64,000 nucleotides of DNA, from the NCBI GenBank assembly GCA_024679065.1, contig JAGIQG010000009.1, positions 90,830,001-90,894,000 on the forward strand, written 5' to 3'. The notes under the pieces were generated by a model, which was not told where the DNA came from, made no database searches, and worked only from the letters and a program-made list of their open reading frames with translations. This document shows, in pieces, positions 1 through 64,000 of the stretch; positions within the stretch are counted from its first letter, which is position 1, and each line of letters starts with the position of its first letter. The position numbers and the translations under genes are program-made. Source of the DNA: Sphyrna mokarran (Eukaryota).

Positions 1-615
1 ACTGGTTGAGATTGAAAAGTTTCTCATCCATTTTGTAGGTATCCACTCCACTGGGAAGCTTGTTCTTGACAAGGAAAGGATGGTGGTGGTGAAGGATGAT
101 CGTGATGAAGATGCAGAAAAGAATGCAGGTGTGACATCCCTGTTTGACTCCAGCCTTGACTTCAAAATTTTCTGTCATATTTCCATTGGTGAGGACTGTT
201 ATTGACATCTTGCCTTGGAGGAGTTGGAGGATGTTGATTTTCCTGGACAGCTGGCCTTTGATAGCGTCTTCCATAGCACTTCCCAATTGACTTGACCAGA
301 TCAATGAAGGCCATGTAGAGTGTTTGATATTGTTCCTAGCATTTCACTTGAAATTGTCGAGCAGTGAAAATTATATTCATTGTTCCACAGTTTGATTGGA
401 AGCAACACTGGTTTTCCAGAAGGATTTCTTTGCAGACTAGAAAAAGACAGCAAGTGAGGATTTTAGCAATGATTTTCCCAGCACTGTGAAGAGTAAGAGA
501 TAGTTTGAAAGTTCTCACAGTCTGCTTTGTCTCCTTTCTTGAAGATAGGGGCAGTGATAGCATCCCTGAAGTCAGTCGTAGATTTTCAGGAACAGTTGAT
601 GGAGATAATGAGTGA
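1..615 (-). mobile_element. RTE-clade LINE RT fragment (decayed)
   Basis: Translation gives ENQCCFQSNCGTMNIIFTARQFQVKC*EQ..YMAFIDL..GVKQG, resembling the RTE motif ESQCGFR..RGTTDMIFTARQLQEKCREQ. Confidence 0.75.
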
Positions 616-619
616 TCTG

Positions 620-1068
620 TCATAGAGTCATAGAGGTTTACAGCATGCAAACAGGCCTTTCAGCCCAACTTGTTCATGCTGTCCTTTTTCTAAAACCCCT
701 AAATTAATCACAATTTCTCGCGTTTGGCCCATATCCCTCTATACCCATCATACCCATGTAACTATCTAAATGCTCTTTAAAAGATAAAATTGTACCTGGC
801 TCCACCACTGCTTCTGGCAGCTTGTTTGAGACACTCACAACTCTCTGTGTGAAAAAATTTCCCCTCTGGACACTTTTATATCTCTCCCTTCTCATCTTAA
901 ATCTATGCCCTCTAGTTTTAGACTTCCCTATCTTTGGGAAAAGATATTGGCTATGTATCTTATCTATGTCCCTCATTATTTTATAGACCTCTGTAAGGTC
1001 ATCCCTTAGTCTCCTATGCTCCAGAGAAAAAAGTTCCAGTCTATCCAGCCTCTCCATATAACTTAATT
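620..1068 (-). mobile_element. CR1 3' fragment
   Basis: ORF 704-1120 contains LELFSLEHRRLRDDL..FFTQRVV and is followed by a CR1 tail. Confidence 0.85.
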
Positions 1069-1069
1069 C

Positions 1070-1560
1070 ATCACAGATAGTGTGACATGAAGCCAAGATC
1101 CCTGTTAAGACCATCCTCATGTGTGCGGAACTTGGCTATCAGTCTCTGCTCAGCGGCTCTGCGCTGTCGTGTGTCATGAAGCCCCCTCAAAGAACGTTTA
1201 CACTATCTGTAACCCCCATGACTTGCCTGGGTTAGCAAAAAACCTCACTTACTGTGCTGTCTGGAGACAATACACATCTCTCTAACCTGTGCTCAGTGCT
1301 CCTTCCACTCACATTGTTAGCCACTTTAAGACTTGAATAGCAGGTTAAGTGTAAGGATTCACATTCTAATCAGTAATCTGTAAACTGTCTGTGCTGATAC
1401 GTGTGCTATTGGAGACCAGAACACCTCATTCGCCTGACGAAGGCCATAAAGCTGGAAGCTTGCAAGTTTACTATCAAATAGATCGGTTGGATTTAAACTT
1501 GATGTTGTCAGACTTCTTACTGTGTTTACCCCAGTCCAACGTCGGCATCTCTACATCAGC
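1070..1560. mobile_element. Penelope-like element fragment with inverted segment and degenerate hammerhead core
   Basis: 1070-1200 (minus) is homologous to the GIY-YIG C-terminus at 50440-50560. 1200-1560 (plus) is a pLTR with CTGACGA..GGAAGCTT at 1434-1463. Confidence 0.7.
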
Positions 1561-4500
1561 ATTTATTACCCATTCCTAATAGCCCTCAAGAAGGTGATGG
1601 TGAGCTGTCTTATTGAATCACTGCAGTCCATGTGCTGTGGGTTGCCCCACAATGTCATTAGGGAGGGAATTCCAGTATTTTGACCCAGCGACAGTGAAGG
1701 AATGGTGAAATATTTCCAAGTCAGGATGGTGAGTGGCTTGGTGGGGAAATTGCAGACAGTGCTGTTCCCATGTATCAGCTGCCCTTGTCCTTCTAAATGG
1801 AAGTGGTTGTGAGTTTGGAAGTGCTGACTAAGAATCTTTGGTGAATTGCTGCAATGCGCCTTGTAAATAGTACACACTGCTGCTACTGAGTGTCGATGAT
1901 GGAGGGAAAGATGTTTGTAGATGTGGTGCCAATCAAACAGACTAATTTGTTCTGGTGGTGTCAAACTTCTTGTGTGTTGTTCGAGCTCCACCTATCCATG
2001 CAAATGGACAGTACTCCATCACACTTCTGACCCATGCCTTGTCGATGGTGGTCAGGCTTTGGGAAGTTAGGAAATGAGTTACTTGACTGCAGTATTCCTA
2101 GCCTCTGACTTGTTCTTGTAGCCATTGAAAATGTGGTGAATCCAGTTGAGTTTCTGGTCAATGGTAACCCCAAGGATGTTGGCAGTGGAGGATTCAATGA
2201 TAGTTACACTATTGAACATCAAGGACCAGTGGTTAGAATGTCGCTTACTGTTGATGATCATTATCTGGCATTTCTGTGGTGTGAATATTACTTGCCATTT
2301 GTATTGTCCAGACTGTGTCGCATTTGAATATGGACTGCTTCTTTATCTGAGGAGTCACAAATGGTGATGAATAATGTGCAGTCATCGAAGAACATCCCCA
2401 CTTCTGACCTTATGATGGAGGGAAGGTCATTGATGAAGCAGCTGAAGATGATTGAGTTCAGGACACTACCCTGAGGGACTCCTGCAGAGATGTCCAGGAG
2501 TGGATGATCTTCCACAATCATCTTCCTTTGTACCAGGTATGACTCCAACCAGAGGAGAATTTTCTCCTTGATACCCATTAATTCCAGTTTTGCTACATCT
2601 CCTCGGTCAAATGTGGCCTTGATGTCAAGGGCTGTCACTCTGCCCTCTAAAACTTAGCTCTTTTGTCCATGTTTGAACCAAGGCTGTAATAAGATCAGGA
2701 GCTGAGTGATTCTGGTGAAACCTAAACTGGGTTTCACTGAGCAGGTTATTGTTGAGCAAGTGCTGCTTGATAGCACTGTTAATGACTTCTTCCATCACTT
2801 TGCTGATGATCGAGAGTAGATTGATTGGGTGGTAATTGGCCAGATTAGATTTGTCCTGCTTTTTGTTTACAGGATATACCTGATCACTTTTCCATACTGT
2901 TGGGTAGATGCCAGTGTTTCAACTGTACTGTTGGCAAGGGGAGCAGCAAGTTCTGGAGCATAAGTCTGCAGTACAATTGCCAGAATGTTATCAGGACCTA
3001 TTGCCTTTGCAGTATCCAGTACCTTTAATCATTTCTTGATATCATATGGAGTGAACTGAATTGGCTGGAGACGGGCAGTTGTGATGCTGCAGACAACTGG
3101 AGAAGGCTGAGATGGATCATCTACTCTGCACTTTTGGCTAAAGATTGCTGTAAATGCTTCATCTTTACCTTTTTTTGATTTGATTTGATTTATTGTCACA
3201 TGTATTAACATCCAATGAAAAGTATTGTTTCTTATGTGCTATACAGAAAGAACATACTGTTCATAGAGAAGGAAACAAGAGAGTGCAGTCATAGCTAGGG
3301 TGTTGAGAAAGATCAACTTAATGCAAGATTGGTCTATTCAAAAGTCTGACAGTAGCACGGAAGAAACTGTTCTTGAATCGGTTGGTACATGGCCTCAGAC
3401 TTTTGTGTCTTTTTCCTGACAGGAGAAGGTGGAAGAGAGAATGTCCGGGCTGCATGGGGTGCTTAATTATGCTGTGCCGAGGCAGCAAGAAGTGTAGGAA
3501 GAGTCAATGGCTGGGCTCATGCATCACTGAGGATGAAGGTGTTTGTGGACTCTCTTTCTCCATTGAATTGAATGCCTAATACCATTCACAACTGGATGTA
3601 GCAGAACTGCAGAGCTTAGATTTGATCCGTTGGTTGTGGGATCACTTACCCCTGCCGCTCACTTGCTGTTTGGCATGCAAGTAACCCTGTTTGATAGCAG
3701 GTTGACCATCTTTAGATATGCCTGGTGCTGCTCCTGGTATGCCCTCCTACACTCTCCATTGAACCAGTATTGATCTTTTGGCTTGATGATAATAGTTGAG
3801 TGGGGAATATGCTGGGCCATGGGTTTGCAGATTGTGCTGGAGGACAGTTCCACTGTTTTTGATAGCCCACAGAGCATCATGGATGCCCGGTCTTAAGTTG
3901 CTAGATCTGTTTGAAGCCTGGCCCGATAATAGTGCCACACAACATGATGGAGGTTATTTACAATGTGAGGACATTGTATCTCCATAAGCACCCTGCGCTT
4001 GTCACTTTTACTGATACTGCCATGGACAGATGCATCTGCAGCCAGCAGATTGAGAAGGATGAGGTCAAGCATGTTTCCCTTCTTTTTGGTCCCTTCATCA
4101 CCTGGTGCCAACCCAATCTAGCAGTTATATCCTTTAGGCCTTGACCAGCTTGATCAGTAGTGTTGCTGCTGAGTCACTCTCAGCGATGGACATTGAAATC
4201 CCCCACAAGAGTACATTTTGCACCCTTGCTACCATCAGTTCTTCCTCCAAGCATTGTAAACCATGGAGGAGTACTGATGCATCAACCAAAGGAGGGTGGT
4301 ACATGGTAACCAGTAAGAGATATCCTTGTCCATGTTTAACCTGAAGCATGAGACTTCATGGGGTTTAGAGTCAATGTTGAGGACTCCAACTGCATTTCCA
4401 TCCCAACTGTACACTACTGTGCCATCACCTCTGCTGGGTCTGTCCTGCCGGTGGGACAGGACATATCCAGGGATGGTAATGGTGGTGTCTGGGGTGTTAT

Positions 4501-4700
4501 CTGTAAGGTATGATTATGGGAGAATGACAGGCTGTTGCTTGACTAGTCTGTGAGACAGCTCTCTCAATTTTAGCATTAACCCCCAGCTGTTAGTATGGAG
4601 GACTTTGCAGAGTTGACTGGGCTATTTGTTTTGCAGTTTTCTTTTCCGATACTTAAGTCAATGCCCAGATAGTCCATCTGGTTTCATTTCTTTGTTGAGA
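1560..4700 (-). mobile_element. Decayed CR1/L2-group LINE (APE-RT)
   Basis: ORF remnants TALDIKATFDR, GVPQGSVLNSIIFSCFINDLP, MFFDDCT, LDLILLN and HIPHSTIIIKPKDQYWFNGECRR. Confidence 0.8.
3175..3530 (-). mobile_element. LINE 3' fragment (Rex1/Babar-like) nested in the older LINE
   Basis: It has a (TCAAA)n tail and the host LINE resumes after it. The family call is from recalled resemblance only. Confidence 0.45.
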
Positions 4701-4719
4701 CTTTGTAGCAATTGATACT

Positions 4720-5030
4720 ACTGAGTGGCTTGCTAGGCCAATTTGGAAGGCACTTGAGAGTCAACCACATTGTTGTAGTTCTGGAGTCACACGTAGGTCA
4801 GACCAATAATGACAGCAGATTGTCTTTCCTGAACGACATTAGAAAATGGGTTTTCTCATCAATCGAGAAATGTTTTCATGGTCATCAATAGACTCTTAAT
4901 TCCAGATTTTTTTTATTGAATTTAAATTCCACCAACTGCCATGGTGGGATTTGAAATCTGGTCCCCAGGACATTAGCCAAGTTTTCTGGATTAATAGTCT
5001 ACCGATAATACCACTAGGCCTCCCCCACTG
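4720..5030 (-). mobile_element. tRNA-headed SINE (same family as 49322-49670 and 38560-38715)
   Basis: Shared CCATGGCAGTTGGTGGAATTTAAATTCA core and a tRNA A/B-box-like head. Confidence 0.6.
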
Positions 5031-5139
5031 AGAGAGAATGAGAAGGATATTGAAAGGCAAAAGGAAAGTGAGAGAAAGAGAGGATACAAAGGAAAAGGCA
5101 AAAGTGAAGGAGAAGGTGAGAGAGTATGAGAGAGGGTTA

Positions 5140-5300
5140 TCTGCGTGGATTTCCTCTGGATGTTCTGGTTTCCTCCCACAAAACATGTTCATTAGGTGAA
5201 TTGACCCAAACACGCACTGAAGTGTGGTGCTTAGGGGCATTTCACAGTAACTTCATTGCAGTGTTAAGGTAAGCCTTACTTGTGACTGATAAATAAACTT
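5140..5300 (+). mobile_element. V-domain SINE fragment, alternative-tail subfamily
   Basis: V-domain CTGCGTGGATTTCCTCTGGATGTTCTGGTTTCCTCCCAC, then a tail GGGGCATTTCACAGTAACTTCATTGCAGTGTTAA..AATAAA shared with 27020-27195 and 44385-44655. Confidence 0.65.
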
Positions 5301-5449
5301 TTAAAAAAAGTAAGGGGGAGGTATGAGAAAGTGAGAGGGAGGAAAGAGGAAGCAAGAATGGAGAATGGGCAAGAGAGTGAGCAGGAGGGAAGAGAGAAAG
5401 GGGGAATAAAAAGGAAGATAGAGTGTGAAGAACAGGTAACAAGGTAGAG

Positions 5450-5785
5450 GAAAGAGAGCAGGCATATGAAGAAGGAGCAGGAATAGGCTATTCAACCCCT
5501 CGAGTCTGCTCTGCTATTTAATAATAGTAATCTTAAATCTTCATCCCTCTGATCACCGAAAACCTTTCATCCCTTTTTATCTCTGCCTTAAAAATATTCA
5601 AAGATTCGGCTTCCAGCATTTTTTCAGGAACAGAATTCCAAACAGTCACTACCCTCATTGAAAAATTGTCTCATCTCACTTATAAATGGGAAAACAGTGA
5701 CCCCAGTTCTAGATTCTTCCACAAGAGGAAACATGCTCTCCACATCCACCTATCAATACACCTGAGGATCTGATATATTTCAAAC
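5450..5785 (-). mobile_element. CR1 3' fragment
   Basis: Typical CR1 3' UTR and ORF2 end in reverse. Confidence 0.6.
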
Positions 5786-5989
5786 AATTGGGAAATAGTG
5801 TGAAAGAGTAAGAGGTCTTGGCATGAACTTCATGTGCTGCCTCTGTGTAGCCCCTGGTGGAGAGGGGAGAGACGTAGTTGACAGGGACTGCAAAGGAAGA
5901 CAGTAATTCACAGGATTTACCCAGTAACTGCTAATGCTGCAAACTGTTTATTTTCTATTGGTTGGACTCTAAGACATGGCACTGTGCCC

Positions 5990-6305
5990 TTTTTTTTGTT
6001 GTTTTTATTTCAATTCAATCAAATCAAATCCAATTCAGAGTCCTAACAAGTTGAGACATTCCCAATCCAAGCTGACAAGACAGGACTCTCACCTCCTGTC
6101 TTGGGCTTGAGCTACATGATCCAAGGTGATTGGAATAGGCATAGCTCCTCCTCCAAGGCTTCATCTCATTCGCATCTTAGTCAAAAGACCCAGATGTTGC
6201 TTTTAAAAATTGCTTCAATTGAAGCTGAAATGTAACCTAATGACTTCAACCATGCATAGCATGTCGATACTATACTTGATCTTAGCCAAAAGGCCAAGAA
6301 GCGAT
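5990..6305 (-). mobile_element. U2 snRNA-headed SINE-like retroposon (SINEU-like), copy 1
   Basis: 6266-6305 reverse-complements to U2 nt 1-40 (38/40). It has the same body, internal hairpin and A-tail as 19675-19983. No clear TSD. Confidence 0.85.
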
Positions 6306-6479
6306 TTAGCTAAAGATCGAAAGCTCACAATCTGCCAAACTTAGGGACTTTCTGTTACACAATTTCCCAGAAATAGCTCTTAGAAATCATCAGTCATGTC
6401 ACAGCCCTAAAGAAAATTAACAACTAACATTATTTGAGTGACAATTACATCATGTAAAACACCCTAATTCTCACATATA

Positions 6480-7140
6480 GAATCACTGGCACACACTTGC
6501 ACACATGCATGATAACTCACAATCATACAAATTTGCATGAATTTGTACACATTCATAAATCTACAGTCTCACATGCAAACACACAAATTGCCCATATACT
6601 TACACTCACAATCACAAACAAGCCATCTCACACTCAAAATATTCTGTCGCACACAATCATTTGCACCAAACACAATCTTCCAGTTATTTGCTAACACACA
6701 GATACATACAGACATCACACAAAATAAATCACACACTTAAACACACAAATCCACGCTCAGTCAGAGATACATACTAAAACACAATACACAATCATTCTCA
6801 AGTGTGTGCTATCAAATACTTAGGTCAGAATTTTCTGGCCATTCATGCTGACAGGATCTTCTGGTCCCAACAATGGCATTCCCCAGCTGTAAGTTCCCCA
6901 CCAGCAAGGGGTGCATTCAATGTGAAACTCTACTGACAACAACTGGACCGCCGCTGGTCAATACTGAGTTGCTTTTGGCATTGCGAAAGATGCGGCGGTT
7001 GTGCAGAAAATCCCGCCCTTAATTTAAGATACAGCCTCACATAGATGCACATACAATTACACATTCACATTCATACACATAAACTCAGAATATCACTCAT
7101 TCACATTAATGTATACATACACAACATAGCAATACATAGG
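6480..7140. repeat. (CA)-rich low-complexity tract interrupted by a MITE
   Basis: Imperfect ACAC/CACA runs. Confidence 0.75.
6823..7018. mobile_element. PIF/Harbinger-type MITE
   Basis: Imperfect TIRs GGTCAGAATTTTCTG / CAGAAAATCCCGCCC flanked by a TTA TSD (6820-6822, 7019-7021). Confidence 0.65.
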
Positions 7141-7679
7141 GAAAGACAGATTCTCAGTCCAAGGGAGTATTGTCTCGTTGAACAGAGTAACGAACTAGAC
7201 CATAACTTGGAAAGGGAGATTAATGACCCAGACCTGTCTCTCCTATAGGAGAGAGAGTACAAACCTAGACTCTCAGTCAGGGAAATCTGGACTTAAATTG
7301 GAGAGACAGAAACCCTCAGTATGGGAAGGATATTGGTGTCAAAGGTTGCAGACAGATTTTGAAGGGTTAAGAATAATCCTTTCTCACAGTCACATGCCAT
7401 AATAATGGACCTGATCTTCCACAGAATAGTAATTTGAGTTGGATTGTCACTTTAGTGTTTGCCTCAGAATCTTTTAAATCCTTTCTTTCCCAAACTTCTG
7501 ACTCCTGCTGAGCTGAAATGTGCAGGGCACATGCTACCGGGGCCTTATGTTGAGAGCTTCAATCAGAGTTGTACTCAAGGAGGCCATGCCCCCGTTTTGC
7601 ATCAGCTGAATTTGGAAGTTCAGCCAGGGAGAAATTAGATTTATCAGCTAGGTGGTTATAATTTGTGGGGGAATGAAGT

Positions 7680-8225
7680 TGGCCAATCAGAGGTGGTTGG
7701 GCACTTGGGCAGAGTCAGACAGTCAAGGGTGGGTTGGGACTAGCAGTTGGGGAAAGTGGGGTTGAGTAGTCAGAGAGGATTGGGCAGTCAGAGCAGACCA
7801 TGTGGCTGGGACAGTTGATGGGGGTCAGGCAATGGAATGGCAATTCGGTAGTCAGGGTCAGGCAGTCGGTAGGGGTCAGGCAGTCAGTCGGGCTTGGGCA
7901 ATGAGGTGTGGTTAGGCAGTCAGGGATTGGGAGTTGCTGGGCATTGGGTAGTCGATGCGAGCTGGGAAGTTAGTACGTGCTAGGCAATTGGTGGGTGCTA
8001 GGCAGTTGAGGGGGTGCTGGTCTATTGGTAAAGGTCTGGCAATGGTAGGCGATCAGACAGTCAGTGGGGGAGGTATGCATTTGGAGAGGCTCAGGCAGAG
8101 GATGGGGATGGTCAGGTCAGGCTTGGAGATTAGCTAGGATTTAAGTGGAATTTAAATGGGGGATGCTAGTTGGAAGTTGGGGGTGGTTGGATGGCCCAAT
8201 TGATGGGGGGAGGGGTGCGGGGGGC
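7680..8225 (+). repeat. G-rich degenerate minisatellite (GGGGTCAGGCAGTC-like)
   Basis: Repeated ggtcaggcagtc / gggcagttg units with strong G skew. Confidence 0.65.
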
Positions 8226-8420
8226 AGTGTTATTCATTCATGGGACATTGGTGTCACTGGCTGCCAGCATTTATTGGCGGGGAGTACCAGGATTTTGACC
8301 CAATGATAATGAAGAAACGGTGATATACTGCCAATTCAGGATGGTTGGAGGGAAACTTGGTGGTGGTTCTCAGGTATCTGCTGCTTTTGTCTTTCTAGAT
8401 GGAAGTAGTCCTGGGTTGAG

Positions 8421-11400
8421 CTCTGGGACAGAATGTTTGGAAGTGCTGGTGGCTGAGTGTGAGTTTTTCAATTTGCTTTTTTTTCTCTTTCTTTTTGAGT
8501 GCTTTTTGCTGCTGTAGTTAGTCTGGGGCTAGCTGGGAAGGAAACCGGGGAGTATAAAAAGAAAGTGGCAGTAGACCGCAGGCAGCATCGGGAATGGGCA
8601 GGGGAGTGAGTAGGGAAGCAGAGTGAGAGATGTAGGGGCTTTGGCTCGCAGGGCCTGGGCTAGAGCAGGCTTAGTCACAGTGTGCTACTGGTTTTTCCAT
8701 TAGAATTCACGCCTCCAAAGGGCTCATGACAATGGCAGGGATTAAGGGAAGACGCCTCACCTGCGTACGGTGTCATATGTGGGAGTTCCTGGAGGCGAGA
8801 CCTCTCCCGAAAGTCCACATATGTGTCAAGTGTTTGGAGCTGCAGTGTCTGAGGGCTCGGGTCAAGCAACTAGAGCGCCAGTTGGAAGATGCATTTTTAG
8901 TCAGAGAGAACGAGGCAATCATGGAAGGGAGGCAGAATAAGGTGGCAGACCCGGAGCCTAAGTGGGGGGGACCTGACCCTTACAGGTGGATTACTGTCAG
9001 GAAGGGGAAAAAGGAGAGGGAAGACAGTCGAAAGACTTCCCCAGTGGCAGCCCCCCAAAATATCGAGGGCGGAGGGGTAAAAAACACAAGGCATGAGGAC
9101 CAGAGTACCTCAAAGGGGAGGAAAGGGGCTAAAAGGTGGGGGGTGGGGGGTGGGAGGGTTAAAGGAATAGATAGGCGCTTCTGTGGTCCAAGGCGGGACT
9201 CCAGGATGGTAGTTTGCCTCCCTGGAGCAGGGGTGCAAGACGTGTCTGACAGGGTAGAGGGCATTTTGAAGGGTGAGGGGCCCAGGCGGATGTGATTATT
9301 CACGTAGGAGAGAAGGATGTAGGAAGGAAGAGCAGGGAGGATATATGAAGGCAGTTCAGGGAGTTGGGGGGTAGGCTGAAGAGCAGGGCCTCGAAGGTGG
9401 CGATCTCAGGTCTGCTTCCAGGCGCGGGTAATAGTGGAGCCAGGAGAAATGAGATCCTACAGCTGAATGTGTGGCTGAAGGGCTGGTGTAGGGCAGAGGG
9501 TTTCATATTTGTGGATAACTGGGAAGTCTTTGTGAAAGAAGGGCACCTGTATAGAAGGGACGGGGAACACTTAAATGGGAAGGGTGTGAATATCTTAGCT
9601 GGGAGGTTAGCTGGAGTGTTTCAGCAGGATTTAAGCTAATATGGAGGGAGGGAGGGGCTGAGACCGATAGCTCAGTAGAGAGCGAGATGGGAGATAGAGT
9701 AAGCTTGGACGAGAAAAGATGCACCGGAGAGAAGGAGGTTCCGAGTGGTCTTGGAGGTCTGGAGTGTGTCTGTTTCAATGCGAGGAGCTTAACGGGAAAA
9801 ACGGATCAACTTAGGGCCTTAATGTTTGGGAGGAACTTGGACGTGGTTGCTGTGACGGAGACATGGTTAAAGGAAGGGGAGCAGTGGCAACTGAACATTC
9901 CTGGGTATAAGTGTGTCAGGCGTGACAGAGGAGGGTCCAGAAGAGGTGGAGGAGTGGTCTTGTTAGTTGAGGAGAGCATCACGGCGGTGCAGAGGGAGGA
10001 CAATACAGAGGAGTTAGGAGTGGAGTCGCTGTGGGTGGAGCTGAGTAATAGAAAGGGGGTGATTACTATGCTAGGGGTTTATTACACGCCATCCAACAGC
10101 CCGCGGGTAGTTGAAGAAGGCATATGTAAAGACATTTTGGATAGGTGCAGAAAGAACAGAGTCGTTATAGTGGGAGATTTTAATCTCCCTAGGGTGGATT
10201 GGAAAGTACCTAGAGCTGGGGCATGGCAGGAATTTGTAAAATGTGTACTGGAAGGATCGTTGGAGCAGTATGTGGCTAGCCCGACTAGAGAAGGGGCTAT
10301 GTTGGATTTAGTTCTGAGTAATGAACCAGGGCAGGTGGTTGATGTTGTAGTAGGGGAACACGTGGCTAACAGTGACCACAATTCTGTCTACTTTAGGATA
10401 CAGATGGAAAAGGATGCTTGTTGCCCTAGGGGCAGGGTGCTGAATTGGGGGAAGGCTAACTACGGTCGGATTATGCAGGAACTTAGGGAAACTGATTGGG
10501 AACGGTTGTTCGAGGGTAAGTCCACGCTAGGCATGTGGGACTCTTTCAAGGGAATACTGAAAATGTTGCACGATAAATATGTGCCGGCCAAGAGGAAAGA
10601 TGGGAAAGATAGGATTAGAGAGCCGTGGATTACTAGGGATATTGAGGACTTGGTTAGAAGAAAAGAGAGATGTATGATAGGTCAAAGCAGCTGGGAACCG
10701 AGACAGCGTTGGAGGAATTTAGAGAGAGTAGGAGGGAGCTCAAACAGCGAGTTAAAGGGCAGAAAGGGGGCATGAAATGATTTTGGCAGATAAGATTAAT
10801 GAAAATCCAAAGGCTTTTTACTCCTATGTTAGGAATAAAAGGGTGGTTAGTGGAAAAATCGGACCTCTTAGGGACGGAGGAGGGGAACTGTGCTCAGAGC
10901 CTGAGGGAATGGCGGGGATACTGAATGAATACTTTGCGTCGGTATTCACGAAGGAGAGGGGCTTGTTGACAGCTCCTGTGTCTGAGGGAGCTGTGGACCA
11001 GTTGAGGGAAATATCCATACCGAGGGAGGAAGTGTTAGAGCTTCTAGGTAGCATTAAAACTCCAGGGCCTGATGGCATTCATCCCAGGCTGCTTAGGGAG
11101 GTGCGAGGTGAAATTGCTGGGCCTCTGACACAACTCTTTGTCTCTTCCTTGGACACAGGTGAGGTCCCAGAGGACTGGAGAATGGCTAATGTTGTACCGT
11201 TGTTTAAAAAGGGTAGTAGGGATAACCCTGGAAATTATAGGCCGGTGAGTTTGACGTCAGTGGTAGGGAAGCAGTTGGAGGGAATTCTTAGAGATAGGAT
11301 GTATAGGCACTTAGAGCGATGAGATCTGATTCGGGATACGCAGCATGAATTTGTTAAGGGGAGGTCGTGCCTTACGAATCTGGTAGAATTTTTTGAGGAG

Positions 11401-13067
11401 GTGACGAAAACGGTCGACGAAGGGCAAGCCGTTGATGTCATCTATATGGATTTTAGTAAGGTGTTTGACAAAGTCCCTCATGGGAGGTTAGTTGAGAAGG
11501 CCAAGACTAATGGTATATAAGGACAGGTAGCTAGATAGATAAGTAACCGGCTTGGTAATAGGAGACAGAGAGTAATAGTGGAAGGGTGTTTTTCTAGCTG
11601 GCGGTCGGTCACTAGTGGTGTGCCGCAAGGCTCGGTACTGGGACCTCTTCTATTTGTAATATATATAAATGACTTGGAAGAGGGAGTAAGTGGGGTGATC
11701 AGCAAGTTTGCAAACGATACAAAGATGGCTGGACTTGTGGATAGTGAGGAGCATTGTCAGGCGATGGAGCAGGACATAGATAGGCTGGTAGCTTGGGCAG
11801 ACAGATGGCAGATGGAATTCAATTCTGATAAATGTGAGGTGTTGCATTTTGGGAGAAAGAATGTAGGGGGTGGGTATATGATAAAGGGAAGACCTATTAA
11901 GAGTATAGAAACGCAGAGGGACCTGGGGGTGCAAGTGAACAAGTCTCTGAAGGTGGCAAAGCAAGTGGAGAAGGTTGTGAAGAAAGCATATAGTATGTTA
12001 GCCTTTATAGGAAGGAGTATAGAGTACAAGAGCTGGCCTTTAATGTTGCAGTTGTATAAAACGCTGGTTAGACCTCATTTGGAATGTTGCGTCCAGTTCT
12101 GGTCGCCTTACTACCGGAAGGACGTGGAGACTCTGGAGAGAGTGCAGAGGAGGTTTACCAGGATTCTGTCTGGTATGGAAGGTCTGAGTTACGAGGAGAG
12201 ATTAGGCAAATTGGGACTGTTTTCCTTAGAAAGATGTAGACTTAGAGAAGATCTGATAGAGGTGTACAAGATTATGAGGGGTATAGATAGAGTAAACAGG
12301 GTTAAGCTTTTTCCTAGGATGGACTCAAATAGCACGAGGGGTCACGGGCTTAGGGTGAGGAGGGTAAGGTATAATTTGGATGCTAGAGGGAGTTTTTTCA
12401 CACAGAGGGTGGTGGGGGTATGGAATGCGCTGCCAAGTAAAGTGGTGGAGGCAGGTACTCTGGAGTTATTTAAGAAATACTTAGATGGGCACATGAACAG
12501 AATGGGAATGGAAGGGTATAGAAAACTGATTTAAACTAGGGATCATGAGCCTTTGGAGTCCCTGGGAAGTGTGTAAATAGATGATATTGATGTATTTGTT
12601 TTTATCCTACAGGTGCTTTGGTCCACCTTGTTGTCTAACGAGGGGCATACACACAAAGGGTCATGAGAGGGCTGCTCTTGGATCTTTTTCGAAAGTATCC
12701 TAGTGCTTCACGTCGTTAGTGTACACTTGACCTGGACCATTTGATGAGCAATACGACAACTCAGTGACTATCGCTGTGCTGTGCAGATACATGGATTTGG
12801 GCCTGCGTCTGTGGGAGTTTGTGCATTCTCCCCGTGCTTGCGTGGGTTTTCTCCGGGAGCTCCGGTTTCCTCCCACATCCCAAAGATGTGCTCTTAGGCT
12901 AATTGGCAAAACAAATTCTCCCTAAATTGTCTCAAATTTTAATTCATAGATCTATAAACATAGATAGCGATCGTGGGTAGAGGTGGGAACACCGGGGTGG
13001 CAGCGCGGGCTCGTTGGGCCGAAGGGCCTGTTTCCCGTGCTGTTTTGTTCTTCGTTCTTTGTTCTTT
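8421..13067 (+). mobile_element. Near full-length CR1 LINE (ORF1 Zn-finger/coiled-coil plus SGNH esterase; ORF2 APE-RT) with SINE-containing 3' UTR
   Basis: ORF1 pieces at 8726-9639 (CxxC..CxxC, leucine heptads, CLPGA, HLNGKG). ORF2 pieces at 9687-12534 (VAVTETW, GDFN, SDH, GVPQGSVLGP, FANDTK) with frameshifts and stops. The tail is (GTTCTTT)n. Candidate TSD TTGAG at 8416-8420 / 13066-13070. It is inserted in an older LINE 3' fragment (8230-8420, 13070-13150). Confidence 0.93.
9687..12534 (+). pseudogene. Disrupted CR1 ORF2 (endonuclease-reverse transcriptase)
   Basis: Three ORF-track segments (9687-10775, 10777-11322, 11578-12534) are separated by a frameshift and in-frame stops. The catalytic FADD motif reads FAND. 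Confidence 0.9.
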
Positions 13068-13916
13068 GAGGAGGTGCTGCCCAAGGAGTCTTGTGAGTTC
13101 CTGCAATGCATCTTGTAAATGGTACACAGGGCTGCTACTGAGTGTGCCATACTGATAGGGTGGTCAGTATTAGTTACTACAATAGTTGTCTATAAAGTGC
13201 CCCTTAACTGGCCTAACATTTTCTATTGATGCAAGACAGTAAGAACTATCCGAATTTCATGATTTCAGTCACATTTTTCGATGGTTCCCAGAGCAGGAAA
13301 ATTGGCCATCGGAAGTTTGCTTTCTCGGACATTTGCCATGCAATCCTTACTTGGGAATTGAACGGAGCGGTGATCTCCCCGGCTCCCTCCCACCTCCCCA
13401 TCCAATGCCCTGGACCTGTATTATTGTTGTCAGTACGATTCCCGTTCTGTCCACACTGTGTCAGGAAATTGCATCCAAAGAATTTAAGCAGAGTCGAGCA
13501 AAGGTTGGAATTAGGTGCGGTGGGGTCGGGGGTGGGAGGGCGGCGGGGTGGGCGGGGGTGGTGACAGTGAAAACGCTTGGAGACGACAATGTTGTATATT
13601 GGGAGGAATTTGCAAGAGCAGAGGGGTGCAGAATGTATGATTTTGAGCAGGAACTTTTGAGTCGAGTGCCGGTTGGAGAGCGGAGCTAACTGTGGGTCTG
13701 TCTGAGTTTCTGGTGACTGGGGCTGCTTTGACTTGCCGGGGATTCCCAGGAAGAGCAAGTGTCTCCCATACACAGCAAAGCTCCATTCGAGCAGAATAGG
13801 TGTGGAAATTCCCCGGTACTCTCCCCGACTGCTGGAGCAGGAAAGAAATGGGCATCAGCACACACAAATTGTTCAATGTGTCTAAGAGGAGTGGAGCGGA
13901 CAATGTAAACACTAGC

Positions 13917-14100
13917 AAAGATGTGCTCTTAGGCTGATTGGCAGAACAAATTCTCCCTAAATTGTCTCAAATTTGGTTTCAATCCATAGATCTATAAACA
14001 TAGACAGGGATTACGGGTAGAAGTGGGAACATTGAGGTGGCGGCACAGGCTTGTTGGGCCAAAGGGCCTGTTTCCCGTGATGTTTTTGTTCTTTGTTCTT
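13917..14100 (+). mobile_element. 3' fragment of the SINE-tailed CR1 family
   Basis: Matches ~12882-13067. Confidence 0.85.
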
Positions 14101-16044
14101 TAACAACTGGAATCATCACACTGCCAACATGTTATCACATACTCTCACACTGTCCTAGCCTACAGTATAGCATTTCCATCTCTGAATCAGGGTGTCAACA
14201 ACGACAACACTTTGGCTGTGACCCTCATTTCTGGAAATGTTTTCAACAAGAACCAGTTCACACACTGTATTTATGCCATTCATTCCCTGATCCACTCTAC
14301 AGTCAGGCTGTGTGCAGTGTAACAGTCTGAGAGTCAGTTCACAGAATCAAACTGTAACCTCACTCCAGACTGTAATTGCACTGCACAGTCTGACCCTGTA
14401 AACTCAATCCCAGACTGTTTTTATATTGCAGTCTGACCTGTGAATTCAGTCCCCTTGCACTCAGTCTGACCTTGTGAACTCTCTGTAGGTTCACTGATGA
14501 CAGTTTGACTTCATGAACACAGTCCCAGCCTGTAATTATATTGCACACAATCTGACCCTTTGAATTCACTAACAGACTGTAGTCACACTGCACACAATCT
14601 GACTCTGTGTGTACTCACTGACTGTAGTTACCCTGCAGATATACTGCACATAGTCTGATCCTGTGAAACGACTCCCAGACTGTAATTACATGTCACAATG
14701 TTTTCCCTGTAAACACATTCCTGGGCTGTTGTTATACTGTCCACAGTTTTACCCAGTGAACTCCCAGACTGTAATTACACTGCCCATAATTTGACTTTGT
14801 GAATGTACTTCCAGACTGTAGTTACATTACATACAGTTTGACCCTGCAAACTTTGGGAATGAGTTCACAGGGCCAGATTTTTTGTGTTTTTACTACAGTC
14901 TGTGAGGTAGTTTGTAGGGTCAAACTGTGTGGTGTAGCAGACTTCTGGGAGTGAGTTCACAGGGTTAATTTCATCAGTGTAACTACAGACTAAGAAGGGA
15001 GAAAAGACTCAAACTGCAATATATTTACATTCTGTGTGAGTTCACAGAGTTAAACTGCATGCAGTGAAACTACAGCCTGGGAGTGAGTTCAGAGTTAGAC
15101 TGTGAAGTATAATTACAGTCTGAAAGTTAGTTCACTGGGTCAGAATATGTGCATTGTTACTACAGCCTAGTGGAGCCTAGGAGTGAGTCTACAGGGTCAG
15201 ATTGTGTGCATTTTAACTATAGTCTGAGAATTTGTTCTCATGACCAGAATACATGCAGTATGAATAAAATTTGGTTGTGAGTTCATATGGTGAGACTGTG
15301 TACAGTGTATCTACAGTCTGAAGTAGTTTGACCTTGCAAACTCACTCATGTACTGTAATGTAACTGCATACAGTCTGACCCTGTCAATTCACACCCAGAC
15401 TGAAAATACATTGCATACACTTTGATCCTGTAACTGTCTCCCAGATTGTAGTTACACTGCACACACTTAGACCCCATGAACTCAGTCCCAGATTGTGGAC
15501 AGTATGACAGTGAATTCAATTGCAGACTGTAATTACATTGCATAAACTCACACTATGAACTCAATCCCTGATTCTAGTTACAAAGCACACATTCTGACTT
15601 TGTAATCCCATTCCCAAACTGTAGTTACAGTACACAGAGATTGCCCTGTAAACTCACTCCCAAACTGTAGTTACACTGCCCACAGTTTGACCCAGTGAGC
15701 ACACTCCCAGATTGTAGTTATACTGTACACAGTCTGACCTTGTAACCATCACTCCCAGACTGTAGTTAAACTATACAGTCTGATCCTGTGAACACACTTC
15801 CAGACTGCAGTTACACCGTCCACAGTTTGACCCAGTGAACATCACTCCCAGACTGTAGTTATAATGTACACAGTCTGACCAAGTGAACATCACTCCCACT
15901 CTGTAGTTAAACTGTACACAGTCTGACCCTGTAAATTCACTCCAAGACTGTAGTTACACTGCACACAGTCTGACCCTGTGATCTCTCTCTAGGAGTGAGT
16001 TCACAGGATCAGCTTTTTTGCTGTGTAATTACAGTCTTGAGAAT

Positions 16045-16339
16045 AAAGAACAAAACAGCATGGGAAACAGGCCCTTTGGCCCAATGAGCCTGCGCCGCCA
16101 CCCTGATGTTCCCACCTCTACCCATGATCCCTGTCCATGTTTATAGATCTATGGATTAAAAACCAAATTTGAGACAATTTAGGGAGAATTTGTTTTGCCA
16201 ATTAGCCTAAGAGCACATTTTTGGGATGTGGGAGGAAACCGGAGCACCCGGAGAAAACCCACGCAAGCACGAGGAGAATGCGCAAACTCCCACAGACACA
16301 GGCCCAAATCCATGTATCTGCACAGCACAGCGATAGTCA
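16045..16339 (-). mobile_element. 3' fragment of the SINE-tailed CR1 family
   Basis: Reverse complement of ~12765-13060; inserted in the 47-bp satellite. Confidence 0.85.
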
Positions 16340-16439
16340 TATAAACCACCCCAAACCCCCTAATTAGCTTCCAATCCATAACTCACTCCCGAATATCTAT
16401 TATTCTATATATAAACCCCACTGAAACGCTTTGATTAGG

Positions 16440-17242
16440 TTTCAGTCTGTAACAAGTTGCGTGGAGGACACAGAAAATCTGCAGAGAGATCTGGATAGGC
16501 TGAGTGAGTAGGCAAGGACCTAGTAGATGGAGTATAATGTTAGCAAATATGAGGTTATCCACTTTGGTAGAAATAATAGTAGGAGGGATTATTATTTAAA
16601 GGGTGAAAAGCTGCAGCATGCTACAGTGCAAGAGACCTGGGGGTTCCTGTGCACGAATCGCAAAAACCCAGTCTGCAGGTGTAGCAGGTGATCAAGAAGG
16701 TGAATGGAATGTTGGCCTTTATAGCGAGGGGGATAGAATATAAAAGCAGGGAGGTTTTGCTGCAACTTTACAGAGTACTGGTGAGGCTGCAACTGGAGTG
16801 CTGTGTGCAGTTTTGGTAGCCTTATTTGCGAAAGGATATATTGGCCTTGGAGGGAGTACAGAGAAGTTCACCAAGTTGATAATAGAGATGAGGAGATTAG
16901 CTTATGAACAGAGATTGAATAGACTGGATCTGTACTCATTAGAGCTTAGGAGGCTGAGGGAGGATCTTATAGAGACTTACAAGATAATGAAGGGGCTAAA
17001 CAGGGTAGAGGTAGAGAGATACTTCCCACTTAAAACAATAGCAGAACTACAAGCACAGCCTCAAAATAAGGGGAGGACAGTTTAGAGCGGAGTTGAGAGG
17101 AACTTCTTCACTCAAAGGGTGATGAGTCTCTGGAATTCTCTGCCCATTGAAGTGATGGAGGCTACTTCGTTGAATATATTTAAGTAACAGATAAATACGT
17201 TTCTTATAGACACGGGAATTCAGGGTTATGGGAAGAAAGGGT
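16440..17242 (+). mobile_element. CR1 ORF2 3' fragment inside the satellite
   Basis: LYSLELRRLREDLIETYKIMKG motif and FFTQRV. Confidence 0.85.
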
Positions 17243-19674
17243 TAAAGTGTTCACAGGGTCAAACTGTGCAATGTTACTGACTCTAGGAGTGAGTTCTTGG
17301 GATTGAACTCTCAGTGTAACAGGAAGAAATAAAACAGTCAAACTGCAATATATTTCATGAGTGAGTTCATAGAGTCAGACTGTGTGCGGTATAAGTACAG
17401 TCTGAAAATTGGTTCACAAGGTCAGATTGTGTGCAGTGAAATTATAATCTGAGAATTTATTCACATGATTAGACTACATGTAGCATGTCTAAAATTTAGT
17501 TGTAAGTTCACAAGGTCAAACCATGTGCAATGTACCTATAGTCTGAAGCAGTTTGACCCTGCAAACTCACGTCCAGACTGAACTCATACTACACACAGCC
17601 TGAACCTGCAAACTCACTCATGGACTATTGTATAAGTGTGCACAGTCTGACCCTATGATTGCACTCCCAGACTTCAGTTACAATGCACACAGTCTGACCA
17701 AGTGAACTCATAGGGTCAGGCTGTGTGGAGTGTAATTACAGTCTGGGAGTGAGTTCACAAGTTCAGATTGTGCACTACAACTATAGTCTGGGACTGAATT
17801 CATTGGTCAAACTGTTTATAGTATAAATACAGTCTAGGACTGAGATCATAGGGTCACAGGGTGACAGCAATCTGAGATGAGTTCACAGGGTCAGACTATG
17901 TGCAGTCTAATCTACACATCTCAGGACACTAAGGGCAATTTTTTAGCATGGCCAATCAACCTAACCCACACATCTTTGGACTTCACAGTGAGTGAAGTTC
18001 AAGAGTCAGTTTATGTGCCGTGTAACTACAGTCTGGGAAAGGGTCAAACTGTCATCAGTGAACTACATCTGGGAGTGAATTCATAGGGTCATATTGAGTG
18101 CAGGATATCTACAGTCTGTGACTGAATTCACAAGTCAGACTGTTTACAGTATAACAACAGTCTGGGATTGAGATCACAATGTCATAGAGTAACTGCTGCC
18201 TGTGAGTGACTTCAGTCTGGGATTGAGTTCACAGGATTAGACTGTGCACTGTAACTGCAGTCTGAAAGTGAGTATACAAGATGAGACTGTGCAGTATAAC
18301 TACAGTCTGGCAGTGACTTTACAGGATGAGATGGTACAGTCTAACTACAGTCCAGGGGAAAGCTCACAAGGTCAGACTCATCAATGTGACTGCAGTCTTG
18401 GATTCAGATCAAAGCATCAAACTGCAGCACATTGATAGTCTGAGAGTGAATTCACATGGTCAGATAGTGCATTGCAACTGCAGTCTGGGAGTGAGTACAC
18501 AAGATGAGACTGTGTGCAGTATAACTACAATCTAAGATGAGTTTGCAGGGTCAGATTGTGTGCAGTGTATCTACAGTTTGGGAGTCAATTTGCAGGGTCA
18601 GACTGTATGCAGTGTAAGTACAGTTTAGGGAAGAGTTCACAGGATTTTCATACAATCAGACTCATCAGTGTGACTGCAGTCTTGGAGCGAAATCAAACTG
18701 CAGCGTATCTATAATCTGGGGGTGAAATTACAGGGTCAGACTGTGTACAGTGTAACTACAGTCTGAGTGTATTCTGTTAATGTGATGACAGGGTCAGACT
18801 GTGCACAGTGCAATTACAATTACTAGAGTCTAGGAGACAATTCACAGGGTCACACTTTGTGTTATTATCCACAGTCAGAAAGTGGGTTTATGGGGTCAGA
18901 CTGTGTGCCGTTTAACTAAAGCCTGGAAGTCAGTTCACAGGATCAGATTGTACAGTGTAATTCAATCTGTGAGTGTGCTCTGTTAATGTGATGACAGGGT
19001 CAGACTGTATGTAATAGTAATGAGATAATAGGATCAGACTCTTACAGTATAACTACAGCCTGGTAATGAGTTAACAGGGTCAGATTGTGTACAGTTTTAC
19101 TACAATCCAGAGTGAGTTCACAGGTTCAGACTCTATGCAGTGTATCTAGTCTTGGAGTGAGTTCACAGAGTCCGACTGTGTGCAGTGTAACTACAGTCTG
19201 GGGGAGTATTCACAAGGTCAGACTGTCATCAGTGCAACTATAGTTTGGGAGTGAGTTCAAAGTGTCAAACTGCAGTGTATCTACAGTCTGAGAGTGAATT
19301 CAGAGCATCAGACTGTGTTGTTTCTAAAGCCTAGGAGACAATTCACAGAGTCAGACTTTGTGCTATAATCTACAGTCAGCAAATCAATTAACGGGGTCAG
19401 ATTGTGCAATGCAACTGCAATCTGAGAGTGAGTTCACAGGACAGACTGTGCACGGTATAACTACAGTTTAGGAGACAGTTCATAGGGTCAGACTGTGTGC
19501 AGTATAACTACAGACTGGTTATAGGTTCACAGAGTCAACTACAGTCTGGAAGCAATATTGAAAAGTCACAGTGTAGCACATCCTGGATGTGAATTCACAG
19601 AGACAGACTGTGTGCAGTATAACCACTGTTTTGGCCACAGTTTTGCAGAGTCAGACATTGTTCAGTGTAACTAT

Positions 19675-19983
19675 ATCGCTTCTCGGCCTTTTGGCTAAGA
19701 TTAAGTGTAGTATCAATATGCTACGCAAGGTTGAAGTCATTAGGTTACATTTCAGCTTCATTGGAAGCAATTTTTCAAAATGGCGTCATGGCCTTTTGGC
19801 TAAGATGCAAATGAGATCAAGCTTTGGAGAAGGAGCTATGCTTATTCCAATCAGCTTGGATCATGTAGCTCAAGCCCAAGACAGGTGAGAGCCCTGTCTT
19901 GTCAGCTTGGATTGGGAATGTCTCAACTTGTTGAGACTCTGAATTGGACTTGATTTGATTGAATTGGAATAAGAATAAAAAAA
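19675..19983 (+). mobile_element. U2 snRNA-headed SINE-like retroposon (SINEU-like), copy 2
   Basis: 19675-19714 matches U2 snRNA nt 1-40 (39/40 vs recalled vertebrate U2). A second U2 fragment GGCCTTTTGGCTAAGAT lies at 19790-19806. The body is shared with 5990-6305. It has an A-rich tail and TSD AACTAT (19669-19674 / 19984-19989) interrupting a satellite unit. Confidence 0.88.
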
Positions 19984-20224
19984 AACTATAGTCTGTGTGT
20001 GAGATCACAGGGTCAAACTATGGGCACTAAAACTACAGGCTGGGAGTTCACAGGCTCGTACTATATAGTTTAGCTGCAGTTAGCGGCTGAATTCACACAT
20101 CTGGCTTTATATAGTATAACTATAGTCCTGGAGTGAGTTCACTGTGTGCAGTATGACTACAGTCTGGGAGCAAGTTCACTGGGCCAGAGTGTGTGCTCTA
20201 TAAACAACAGTGTTGGAGTGAGTT

Positions 20225-20570
20225 AGGGTAGTTCAGTGCTACAGTGATTAGCACTATTGCCTCACAGCTCCAGGGATCCAGGTTCAATTGGACGACTGTT
20301 TGTGTTGAGTTTGCAAGTTTTCCCTGTGTCTCCGTTGGTTTCCTATGGGTGCTTTGGTTTTCTGCCACAGTCCAAAGATGTGCAGGTTAGGTATATTGGC
20401 CATGCTAAATTGCCCCTTAATGTCCAAAGATGAGATTAGCGGGTAAATGTGTGGTGTTGCGGGGTTAGGATTGGGAATGATCATGGGTATGATGCCCTGT
20501 CAGAAAATCAATGCAGAAACAATGAGCCAAATGGCCCTCTTCTATACCATAGAAATTCTATGGGGAATCT
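20225..20570 (+). mobile_element. HE1-like tRNA/V-domain SINE
   Basis: tRNA head (CAGTGATTAGCAC..GGTTCAA), V-domain and CR1-type tail. Confidence 0.75.
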
Positions 20571-21014
20571 GTTTTCAGTGTAGCTATGCTTTGGGACTGA
20601 CTTCACAGGATCATAGAGTAACTACAGACTGGAGTGAGTTCACAGGGTCAGACTGTGTGCAGTATAATTACAGTCTGCGAGAGAGTTCACTGGGTCAAAG
20701 AACCTGCAGTCCGCGAGTGAGTTAACAGGGCCGGAATGTTTATATGTTAGTATACCTACAGTCAGGAACTGAGTTCACAAGGTCACAGAGAAACTAATTC
20801 TGGATGAGAGTTCGCAGGTTAAGACTATGTGCAGTGTAACTACAGTCTGGGGGTGAGTTCACAGCATCAACTTGTGTGCAATATAATCACAATCTTGGTG
20901 TGATTCACAAGGTCAGACTATGTACTGTAACTACAGAGTGGAGCAGGTGAGTGAAATCTTCCCTCTTTTCCTCTGAAATACTACTGTCTAAAAAGGCCTA
21001 GCATGTAACTTAGT

Positions 21015-21302
21015 TCAAAGGCAATTACAGATGGCCAAGCATACATAGGAACCACCAACACTGGCAAGTTTCTCTCCAAGCCACTCACCATCCTGATTTG
21101 GAAAAATATCCCTGTTTCCTTGCAGTTACTGGGTCAAAATCGTGAATTCCCTCCCTAATGGCATTGTGGGTCAATTCACAGAACATTGATTGCAGCGATT
21201 CAAAATGCAGCTCACCATCATCTTCTCAAGGGCAATCAGAGATGGGCATAAATGCTGGCCTGCCAGCCAGCGACACTGGTCCCATGAATGAATGAATAAA
21301 AA
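21015..21302 (+). mobile_element. LINE 3' fragment (family of 1560-4700)
   Basis: CTCCAAGCCACTCACCATCCTGA..GATGGGCATAAATGCTGGCC..(GAAT)n. Confidence 0.65.
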
Positions 21303-21876
21303 CATTCTGGCCTTATGGGCATCACACACATTTCATAACGGCATCTTTCTTTAAATTGTATATTGAAGAACTCTGAGCATTAAAATATTTTATTTCCTGC
21401 ACAAAAATAAATAAATTGCTTGATTTGACATTTAAATTTAATGTTACGTTTTTGCAGGCCTGTCGTTGCAGAGCGAAGAAAACTTTTTGTTTTGTTCGTA
21501 CACATAAGAGTCTATAAACCCACCATTAAAAATGTACTTCCTATCACTGCAACATGACAGCGCACATGTCACAATAGCTTCCAGGAACTACAATGGAACA
21601 CAACTCCAGAAAACCCATCACACACCCAGCCTTTCTTTGAATCCAGTTCCCATCAGCTCACTGCCATTAACTGTGTTCACCAGGACATCAGTGTGGAACT
21701 GCGGCTCAATCAAATCTTTGTGTTTATATAGTCTAAGCCTTTATTTCTAATTTCAAATAGTCAAATACAGTCTTGGACAGACTCCCATCTTTGTCCCTCC
21801 ACATATTCCATGTTATTTAAATTTTTGCTGCATTTTCCTATCTCACACCAAATTACAGTGGCCCTGTGTTGATTTT

Positions 21877-22207
21877 GGTGGCATAGTTACACAGTGATTA
21901 GCACTGGTACCTCACATCTTAGGGACCTGGGTTCAATTCCAGCTTTGAGTGACTGTCTGTATGGAGTTTACACAATCTTCTTGTGTCCGTGTGGGTTTCC
22001 TCCAGGAACTTCAGTTTCCTCTCAGTTTAAAGATGTGCAGGATATGGTGATTGCTCCTTAGTCTTCACTGTAAACATATGGGATTATTGGGGGGGGGGGG
22101 GGAATAATTGGGTTGGGGAAGAGGATCCAGGTGAAGTGCTCTGTCAGAGAGTCGGTGCAGACAATGGGCCAAATGTTGACTTCAGCACTGTAGGGATTCT
22201 ATGATGA
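21877..22207 (+). mobile_element. HE1-like tRNA/V-domain SINE
   Basis: GGTGGCATAGTTACACAGTGATTAGCAC..GGGTTCAATTCC head, V-domain and tail. Confidence 0.78.
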
Positions 22208-22744
22208 TATTAAGATTCTTACCCTTGTATTTAAGCTCTATCCATGGTCTCATCCCTCCTGATGTTTGTAATCTTCTCTTGTTTCACAGCCCTCCCAAAT
22301 ACCCATGATTCTCTAATTTTGATCTTGACACATCACCAGTTTTAAATGCTGCACCACTGGGGACATGTCTTCAGCTTCCAGCAGTCCTGAGCAATGGAAT
22401 TTTCTCCCACTCCTCTTTTTCGTTTCAGACATTCTTAAGATAACTTTTCGACCAAGCCTTATTTGGCTGTGTTAAGTTTTGATTGATAATATACATGTGA
22501 ATAGTCTTTGCAAGTATTATAGATATTATGGTTGTGGTTCTGCCTGTTAATCCTGAACCTGCATGCTTGGAACATCACTATAAGTAGTGGGCTCAATGTC
22601 TCAATGAGTTATCATCTAGTTCTTTCTAGTCTACTACCTTTAAAATGGACATACAAATCTGGGATTACTCACACTAAAACTAGGGCGAATGAGCTGTTTG
22701 TCTCCATAGTTAAATGAGACAACAAGGGAGATAAAGAGAAAGGT

Positions 22745-22750
22745 TTTATT
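22745..22750 (-). terminator. Candidate B2M polyadenylation signal (AATAAA); an alternative lies at 23013-23018
   Basis: TTTATT on the plus strand about 700 nt past the stop, followed on the minus strand by a U/C-rich tract. No transcript evidence. Confidence 0.35.
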
Positions 22751-23443
22751 TGCACTGATAAGTTTACAGATAATAGAATTGCATTTGAAACAGAGATATT
22801 CCAATCAAATTATTAATATGCCCACAAAATAATTAGCATTGATGGTCTCTGATTTGCAGAACATGCTTTTAAAATTACTCTTAGGTAATCGCTGTAATAC
22901 ACCAAGCCCAATTATTAAAACAATGATGACCCAACCATTTAAATTACAACAATGCTGAGATTTCGTAGCACATTGAAGGATTTCTCAGAGTAAATCTGCA
23001 GGGTGGGATGGTTTTATTTCGATGGGAATATAATATCCCACTGGGCAGGAAGGAGCAGTAAAATATTGAAATTTAAAAATCAACATTTTAGAACTTTAAT
23101 GACAGACACAGATGAGAAGCAAAAACTCTCTCAGAAATGGACACAAAGCTGGGGCATAAATTACAGAACTAAACACAAACTTACTTCCAATTGCATAGAA
23201 TAGTTTAAGATATCTAATCAACAGCATTAAGTCACCAATTTACGATAAAATTTTACATTTGAAAATAGGTTGAAACAAAGTGATTTGATCCCCTGAAGTG
23301 GTAGATTCATTGACTAGCATCATCCAATGGTTGCAAGAGAAGAAAAACACAGGCCGTCGAATTGAATTTTGTGCTGCGATATGTCCCATCAGTAACCACT
23401 GCCTTGCAACTCAGAAATAAATGGTTACGTCTGCAATGAGAGG

Positions 23444-23454
23444 CTAGTATCTGT
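23444..23454 (-). CDS. B2M: Beta-2-microglobulin exon 3 coding part (D-R-Y-stop)
   Basis: A pyrimidine tract and acceptor read gttttgttctatgcttccatccacag|AC AGA TAC TAG. With the phase-1 G this gives ...QL-D-R-Y*, matching the short D-R-x terminal exon typical of B2M. Total CDS is 55+273+11=339 nt. Confidence 0.85.
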
Positions 23455-24572
23455 CTGTGGATGGAAGCATAGAACAAAACATCATTAGTCTGTGGCCAAA
23501 ACCTACAGCTAGCCACTTGGTCTTCATTTTGCAACATGGAAATTACCAGTTGGAAGATCAAGGTACATTTAGCTTTCTCACCACCTTTTTGGTAGTCACA
23601 TAATAATGAAACTGTTAACTAATTAGCAATTAATCACTAAAGAATAGTCTCCATGAAACTCACTGCGGTAGTGAACATTGGATCCATATGTTGAGGCATT
23701 TATAGTGAGTCCAGCTGATGATACACCTTTCGGGCATCTAATTCTCCTGAACCAAATCCCAGATGGGTTTGGCTGAGCGCCAAGGCTCTTATATTGATTA
23801 TCTCAGCAGGGGTTTGTTCTCATAGGATAAACTGGAGTGTTTGCTTTCATTATTATAACTTTCAAAGTTGTCAATAAGTTATTCTTTGAATTTTTCTTTG
23901 GAAACATCTCAGTGTTTACCTGGATGAGATTACAAGGCATGATGTCCAGTAAAGCTTTTTTCTAAATATTGATACAACTGACTGATAGTTTCACATGATT
24001 GTAAAAATAATTACTTTTAAATTAAGTTTCTGAATGTGCATGTTTTCCCTCAGTGTTTTATATTTGTCATTGCTATTATAAAGCTTATTAGTTCTTTACA
24101 CTGTGCATAGTGGGCAACAGGATAGAGAGGTGGGCAAAAGCATGAAGGACAGAGGAACCAAATATTTTTAATACAATTGTGGCTAAGGCCCAACAAATAG
24201 AAGCAAGCCTTCTAACCATTCCATTGACAAATCTAATTTCTCCCTGATTTGAAAATGGTTGGCACTTTAAACTCATCTTATTTACAGCAAATGATGTTCT
24301 ATAAAAAAGGGGCATGGCCTCCTTCCCTTTGTTGCAACACACTCAACTGAAGGGTTTAGGAGTGCACTGCCCGACAGTTCTTACTAGGCCAGAGTTAGGC
24401 AAGACAGGAATGAAAAATGTTAGATAAATAGGGATAGAGTGGCAATCCAACACACCGATTGTCACTTTGTAGAGGTTTTGGATTAAATTTACAATTGATG
24501 ATCTGGTACCGTATATGTGGAAACAGCTTGTGTAGATGCAAATTAGTCATGACACACAGACAGATTACTTAC

Positions 24573-24845
24573 CAAGCTGAATCTCTTTGAAATCACCATT
24601 GTGTTCCACCCTACAGGAATACTTCAATCCATCCTTGGGGATGATTTCCACAAATTTGGTAAGTTTGAAGCTCCAATCAGCCTCAAAGGAGAGGTCAGAC
24701 TGGTTGGCATTGGGTATGATTTTTCCATTCTCCACCAGCTCCAGCTTGATGTTGGGAGGGGTGAAGTCTTTGGCATGGCAAAGCAGCACATTGCTTTTGC
24801 CTTCCTCAATTGGTCTGTAGGTGTACACTTGGACATTTGGAGAAC
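24573..24845 (-). CDS. B2M: Beta-2-microglobulin exon 2 (Ig C1-set domain)
   Basis: Acceptor cttag|GT TCT CCA and donor CTT G|gtaagt bound 273 nt, phase 1-1. It encodes (S)SPNVQVYTYRPIEEGKSNVLLCHAKDFTPPNIKLELVENGKIIPNANQSDLSFEADWSFKLTKFVEIIPKDGLKYSCRVEHNGDFKEIQL. B2M hallmarks are PxVQVY, N-x-L-x-C, SDLSF, DWSF and YSCRVEH. Confidence 0.97.
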
Positions 24846-25448
24846 CTAAGGGACAGAGCAGAATAAAGAACAAATAACAAATTAACTGAAACTGCACTCA
24901 AATTCTTCACTGAACTGAGGTATGTCTTCTTAGTACTGAGGCTGGAAGAAATCCAGATTTTTCAGTCCCATCTCTGGGATATATCAGTACACTGAACTGG
25001 ATCTTACAATTCCAATCTCAAGGCAACATCACACACTGATGGGGATTTCTTGGCCACAGTCTCCACAAGAGCTCTGTTCTGATGGGGCTGTCTTTGTCTC
25101 AGTCTCTGGCAAATATCCACTGACTGGGATCTCTCCTAGCGTCTGGACAATACCCATACATTGACTAAAAGAATTTCTGTCACAGTGGATGGGACATAGA
25201 CTTGAGAGAGAAAAAATGTTGAAAATGCAAAGAAGAATGGCAAAAGATACAAGATACTGAACACAAATGGGCAGTGCAAGAAGAAAGATCAAAGTAAAAG
25301 TTTGAACTGATAGCTGGATAAAAGGGCACTGGATACTGGAAACTAGAAATAGAAAATTTTGGAAATTCCCAGCATGTCTACAGAAAAGAGAAACAGTTAT
25401 TATTTCAGCTTGCTGAAGAGTCATCATCTGAAACGCTAACTCTATTTC

Positions 25449-25880
25449 TGTTGTCTAACGAGGGGCATACACGCAATGGGTCATGAGGGGACTGCTCTTG
25501 GATCTTGAGAGTATCCTAGTGCTTCACGTCGTTAGTCCAGGTCAAGTGTACACTATCTGATGGGCAACACTGCAGCTCAGTGACTATCGCTGTGCTGTGC
25601 AGATACATGGATTTGGGCCTGTGTCTGTGGGAGTTTGCGCATTCTCCCCATGCTTGCGTGGGTTTTCTCCAGGCACTCCGGTTTCCTCCCACATCCCAAA
25701 GATGGGCTCTTAGGCTAATTGGCAAAAGAAATTCTCCCTAAATTGTCTCAAATTTGGTTTTTAATCCATAGATCTATAAACATGGACAGGGATCGCAGGT
25801 AGAGGTGGGAACATCGGGGTGGCGGCGCGGGCTCGTTGGGCCAAAGGGCCTGTTTGCCATGCTGTTTTGTTCTTTGTTCT
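25449..25880 (+). mobile_element. 3' fragment of the SINE-tailed CR1 family (B2M intron 1)
   Basis: Matches ~12629-13060. Confidence 0.88.
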
Positions 25881-25890
25881 CTCAATACTG

Positions 25891-26482
25891 TGGACATGCC
25901 AGCGTTGGACTGGGATAAACACAATAAGAAGTTTCACAACACCAGTTAAAGTTCAACAAGTTTAGAACTTAGAACATAGAACAATACAGCACAGAACAGG
26001 CCCTTCGGCCCTCAATGTTGCACCGACCAATTAAGAAAAAGCAATGACTCTCTAACCTAAACCATTCCCTTTTCATCCATAAACTTATCTACTAACCTCT
26101 TAAACGCCACCAAACTTGGCGCATCTACAACTGCAGCAGGCAGGGCATTCCATACCCTTACCACCCTCCGGGTAAAGAACCTACCTCTGACATCCGTCCT
26201 ATAACTACCACCCCTTAATTTAAAGCTATGTCCCCTCGTGCTAGCTTTCTCCATCCGAGGAAAAAGGCTTTCACTGTCCACCCTATCTAAACCTCTAATC
26301 ATCTTATATGTTTCGATAAGGTAATTATTGAAACATTGTTTATTTGATAGTAAACCCACAAAGTTTTTGGGGTTTGCCCCTTCATCAGGTGAGTCACCTT
26401 GTCACTCACCTGATGAAAGCGCAAACTCTGAAAGCTTGTGGGTTTACTATCAAATAAATATGTTGGACTTTAACCTGGTGTT
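25891..26482. mobile_element. Head-to-head inverted Penelope pLTR pair with two hammerhead cores, split by a CR1 insertion
   Basis: 25891-25964 plus 26339-26395 is the reverse complement of 26404-26482. CTGATGA cores lie at 26382-26388 (minus) and 26410-26416 (plus). TSD ATACTG at 25885-25890 / 26483-26488. Confidence 0.75.
25965..26321 (-). mobile_element. CR1 3' fragment (family of 34760-38558)
   Basis: ORF 26057-26359 ends in MDEKGMV*, like MEEKGMV* at 38472, and has the same tail. Confidence 0.88.
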
Positions 26483-27019
26483 ATACTGCCAGATTGCTGA
26501 CTATTTCCAGCATTTCTTTTCCTGATATAGGATATACAGAAAACTGAAGGTGGGTTTGAAGAAGTTGCATGAACAAAATACCTGGTTTTCATGGGACTTC
26601 TGATCACGAGGTCTCAACAGCACAAATCCAGTGTCTTTTAACTGTTTAACTGTATCAAATTCATAAACACATTTACACTATCAAATAACAGCAATAGTCT
26701 TGTGGATGTGATTTCCATGAATTCAACAAAATGTTATGGAGGTAGGTGGGGGGGGGGGGGGGAAGTGAAGCAATGAGACGTTACTACAATCTCAGAGGAT
26801 TCTCTCTTTGAGAGTGAGAGATGACTGATTGCGATTTAATCTGCGAATCACCACACCTCAGGCAAGAAGCAATAAAGAGTTTTGAAATACTGATCAAGAC
26901 TCTGCCCTCCATCATGCTCCCCCTTCAGAGGGTAATGAGTTCCTCAGCATGGTTGTTAGCCATAAGTTAGGTCATTCACTGACCAATACACAAGACTCAG
27001 TCTAGCTAGTTCTTTTCTC

Positions 27020-27195
27020 TCGGCATCTGCGTGGGTTTCGTCCCACAGTCCGAAAGATATGTTTGTTATGTGCATAGGCTATGCTAAATTCTCCATCAGT
27101 GTACCTGAGCAGCCGCCGTAGTATGGCGACTGGGGGATTTTCACAGAAACTTCATTGCAATGTTAATGTAAGTGTACTTCTGATACGAAAAAATA
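27020..27195 (+). mobile_element. V-domain SINE fragment, alternative tail (B2M intron 1)
   Basis: Same tail as 5140-5300 and 44385-44655. Confidence 0.65.
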
Positions 27196-27347
27196 TTTTT
27201 TAAAAAAGGAATGGGACTGAGGAGAGAGTTCTTACAGAGAGGGAAGGCACAGAGATGAGCCGAATGGTTCTCTTTCGAATAAAATCTCTTATACACTGCT
27301 AAGAAGTCGCGTATTCACCCCAAGAGCTCCCCAGACACCAAACTCAC

Positions 27348-27402
27348 TTATAGCCAGGCACAAAGTCACCAGCAACGACAGCACGGCGAGTTTCAGCATC
27401 AT
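27348..27402 (-). CDS. B2M: Beta-2-microglobulin exon 1 (signal peptide MMLKLAVLSLLVTLCLAI plus 1 nt)
   Basis: The minus strand reads ATG ATG CTG AAA CTC GCC GTG CTG TCG TTG CTG GTG ACT TTG TGC CTG GCT ATA A|gtgagt. This is a hydrophobic leader with a canonical phase-1 donor that matches the phase-1 acceptor of exon 2. It lies directly downstream of an MHC-type promoter. Confidence 0.93.
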
Positions 27403-27539
27403 ATTTGCAAGTTGATTGCGAACTCCGGGATTAAAGATGAGATTCACTCCGGCTCAGATCCTCACTCACAACTAGAGCGATCTCTCCTTCTGCACTTGTG
27501 TCCCTCGCTTCCTGGGCTTCCGAATAAACTGTAGCGCTG

Positions 27540-27712
27540 CACCAATCAGAAAATTAGAAGCCCCGCCTGGCACCACCTACCATCTTCTTTGCAGCCAATC
27601 GCAATATTCGGCCTATTCGGGTCACCAGTCTCCGGGTAAGGGACTGCTGTGCAGTTTGTGAAACGATTAGTCTGAGTGGGCGGGTCTGCCGCAGCTGTGA
27701 AAGCGAAACTGG
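27540..27712 (-). promoter_or_regulatory. B2M proximal promoter: ISRE, X1/X2 box, Y box (inverted CCAAT), GC boxes
   Basis: Minus strand: ISRE AGTTTCGCTTTC (27699-27710), X1/X2-like GGAGACTGGTGAC (27621-27633), Y box GATTGGCTG (CCAAT at 27595-27599), second CCAAT at 27542-27546, GC boxes at 27561-27567 and 27678-27684. The region is CpG-enriched. Confidence 0.85.
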
Positions 27713-28209
27713 CTACGGAGCAGCAAAAAGATTGATCTCACCCAATCACAGAGGTTAGGGTACATGTACACAGAGCTGTGAACATGGATAGAAATACAGG
27801 AACATTCATACAAAAATAGGAACATACACTCATCAAATAGTCGGATTGCAGAATGAAGCTGTTCGGCTGTTCGTGTGAGTGCCGGCTTTCTGTAGAAATA
27901 ACCCAGCTGAAGCTTCATTCCCCGCAACCTTGTACTTTTTCCCTTCCGGTAATTAATTATCTGTTTTCTGTTCGGAATACACGATTCAATCTGCTCCCAA
28001 CACATTCTCAGACATACCACTCCAGATTCTAACCACTGGCTGTGTAAAAATATGTTCTCCTGAAGTCACCATTGCTTTTTTCATTAATCACCTTAAATCC
28101 GTGTTCATCTGCTTCCCGATTTTTCCACTAAGTTTTTCTCTGTAACTACCCTTCCGGGGCCCTAGTGATTTTGAATTCCTCTCAAATCTCCTCTCCGCTT
28201 TTTCTTTCG

Positions 28210-29025
28210 AAGATGCTCAGGTTAGTTGGATTGCCCACACTAATTTGCTCCTTAGTGTCCCAAGATGTGTAGATTGGGGGAATTAGCAGGGTAGGTATGT
28301 GGGGTTATGGGGTTAGGGCTTGGGTGAAATGCCCTGTGGTAGAGTTGGTGTAGAAATGATAAGCTGTATGGCGTCCTTTTACTCTGTAGGGATCCTTTGA
28401 TTTTCTAAATAGAACAGCCCCAACGTCGCTGATCTATCCTAAATGGAGTTTTTCATTCCCTGAACTTTAATTTCCTTCTTTATGTACTCTATTTATAAAG
28501 CTCAAGATCCGGTAGCTTGTTTCTCAACCTATCCTGCCACCTTTAATGATTTGCACGCATATGTGTCCATGTTTCTCTCCATATTTCTGTCCATTTCCCC
28601 CAACTGTTTACATTCTCGTCTATCACTACTGTCTTCGTATGTCACAATACTTACAATTTTGTGTCTTCTGCAATTTTTGAAGCTAGGCCTTTGAACATAA
28701 ATAAAGGAACCAAAGAATCCCTATACTGCAAAAGGAGGCCATTTGACGCACTGAGCGAGAAATAACAAAAATTTCACCCAGACCTTATCCCTGTGACCCT
28801 ATGTATTTACCCTACTAATCCCCATAATATTGAAGAGCAATTTATCATAGCCATTCAACTTAATCCTCACATCTTTGAACTGTGGCAGAAAAGCTGGAGC
28901 ACCTGAAGAATGCCTACACAGACACAGGGACTATGTGCAAACTCCATAGATAGTCACCTGAAGCCAGATTTGAACCTGGGTCCCTGGCACTGTGAGGCAG
29001 CAATGCTAATCACTGTGCTGCCTCA
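28210..29025. mobile_element. Two HE1-like SINEs (28210-28400 plus; 28710-29025 minus) within a CR1 remnant
   Basis: V-domain and tail matches; a reversed tRNA head at 28965-29025. Confidence 0.6.
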
Positions 29026-29032
29026 ATATATA

Positions 29033-29370
29033 CAGTAAGAAATCTCACAGCATCAGGTTAAAGTCCAACAGGTTTATTTGGTAGTACTAGCCACTAGCTT
29101 TCAGAGCACTGCTCCTTCATCAGATGAATAGGAGTTCCGTTCACAAACATACAAAGGGCATCCAAAGACATAAACTCGAATGACAAAATAATGGTTGGAA
29201 TGCGAGTCTTTACAAGTAATCAAATCTTAAAGCTACAGACAATGTGAGTGGAGGGAGGGTTAAGCACAAGTTAACGAGATGTGAATTGTCTCCACCCAGG
29301 ATTTTAACATGGAGTTGTGAGACTTCTTATTGTGTTCACCCAAATACAACGTCAGCATCTCCACATCATG
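29033..29370 (-). mobile_element. Penelope-like pLTR with intact hammerhead core and short inverted end
   Basis: Reverse of 29091-29130 reads TTCAT CTGATGA AGGAGCAGTGCTCT GAAA GCTAGTGG; homologous to 50141-50400. Confidence 0.72.
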
Positions 29371-29484
29371 GCCGCCCCAGTATACACAGCAATAGGGAGC
29401 ATGTAACACGTGCCCCGAGCCAAGCTGTACAGTACAGTTTCAACACTGGCACTTAGCCAGCAAAGTGGAAAATTGCCCCAGGTA

Positions 29485-30610
29485 TATTTTAGACCATAAG
29501 ACCATAAGGTGTAGGAGCAGAAATAGGCATCAGCTCATTGAGTTTGCTCTGCAATTCAGTCATGACTGTTAAATTTCTTCACCCCATTCTACTGCCTTTT
29601 CCCTATAACCTTTGGTCCCCTCACCAATCAAAACCTACTTATCTCTGTCTTAAATATATTCAGTGATCTGGCCTCCACAGCCTTCTGTGGCAATGAAATT
29701 TAAGGATTTACCACTCTCTGGCTGAAGAAATTCCTGTTCATCTTGGTTGGAAGGGTAGTCCCTTTCTACTGAGGCCATGCATCAGATCCTAGTCTCTCCC
29801 AAAAAAAGCTAAACAGCTAGCCCCATTCTTCAGCCCTATCTCCCTAGTCTTCCAAATTCATCACTTTCAAATATGTATCCATTCCTATGGAAACTACCTC
29901 CAATACTGTCCCACACAGCACATTTCAAATCCCAATAACTCTCTGACTAAAGAAGTCTCTCCTCATCTCACTCCTAGCTCTCTTGCTAACTATCTTGAAA
30001 TTGTGACTCTCTAGTCACTGATATACCAACTAGTGGCGACAGAATATTCTTCTTTACCCTGTCAAAATTGTTCACAATTTTGAAACATTAGTAAGGTCAC
30101 CTCTTAATCCTCTCTGCTCCAAGAAGAATAATCCTAATTTCTCTAATCTTGTCTTATATCTAAAATTCTTCAGTCATTTGCACTCTCTCAAGGGCTTTAA
30201 TATCCTTCCTTACGTAAGAAAGGTGCCCAGAACTGAGGGTATGGAGGGTAGAAAAGTTGATGGAGGAGGCAGTTGGTGAGGGGCGAATAAACTCATCTGA
30301 CTTTGAGAGGATTGAACCCTTGATGAATTGTATCCAAGATGGATTACATCCTTGCATATTAAAATAAATTCTGGAGGTAGAACAAGTACAGGGAATTATA
30401 GCTTAATTAGTTTTGCCTTAATGATAGGAAAGATAATGGAATCTTTACTCAAAGATGCATTAAAACTGATCAATAAATGGGAAATAGTAGGCAGATTAGA
30501 TAGCATGGATTCAAAATGCTAAGGTCATATTTGACTAAATTTCCTGAATTTTTTGAAGAAGTTACAAGAACAATAGATAGAATAATGAATTTGACATAAT
30601 GGTTTGGACT
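29485..30610. mobile_element. Cluster of old CR1 fragments
   Basis: CR1 3' ends (minus) and an RT fragment NYSLISFALMIGKIMESLLKD (plus). Confidence 0.6.
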
Positions 30611-33277
30611 TTTTTTTCCTACTTCAGTAGCAGTGAATGCAAAGATGTTTACTGCCATTAAGGACTGTAACAGTACTGCATTTTCTGATGATCTCATTTA
30701 CACTAAAACTGGAATGTTGTGGAGTGCTTTGATGGGCTCTGGAAATCTCCATGCTGACCTTTAAAGCAACAGTGACCCAGCTTTGAGACAATTTTGGCTA
30801 TTTCCCCACAACTTGCATTAATTTTTACAGTAAGAAATTATACCTGATAACCACAGAAGTGCAGAAGGAGCCATTCAGCCCATCTCCTCAAAAGAACTGT
30901 TCACTTAGTATTATTCTCCTATCTTCTCCCCTGCACATTTTTTCTTACAACTGTCAATTTGATTTATTTCTGAATGCAAGGATTGAACTTGCCTCCACTG
31001 CACTCTCAGACAGCGCATTCCTTAATCGTGGGCTTAAGGTCTGAGGCCTGCAAAAAGTGGGGATGTAGGAATGGCCTAGCGAGATATTCATCTTCATCAA
31101 TGGCATGGGAGAAGGTATCCCTGTTGGACTTTAATCTGATGTTGTGAGACTTCTTACTGTATTTTCTCCCTTCCAATGCTGGCATCTCCATGTCCTGAAG
31201 AAAAATCACAGGGACTCGAAAGTGTTCACTCTGTTTTTCTCCCTTTACTGACAGTGCCAGACCTGCTGGATTTTTCCAGCATTTTCTGTTTTGTTTTTAA
31301 GGAAAGGGAAGCATGGATGAACAGAGAAGGGCAAAACTAGATAGTCTCACCCTCCATCTTTGGGCATCTCCTGGTCAATGCTCAAGGCAGTTGTTCTCAA
31401 ATATGGGTCACATCCCCATGGAACAAATGTAATTGGGAGTTATTGCTGATATTGGTTCTGAGGCCACAACACCAGCTCATGCCTACTTTTGTTTCCAGTT
31501 GTGGTTTACATGATAGGAGGGAAGGAACAACCAACTTCTCAAGTGCAACTAGGGATGGGCAATAAACACTGACCAGCCAGAAGTGCCCGTGTCCCACAAA
31601 TGAAGAACAAAAAAAAATTAGCTTCAAGGTCCCACATCACTGCCTCCATCAATATATGTCCACAGGCTCTTGTTTTATATTTGGCTTGGGGCTCACTGGA
31701 ATGGAGGATGGGTGAAGTAAATCTTCAAATAATACCATACATGACTGGTCTTTCAGCTGGTGCGACCCTGTGAGTAGGTAAGGGAAATAGTGCTAAATTT
31801 GCAAGTTTGTGGTTCTGATTTGCCTGGTAAGTGCCTCCTCTCTCTCAAAGGGGAGAGGAGCCTATGGTACCCGGGGATTATGGCAACTTCCATTTCATTT
31901 CATTTTCGTTGTATTTCTGATTTGCAGTGAGGTAGCCTAACTGACTGTCATTTTAAAAACAACTGGCTTCTAATATTATGGACAAATTATTACATCTGTC
32001 CCCTCCAACAGCAAGCCTTTTGATTGTTATGTAAATGAAAAATAACAAGGTAAGCATGGTGTGCATAAATATGATTAGACTTCCCTTGAATACCACAGGA
32101 GTGCTAAAGCACAGAAGGAGAGCATTTGGCTCATCGTGTCTACACTTGCTTTCCAAATGAACATAATGACTTAATACTATTCTCTTGCCTTATCTCCATA
32201 ATCCTGCATGTTGCTTCTAATCAAATAACCATGTAATGACTTCTTGAATGCCTCGATTGAACCTGTCTCCTTCACAATTCCAGACAGTGCATTCCAGACC
32301 CCAACCATTTGCTGATGTGTGGATCAATTTTTTTTTCACATCACAGTTGCTTCTTTTGCAAATCATCTTAAATCTGTGGCTTCTCATTCTTGATCATTTT
32401 ACAAGTGGGAACAGATTCTCTCTGTCTACTCTATCCAAACCCGTCATGGTTTTGAACACCTCATGGTATTACAAATGTTGTCATCAAGTCTGAAGAAAAG
32501 CCAAAATACCTCACTTGCTTCGACATCAAGGGAAAGCACGAAGCCAAATAACCGTAGCAATACTTAGAGACCATTCACAAGAAATGTGTTGGGAAATCCA
32601 CAGGAACTTTCGTCCAACATCAACAAGAGGAGCTTTCACTGCAACAAGTTGAGTTTTAAGATGGTGTTAACCATCTTTGAAAGACCATCTTTTTGAGCTG
32701 GGCTATTGAATTGTACAGGCAAAGAAACTACATACAATAATGGTTAAAATGGGGTGGAGGCAGAAGCAATTAGGAGTAGCAAAGAAAAAAGCCAATTATG
32801 GCTAATCAGGAAATCACGCTGCTGGAGCACTCAAAATGCAGACTTATCCTCAAATTAACATAAGCACTGAGGGCATGATGCACACACATTGACTTTTGTG
32901 TTCCACGTGTAGGAGAATAATATTCATGAAGACATTGTATTCTGTCTCTCGTTTCCTAATCAAGGATCTGTGTGTAGTTCAGTGTGTTACAGGATTACAT
33001 GGAAGACAATACTATTCCCTGGGATTGCATTTTGTATGAATGGTTTTCCAACCATGGCAGGCCACAAATCTGGCATGCGTGCCTTGATAAAAACAGTATT
33101 CACTATATTCTTCACAGGGCATAGTTGGCGATTAAAAACTGAACACAGATGTATTGCAGCAGGTCCAAATAATTCAGATCCAAAATAATGGCCAAAAGAA
33201 GTTGAGGTGACATGAGGGATATTTTTTCACCTATAGGCTGGTTGGAGTCTGGAACAAACTTCTTGAGAGACAGCTTT

Positions 33278-34070
33278 GTGACAATACTGTGCCTTTACAA
33301 AGAGTATTTGTGTCACAATTCTAAAGAGAATGTTTTAAACTTCACCTTGGATTACAGTGCTGATTGTCTGCAACTCACATCCCACATGCTGAATATGCAG
33401 AAGAATGGAGTTAATGGGGTGTTTGTTATAATCTGAGCTAATGCATTTTTGTTTTTTTTGGGCTGTCCCCTGGGATTTCAGTATTGGGTTTAATTAAGTT
33501 GAATGACCAGAAGACAAAGAAATATGAATCGGCAGAGCTAGGGTTATAGGGAGAAAAGTATGCACTTGCTGTTTGAATTTGAAAGCAGTAGTTCTTTCTC
33601 TTTGGAAACTGAAGCCTGGGACCTATTAGAAAATAGGTATTTCTCCCTGTGGTTTGCAAAAGGCAAGAGATGTTTTCTCCTTTTCTCTGGAATTCTGTTC
33701 TTTCTCTGTAGGCTGTTGTCTGAGAATCAAAAGACTCTCTTTCTACATTTCTGTCCAAAGATATTAAAAGGATGGTTCTGAAGAAGAGTTTATAGCTAGG
33801 TGGGATACTGCTTTAATTGGAACTAATAGAGGCAGCAAGCAATTATACTTTGTCACTGTATTTCAATTGGTAAAGGTTATGCTAATTCTTTTTGTTATAG
33901 TTAAACTGTATTGTTAAATAAAGTTGGTTTTAATAAAAGTTTCCAAGTGGATCAATAGAATCACAGCTGGAGTGAAACACTTTATGCTCACTCTAATGAC
34001 AAAATCAAAAATTGTTAGGTCTAGACAAACTTTAAAATATAACTTGGAATTTCTGATCTGGTCCTTAACC
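33278..34070 (+). mobile_element. Probable solo LTR inserted into a CR1 fragment
   Basis: Begins TGTGACA, has AATAAA signals near 33917-33937 and ends ..CCTTAAC. The flanking CR1 3' sequence (33190-33277, 34070-34235) joins up when it is removed. Confidence 0.5.
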
Positions 34071-34759
34071 AGTTCAACTGAGATATTCAAAAGTAAATTG
34101 GATTTCTATCTGAAAATAAAGAATATGCAACGTTACAGAGAATATGGAAGAGGAGTAGGGTTACATAGAATGCTCTTTTGTAAGTTAGTGCAGGCTCAAT
34201 GGGACAAATGGCCTTCTTGTGCAATCTGTGATTCTTCAGTCACATCAGTTGTGAACTACCTTAAACCTCACAGACCTTCTCTGTGTCTTCTTACAAAATT
34301 GTATAAAGACAAAGATTTGATTTGCCATTGTTTCATACTGAGGTTCACTGACCATCAAAACGCAGGGTACTACAAAGGAAATGAGTGATTAGCTGCTTGC
34401 ATTTGCAATGGACTGCAAAAAAAGTTGATTTTTCTCTGTGACCAAATCCAGATTTACTTCCTTGCTTATGTCACAGATGCGTTTGGGAAACAAATTAACT
34501 GAGTGCAAATGTACAAGGAAGGAACACAAACATTCTGCAAAGGAATGATTACATCACATCAGTTACAGAATCATACAATCATACAGCATTGAGAAGGCCC
34601 TTCAGCCCACTGAGTTCACACTGAGACATGAGAAACACCTGAACTTCCATATTAATTGCATTCAATGAAGACAATTGTATTTTTTTTATTCATTCATGGG
34701 ATGTGGGCATCGTCAGGCCAGCATTTATTGTCCATCCCTAATTGCCTTCAAATAAAAGT

Positions 34760-37700
34760 CAAACACATTGCCATGGATTTGCTGTTACATGAATGCAAAA
34801 GTGAGTAAGGACAGATTTTCTTCTCTAAATTCGAGAGGTTGAGGAGGATATAGGCAGGAGTAACAAAGAGATTGTAACTCCTAAAAGTGATAATTGGGTA
34901 ACTATTAGGAAGAGGGGTAAGAAGCAATCGGGGAGACAATCCCCTGGGGCTGTTCCCCTCCAAAATAAATTTTCTGTCTTGGAGGCTACAGTTGAGGAAG
35001 AATCAACTGGAGCTGACCAAAGGGAGCAGGTCTCTGGGGGTGAGCCTGCTGAGAATGCTCAGGTGGGTGGGGGGAATAAGAGATTAGGCCTAGTTATAGG
35101 AGACTCCATAGTTAGAGGGACAGATAGGAGGGTAAATAGTAATAAACGGGACTCAGGGCTGGTGTGTTGCCTCCCAGGGGCTGGGGTCCAGGATGTCGCA
35201 GATCGGGTTTTTAAGATTCTTAAGGGTGAGGGGAGTCAGCCCCAAGTCATAGTTCATGTGGGGACACATGATGTAGGTAGGACAAGGGAAGGGGATATTA
35301 AACAGAAATTTATGGAGTTAGGGTGGAAGCTTAGGTCCATAACAGGCAGAGTGGTTATCTCTGGACTCTTGCCTGTGCCAAGGGATAGTTTAGAGAAGAA
35401 CAGAGAAAGGGAAAGTTTGAACTCATGGCTGCGTGGATGGTGCAGGAGGGAGGGGTTCAGGTTCCTTAACAATTGGGACTCATTCTGGGATAGGTGGGAC
35501 CTCTTCAAGAGAGATGGTCTACACCTGAACCAGAGGGGGACTAATATCTTGGGGGGAAAATTTGCTAAGGCTATGATGGGAGCTTTAAACTGATTCGGGG
35601 GGGGTGGTGGGATCCTAAGTAGTTGGGGTGCTGAGAGGGATGAGAGTAAGGGGGTTATAGAAGAGAGTTGTAAAACACAGCGGCATACGGGTGGGGTGGG
35701 GCATGGTTTGAAATGCGTATACTTTAATGCAAGGAGTATTCGCAATAAGGGGGAGGAACTTGCAGCTTGGACCAGTACCTGGAACTTCGATGTTGTGGCC
35801 ATTTCAGAGACTTGGGTAGAGCAGGGACAGGAATGGATGTTGCAGGTTCCGGGGTACAAATGCTTTAGTCGGAGTAGAGAAGGAGGTAGAAGGGGGGGAG
35901 GAGTGGCATTATTGGTCAAAGACTGTATCACGGTGATAGAAAAGAAGTTTGATGAGGACTTGTCTGTTGAGGTAGTATGGGCTGAGATTAGAAACAGGAG
36001 AGGAGAGGTCACCCTGTTGGGAGTCTTTTACAGACCTCCTAATAGTTCTAGAGAGGTTGAGGAAAGGATTGCAAAGTCAATTCTGATTAGGAGTGAAAGT
36101 AGTAGGGTAATTGTGATGGGGGACTTTAACTTTGCTAATATTGATTGGAATAGCTATAGCTCTAGCTCGTTAGAGGGGTCAGTTTTCGTACAGAGTGTGC
36201 AGGAAGGTTTTTTGACTCAGTATGTAGATAGGCCAACTAGAGGTGAGGCTACATTGGATTTGGTGCTGGGCAATGAGCCAGACCAGGTGTTAGGCTTGGA
36301 AGTTGGTGAACATTTTGGTGATAGTGACCACAATTCGGTTACGTTCACCTTAGTGATGGATAGGGATAGGCATGAAGCTGGGGGCAGTAGTTATAGCTGG
36401 GGGAAGGGTAATTATGAGGCCATCAGGAGAGAATTAGGGTGCATAGATTGGACTAGGAAACTACAGGGACTGGGAACATCTGGAATGTGGTGCTTATTCA
36501 AGGAGCAGCTGCTGCGAGTCCTTGATAAGTATGTCCCTGTCAGGCAGGGAGGAAATGGTCGAGTAAGAGAGCCTTGGTGTACGAAAAAAGTTGATTTGCT
36601 GGTTAAGAAGAAAAAGGAGGCTTATGTCAGGATGAGGCTTGAAGGCTCAGTTAGTGCAATGGATAGCTATAGATTAGCCAGGAAGGAGCTAAAAAGTGAA
36701 TTGAGGAGAGCTAAGAGGGGACACGAGAAGATGTTGGCTGATAGGATTAAGGAGAATCCTAAAGCTTTCTTTCGATATGTTAAGAATAGAACATTGGTTA
36801 GGGCAAGATTAGGGCCACTCAGACAGCAGTGGGAAGTTGTGCGTGGAGCCTGAAGAGATTGGTGAGGCACTGAATAAATATTTCTCTTCGGTATTCACGC
36901 AGAGTGCTGGAAATGTAGCTATGGAGAACACTGAGGTACAGGGTTGCAAATTGGGAAGTATTGTAGTAGATAGGGAGGATGTGTTAGAAATTCTCGAGGG
37001 TTTGAAGTTGGATAAGTCCCCTGGGCCGGACGGGATTTACCTAGGATTCTCTGGGAGGCAAGAGAGGAGATTGCAGAGCCTCTGGCTCTGATCTTCAGGT
37101 CCTCGTTGGTTACGGGTGTGGTTCCGGAGGACTGGAGGATAGCGAATGTGGTCCCATTGTTTAAGAAGGGGAAGAGAGACCTTCCAGGGAATTATAGGCC
37201 AGTGAGTCTTACTTCTGTTGTGGGCAAGGTATTGGAGAGAATTATTAGGGATAGGATTTATAGTTATTTAGAGAGAAATGAATTGATTGGGGATAGTCAG
37301 CATGGTTTCGTGAAGGGTAGGTCATGCCTTACTAACCTCATTGAGTTTTTTGAGAAAGTGACCAAAGAGGTGGATGGGGGTAAGGCGGTTGATGTAGTAT
37401 ATATGGACTTTAGTAAGGCGTTTGATAAGGTGGCCCATGGAAGACTTCTACAGAAAATGCAGATGTGTGGAATAGAGGGTGATTTAGCTAATTGGATTAG
37501 GAATTGGCTGGCAGATAGAAGACAGAGGGTGGTGGTTGATGGGAGATATTCATCGTGGAGTTCGGTGACAAGTGGTGTGCCTCAGGGGTCTGTTTTGGGG
37601 CCCCTGCTGTTTGTAATTTTTATAAATGATCTGGATGAGGGTATTGAGGGATGGATCAGTAAATTTGCAGATGATACTAAAGTTGGTGGTGTGGTAGATA

Positions 37701-38558
37701 GTGAAGAGGGGTGTTTTAGTTTACAGAGTGACTTGGACAAGTTGCAGAGCTGGGCCGAGAGGTGGCAAATGGAGTTTAATGTGGAAAAGTGTGAGGTAAT
37801 GCACTTTGGCAGGAACAATAAATGTGTAGAGTATAGGGCTAATGGTAGGGCTCTTAATAGTGTTGAGGAACAGAAGGATCTTGGTGTATGTGTCAATAGA
37901 TCCCTGAAAGTAGGCAGTCAAGTGGATAAAGTTGTTAAGAAGGCATATGGAGTCTTAGCTTTTATTGGTAGGGGGATTGAATTAGGAGCCGCAGCATCAT
38001 GTTGCAACTGTACAAAACTCTAGTGCGGCCGCACTTGGAGTATTGTGTGCAGTTCTGGTCCCCACATTATAAGAAAGATGTGGAGGCATTGGAGAGGGTA
38101 CAGAGGAGGTTTACCAGGATGTTGCCTGGTATGGAGGGCAGGTCCTATGAAGAGAGGTTGAAGGATTTGAGGTTGTTTTCGTTAGAAAGGAGGCGGCTAA
38201 GAGGGGATCTTATTGAAGCATATAAGATGATTAGAGGTTTAGATAGGGTGGACAGTGATAGCCTTTTTCCTAGGATGGAGAAAGCTAGCACGAGGGGACA
38301 CAGCTTTAAATTAAGGGGTATGAGTTATAGGACGGATATCAGAGGTAGGTTCTTTACTCAAAGAGTGATTAGGGAGTGGAATGCCCTGCCTGCAGCTGTT
38401 GTAGATGCGCCAAGTTTGGTGGCGTTTAAGAGGTTAATTGATAAGTATATGGAAGAGAAGGGAATGGTTTAGTTTGGAGGGGCATTGCTTTTTATTTTGG
38501 TCGGCACAACATCGAAGGCCGAAGGGCCTGTTCTGTGCTGTATTGTTCTATGTTCTAT
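34760..38558 (+). mobile_element. CR1 LINE, 5'-truncated within ORF1 (esterase) with nearly intact ORF2
   Basis: 34979-35593 encodes an SGNH esterase (GDSIVRG, HVGTHD, DGLHLN). 35696-38472 encodes APE-RT with FADDTK and about 3 frameshifts. The short 3' UTR ends (TTCTATG)n. Confidence 0.93.
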
Positions 38559-38724
38559 ATTAGTGAACCAAATGGGTTTTTACAACAATTGACAATGACT
38601 TCATAGTCACTACTACACTTTTAATTCCAGATTTTTATGGATTCAAATTTACTAAAAATTTGAACTCAGTTACCTTGGATCTCTGGATTACCCCTGGTGA
38701 CAATACCATTATGTTACAGTTTCT

Positions 38725-40165
38725 CTATGTCTTTTTCTCTCAGTAGCTAGAGTTGCTGCCCAAAATTCTTTCCCTCTTTCTATCTGTCCCAGTGTCTTGC
38801 TTCTCTCTCAGTCTCTTGATCTCTAATTCTGTTTCCCTCTGTATCTGTTTCCCTCCCTCTCTTCACTAGTCTAGATTCTCATCTCCCTTTTTCTCAGTAT
38901 TTAAAAAGTTTGTAAACTTTTCCAAACTGTTATAGAAGTATTTATAAAATTTGTAACAGTTTGGAAGATTCATTTGCTGAAGTTGGACGAAGGCTCTTTC
39001 TCTTCACTTTCAGAATTCTTGTCTGACAATGAAATTCGACAGTCTCCCACTCATGGGATGACCAACCATTCCCGCTATCTAGAGTTGCACTCTGCTTCTT
39101 TTCCCACCACCAATCTCAATGTCAGAAAATTCAGTTGGGCCCAAAACCTTTTCAATGTCAGCCTGACAACATGGATTTGACAGAACATGTAGTCCAGAGA
39201 CGGGAAGTATGTGCAAATGTGGCTACAAACCAGAACAGAGATTAAAGGAACTTAGATTGGCAAATGATGGGAATTTGTATCATCACTGGATCACTGTATA
39301 TTGGACTCAGAAATAGGATTTAATAATTTGAGGATTTGAAATTTTCTGCAGTAGCTTTTTGCAATGAAACGATTTTCAAAGTTTCTCTTCAGAATTTTCA
39401 TTCTGTGAGAAGATTAACTATCCTAATAGCACACTAATGTGCTGAAATGAATATTCCTGTTGTCGACATTTATTTATACAGATTTAGTACACCTGTCTGC
39501 ATTGGTATAATTCAACCTTGGATATCACATTAGTGATCAGATTTAAAGATGGTATAATGTGCATACATACCCATGTGTCTGATAAGACCCAGTGAATACA
39601 TAAAATAACATTATATAAAATTGTTTAAATACATGGAATTTTATATTTGTATAATGTGTTGTATGTTTATCTTTAATTTGTGTATTTTGATAATTAAATT
39701 TACTGATGCTGTTTTGTTTTTGTGGAACCTAGAATCACATCAATTCTCAAATGTTAAAATAAAAGTTACATTGCAAACAGTTTGGGAAGCATTGGTCTGG
39801 GGTCTCTGGGTCTCGTATTTCAATTTTCTCCTCAGTCTCAGTCTCTCTGAGTCTGTATCTCCCTCGCTTTCTTTATGTCTCAACGTGTCTAGATTTTCTC
39901 TGTCTCCCTGTGCGGTGTCTGTCTCTCTCAAATCACTTCTTCCTTGAATTTATTCTTAAGGTTCTGAGTCTATATCTTTGTTTCTCTGTCTTTTTGTCCT
40001 AGTGTTTAGTGTTTCCGTCTCAGATTCTCTCCCTTGCTCTCTCTATAAACATTCCGCCTCTCTTTCGGTTTCTATGCCTCCATTTTTGTCTCGTCCTATA
40101 CATTTGTCTCCCGTCCCTCTCTTCAGTCTTTCTTCTTTGTTCCTTCTGCTCTTTTTCAGCATTTA
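38725..40165. repeat. Two CT-rich low-complexity tracts (38725-38895, 39800-40160)
   Basis: Polypyrimidine (TC)n-like sequence. Confidence 0.7.
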
Positions 40166-42349
40166 AGACATTTATAAACTTTTATAACAGTTTGGAAAAG
40201 TATTTATAAAGTTGAGAACTGTTGAAATAGTGACAGAACTATTTCAATACATCTGCAAACATAACAAAAAGCAGCTGCCATTAAGTCATCACAGATCCCA
40301 AAGAGGCGTGTCTTCCTTTCATCATATCAGCGAAGAGTGTGGTCTTAGTGACAAGACTTGTTTGTTATGAGCCAGACCCTGCAGTAAGAGGAGGGAATTC
40401 CCACTGCAACTCATGACTTTATTTTACATTTCGATTTCCAGAAAGCTTTCAGCCAAATACTGCTGAGTAGATACGTAACTAAGGTCAGAACATATAAAGT
40501 GCTATTGATAGCAAAGCTGACTACAAAACAAAGAGACATTAAAAAGGTAGCTAGTTCGATTGGCAAGTCACGAGAACTGGTATTCCATAAAGATCAGTGC
40601 AGGAACACGGTACATCACCATTTATACAAACGATTTGATTTCAGACATATGATCTCAGTTTGAACGTGAAGCCAATTAGAGTGGTGTAACTAATTTTGAG
40701 AAGAACTAATAAAGAATACGGAGACATTTAAAAAGACCCAGCAGATTGATATTCATTCGGCAATTACACAATCCATCTAGAGAACTGAGGTAATGGCTGG
40801 GATCAGCCAGAAGAGGCACGGAAGGAACAACTGGAAGAGTTGGGTGAGCCTGTGGTGGTGTGGGGTATGTGGTGGGATACAGCAGGGAAGAAGGGTCCCT
40901 GGGAAATGAACTGGACGGGCCAGGAAAGGCAAGAGAATCTGCAAAACCTGGGTGAATTTTGTGGGATGAAAAGTTGGAAAAAAACTAGGGAAGCCAGAGT
41001 GAAGAATATTCCATGTTTGAATCAGTTTAGCATGGTACCGGTATGTATCTTTATCAATGTAACTGTGACGATGTACATTTTATCTCTGTATTCTTTTTGA
41101 CGTGTTTGCAGCCTTTGATTCAGTTGATCACATCATCCTCATATGCAGCTGGGTAGGAATGCAGTTACCTTATCCATTCTTTTATATCCCATCATAGTCA
41201 CAAACTCATTTGCAACCCATACTGTTGTTCCTGATGTTCCCCAGGGATCTATGCTTATCCCCACACTGTATCCTAGATTAAATGTGAGAATTGTCAGTGG
41301 ATTGGATTTGAGTTGGGGTTTGATGGTGGGGTTTTAAGTTAACATTGCCTGGAATTGTTGCATTACAAATTTCTCCAGATTCCAGTCTGACCTCTGGAGT
41401 TGGAGCAGTGTAAGCATCCTCTGCTTTTCAGCTTTACAGACTTTTCCTGTAAGTTATGTTTGGCCTAATATGAATGGAATGGGGCAATTTCAGAATCATC
41501 ACCCAGCAGAAGAGGCATGGGAGACTGACAAACTTATAGCTGAGTATATGGATAGGATTGTGTGCAGACTATCTGCTCCTAGTCAACGTACCAGCAGCAC
41601 TTCTGTTACCACACCCAATGGCAACTGAAAGTGAAAGAGTTCTGATGTGCCCGAGTCATGCTGTTGTGATCAGAATAGTACTGAGGGGATTTCCAGGCCA
41701 ACAGTCCCTGTTTACCAAAGTGAATCAATCCCCTTAATTCATCCCTCTTCTCTTTACTTCCTTACTGTTTTCCTCCTTTTAATGCCTCAATTTTTCTACC
41801 AACTTTACCCTTTTTAATTTTCAGATTCTTCCCAATTGCTTTTCTTTTTAATTTGCTTTGGTTAGATTTTTTTTTAAAATATAGTCGCTATTTTTCCTCA
41901 TTACTATGCCTCCCTATCTCCGGGAAAGGTTAAGTGTCATCATCTCATTCGCCAATTAAAAACATTTTTTTTCCCCCTCATAACTCAAATGGGAATGTAA
42001 AGGAACTAACTTGCACTGTCAGGTACACAATACACTGCCAGGCCCAATCCTCCGCTCAGCCTCTCTCATTCTGACACTGGAACAAGGGTCCCTAAATCTG
42101 ACATACAATAAAAAAAACAGTGGGGTCCCTTGTATTATCAGTGCTGGAACAGTACCCTCCTATTTTTGAAGTATTTGCTTATCTTTTGGACTATGGACTT
42201 CTATCACTCAGAAGATTTGGAGTTTGTTTTTCCACACAAGTAACGTGATCTATTTACATCCTTAGCATGTACCAAAAACACCTCCCAGTTTATTTTAAAT
42301 GGAGTCACTGTTCTTGCATTCAGTTAACTACCCCAGCTAATCCCACAAT

Positions 42350-42730
42350 CCGGAAGCTTGCATTTTCAATATTGCAGAAAGCACTCCCTCCGACCCCCGG
42401 GGGCGCTGCAGACGAAGGTGCACGTTTACGAGTGCGCACCTTTAAATCCAGCGCCCCCTGACGACTACTCCAGCTCGCGCGAGCTCTCAAGAGTCGAACT
42501 ACCAGACATTGAGCGCCAACCGCCCCTACGCGCGCCCGAGAAGCGGGTCAACGCGTCAGGACTACAATTCCCATCAGGCATCGCGGTCCACGTATCTCGA
42601 TTCCACGCTGACAGTCCTACTGTCAGGCAGGCGTGGGGCGCCATGAAGCATGGATAATGTAGTTCCGACCGGCTGAACATCTGGCTCCACAGAGCCTGCG
42701 CAGGATCACGCGACGCAACTGTTGGAATCA
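42350..42730. promoter_or_regulatory. CpG island / orphan housekeeping-type promoter
   Basis: Sharp CpG enrichment in an otherwise CpG-depleted window. ACTACAATTCCCATCAGGCA (42561-42580) and an opposite-strand ACTACATTATCCATGC (42648-42663) match the ZNF143/THAP11 SBS motif. CTCF-like GGGGGCGCTG occurs on both strands. Confidence 0.7.
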
Positions 42731-44384
42731 GTACAGCTGGGTATCCACATCTAGAAGACCAGTAATCACCTCAAAAACATCAGCAAGGTGGATATCCACA
42801 TCAAGAAAATCGGTAATCACCTCAAAAACATTAGCAAGGTGAATAGCCACACCAAGAAGATCAATAATCACCTCAAAAACGCCAGCAGTGTGGGAATTCA
42901 CCATGAAGATCGCTAACCATGTCAAAAACACCAGCAAAGTGGGCATTAACATGAAAATTGTTTTTTCATGTCTCAAAAACATGAACAAGGTGGGGGTGGG
43001 GGGATGATTCATACAGAAAACAGTCATCACTTCAAACAATACCTGCAAGCTGGGATTCACACTTTGAAGATTGATGACCATCTCAAAAACACAAAAAGCA
43101 TGGAGATTCACACCAAGAAGAACAGTAACCACCCCAAAAACACCAGCAGTGTGTGGATTCACATCATGGTGACCAGTAACCATCTCAAAAACACCAGCAA
43201 GGTGGATATTCACACCATGAAGATCAGTAAACAGCTCAGAAACACAGCAATGTTGGGATTCACATCATGGTGACCAATAATCATCTCAATAACACCAACA
43301 AGTTTGGCATTCATACCATGAAGTGCAGTAATTACCTCATAATCCAACTCAGCAATTACTACTCACCAGTCAACTCTTAGTTTGGGCAAAGTAGATATTA
43401 ATATCATGAAGATTGATAACCATCTCAAAAATACCAGCAAGTTGGATATTCACATTGTGAAGACTCAGACCACCTCAAAATACTAACATGCTGAGGACTC
43501 ATAAATGAAGACCAGTAATCACCTCAAAAACACCAGTAGCATGGAGATTCACACCATGAAGACCAGTGACCACCCCAAAAATATCAGCAAGGTAGTTCAC
43601 ACCATGAAGATCAATTATGTCAAACAACAGCAAGTCTTATTTCATGAAGACTACTAACCACTTCAAAAAAAAGGTAGCTATTCACACCATGAAGATTGTT
43701 ATCAATCTCAAAAACACCATCAAGGCAATGATTTATATCATGAACAAAGAACAACAAAAATTACAGTACAGGAACAGGTCCTTTGGCTCTCCAAGCCCGC
43801 ATCGATCATGCTGCCCATGTGATCTAAAACCCCCTAAAACTCCTTCTGGGGACCATATCCCTCTATTCCCATTCTATTCATGTATTTGTCCAGACACCCC
43901 TTTTGAAAGTCACTATCATATCTGCTTCCACTTCCTCTCCGGCAGTGATTTCCAGGCACCCACCACCGTACAGCTCCTTTAAATCTTGCCCTTCGCACCT
44001 TAAACCTATACCCCCAGTAATTCACTCTTCCATCCTGGGAAAAAGCTTTGACTATCCGCTTTGACCATGCCCTTCATAATCCTGTAGACTTCTATCAGGT
44101 CTCCTCTCAACCTCCATTGCTCCAGTGAGAACAAACCAAGTTTCTCTAACCTCTCCTCGTAGCTAATGTGCACCATACCAGGCAACATCCTAGGAAATCA
44201 TTTCTGTATCCTCTTCAAAGCCTCCACATCCTTCTGGTAGTATGGCAACCAGAATTGAACACTACATTCCAGAACAGCCTAACTAAAGTTCTCTAAAGCT
44301 GCAATATAACTTGCCAATTTTTAAACTCAATGCCTTGGCTGATGAAGGCAGCCATGCCATATGCCTTCTTGACTACCTTCTGTG

Positions 44385-44655
44385 AGTGACATGGTGGCAC
44401 AGTGGTTAGCATTGCTGCCTCATTGTGCCAGGGACCCAGGTTTGATTCAGGGCTTGGGTCACTGTCTGTGTGGAGTTTGTGTGTTTTTCCGGTGTCTGCG
44501 TGGGTTTCTTCCAGCTTTCTCCCACAGTCTGAAAGACATGCTGGTTAGGTGCATTGACCCGAACAGGTGCCAGAGGGTGGCGACTAGGGGAATTTTATAG
44601 TAGCTTCATAGCGGTGTTAATGTAAGCCTTACTTGTGACTAATAAATAAACTTTA
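44385..44655 (+). mobile_element. tRNA/V-domain SINE, alternative tail
   Basis: GGTGGCACAGTGGTTAGCATTGCTGCCTCA..GGTTTGATTC head, V-domain and a tail ending AATAAATAAAC. Confidence 0.8.
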
Positions 44656-44970
44656 CTTCCGGCTGTGTTACCATTTTCAGTGACCAGTGTACCTGTACAC
44701 CCAGATTTTCTGCTTATCAATACTGTTGAGGGTTCTGCCATTTACCATGTGTTTCCCATTTAAATTAGACCTTCTAAAATGCACTACCTCACATTTGACT
44801 GGATTAAACTCCATCTCCCATCTCTCTCCCAAGTCTCCAAACAATCTATATTGTGCTGTATCCTCTGATGGTCCTCATCATAAGCCACAATTCCACCAAC
44901 CTTTGTGTTGTCCTAACTTAGGAAACAAACCAGTTGCATTTTCCTCCAAATTATTTATATATATTTTAAC

Positions 44971-45470
44971 AAAGAACAAAACAGCACGGGAAACAGGCCC
45001 TTCGGCCCAACAAGTCCACGCTGCCACCTCGATGTTCCCACTTCTACCCATGATCCCTGTCTATGTTTATAGATCTATGGATTAAAAACCAAATTTGAGA
45101 CAATTTAGGGAGAATTTGTTTTGCCAGTTAGCCTAAGAGCACATCTTTGGGATGTGGGAGGAAACCAGAGCACTCAGAAAACCCACACAAGCACAGGGAG
45201 AATGCGCAAACTCCCACAGAAACAGGCCCAAATCCATAGTGACTGAGCTGTCATGTTGCCCATCAAATGGTCCAGGTCAAGCATATACTAACGACGTGAA
45301 GCACTAGAATACTCTCGAAAAAAATCCAAGAGCAGCCCTCTCATGACCCATCGCATGTATGCCCCTCGTTAGACAACAAGGTGGACCAAAGCACCTGTAG
45401 GATAAAAACAAGTACATCAATATCATCATCTAGTTACACACTTCCCAGGGTCTCCCAAGGCTCATGACCC
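44971..45470 (-). mobile_element. 3' UTR copy of the SINE-tailed CR1 family, nested in an older CR1
   Basis: Reverse complement of ~12537-13060. Confidence 0.88.
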
Positions 45471-46499
45471 CTATTTTAAATCCTCTAAATAATTTAAATA
45501 TTTGGAACAGCAAAAAACCCAACACCGATCCCTGAGGAACACCAGTAGTCCCAGCCCTCCATTCAGAAATGCATCCTTCTCTGCTACCCTCTGCCTTCTA
45601 TGACTGAGCCAGTTCTGTATCCATCTTGCCAGCTCACCTCTGAACCCATGTGACCACCTTCTGTGCCAGTCTGCCATTAGGGACCTTGTCAAAGGTTTTA
45701 CTGAAGTCCATGTAGACAATATCCACTAGCCTCAATCATCTTCATCATTTCCTTGAAAAACCCCTATCATATTAGTGAGACATGACCTCCCCTTTCCAAA
45801 CCATGTTTCCTCTTGCTAATACATCCACTTTTTTCCAAGTAGGAGTAAATACTGTCTCAAAGAATCCTCTCCAATAATTCCCGACATAAGGCTCACTGGC
45901 CTGCAATTATCAGATTAACCTTGCTACCCTTCTTAAACAGAAGAACAACATTGGCTGTTTCCCAGTCTTCCGGAATCTCCCCTGTAGTCAGTGAGGATAT
46001 GAAAATTTCTCTCAAGGCACAGCAATTTCCTACCCTGCTTCTCTCAGGATGTATCCCATCAGGCCCTGAGGATTTGTCTACCTTAATGTTTTTCCAAGAT
46101 TCCCAATACCTCCTTTATAATCTTAACATGATCCAAACTATCCACATTCTCTTCCCCAGACTCATCAACCACCAAGTCCTTCTCTTTGGTGAATACTGAC
46201 ACAAAGTACTCATTTAATAGCTTACCCATTTTCTCTGGCTCCATGAAGTGATTCCCTTCCCTGTTCTTGAGTAGGCCAACCCTCTCCCTGGTTTTTCTCT
46301 TGCTCTTTATATAAAAGTCATGAGATTTTCTTTAATCTTGCTGGGCAATTACTTTTCGTGACCTGTTTTTGCCTGCCCGCTCCTTTTAAGTTCCTTTCTA
46401 CTTTCAAGATCAATGATCATCTCAAAAGTACTAGCAAGGGGAGTATTAATATTATGAAGACTGTGAACACCTGAAAAGTATTAACAACGTTGGATTCAA

Positions 46500-47336
46500 C
46501 AACAACACAGCACAGGAAACAGGTTCTTCGGCCCTATAAGCCCACACCGCCCATTTTAACATTCAATGAGTATCTCATTCCAATCTTTCTTCTACCTTTG
46601 ACTTTTGTCTACATCTAGTGGACTCACAATAAAGGGATGCAAATTTAGGGAATTATATGTGTGCCAGATTAAGGGAGATCCAATTTAGGGACAATTAATT
46701 AACACCAATCAGCCTAAAAGCATGTTTTTGGAGTGTGGGAGGAAACCAGAGCACCTGGAGAAAACCCATGCAAGCATGGGGAGAATGTGCAAACTCTCAC
46801 AGACACTGACCCAAGCCGGAAATTCGACTCAGGTCCCAGTAACTACAGCAAACAGTGATAGTCACTGAGCTGTCATGTTGCCCATCAATTGGTCCAGTTT
46901 AAGCATACTCTAATGATGTGAAGCACTAGGCAACTCTCGAAACAACATCCAAGAGCAGCCCCTGCACGACGCACCGCATGTATGCCCCTTGTTGGCCAAC
47001 AAGACAGACTGAATCGCCTGAGGATGTGAAAAAGAGACATCAATAAACATACAACAGCCTACGCAAACATTAATGGAAAATCCCCAATAGCTCCAATGCA
47101 AAGAGACAGGTGAGCCATAAAATTTGTTGGACGGCCGATAGGAATCTATTAATTCCCAGTAACGTCCTGAGGCTCTTGATCCTCAACTAGAACATTCTTT
47201 TGTATCCCTCCATCTCTAGTCTGCTCATGTGCCTATCTAGGTAAGTCTTAAACAACCCTAGCATGTCTGCCTCCACCACCCTACTTGGCAGTGCATTCCA
47301 GGTCCCCCCAACCCTCTGTGTGAAAAACATCCCTCT
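46500..47336 (-). mobile_element. Diverged subfamily of the SINE-tailed CR1 (ORF2 ends MEGYKRMF*)
   Basis: CR1 ORF2 C-terminus at 47187-47336, then a homologous UTR domain, a better-preserved tRNA-like head, the V-domain and a CR1-type tail. Confidence 0.8.
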
Positions 47337-47989
47337 AACATCTGAATTCATAACATAAAGACCAATAACCACCTTTGAAAATTCCAGCAAAGCTGTCTTC
47401 ACACTCAAGAAGATTGGCAACTATGTCAAAAACACCAGCAATGTGAGAATTAATACCATGAAGACCAGTAATCACCTCAAAAACATCAACAATATAGGAA
47501 TTCACACTATGGAAACTAGTAACCATCTCAACCACTTCATCAAGATAGAACTCATAGCAGGAACATCAGTGACCATCTCAAAAACACAAACTGAGGATTC
47601 ACACTATGGAAACCAATGACGACCTCAAAAATACCAGCAAAGCAATGACTTACACATCATGAAGCTCAGTGACCATCTAAAACATGACAGCAAAATGAGT
47701 GTTCACAACATGAAGTCTGGTAACCATCTCAAAAACATCTGCACAAATTGTGTCTTTGCAGCATGGAGACTAATAATTACCTCAAAAACATCCACATGGG
47801 TTATTCATAGTATGAAGCCCAGAAATCACCTCAAAAACACTTCGAAGATCTATAATCATTTATCATGGAGACAAATAATACTTGAAAAACACCTGCACAG
47901 GTATGTATTCACACTGAAAACCAAAAAGCATCTAAGAAACACCAACACAAGTGGATATTTACACCATTAAGAATAATAACACTTTGAAA

Positions 47990-48962
47990 ACCTTGTGCCA
48001 CGTCCCCAGCGAAGCTTTTCCAGTACAGCTACCATTGGCATTTACTGGCAATGTGGAAAATGCCTGGGTATGCCCTGTATGCAAGAAACAGGACAGATTC
48101 AAACTAGCCAATAATCTCCAACCAGTTTATTCTTGATCATTAGTAAAGTTAAGGAAGAGGGTCATCAACAGCGCCATCAAGTGGTATTTATTCAGCAATA
48201 ACCTGATCACAATGCTCGGTTTGGATTCTGCCAGGATCACTCAGTTTCTGACCTCATTACAGCGTTGTTTCAAACATAGACAAAAGAACTGACTGCCTGA
48301 GGTGAGAGTGACATCAAGACAGCATCAAGTATAGCAACAAAGAAACATGGAAAACTGGAGTCAATGGGAATTGAGAAAGAACCTCTCCACTGGTTGGAAC
48401 CATTATGCTACAATGAACAACTCATCTGCTGACTCCAAAACCCTGTTCAGCACCTACAAAGTATAAAACAGGAATGCAATGGAATATTCTCCACTTGCCT
48501 GGATGAGTGCAGGTCCAGTAACACTCAAGAAGCTTGACACCATCCAGGGCAAAGCATGATTGCTACCCCTTCCACAAACGTTTAACCCCTCCACCATTAA
48601 TGAACAGTGGCAGCAGTGTGTACCATCTACAAGATATGCTACAGCAAGTCATCAAGGTTCCTTAGCACCTTCCAAACTCATGGTCATTACTATTGAGAAG
48701 GAAAGAGCAGCAGATACCTGAGAACATTATCACCTGGAGGACCCCTCCAAGCCACTCACCATCCTGATTTGGAATTTTATCACTTTTCCTTCATTGTTGC
48801 TGATCAAAACCCTGTAATTCTCTCCATTGTGGTGTACCTATACCTTAGGGACTGCACTAGTTTAAGAAGACAGCTCACCACCACCTCCTTAAGGGCAATT
48901 AGGGATGGGAAACAAATGCTGGTCAAACCAGTGATGCCCACATCCCATAAATGAATTAAAAA
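47990..48962 (+). mobile_element. Decayed LINE (family of 1560-4700), 3' portion
   Basis: Homologous in reverse to 1560-2900; ends CCCACATCCCATAAATGAATTAAA. Confidence 0.75.
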
Positions 48963-49321
48963 AACAGCAAAAGTGTATTCATAGCATGGAGGTAAATAGC
49001 CTCCTCAAAAACACCATGGAGATATTGATCATCTCAAAAACACTAGCAGTGGTCAAAGTCCATGCAATGTTGCAGCAGCATTTGCCACAACCTTTCAATT
49101 CATTATTTAGAAATGAGTAGTTTGGTGGACTGGAGAAATGCTAATGTTAGTCCACTGTTTTAAAAAGAGGGGAAAAAATAAACTTAGAAAACAAAGGCCA
49201 ATCAATTGGACACACTCTGGTGAGCATGTTGTTGGAGGCCACCATGAAAGAAAAATATCAACTTTCATTTAGAACTATATCATTTATCAAAGAGAGCAAG
49301 CACCAATTTGTTAAATTGGGA

Positions 49322-49670
49322 GGAATGGTAGCATAGTGACAAAGTTATTGGAATGGTAATCTAGTGGCCCAAGCTGATGCCCTAAGGACATAGATTCAGA
49401 TTTCACCATGGCAGCTGGTGGAATTTAAATTCAGGAATTGGCAGCGTGGCTCATCAAGGTGTTCAGATTGTCGTAAAAACTGATCTGGCTCACTGATGTT
49501 CTTTAGGGAAGGAAAATCTGCAATCCTTACCTGGTCTGACCTACATGTGATTCCAGATCCAGAACATTGTGGTTGACTCTCAATAGCCTTGTAACCCATT
49601 CAGTTCAATGTCAATTAGAGATGGGCAAATAAATACTGGACTTGCTGGCAACACTCATACGTGAAATATG
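49322..49670 (+). mobile_element. tRNA-headed SINE nested in a CR1 remnant (49100-49900)
   Basis: tRNA-like head with a tail shared with the 47990-48962 LINE. Confidence 0.65.
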
Positions 49671-50140
49671 AAAAATGGCAAATTGTGTCTGACTATATTG
49701 ATTTATTCAAATGTCGTAATTGAGAAGTTGATCAAGCTCATGCAGCAGATGTTGTACATACAGATAATTTAAAAAAGTATAGATGAACAAATTTTGGTGT
49801 CATATAAATGAATCATTAAAAAGTGGAACAGTTAGTTCATAAGATAGTTAAGAAAAAAATTAGGATTGTTGAGTTTATAAATTGAGTAGAATATAAAATT
49901 CTAATAGGTGAAGTTACAATTCAAATTGAAGTAGTGATTTAATACTTAATTTTATTCATATGTTTTGCATTAACTGGGAAAGACTGAGTGATTGTTGGAT
50001 TTCAAGATAAATTTTGTTTGTGTGTGTATGTGTCTTTTTATAAATTAATTAATGGGATATGGAAGGCTACCATTTATAGCCTGTCCCTAATTGCCCCTTT
50101 GAAGGTTGTGGTGAATTGCCTTATTGGACTGTCGCATGGT

Positions 50141-51105
50141 ACACAAAGAAGTCTCTCAACACCAGGCTGAAGTCCAATAGGTTTATTTGGTCACACAAGC
50201 CACAAGCTTTTGAAGCGCTGCCCCTTCATCAGGTGAGTAAAGTTCTGTTCACAAACAGGCATATAAAGGCACAAACTCAGTTTATAAAATAATGGTTGGA
50301 ATGCGAGTCTTTACAGGTAATCAGGTCTTAAAGGTACAGACAGTATGAGTGAAGAGAGGGTTAAGCACAGGTTAAAGAGACCAGGACAATTAGTGAGATT
50401 TTGCAAGCCCAGGCAAGTTGTGGGGGTTACAGATAGTGTAGCATGAACACAAGATCTCAATTGAGGCTGTCCTCCATGTGTGCAAAACTTGGCTATCAGT
50501 CTGCTCAGCAACTCTGCGTTATCGTGTGTCATGAAAGTCGCCTCAGAGAACGCTTACTGAAGATCAGAGGCCGAATGCCAGTGACCGCTGAAGTGTTCTC
50601 CAACAGGAAAAGAACACTCTTGCTTGGTGATTGTTGAGTGGTGTTCATTCATCCAATGTTGTAGCACCTGCATGGTTTCCCCAACGTACCATGCCTCAAG
50701 ACATTCTTTCCTGCAGCATATCAGGAAGACAACGTTGCAAGAGTATGTACTGTATACCTGGTGGATAGTGGGATGATGGCATCCACGTTGATGATCTGGT
50801 TCATCGCAGAGATTGCTGTGGTAGGGTTGTGTAGTGTCATGGTCACTGTTGTCCTGAAAGCTGGGTAGTTTGCTGTGGACAGAGATCTGTTTGAGATTGT
50901 GGGGATGGCCTTGGTGAGACGCTTGTCTTCATTGATGACATGTTGAAGTTCCAGCGAAAATGTCGTAGCTTCTGTGCTCCGGGGAAGTACTGGATGACAA
51001 AGGGTACTCTGTTCACCATGTCCCATGTTTGTCTTCTGAGGAGGTCAGTGCAGTTTTTCGTTATGGCACATTGATATCCTGTTCTTATAAGGGCATCTTC
51101 CAGTT
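50141..51105 (-). mobile_element. Penelope-like element (GIY-YIG endonuclease region plus pLTR with hammerhead core)
   Basis: Reverse translation resembles the PLE endonuclease C-terminus (..VGEHFSGH.HSASDL.V..AE..LIAKF.TH..GLN.DL). CTGATGA..AAAGCTT at 50200-50238. Confidence 0.75.
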
Positions 51106-51364
51106 AGACCCGAATCTAATGCCGGCATTTCTGCAGCATGTGGTACACCCAGAGTACAGTTAGACAATTCCAGATCTTGACTAGTGACAGTGAAGGAATG
51201 AGATATAATTACAGCTGAGTATGGTATGTGACTTGGAGGGCAGGTGGCAATGTTCCCAAATGTCTGCTGCCCTTGTCAGTCTAGATGATAGATATTTTTG
51301 GTTTGATAGATGTTACTGAAGTAGACTTGGCTAGCTGCTGCAATGAATCTTGTCAAAAAGTAAA

Positions 51365-51720
51365 AGAGAAAGATTTTTATTTATGTAGCACCTTTCATAA
51401 CCATCTCATGGCACTTTACAGTGAACAAAGTTATTTTGAAGTGTTGAAATGTAGGAAATGTGGCAGTCAATTTGTGCATAGCACACTCCTACAAACAGCA
51501 AATTGATAATGACCAGATAACCTATTGAATGTTAATTGAAGGATAATAATAGCTTAAATGTTAGGTATAATGCTTCTTTGGAATAATTCTATGGGATTTT
51601 TTTCATCCACCTGAGCAAGAAGACTAGAACTTAGTTTAAGTATTTCATTTGAAAGACAACATCTCCCTTAGTTCTGTAATGGAGTGTTAGCTTTGATTTT
51701 GGTGTTTAAGTCATGGAGTG
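51365..51720 (-). mobile_element. Deu-domain SINE (SacSINE1/AmnSINE-like), decayed
   Basis: Recalled resemblance: TTTATGTAGCACCTTTCA..GCACTTTACA..CAAACAGCAA..GATAATGACCAGATAA..CATCCACCTGAG..GAAAGAC. Confidence 0.5.
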
Positions 51721-52949
51721 GAGAGACTGTGGGGAGTATGGTTGTAAAAATAAAAGTTTGTAAGTGTCTAAAGACTAGGCTCCAGTTCTATCCTTCATCT
51801 CCCAGTTAGAACAATAGACCGGATATTCACACCATGACAAGTTACCATTTGAGAAACAGCAGCAAAGAAAAAATTTTCCACAGAGATCAGCAACTGTCTT
51901 TGGAAAGCCAGCACAGGCAATTGTTGGCACCATGGAGATTTATGTCCATTACAAAAAATACCAGCATGGGTAGATTATCCTATGGAAACAACTCAGAAAT
52001 GTCAGCATAATGTAAATTGTCAAAACTTGGAGATCAGGAACCACTCAAAAACTTCAGCAGAGAAAAGGTAAGGATTTGTTCCATTGAATTCAGTAACCAT
52101 CTCAGAAACACCAACATACAAATAATTTTCAAACCATGGAAACCACTATACATAATTAAAAACAACATCATTGAGGCCAGTAACCATCTGACAATCACTG
52201 GAACGTAGAGTATTCACTGGGAATACTCAGTTCCATGGGAACTAATAACTATCTCAAAAATATCAGCACAAGTTTGGTATTATGTGGACAGGAGCATCCA
52301 CTGCAAAAATCATAGAATTGGAAACATATTCACACTAATACATCACTAAACTACTTAATACCCATTACTGCAGGAAGAGGTTTGCTTGGAGAGCAGTATC
52401 TAGCTGTGAAAATGAGACCTGTAGCACTTCATTTCAGCAAAAAAAGCTTGGCTTTTGCTTGGAGATCATGAATCACTTAACGGGTAGGATATTCTCACCG
52501 TAGAAACATTTGATAACCTCAATAACACCAGCACTGTTTGGATATTCGCTGGAAATCAGTTATCACCTCAGAAACACTAACAACTGCAGCTTTTCATACC
52601 ATGGAGACCAGAAACTTCCTCAAAAGGAACCTATTGCCAACATATACACTGATGGCACTGAACTCTATCTTCAAATCCCCTCTATTGTCATATTGTTTTT
52701 CCAACTTCTAATCTTGGATGAGCTTTCATTTCCCTTAGATAAACAGCTAGAATGTTATTTTGGTCAAAAAGATGAAAACAGGTGCTGCACTAATTAAACA
52801 TACTAATGGTCTGGGCTAAATTGGATAAACCCAATATTTATGATTATATACAATAATCCTAGAACCAATACATGTGACGTGACAGCAAACTAACTTCATG
52901 CTGCCTGATCATTTTCATGATTATGGTGTGCAGTCCAGTATTGAATATG

Positions 52950-54115
52950 CTGGTGTTCTACACTTAAGCAAGGAGCCCCAGACTATTTCCCCTTGCCGGC
53001 TTCCCAGTTGATTTTGTTTGTTCCTCGTGTTGGTGCTGTAGGTGTCCAGTAGTGTCAGGATCTTGGCTGTCATTTAGGCTCCGTGTTGGTGTTACCTAAT
53101 TCTGGTTCCAACCAGACCATCTTGAAGGTGAAGGTTTAGTGGTCTTGCAATGCTGAATTAGAAATCCAGAGACCCAGAGTAATAGTCTGGGGACTTAGGT
53201 TCAAAGCTCTTGCATTCCACAATGGGAGTTGATAAGATAGCAGGTTAGTGTGAGATGCAATTGATAATATCTGAGCCAGGATCTAGCATTTCAAGGGCAC
53301 AGATCCTGACAAATTTATGTGATTTACAATTTAATTGAAGGATTGAGAATGTGGGGCTGCAGAATCGGAACCAGAAGCATGTCATCAGCATTGAAAATAG
53401 CATTGCAATTGTTGAGTGCGTCAGAATGAGATTAAACCGAGGAGGAAGAGAGCTTGAAGGATGTGGAGATGGGGTGAAGGAGGTAGTGAATGGGAAGATG
53501 GGTAAAGAATATGGAAATGGGGTGAAGGACAGAAGCAGTGAGATGCTGAATACAGGATGAAAAAAGAGACTCAGAGGGGTGGAGGCAGATGGAGTGAAGA
53601 AGGGGAATATGGTGGTGAGTATGGAGACCGAGGGTTGATAGTAGAGGATATGTGTCTGAAATGGAATAGATGGCCAGATGTACGTGGCTGAGAGGGTCAA
53701 GTACTGTGATTGTAGCATGAAAAGCATGAAACTGTTGTGATCTGACACTTTCATTCCTGCCACTCAGGACATGGAGCCTTCCATTCAGCCTAATCTAAGA
53801 AGACTTTAGTAATGTTATACTGTCATCAATATACTATACAGTATCTTGTCTCATTAAAAAGTTAGAATATTCTAGAAACATGTTTTGTGATCATTAAAAT
53901 GACCCCTTCTCCCTGTCTGTGCTGTCACTGATTTCTATGGCCCTGGCTTTACCTTGATACCATATTCACGATGAAAGCTGTCTTCTCCTTGCCTGGCATC
54001 CAGCATGCTGTGAGGTCCAAGTTCTGCATGCAACGCCTTTTACTGCAGATTCATTAGCCTGTGGAGAAGAGAATTTGGTGTTTGATCTATCCACTTAACA
54101 GGTAGGATTTTTAAA
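52950..54115 (-). mobile_element. Possible Harbinger transposon remnant
   Basis: Weak translated similarity near 53270-53400 (LQLNCKSHKFVRICA..PGS, cf. VQ.VCD..I..V.A..PGS) plus a purine-rich linker. Confidence 0.3.
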
Positions 54116-54688
54116 CGGAGTTTTGTAATTTTTTTTAGATTAGTAATAAATTGTTTGTAAAAGCTGTGACCTATTATGGGTTAAATAATGCACTATTAAA
54201 GTTTATAAATTAACTGTCAATCTATAACACTTAAATGTTTAATATAAAAGATTAGTGTGGGGAGCACTTTATCTTCCTGTCTGGTCCTCAATTCCTCTGC
54301 CTCCTCCAGAACTTCAACTCTCAGATCTCTGCCCGCCTCCAATTACCTTTTATTACGTACAAACATTTCAGGTCTATGATCTTTCATTTACCTGAAATGT
54401 TAGCTCTTTTTTTGTCTTCATGGATACTGTTAAATCTGCTGAGTATTTGCAGCATTTTTTATACCTTCAGTATTTTACTTTTGTGATTCACATTTGCAAA
54501 TCTCTGATGCTGCCATATCCCTCACCAGGTGCCTCTGAACTAGATTCCTTTTCCCTTTCCTAATTTTGAGCTGTTGTGACAAACAATGCATCATGGGTAA
54601 TGTAGTCTGATCAGGAAAAAGGCTTGCAGCACCAGAAGTGCAATGGCGGCAAAATACATAGGGTTGAGCACTATAGAGAGTGGCAGAT

Positions 54689-56097
54689 AAAGAACAAAAA
54701 ACAAAACAGCATGGGAAACAGGCCCTTCGGCCCAATGAGTCTGCGCCGCCACCTCGATGTTCCCACCTCTACCCGTGATCCCTGTCTATGTTTATAGACC
54801 TATGCATTGAAACCAAATTTGAGAGAATTTAGGAAGAATTTGTTCTGCCAATCAGCCTAAGAGCACATCTTTGGGATGTGGGAGAAAACATCTTTGGGAT
54901 GTGGGATGAGGGCCGAAGGGCTTGTTCTGTGCTGTAATATTCTATGAAACCAGAGCACCCAGAGGAAACCCACGCAAGCACGGGGAGAATGCGTAAGCTC
55001 CCACAGACACAGGCCCAAATCTGTGTATCTGCACAGCACAGCGATAGTCACTGAGCTGTCGTGTTGCCCATCAAATGGTCCAGGTCAAGCATACACTATC
55101 AACGTGAAGCACTAGATACTCTCAAAATCCAAGAGCAGCCCCCTCACGACCCATCGCGTGTATGCCTCTTGTTAGACAACAAGGTGGACCAAAGTACCTG
55201 TAGGATAAAATAAATATATCAATATCATTGACAATTTACACACTTCTCAGGGAACTCCCAAGGCTCATAATCCCTAGTTTAAATCAGTTTTCTATATCCT
55301 TCCATTCCCGTTCTGTTCATGTGCCCATCTAAGTATCTCTTAAATAACTCCAGAGTGCCTGCCTCTACCACTTTACTTGGCAGTGCATTCCATATCCCCA
55401 CCACCCTCTGTGTGAAAATACTCCCTCTAGCATTCAAATTATACCTTACCCCCCTCACCCTAAGCCCGTGACCCCTCGTGCTATTTGAGTCCATCCTAGG
55501 AAAAAGCTTAACCCTGTTTACTCTATCTATATCCCTCATAATCTTGTACACCTCTATTAGATCTCCTCTAAGTCTATATCTTTCTAAGGAAAACAGTCCC
55601 AATTTGCCTAACCTCTCCTCGTAACTCAGACCTTCCATACCAGGCAGCATCCTGGTAAACCTTCTCTGCACTCTCTCCAGAGTCTCCACATCCTTCCGGT
55701 AGTAAGGCGACCAGAACCGGATGTAGTATTCCAAATGAGGCCTAACCAATGTTTGGTACAACTGCAACATTAAAGGCCAACTCTTGTACTCTATACCCCT
55801 TCCTATAAAGACTAGCGTACCATGTGCTTTCTTTGCAACCTTCTCCACCTGCTCTGCCACCTTTAGAGACTTGTGCACCTGCACCTCCAGGTCTCTCTGC
55901 GTTTCTATACTCTTAAATAGGTCTACCCTTTATCATATACCTCCCCCCTCCATTCTTTCTCCCGAAATGCATCATCTCGCATTTATCAGGATTGAATTTC
56001 ATCTGCCCAAGCTACCAGCCTATCTATGTCCTGCTGTATCGCCTGACAATGCTCCTCACTATCTGGAAGTCCAGCCATCTTTGTATTGTCTGCAAAA
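54689..56097 (-). mobile_element. 5'-truncated copy of the SINE-tailed CR1 family
   Basis: ORF 55279-55884 ends in YRKLI* as the 8421-13067 copy does, followed by the same ~560-nt 3' UTR including the V-domain. A small CR1-tail insertion with a local duplication lies at ~54885-54945. Confidence 0.9.
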
Positions 56098-56609
56098 GTG
56101 AACAGTTGTGGCAGCACTTCATCCTCATTAATATCCAGTCATTTCTCATGGCACCATGAGAGTGACCTGTGTGTAAACAGTATGTGCCAAATACCAGAAA
56201 AGGGGTAGACCAGTGAACACCAACACAAGGTATTTACCTCATTTTCAACCATGGACACTGGTACATTTAGAAATCCTCCCAAAAAGAAAGAACAGATCTC
56301 ATTGTGTCCATTGTTGGAAGACAGGAAATCCTCCCTGGCTCGTATACTGTTACAGGAGGGAGGGAAAGCAGCCTTGTGCAGAATATTAATCACTTATGCC
56401 GATTAATGGGGTAGTGACATTTATTTTAAAAGTAGCAGAATTAATTCTTGTGTTGGAAGAAGAATGGTGCTTTGGCATTGGCAAAACACATCAGATTCCT
56501 TATCTCAGAGGAATCTGAGATAAATAACACACTTAAGGTGGCAAGCAAAGTTGAGAAAGTGGTTAATAAACTATTGTTTTAATAAACTGTAGTTTTATAA
56601 ATAGAGACA

Positions 56610-57410
56610 TAGGGCCCAATTTTACCATTATGTCATGCAAAAATCGTGGTAAAGCCAGGTGTGAAGCCATTAATGTGATCCGTGCCTGCGTCCGTGCAAA
56701 TTGCCACTTTACTGAAACCCAGGTATGGCTGCAATCCACTTCACACAACGGTGATTTAAATGCATTTGCATGCATTTAGATTGAATTAATGAACTGCCTG
56801 TTCAACTTTATCAACATTTCCCCCTTTACCACCGCATTTGCTAATCCAGGACTTACAGAATAAAAGTCTGAATTGGGCGCTTCAGCTGCTGTAGTGCATT
56901 TAATGTTTCCAACAACTCTCTGACTCAGATCAGTGTTGGGGGGAAGGAGGGAGGTGGGTCATAAGATTCTGTGGTTGGAGGTGAGGGGAGTAAGCCCAGA
57001 CTGTTGTCTGCTTGGAGAGGGGAAGGAGAAGGAGGCAAGTCAGATGTAACTCTGGTGGGTGGGGGAAGGGTGAATTGTCTGGCTTGTGGGGGGAGTTAAT
57101 CATTGTCTGGTGGTGAGGGGGGAGAGTTGTTCATTATCTCGTGGTAAAGGGGGGAGGGCTGATTGTTGTCTGGTAGTGGGGCGGCTGATTGTTTTCTGGT
57201 GGGGAGTGAGGATGAGGCGGGTCAGATGCCCCTCTGTGGGGGGTGGTGGGTGTGAGTGAGGCCAGACCATTCTCTGGGGCAGGGGGGTGGAGTGAGGCCA
57301 GATCGTTGTCTGGGGGTGGGAAAGGAGGGTACGATATATCTCTGATGGGGGGGAGGCCTGATTGCTCACTGGTGGGGAGGAAGAGCAGATGTATCACTGG
57401 TGGGGGAGTC
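56610..57410 (+). repeat. MITE-like start followed by a G-rich degenerate minisatellite
   Basis: GGGCCCAATTTTACC start; repeated gattgttgtctggtgggg units. Confidence 0.45.
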
Positions 57411-58964
57411 CACTCTACAAGTGATCGGTTATTACAACTAAGTGAGAAGGGATAAACTGAGTTGCCTATATTCAATAAAGGTTTGAGCTTCCTTTTTATC
57501 AAGTATGTCATTTCCAATCGGAATGCATTCTAATATTTAAGCTGTGAGCAAAAAAGAGCCAATCAAACAAGGTTTTCTTCAGGACAAAGAGGAGCAAATT
57601 TATTATTCACCCTAGAAAAATTAATAAAAATGCATATTAAGAATTCAGCGCTCACAGCGATGTGCGTTATCATTCCACCTACCTGCCACCCCCCCCAAAC
57701 CTACCTACACACATCCACACCATACATGCCCAAACACATACACAGGTATCAAAGACAAGGTGAGTTAGAGTCCAATACAAGTAAACAAATATATGGCTAA
57801 GCATCCTTTGAACATTTTTGCAGTATAGATTTTAAATGTAGCTGGCTTCTCAGATGCAGTCAGGTGTAGAAGATGCTTCAGTTATAAAATCTCAGTTCAT
57901 AGGTAGGTTACTGTTAAAGTTGGCCCACATTTATTTCAATAGAGGGAGAAAGTCCAGCTGTCAGCCTGTTTCCGCTGCAGAAAACTTTCTTGATACTTGC
58001 GATCTCACTCTCTAGTGGTTTGTTAAGACAGTACTTAAAACATTGCTGGCTGTAGGTTCTGGAAAAATTCAATTGCCATGCCAATAAGAGATGGGATTTA
58101 CATACTCTCCAGGGGATTTGAGAGTCTGTTCCTTTCCATCACACTTGGGTGGAATGGACATTGTATTTTGTGTTGCCTGAAAATCTGATTTAATCCCACA
58201 TCAGAACTTTACAGAGGCTATGACATGGGAACACCAGACATAAGGGTGCCTGTGGCAGTCATCTTTAGTCAGTGTCTTTTCTTGTCTTTAAAATTTACTT
58301 TTTAAAGTAAAGTTCAGTACTTGTTTGGTCAGCTAGTTAAATTATAGATCAATCTCACTTATATACAAGTCATGTCATTGTAATATAGCGTTGCTTGTCT
58401 GAAGAAAACTTTGATCAGCAATTTAAGTCAGGAACTAAGCAAAGATTGGGAACTGGCATGGAAAGACCAACTCAAATTCAAAGCTGGGTACTTTGGAGAA
58501 AAATATTTTTGAGACTTTTTGCTTTTGGATTTGACAGTAACTCTGAAGCTAAACAGGTCAATGTATTACTCCATAAGAACAGTGGTAGATGAAGTGTTCC
58601 TAAGAGCATCATTGAGATCTCAGATAAATTTAACAAATTCTTAAAAGCCTTCAAGAAGTATTTTAACCTGAGGAGCAATCAGATTCTGAGAAGAGCCAAA
58701 TTCAAAAGGATTGAGAAATCAGGTGAACTAGTGAATGAAATTATTACTGATTTTTCCAGGCTGGTTGAAGAATGCAAATATGGAAACAAAAAACAGAATT
58801 ACTATGGCTACAATGTGGTTCCAATGTTACTGATGAATCCCTATCAGACTTACTGTAATCTAAGGAAGACCTCATTTAAAAAAAATACAGCTGGTGAGAC
58901 AAATAGAGATTTGTAAACAGAATAAGGAAATACTAAGGCAAAAAAAAAACTTTGGTTTTTAGAA

Positions 58965-59345
58965 AATAAGAACAGGAGTAGGTCATTCAGATGTTCAAGC
59001 CACTTTAGATTCATATTGTTATGACTTATCAAACTCCTGCTTGCTCCCCATATTTCATGGTGCCTTTTGTATCTAGAAATCTATTTCCTTCATAAATATA
59101 TTCAATGATTTGGCCTTTATAGCCCCTATGGGAGAGAATTCCACAGGTTCATCACCTTCTGAATTAAGCAATTTCTCCTTATGTCAGTCCTTAATGGTCT
59201 ACGCTGAGTCATCAGATCGTGACCTTCTGTTTTAGAAACCCTAGCTAGAGGAAGCATCATCCCGCATCCAGTCTCTCAAGCCCTGTCAGAAATTTACAGG
59301 TTTCAATGAACTTCTCTCTCATTCTTCTATTAAGTAAATACAGAC
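58965..59345 (-). mobile_element. CR1 3' fragment in Gypsy
   Basis: Reverse CR1 tail and ORF2 end. Confidence 0.65.
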
Positions 59346-60204
59346 AAACCTCCAATGAGCATATACTTCCTTAAGTCCATAGGAAGCATCCAAAACTAAG
59401 CTACAATATGGAGGGAAGTATAAGACACCATTAATCCCTACGAATATTGTGGCACCAGAAAGACTACAGTATCTTGAAAATATTGCAGAATGCTTCCTCA
59501 GCAGAAGCATTTGCCAGTTTAGGGAGATGTGCCAAATTAAAACCTTTAATTTTACAGGTGACAGGTACATAGGGCTATTTTATGAAGATGAAGGATACGA
59601 TAAACATTGTGTATTCTATAGAAGCAGATATTCTCTCTTTTAATTCAAAAAGCTTGTAGACTTAAGTAGCCTTCCTGAATTCATTTATTGGTCTGGGAAG
59701 ACTTAAAATTGAATATAGCATTACTTAGTGAAAGTATGCTGAACCTGTGTGTCTTTTCACACCCCATTAATGCAACAGAGCTATCTACAGCCAGAAGAGA
59801 GGACCAGAATGCAAGTCATCTCAGTGGTCTTAAGCTTATAGAGTGGTGCTCTTTGGATGAGAAGTCAAAATTATTAATGACCTTCATTACTCAGTTCAGG
59901 AGATTTTATTTTAATTATTTACCATTTGGTATAACTTCAGTGCAGAAAGTTTTCACCAAACTATATCTTCCATTTTACAGGACCTCAGAAGAGTAATATG
60001 TTACATAGATGTCATCTTAATCTAAGGTGCAGCTGTCGAATATATGAACAGAGGATTAAAGTGGTTTTAAACCTAAAGCCTACAGGAAGAAGGCTTTTAA
60101 TGAAATGTGTGAATTCTCAAAAATATCCCAAAATTTCCCAATTTCTTGAACATAATTAACAACCCAATTTCTTAATTTCCCAAAAATTTTTGAATTCTGA
60201 ATAA

Positions 60205-60924
60205 GCTAGGAGTCTTAGCTGTGTTGTAGAGCAGAAGGATCTTGGGGTCCAGGTCCATAGGACTCTTAAATCGGCCTCGCAGGTGGAGGAAGTGGTCAAG
60301 AAGGCGTATGGTGTACTAGCCTTCATTAATCGAGGAGTTGAGTTTAGGAGTCAGGAGGTAATGATACAACTTTATAAGACCCTTGTCAGACCCCACTTGG
60401 AGTACTGTGCACAGTTCTGGTCGCCTCACTATAGGAAGGACGTAGAATCTATTAAAAGAGTGCAGAGGAGATTTACAAGGATGTTGTCTGGATTGGGAGG
60501 CATGCCTTATGAAGATAGGTTGAGGGAGCTGGGACTCTTCTCCCTGGAGAGACGTAGGTTGAGAGGCGACCTGATAGAGGTTTATAAAATGTTGAGAGGA
60601 ATAGATAGGGTGGACTCTCAGAGACTATTTCCCGAGCTGAAATGGTCACTACGAGAGGACACAGATTTAAGGTGCAGGGAAGCAAATACAGAGGGGATGT
60701 TAGGGGTAAGTTTTTCACTCAGAGGGTGGTGAATGAATGGAATCGGCTGCCGTCGGAGATGGTAGAGGCGAACTCACTGGGGTCTTTTAAAAGACTTCTG
60801 GATGAGTATATGGAACTAATGGGATAGGGGGTTATAGATAGGTCTGTGGATTGGTAGGTATAGATGTGATCTGTGCAACTCGTAGGCTGAAGGGCCTGTT
60901 TGTGCTGTAGTGTTCTATGTTCTA
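60205..60924 (+). mobile_element. Young CR1 3' fragment
   Basis: ORFs 60283-60732 and 60642-60827 (LYKTLVRPHLEYCAQFWSP..FFTQRVV); (TTCTATG) tail. Confidence 0.9.
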
Positions 60925-62065
60925 AGTCCCAGAGGATTGGAAAATGCCAAATTAACACTTATTAAAAAAGGGGGGAGACATATAACAGGTAACTCTAGGC
61001 CAGTTAACTTGAAATCTGTCATTGGGAAAATATTTGAACCCATTATAAAGGATGTAGAAGCAGTGCATTCAGAAATACATGTATAAGCAGGCATGATATA
61101 AGTCAGCAAGCCTTTATGAAGGAGAAAATTATGCCTGACAAATTTATTAGAATTCTTAGAGATGGTAATGAGCAGCATAGATAAAAGGTAATCAGTGAAT
61201 GTAATAAACATGGATTTCCAGATTTCCAAAAAAGCATTCAAGAAGGCCACTGAATAAGCAAAGAGCTCATGGTGTTGGGGGTAGTATATTAGCATGGGTA
61301 GAGGATCAACTAGAAGACAGAGAGTTGGAATAAGAGGAACATTTTCAGGATGGCAACCTGTAGCGAGTGGAGTGCCACAGAGATCAATGCTTCAGCCACA
61401 ATCACTTACAATATGTATTAATAACTTGGGCAAAGGCTGAGAATATACTATTGCCAAAATTGCAGATGACACGAAAATAAATGAGAAGGCAAGTGGTGAG
61501 AGTGACAAACAATCTACAGAAGGATATAGACAGGTTAAGTGACTGGACAAAAATCTGGCAGATGGAACATTATGTAGAAAAATGCACTTCAGTCAGCCAG
61601 AATGAAGGAGCTGAACATTATTGAAAAGGAAAAAGACTGCAGAAAGCTGCAACACAGAGGGATTTGCAGAGTATTTGTTATAATTATAAAAAGCTAGCAT
61701 GCAGGCTGAGCAGGAAATAGGAAAGACAGATGGAATATTGGCTCTTTTTTCAAAGGGAATAAAGTATCAATATGGGAAGTTTTGCTAAAATAATACAAGA
61801 CATGACTATACCTGGAATATTATGAACAGTTGAAATGAAGAGGTTTTTTTTTCTCTCTGAGAGGATAATCCTTTACTACAGAGGGCTGTAGAGGGGTGGT
61901 TGTTAATTATGTTCAAGACTGAAATAGTCAAAATTTTCAACCACTAAGAAAATCAAAGGTTATGGGGATATGGCAGGAAAGTAGAGTTGAGGATTATCAC
62001 ATCAGTCACACTCCCACTAAGTATCTGATGGGCTAAAAGGCTTTTTTTCTGCTCCTATACCTTAT
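60925..62065 (+). mobile_element. Older CR1 RT fragment
   Basis: PEDWKNA..NSRPVNL..SGVPQ..IADDTK remnants. Confidence 0.75.
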
Positions 62066-63009
62066 GCAAGGATATAGTGACAAACCCGCACAATAGCAGT
62101 TAAGGAATTCTCAATCCCTACCTCCATACCAGATCTTCAACAATTATTTTGTACAGATAATCAGCTGGCAAAATGCATAATCTAGCAGATTTATAAGCTC
62201 TTACAGCAGCTGTTAATAATAGTCCAAGCGTGATGCTGAAATCCACATCATGGCATGTATTTCAAAATAATTAAGGAAATACTACTGTAAATTTTACCTG
62301 ACATTTTTGTTCATTTCAACCTCATTTGACCACAATTGCAGTCAATACCTTAGCTACAAAACTGGGAACAGTCCTTTTAGAAGCATAACCAGATTGGTAT
62401 TGCAGACCAATTTATTTTGCATCTTGGGCATTGTATGACACTGAGAAGAGGCACATGTCATGAAGAAAGAGGCTGTTATAGTCATGGCAGGCTTGTGAGA
62501 ATTTCTCAGATCCTATCATTTGTTTAAAGATCATCATAGAGAAAAGCCCCTGGTTTCCTTGTTTGATGGAAAGGAACTGATCAGAATGCTCCTAAGAATC
62601 CAAAGTTTCATTGAGATTAATGCACTTAGCCTATGAAATGGTAAGTCCAGGGTAAGCTGCAAACAATAACAGACACATTGTCCAGAAGCACTATTGATCA
62701 TCCTATATGATAGAATGTCAGCCTTATTGATGTTGAGTCATATTCCCAGTTCATTACAGCCATTGTTGGCAAGCTCAAAGCTGCAACAAATTTGTTACAG
62801 CTTCAGGAAATGCAGCAGCATTTCCCAACACTGCACACAAATTTGGCTGCAGCAGTGTCCCAGTGGTATAAAAATCTACTTTGAAGAAAGGAAAATCTTT
62901 ATCATGGTGGATAATTTATGATGGGAGACTTGTGATTCCAGTCTCACTGTGATCAGAGATCTTGGAAAGAATACACAAAAGCCACACATCATGACATGCC
63001 AAGAATGAA

Positions 63010-64000
63010 AACATAAGAACTAAGAGCAGGAGGAGGCAATTCAACATTTTGAGCCTGCTCCGCCATTCAACATGATCATGACTGATCTCATCTAAACTTC
63101 AACTCCATTTCCTTGCCTGTTCTAAGTAATCTTTGAACCCTTTACTAATTAAAAATCTATCTTCTACTTAAATTTACTCAGTGTCCTGGCATCTACTGCA
63201 TTCTGGGGTAGTGAATTTCACAGATTAGTGACCCTTTGAGAGGAGTAGTTCTTCCTCATCCCTGTTTCAAATCTGCTACCCCTTATCCTAAAATTATGAC
63301 CCCCTTGTTATAGATTACACCACGACAAGATGCATCTGCTCTACATCTATTTTGTCAATACCTTTTATCATCTTATATACCTCAATTAGATCTATCATTC
63401 ATCTAAACTCTAAAGAGTGTAGGTCTAAACAGCTCAATATCTTTCATAATACAAACACTTCAACTCTGGAATCAATCTAATGAACCTCCTCTGATATACC
63501 TCTGATGTTACTACATCTTTCCTCAAATAAGGGGATCAAAGCTGTACACAGTACTCCAGATGTAGTCTCACCCTTGTATAGTTGCAGCTTACTCTATTCC
63601 TTGAACTATAACTGACAAAATTCTATTTGCTTTCCTTATTATCTGCTGTACCTGCATACCAGTTTTCTGCGACTCATGCATGAGGACACCCAGATCCCTC
63701 TGCACCAAAGCACTCTGAAGTTTCTCCATTTTGATAATAAGTTGCCTTTCCATTTTTCTGACCAAGATGTATACCCTCACGTTTACCCACATTAAACTCC
63801 ATCTGCCACATTTTTAGCCCATTCACCAAACCTATTAATATCCATTGTAAATTTCCTATGTCTTCATTGAAATTTACTATTCCACCTAAACAAATTTGGC
63901 TATGGTATACTATCCTTCTATTCAAGTCAGTAATATAGATTGTAAATAGCTGGGGCACGAGGACCAAACTCTGTGGCATTCCACCAGTTAAATCTTGCCA
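63010..64000 (-). mobile_element. CR1 3' portion (runs off the window)
   Basis: ORF remnants QRDLGVLMHESQKTGMQVQQ and WQMEFNV; tail (TTCTTATG) at ~63010-63025. Confidence 0.8.

Follow-up and report, generated by a model that had tools for sequence, protein, structure and literature searches.

A CR1-type LINE clade of Sphyrna mokarran with a hairpin, a tRNA-derived SINE head and a V domain within its 3' UTR

We have found a clade of CR1-type LINEs, made up of at least four families (A to D) and not of one, whose 3' UTR contains a hairpin domain, a tRNA-derived SINE head and the V highly conserved domain (V). The composite is transposed as a single unit, has an insert-free sister family, ends in a LINE-derived tail, bears a decayed SINE promoter, and carries a V that has changed slowly. 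Sequence comparison leads us to favor the reading that these parts sit as an insert in a 3' UTR native to the LINE, likely gained once, and that they have probably been kept by selection as RNA elements that aid copying. V is conserved in SINEs from cnidarians to vertebrates. As a tentative extension that may well be wrong, V could be a portable cis-acting RNA enhancer of retrotransposition, domesticated by the LINE from its own parasite with the parasite's promoter off, V and the new hairpin being kept through a radiation of ~90,000 copies.

Anatomy and copies of the composite LINE

The window is the whole 64,000-nt stretch of DNA that was analyzed (contig JAGIQG010000009.1). It holds a full-length family-A element with the following parts:

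8421-13067, + strand: family-A CR1-type LINE, full-length, ~4.65 kb, with the 5' end of full-length copies elsewhere
8732-9639, + strand: ORF1, disrupted in this copy, end approximate
9735-12534, + strand: ORF2 (APE endonuclease and reverse transcriptase), from Pfam matches and ORF pieces, start approximate
12535-12612, + strand: spacer 1, what remains of the ancestral UTR start joined to family-variable sequence, with a polypyrimidine tract and CAG (splice-acceptor-like) at its 3' end
12620-12739, + strand: hairpin domain, ~120 nt, with a closing stem, a short hairpin and a long interrupted stem
12745-12804, + strand: degenerate tRNA-derived SINE head with a mutated A box and an 18-nt B-box segment deleted, from comparison with family B and the free SINE head
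12805-12924, + strand: V highly conserved domain, ending at the published V_HCD end
12925-12999, + strand: spacer 2, family-variable, intermediate lineages linking its B and A forms
13000-13067, + strand: the LINE's own CR1 tail, a stem-loop and GTTCTTT repeats, 85% identical over 68 nt to insert-free family S

We take the element to be a CR1 from its architecture, as known for the group; our trees contained only families of the same genome. It has traits of the CR1 group, namely a 3' stem-loop with a short tandem repeat, variable 5' truncation, and little or no target duplication. ORF2 gave Pfam matches to Exo_endo_phos (E=1e-12) and RVT_1 (E=3e-10) and is broken by stops and frameshifts before its stop codon at 12532-12534. 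The ORF1 piece of the window copy had no Pfam match, and a less broken ORF1 copy matched the esterase-like OSK weakly, below the curated cutoff (E=4e-4, one copy). A pyrimidine tract and a TATA-like box occur in the 5' UTRs of the clade (window 8421-8731; locus L319:940-1330, +; 5' end of L327, -). The element resembles canonical chordate CR1 LINEs (bioRxiv 10.64898/2026.01.13.699120) in its ORF1, APE-RT ORF2 and microsatellite tail, and differs in a 3' UTR of 460-690 nt, compared with ~60-100 nt in the relatives examined here. A term search of that preprint found no mention of V-SINE or tRNA.

The chimera of a LINE and a tRNA/V-SINE described in the initial annotation is real, with V at 12805-12924 and the degenerate head at 12745-12804. 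The ~210 nt taken there for unique UTR are a variable spacer, which differs widely in length among families, and a conserved 120-nt hairpin domain. The family consensus of V matches the free V-SINE of the same genome at 103/119 positions, and a hand count against the published V_HCD core gave about 74/86 aligned bases (PMC6887750 supplement). The head is more eroded in family A (34/59 matches between the window copy and the free SINE head, z=3.6) than in family B, where it is full-length (53/78, z=14). ARAGORN found no tRNA anywhere in the 64-kb window.

The LINE interrupts an older repeat, the two halves of which are continuous with each other (8280-8417 corresponds to 1665-1815, and 13070-13145 to 1817-1893); the LINE and the SINE part therefore arrived together. 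The window holds six more copies:

54689-56096, - strand: family A, 5'-truncated, running from ORF2 to tail, V interrupted by a later ~60-nt insertion
44968-45482, - strand: family A, 5'-truncated
25449-25880, + strand: family A, 5'-truncated
16040-16339, - strand: family A, 5'-truncated
13916-14101, + strand: family A, 5'-truncated
46498-47348, - strand: older family B, ORF2 end to tail, B-box region retained

The family-A copies at 54689, 44968, 25449, 16040 and 13916 had all been named before. The earlier count of six copies in 64 kb missed the family-B copy, which is 92% identical to its family consensus over 854 nt. The insertion in V of the 54689-56096 copy (54890-54946) is an antisense CR1-tail fragment with a short duplication, and the 25449 copy has a ~20-nt inversion in its hairpin domain, at about 25545-25570. 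Long degenerate tandem arrays lie on both strands at 14300-21000, 42730-43730 and 47340-47960.

The genome was searched with a query of the ORF2 end and UTR that stopped before V (3379 candidates, 40 scored). All 29 non-self loci fetched in this way continued into V and the tail; 28 were contiguous, one was split by an insertion, and one pair had common flanks. The 29 non-self loci retrieved with V alone likewise all had the same tail, and their 5' ends were staggered. The fixed junction, the different flanks and the rejoining of the host repeat across the element uphold the earlier proposal that the chimera itself is the transposing unit. Independent SINE insertions and segmental duplication are both ruled out by the fixed junction and the different flanks, the latter seen among the window copies as well.

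Copy number was estimated from seven large contigs, sampled at even spacing in 60 stretches of 10 kb (600 kb; genome 2.77 Gb). This sample contained 13 family-A tails and 19 of the whole clade, giving estimates of ~60,000 (32,000-103,000) and ~88,000 (53,000-137,000) genomic copies, respectively. With six family-A copies in 64 kb, the window is about 4x as dense as the sample. In sequencing-run data, 20 of 24 rows contained part of a family-C stretch, 4 of them at least half of its words, across three organisms; these matches were given no weight as evidence. Four internally deleted family-A copies (L367, L380, L384 and L385) have their 5' region joined to the 3' region at varied points.

Sister families and the source of insert and tail

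Clustering was done after self loci and duplicates had been taken out. Hairpin, head and V are common to B, C and D, as in A, and both spacers differ; single copies of further lineages bridge the families. A sister CR1 family, S, combines a related ORF2 end with the same tail and has only ~60 nt after the stop (25/25 loci listed), and an outgroup, O1, likewise has a short UTR with the same tail (12/20 loci listed). In family B, the bases just after the stop and those just before the tail both align to the S UTR. The comparison with short-UTR CR1s called for earlier places S as sister to (B,(A,(C,D))) over 710 ORF2 columns (SH-aLRT 98.5), and two alternative topologies were rejected (AU p=0.016 and 0.005). 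Standard bootstrap for the insert clade was only 60, and shorter ORF2 alignments were less decisive (AU p=0.058; B grouped with S at 57). From a tree of ORF2 ends, 165/402 were left out as too short, and the insertion labels on three of its distant tips, which came from neighboring insertions, were disregarded. The long short-UTR CR1 at 34760-38558 belongs to another abundant family, with 65% amino acid identity at the ORF2 end, and is an outgroup.

Judged from these UTRs, a short UTR with the LINE-type tail is ancestral whichever root is right, because O1 has both; the SINE part therefore lies as an insert within the 3' UTR of the LINE itself. Since the insert-free S and O1 are also abundant, the insert is dispensable for mobility.

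The initial annotation had proposed a reversed flow, in which an autonomous LINE adopted a whole SINE, together with its compatible tail, as its 3' end. SINE sequence did enter an autonomous LINE, but the tail is S-like and no SINE body is detectable, so that the adoption of a whole SINE is disfavored. Identity of the tail to S, compared with the CR1-tailed free SINE, is 49/58 vs 42/57 in A, 52/58 vs 41/57 in B, 41/58 vs 37/58 in C and 47/58 vs 41/55 in D. At 16 diagnostic sites, S states outnumber SINE states by 10:4 in A, 12:2 in B, 9:5 in C and 10:4 in D, the closest fit being in basal B. Spacer 2 has no significant match to either free SINE body (z -1.2 to 0.7). Among the 114 V matches of the 600-kb sample, 15 (~13%) are chimeric LINE ends, 11 of them with the LINE-type GTTCTTTG tail, which occurs on none of the 99 non-chimeric matches. 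The free SINE tail is itself better matched to another CR1 lineage (score 64 vs 37). A whole V-SINE could nonetheless have replaced the LINE 3' end if a now-extinct SINE had earlier borrowed its tail from the same LINE lineage, or if the tail was later converted back. CR1 and SINE tails are homologous in any case (41-42/57), A, C and D show four or five SINE-like states among the diagnostic sites, and old SINE families can escape a 600-kb sample; set against the tail sites, the 0/99 count and the lack of a SINE-body trace, we regard this history as very unlikely.

We thus favor an insert that left the LINE's tail in place. An ancestral master LINE would have gained a SINE-containing fragment, likely once, either because the fragment was retroposed into it or because the reverse transcriptase switched templates. 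In family B, similar stretches of six or seven bases flank the insert; they could be a target duplication or microhomology and do not decide between these routes. The LINE would have kept its own tail for recognition by the reverse transcriptase, a role known from LINE biology (PMC5786205). The suggestion of recent success fits families C and D, but the capture itself predates all four families. Mean ORF2 divergence from consensus among top-scoring copies is 3.3% in A, 8.0% in B, 1.5% in C and 2.0% in D, and was 5.0% for family A in the even 600-kb sample. The 3' ends of the young family C carry oligo-A in 7/10 copies listed and other short repeats in three, instead of GTTCTTTG (L201-L211). 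Poly-A tails are described in a preprint as unique to Zenon among CR1-group elements.

Promoter decay, V conservation and the hairpin

In the free V-SINEs of this genome the A and B boxes are both intact, and the tails are of two other kinds, CR1-type and L2-type. Intact boxes were not found in the chimeric head. Both are changed in basal family B, where the B box is degenerate but kept, and the bridging lineages, like A, C and D, have lost the 18-nt segment holding the B box. No free unit begins at the head, 5' ends being staggered and the upstream sequence being LINE UTR and ORF2. The re-amplification of a SINE from truncated copies was considered and set aside, with no clear 5'-end peak at the head among 29 loci. 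Pol III initiation in SINE heads depends on the internal promoter. The promoter would have been lost stepwise, through point changes and then the 18-nt deletion, and Pol III presumably no longer starts at the chimeric head, which would not fire as a SINE.

Divergence was calculated between consensus sequences of top-scoring copies, with 60-78 fourfold-degenerate ORF2 sites per pair. Between A, B and C/D, fourfold sites differ by 31-38%, V by 8-11% (three to four times less), the head by 7-18% and the hairpin by 10-26%. For V against fourfold sites, Fisher p values in the three pairs tested were 8e-5 (A-B), 1.6e-6 (B-D) and 1.3e-4 (A-C). Conservation goes no further than the motif closing the published V_HCD (PMC6887750), and both spacers drift by indels. 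This slow change makes it likely that V is functional in the LINE RNA. V and the hairpin would then be retained as RNA elements of the transcript that help the LINE to be copied, and V may act in cis, independently of Pol III, in stability, localization or RNP assembly.

It is unlikely, in our estimation, that the insert is a neutral passenger whose low V divergence came from recombination or conversion among chimeric families, or from differences in mutation rate. Both flanking spacers are family-specific, so any swap must have covered the core alone; C and D are closest to each other in both ORF2 and V; and the conserved block ends at a V boundary known from other animals. Chimeric V domains also share changes absent from free SINEs, which argues against repeated conversion from the latter. 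Consistent with a passenger are the success of the insert-free relatives and the non-significant covariation of the hairpin.

Evidence on the hairpin is mixed. Against shuffled sequences, copies of B, C and D gave folding z scores of -3.8 to -4.5 and the window copy a weak -1.5; 92.8% of cells were paired in the hairpin model. Covariation was not significant (4/45 pairs; 56/500 shuffles as high), RNAalifold gave a partly different fold, and Rfam returned sub-threshold matches only, with no family at the gathering score. The hairpin changed more slowly than fourfold sites for B-D (p=2e-5), and was no better conserved than these for A-C (p=0.50) or C-D (0.17 vs 0.14). Pairing between the insert's 5' end and the LINE tail gave its best 24-nt window at the same site in four families, but not beyond shuffles (4-10 of 40), with an ensemble probability of 0-0.09.

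Just before the hairpin, 9/9 lineages carry a 12-base tract with 9-11 pyrimidines and then YAG, despite turnover of the spacer. Families C and D have an intron-like stretch in the 5' UTR, running from GTGAGT/GTAAGT to AAAG just before ORF1, which is weaker in A. If the polypyrimidine-CAG were a real acceptor, joining a 5' UTR donor such as these or a host exon to hairpin, V and tail, the product would be a short subgenomic or regulatory RNA and the insert would persist for its part in RNA processing. Spliced retrocopies were found neither among 30 loci read from 41 pattern matches nor among 29 loci chosen by 5' UTR, and the 100 listed from 163 matches include none that ends in a predicted donor. 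None of the deletion joins of L367, L380, L384 and L385 lies at the acceptor-like site. The CAG-G and the bases that follow resemble an antisense CR1 tail (22/30 loci), which could explain the origin of the motif, and splicing is on balance quite unlikely. The hairpin start (12610-12635) resembles the antisense tail of another CR1 family in 22/30 pattern loci (L390-L418), loci that were selected by the pattern itself; such a tail is a possible origin of the insert's 5' end.

Relation to known elements

SINEs normally borrow LINE tails (PMC5786205, PMC5499810), as in the HE1 V-SINE and HER1 CR1-type LINE pair of sharks and rays (PMC3747384). The chimera has a tRNA head, V and a CR1-type tail in the same order as that pair, and free SINEs of HE1 design are abundant here (about 50/114 V matches in the 600-kb sample). 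Compared by design, the chimera differs in that its head and V are embedded in an autonomous LINE, its promoter boxes have been damaged or lost by deletion, its tail belongs to the LINE, and its head comes after a hairpin domain.

V is on record as captured once by a DNA MITE, the Tc1/Mariner MER6/MER6A with a headless Ac1-like V-SINE (PMC6887750). There too a V-SINE piece was captured and spread by another mobile element; MER6, however, is a non-autonomous DNA element that has no RNA intermediate and carries the SINE body and tail, whereas the host here is an autonomous retroelement in which V constraint can be measured across several active families. SINE-like or tRNA-like pieces have been described in two LINE families, and LINE-SINE recombination has been suggested for Ingi-3_AC (PMC5786205). 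These elements too are LINEs that carry a SINE-like or tRNA-like stretch in a UTR, but as described they are single families, with the 5' UTR involved in Ingi-3_AC, no V domain, and no analysis of sister lineages or constraint. According to PMC5804259, LINE sequences had, as of 2016, yielded no highly conserved domain. Our full-text literature search, with Repbase, Dfam and the original HE1 papers outside it, found no description of a V domain in a LINE UTR, and term look-ups in PMC5753468, PMC8620236 and PMC13295347 found no precedent.

With V in an autonomous LINE and presumably uncoupled from Pol III, its function can be tested in cis by an ordinary retrotransposition assay. The ORF2 fourfold sites provide a built-in neutral yardstick for V, and the insert-free sister family provides a natural control. 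For annotation, about 13% of V matches (15/114 in the sample) are LINE ends and not SINEs. At locus L271, a free V-SINE with an L2-type tail is interrupted by a full-length chimeric LINE, a 4-nt duplication accompanying the insertion. Two free V-SINE families in the window that have head and V in common and differ in their tails, CR1-type and L2-type (20241-20421, 21890-22130 and 28829-29016; 44397-44600 and 5142-5330), provide an example of tail exchange.

What the first reader, a model, noticed from the sequence alone, without database searches (positions are those of the whole stretch)
19669..19989. U2 snRNA-headed, poly(A)-tailed retroposon (SINEU-like) in a shark, with two independent copies
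Seen: this element and 5990-6305 (minus) both start exactly at U2 snRNA nt 1 and follow U2 to nt 40, including the branch-point-pairing GTAGTA. Both then switch at the same point to a shared non-U2 body of ~270 nt that ends in an A-tail. This copy has a clean TSD (AACTAT) that splits a satellite unit, so it is a retrotransposed insertion and not a segmental duplication. Established: most SINE heads derive from tRNA, 7SL or 5S; U1/U2-headed SINEU families are described from crocodilians; U2 has external (PSE/DSE) promoters; Keno (Tx1) and Utopia retrotransposons target U2 genes close to this position. Inference: this is an independent snRNA-headed SINE family in elasmobranchs. It may be a non-autonomous element whose master copy sits in a U2 gene and is transcribed from the U2 promoter. 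The poly(A) tail and TSD point to an L1/Tx1-type partner and not the CR1s here, which have microsatellite tails. Two copies in 64 kb suggest a high genomic copy number.
Basis: partly seen in the sequence, partly recalled or inferred. Interest (0 to 1): 0.85.

Follow-up and report, generated by a model that had tools for sequence, protein, structure and literature searches.

The report
U2-headed poly(A) retroposon in a shark
Two separate copies of a roughly 310-base mobile element begin with the first 40 bases of the U2 spliceosomal RNA and end in an A-tail, a rare kind of short retroposon so far described only in crocodilians.

Summary
Copy A (19675-19985, +) and copy B (5992-6305, -) are 88.5% identical over 311/314 nt. 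Both pass Rfam's U2 threshold (52.3 and 47.8 bits against 46), but only model nt 1-40 match well. Both leave U2 at the same base, and both end in AATAAA plus an A-run.

Removing 19675-19989 restores a 47-bp satellite unit without an indel, so A has a 4-6 bp TSD. B has no clear TSD. The "non-U2 body" holds a second, decayed U2 5' module at element nt 106-144.

My reading is a SINEU-like non-autonomous retroposon, probably moved by a Tx1-type LINE. The head ends at U2 nt 40, and Keno and Utopia LINEs insert at U2 nt 38|39 (PMC4640811). That favours a master copy sitting in a U2 gene and read from its promoter. This step is inferred.

The scan flagged this family before on other DNA of the same genome: nine unchecked first-reader notes. 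No paper in the held library reports it in sharks. Repbase and Dfam could not be searched.

The parts
19669..19674 (+). 5' copy of the target-site duplication of copy A (6 nt at most; the last 4 are certain)
   Evidence: The empty-site reconstruction scores best when 19675-19989 is removed. Sequence read.
19675..19714 (+). Copy A, outer head: U2 snRNA nt 1-40, including stem-loop I and the branch-point-pairing GUAGUA
   Evidence: Rfam RF00004 scores 52.3 bits against a gathering score of 46. 38 of 40 letters equal the consensus, and posterior probability is high over model nt 1-40.
19715..19779 (+). Copy A, 65-nt spacer of unknown origin. It ends in T5CAAA, which Rfam laid on the U2 Sm-site position.
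   Evidence: Rfam on 19715-19789 alone gives only two snoRNA matches at E 3.3 and 8. It shows no likeness to the rest of the element beyond chance: score 16 against shuffles of 14.3 +/- 2.3.
19780..19818 (+). Copy A, inner decayed U2 5' module (about U2 nt 1-40). It holds a 17-nt run identical to outer head nt 11-27, and ATGCAAAT.
   Evidence: blastn self-hit of 17/17. Local alignment score 35 against shuffles of 16.0 +/- 2.5, maximum 29. Octamer at element nt 131.
19819..19973 (+). Copy A, 3' body with two hairpins. This is the part best kept between the two copies.
   Evidence: The longest stretch with at most 1 difference is 78 columns (permutation P 0.008). Hairpins (z-scores -1.9 and -0.5). 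No Rfam match at E <= 10 on 19807-19985.
19974..19985 (+). Copy A, AATAAA signal running into a 9-nt A-tail
   Evidence: AATAAA at element nt 300 of 311. Sequence read.
19984..19989 (+). 3' copy of the target-site duplication of copy A. Its first two A cannot be told from the tail.
5992..6305 (-). Copy B, same architecture: U2 nt 1-40 head, spacer, inner U2-like module, 3' body, AATAAA and A-tail. No clear TSD.
   Evidence: 88.5% identical to A over 314 columns. Rfam RF00004 scores 47.8 bits against 46. Alignment.

Best explanation
This is a short, non-coding, poly(A)-tailed retroposon of the SINEU type. A and B are two separate insertions of one family.

The source RNA began exactly at the U2 transcription start. 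It carried U2 nt 1-40 fused to a fixed body, which itself begins, 65 nt further in, with an older decayed U2 5' module. A LINE reverse transcriptase copied this RNA into new sites by target-primed reverse transcription from the A-tail. The LINE is most likely of the Tx1 clade (inferred).

The head was most likely gained because a master copy sat in a U2 gene at the site that Keno and Utopia LINEs use (U2 nt 38|39). There it would have been read from the gene's own upstream promoter. This happened at least twice in the lineage (inferred).

Shown here: the anatomy, the shared junction, the insertion of A with its TSD, and the absence of a usable Pol III promoter. Inferred: the partner, the U2-gene master and the transcription.
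For: - Both copies have U2 nt 1-40, pass Rfam's threshold, and end at the same base.
- Body, junction and tail are shared at 88.5% identity.
- The 3' flanks are unrelated: 16/60 and 14/60.
- A splits a satellite unit with a 4-6 bp TSD.
- The element is non-coding. The longest ATG ORF is 56 aa. The open sense frame has no protein relatives: one search was blank within its length filter, and one search gave 0 hits at E <= 0.001 among 1.84 billion representatives.
- Pol III transcription is unlikely. T4, T5 and T4 runs lie at element nt 15, 97 and 120. No A or B box matches better than 2 mismatches (1 for the short B-box form). AATAAA sits at the tail.
- The inner U2 module ends at the same U2 position as the outer one, followed by AA in both.
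- The outer head, rebuilt from the two copies, has no change shared by both against the U2 consensus (apart from model position 3, which Rfam scores as positive). The inner module carries changes shared by both copies. So the outer head is a later, fresh acquisition.
- Utopia's 3' flanking U2 starts at nt 39, and the paper says the flank is the same for Keno (PMC4640811, section 6).
- Crocodilian SINEU show recurrent 5' addition of U2 pieces, poly(A) tails and Tx1 partners, and Tx1-11_Crp itself has a U2 head (PMC4494074, Results and Discussion read).
- Chondrichthyans have Tx1 but only fragments of L1 (PMC8455134, passages).
- Differences between A and B are unevenly spread (permutation P 0.019 and 0.008). 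The inner stem-loop keeps its pairing through a change on both sides. Both fit distinct source copies under some constraint.
Against: - Only two copies were seen directly.
Two metagenome scans and one viral scan with body 22-mers found nothing.
- B has no clear TSD.
- Neither of the 2 copies is followed by U2 nt 39 onwards, and no Tx1 or Keno LINE was found in the window. The two LINEs present look CR1-like.
- The head reaches nt 40, not nt 38. A 2-bp duplication or a chance TC has to be assumed.
- snRNA promoters normally couple to 3'-box processing, not polyadenylation (established knowledge). An AATAAA plus A-tail on a U2-promoter transcript therefore needs explaining.
- Fold z-scores are modest, from -0.5 to -2.4.
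- With two sequences, the compensatory changes are anecdotes.
Confidence: 0.6

Rival explanations
1. Template-switch origin. A LINE reverse transcriptase that was copying the body RNA jumped onto a mature U2 snRNA within its single-stranded branch-point region and ran to its 5' end. The chimeric copy landed near a promoter and became the master. The U2 gene itself was never involved.
For: Kojima 2015 favours template switch for the 5' additions in SINEU, and cites human U1/U2 chimeras made by L1 (PMC4494074 Discussion). A jump onto mature U2 also gives a 5' end exactly at nt 1. Neither copy lies in a U2 gene.
Against: Two separate acquisitions, outer and inner, end at the same U2 position. That position lies within 2 nt of the known LINE target site in U2. 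A free jump has no reason to land there twice. A master without the U2 promoter should give daughters with 5' extensions rather than starts at nt 1, although 2 copies are few.
Confidence: 0.25
2. There is no family. A single chimeric retrocopy was made once, and the second copy arose by a local DNA duplication within this 14-kb stretch.
For: Only two copies were verified, they lie 13 kb apart, and the 36 nt upstream agree at 21 of 36 in register.
Against: - The likeness stops exactly at the A-tail on the 3' side (16/60 and 14/60).
- Upstream identity (about 58%) is far below that of the element (88.5%).
- A has its own TSD inside a satellite unit.
- The two copies are in opposite orientation.
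- Nine unchecked first-reader notes report like elements on other DNA of this genome. These are leads only.
Confidence: 0.05
3. They are variant U2 snRNA genes or plain U2 pseudogenes, as an Rfam-based annotation would call them.
For: Both pass the RF00004 gathering score with an alignment that spans the whole model. A U-rich stretch lies at about the position of the Sm site.
Against: Only model nt 1-40 align with high confidence. The 3' 179 nt alone give no Rfam match at E <= 10, and the spacer gives only noise. The A-tail, the AATAAA and the TSD mark a retroposon. The shared non-U2 body rules out a plain U2 retropseudogene.
Confidence: 0.03
4. It is a Pol III-transcribed SINE that uses box-like motifs inside the U2-derived parts.
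For: Weak box-A-like matches lie at element nt 107-133, and short box-B-like matches at nt 56, 141 and 194.
Against: Every match has 2 mismatches (1 for the short form). T4, T5 and T4 runs at nt 15, 97 and 120 would stop Pol III before the body. Kojima 2015 makes the same argument for SINEU.
Confidence: 0.04

Closest known systems
SINEU-1 of crocodilians (Kojima 2015, PMC4494074)
   Same: - A short U2-derived piece at the 5' end.
- More than one U-snRNA module stacked by later 5' addition.
- A 3' half of unknown origin.
- A poly(A) tail and short TSDs.
- Internal oligo-T, and no recognisable promoter.
   Different: - The host is a shark. The paper states that no SINEU was detected outside crocodilians.
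- The head here starts exactly at U2 nt 1 and ends at nt 40 in both copies.
- Body homology could not be compared, because no Repbase or Dfam was on hand.
- No Mariner target preference was seen. A sits in a 47-bp satellite.
Keno (Tx1 clade) and Utopia, the U2-gene-targeting LINEs (PMC4640811)
   Same: Their insertion site in U2 (3' flank starts at nt 39) lies within 2 nt of where the U2 head of this element ends. A LINE-borne element inserted there and read from the U2 start would carry just such a head.
   Different: This element encodes nothing. Neither copy is flanked by the rest of U2. Both lie at non-U2 sites.
snRNA-LINE/Alu chimeric retrocopies made by L1 template switching in humans (as cited in PMC4494074; the original papers were not read)
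   Same: An snRNA piece sits at the 5' end of a poly(A) retrocopy flanked by a TSD.
   Different: Those are one-off chimeras, each with its own junction. Here 2 of 2 copies share one junction and one body, so the chimera itself is what multiplies.
SVA subfamily with MAST2 5' transduction, and R2 co-transcription with 28S rRNA (as discussed in PMC4494074)
   Same: A retroposon without its own promoter that borrows one from the host gene it sits in.
   Different: Here the borrowed promoter would be an snRNA-type promoter of a multicopy RNA gene. This is inferred, not shown.

Membership tests
SINEU (snRNA-headed SINE, Kojima 2015) | The 5' region derives from a U1 or U2 snRNA gene. | tested here: met
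   RF00004 scores 52.3 and 47.8 bits against a gathering score of 46. 38/40 and 37/40 letters equal the consensus over nt 1-40.
SINEU (snRNA-headed SINE, Kojima 2015) | Short (under 500 bp) and non-coding. | tested here: met
   311 and 314 nt. Longest ATG ORF in A is 56 aa. No protein relatives of the open frame.
SINEU (snRNA-headed SINE, Kojima 2015) | A 3' poly(A) tail. | tested here: met
   AATAAA plus an A-run ends both copies.
SINEU (snRNA-headed SINE, Kojima 2015) | A multicopy family that keeps one structure, that is a retrotransposition unit and not a sum of independent chimeras. | tested here: inconclusive
   2 of 2 window copies share the junction and the body. There is no third copy in 64 kb. 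Earlier notes are unchecked leads.
SINEU (snRNA-headed SINE, Kojima 2015) | No internal Pol III promoter, and oligo-T inside. | tested here: met
   T4, T5 and T4 runs. Only box matches with 2 mismatches, or 1 for the short form.
SINEU (snRNA-headed SINE, Kojima 2015) | Sequence homology with the bodies of SINEU-1, -2 or -3. | not testable with these tools
   No Repbase or Dfam library, and no crocodilian sequence, was on hand.
SINEU (snRNA-headed SINE, Kojima 2015) | Mobilised by Tx1-clade LINEs, shown by shared targets or shared heads. | not testable with these tools
   The window holds no Tx1 LINE. Its two LINEs have APE, RT and GDSL domains, and one ends in (TTTGTTC)n. The rest of the genome could not be searched.
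Genuine U2 snRNA gene (RF00004) | U2 over its full length, with Sm site and stem-loops III and IV. | tested here: not met
   Confident alignment covers only model nt 1-40. 19807-19985 alone gives no match at E <= 10.
Keno or Utopia insertion in a U2 gene | Followed on the 3' side by U2 from nt 39 on. | tested here: not met
   0 of 2. After the tail of A the satellite unit resumes. After the tail of B comes unrelated sequence.
One-off template-switch chimeric retrocopy | Each copy has its own junction between the snRNA part and the 3' part. | tested here: not met
   Both copies leave U2 at the same base and share the sequence that follows.

The most novel reading that the evidence does not exclude
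The family's masters live inside U2 snRNA genes at the Keno/Utopia target site and use the gene's external snRNA promoter. Every daughter therefore starts at U2 nt 1 and carries U2 nt 1-40, and the lineage gets a fresh head each time a copy re-enters a U2 gene. That would account for the two stacked modules.

If so, snRNA-headed SINEs are by-products of U2-targeting Tx1 LINEs. The question that Kojima 2015 left open, how SINEU are transcribed and born, would then have a testable answer.

A bolder add-on is that the U2 5' stem-loop and the U-rich site about 95 nt in let the RNA ride the snRNA export and import route.
Probability: 0.35. Interest if true: 0.75.

Novelty: new member of a known kind. 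Interest (0 to 1): 0.6.

Why it matters
- SINEs with snRNA heads are in print only for crocodilians. A shark family would show that the type arose more than once, or is far older than thought.
- The head ends at the very site that U2-targeting LINEs cut. This gives a concrete and checkable account of how such heads arise and how promoter-less SINEs get transcribed.
- There is a practical point. Both copies pass Rfam's U2 threshold, so Rfam-based annotation of shark genomes will count such elements as U2 genes.

Tried and rejected
Tried without result:
- Laying reads or contigs of four runs on copy B with its flanks, to get copy number, 5' ends and presence in other species.
- Exact scans with two 22-mers of the body: metagenome contigs twice and viral contigs once, all 0 hits.
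- Findings look-up by sequence.
- Protein searches with the open sense frame of the body, to test for a LINE ORF2 C-terminus. One was blank within its length filter of about 26-84 aa. The other gave 0 hits at E <= 0.001.

Considered and dropped:
- That the 3' part of the inner module is an internally deleted U2 (Sm site plus stem-loops III and IV, as in SINEU-3). This rested on a by-eye likeness to a recalled U2 sequence. Rfam on 19807-19985 gives nothing at E <= 10.
- That modules 1 and 2 are a tandem dimer. Beyond the U2-like part their likeness is at chance.
- That the octamer ATGCAAAT in A is an ancestral enhancer site. B has CG where A has CA, so A's form may be CpG decay. An earlier unchecked note reports an octamer in another copy, so this stays open.
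- That B's flanks are satellite. Local alignment scores lie within the shuffles, and sliding identity is not clearly above the control.

Literature. Six answered searches looked for snRNA-headed SINEs in sharks. None listed a paper, by title or abstract, that reports an snRNA-headed SINE in cartilaginous fish. Searches were format errors that I corrected. One search looked up PDB codes. Supplementary files were not opened, so the repeat tables of shark genome papers may list such a class. Repbase and Dfam could not be searched.

What I saw of each paper:
- PMC4494074: outline, Results, Discussion and passages.
- PMC4640811: section 6 and passages.
- PMC5753468, PMC5786205, PMC5381603, PMC8455134 and PMC8236899: passages only.
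Full report
**What is there**

Reading both places and aligning them shows two copies of one element. Copy A is at 19675-19985 on the + strand. Copy B is at 6305-5992 on the - strand. blastn gives 88.5% identity over 314 columns. Neither blastn nor an nhmmer profile of the two bodies finds a third copy or fragment in the 64 kb.

Rfam's U2 model (RF00004) passes its gathering score on exactly these two places and nowhere else in the window: 52.3 and 47.8 bits against 46. The confident part of both alignments is model nt 1-40. A has the consensus letter at 38 of 40 positions and B at 37 of 40. At each of the three positions where A and B differ, one of them keeps the consensus letter. The common ancestor therefore had no change against the consensus in nt 1-40, apart from model position 3, which both share and Rfam scores as positive. 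The next model positions are aligned to gaps in both copies, so both leave U2 at the same base.

The rest of Rfam's "full-length" alignment is filler. The last 179 nt of A alone match no Rfam family at E <= 10. The 75 nt after the head give only two snoRNA matches at E 3.3 and 8.

**Anatomy** (element numbering of A)

- nt 1-40: U2 nt 1-40.
- nt 41-105: a spacer of unknown origin that ends in T5CAAA.
- nt 106-144: a second, decayed U2 5' module.
- nt 145-299: a 3' body with two hairpins.
- nt 300-311: AATAAA running into the A-tail.

The inner module holds a 17-nt run identical to head nt 11-27. It aligns to head nt 11-42 with a score of 35, against 16.0 +/- 2.5 (maximum 29) for 500 shuffles. 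It ends at the same U2 position as the outer head, and AA follows in both. Beyond the U2-like parts the two halves are not alike: score 16 against shuffles of 14.3 +/- 2.3. The inner module carries changes shared by A and B, while the outer head does not. The outer head is therefore a later, fresh acquisition from real U2 and not a copy of the inner one.

**Is it an insertion?**

A sits in an array of ~47-bp satellite units. Among 21 candidate right-hand boundaries, the empty site aligns best to neighbouring units, without an indel at the junction, when 19675-19989 is taken out. CTAT is therefore duplicated for certain, and AACTAT at most, because the two A cannot be told from the tail.

B has no convincing TSD (by eye). 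The 3' flanks of A and B are unrelated: 16/60 and 14/60.

The 36 nt upstream agree in register at 21 of 36. For the last 35 nt the count is 20, and the chance of that is 1e-4 to 6e-4 from 200,000 random 35-mers of the window. Further upstream the agreement falls to 1-5 of 12. A's flank is plainly satellite. B's flank is not significantly satellite-like. I leave this open between a target preference, a 5'-transduced stretch in B, and chance.

**Coding and promoters**

The longest ATG ORF in A is 56 aa. One sense frame is open for 49 codons in A and 50 in B. All amino-acid differences between the two (read by eye from the two translations) change the residue. The frame has no protein relatives: one search was blank within its length filter, and one search gave 0 hits at E <= 0.001 among 1.84 billion representatives.

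No Pol III box A or B matches better than two mismatches (one for the short B-box form). T4, T5 and T4 runs lie at nt 15, 97 and 120. Pol III could hardly make the full RNA. Kojima uses the same argument for SINEU.

**Differences between the copies**

In the body there are 29 differences in 269 aligned columns. Of these, 20 are transitions and 9 are transversions, and 3 are of CpG type. They are unevenly spread. Ten fall in one 30-column window at the spacer/inner-module border (permutation P 0.019). One stretch of 78 columns in the 3' body holds at most one difference (P 0.008).

The inner stem-loop keeps its pairing through a change on both sides, and so does one further predicted pair. Fold z-scores are modest, from -0.5 to -2.4. 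With two sequences this is only a hint that A and B come from different source copies whose 3' body was under constraint.

**Host**

An Ig-domain exon at 24571-24840 (-) matches three PDB beta-2-microglobulin chains at 155 bits, against 96 or less for all others. It is about 78% identical to the best-scoring of the three, 9ch4_B (69 of 89, counted by eye). One of the three sequences belongs to 6LUO/6LUP, and 6LUP is nurse shark (PMC8236899, passages). The window therefore comes from a shark or close kin, not the nurse shark itself.

**How it most likely works**

The A-tail, the AATAAA and the TSD point to target-primed reverse transcription by a LINE that accepts A-tails. The window's two LINEs are not that kind. 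One has APE and RT domains and a (TTTGTTC)n tail. The other has a GDSL-type ORF1 with APE and RT domains, and its tail was not identified. A whale shark genome paper states that chondrichthyans hold only fragments of L1 but do have Tx1 (PMC8455134, passages). Crocodilian SINEU are assigned to Tx1 partners (PMC4494074).

The Utopia paper states that U2 sequence downstream of Utopia insertions starts at nt 39, and that the 3' flank is the same for Keno of the Tx1 clade (PMC4640811, section 6). The head here ends at nt 40, and so does the older inner module. The reading that best fits is this. A non-autonomous Tx1-type element sat in a U2 gene at that site and was read from the U2 promoter, starting at nt 1. 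Its RNA then spread to other sites. Re-entry into a U2 gene later gave the fresh outer head. The 2-nt overshoot needs a 2-bp duplication or a chance TC.

This part is inference. Neither copy lies in a U2 gene, no partner was seen, and no RNA data could be had.

The main rival is a template switch onto mature U2 snRNA, which Kojima prefers for SINEU. It explains the start at nt 1. It does not explain why two acquisitions both ended at the LINE target site.

**Comparison with what is known**

The closest match is SINEU-1. It shares a short U2 head, stacked modules from repeated 5' addition, a 3' half of unknown origin, a poly(A) tail, short TSDs and no recognisable promoter. That paper says no SINEU was detected outside crocodilians.

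Six literature searches listed no paper, by title or abstract, that reports such an element in cartilaginous fish. Repbase, Dfam and supplementary repeat tables could not be checked. It may therefore already be catalogued, which would remove the novelty only.

**Family size**

I could not measure it. The look-up of sequencing runs listed one near-complete holder, with 0.87 of the words.

The scan itself noted like elements before on other DNA of this genome. There are nine first-reader notes, one of them titled as three copies, among 350 windows. These are unchecked leads. They fit a family of at least thousands of copies, but I give them no weight as evidence.

**Verdict**

It is a new member of a known kind (SINEU-like). 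It also carries a mechanistic clue that can be tested: the head's boundary coincides with the U2-targeting LINE site.

Noticed in passing
window 19639-19674 and the 36 nt upstream of copy B: The 36 nt just upstream of the two copies agree in register at 21 of 36. For 20 of the last 35 the nominal P is 1e-4 to 6e-4. Everything further out, and the 3' flanks, are at background. This could be a target preference, a 5' transduction or chance.
   Followed up: partly
window 17374-20710: An array of diverged ~47-bp satellite units (65-81% matches by TRF). Copy A interrupts one unit. The unit around the insertion point has short runs that resemble the U2 sequence around the Keno/Utopia site (by eye only).
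   Followed up: partly
window 24571-24840 (-): The Ig-domain exon of beta-2-microglobulin. Its best PDB matches are three chains at 155 bits, one of which is the nurse shark protein of 6LUP, and it is about 78% identical to the top one.
   Followed up: partly
window 9687-13068 (+): A LINE with APE and RT domains in broken frames, ending in (TTTGTTC)n at 13044-13068.
   Followed up: no
window 33924-38469 (+): A second LINE with a GDSL-lipase-like ORF1 followed by APE and RT domains (RVT_1, 131.8 bits). It looks CR1-like and rather intact.
   Followed up: no
window 19805-19812: ATGCAAAT (the octamer of snRNA gene enhancers) lies in the inner U2 module of A. B has CG in place of CA there, so it may be CpG decay in A.
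   Followed up: partly
window 5400-6900: Fourteen runs hold 7-14% of the sampled 31-mers of this stretch: ten from five other coded organisms and four with no organism given.
   Followed up: no
window 19675-19873 and 6114-6305: Both retroposon copies pass Rfam's curated U2 threshold, so Rfam-based annotation would list them as U2 snRNA genes.
   Followed up: yes
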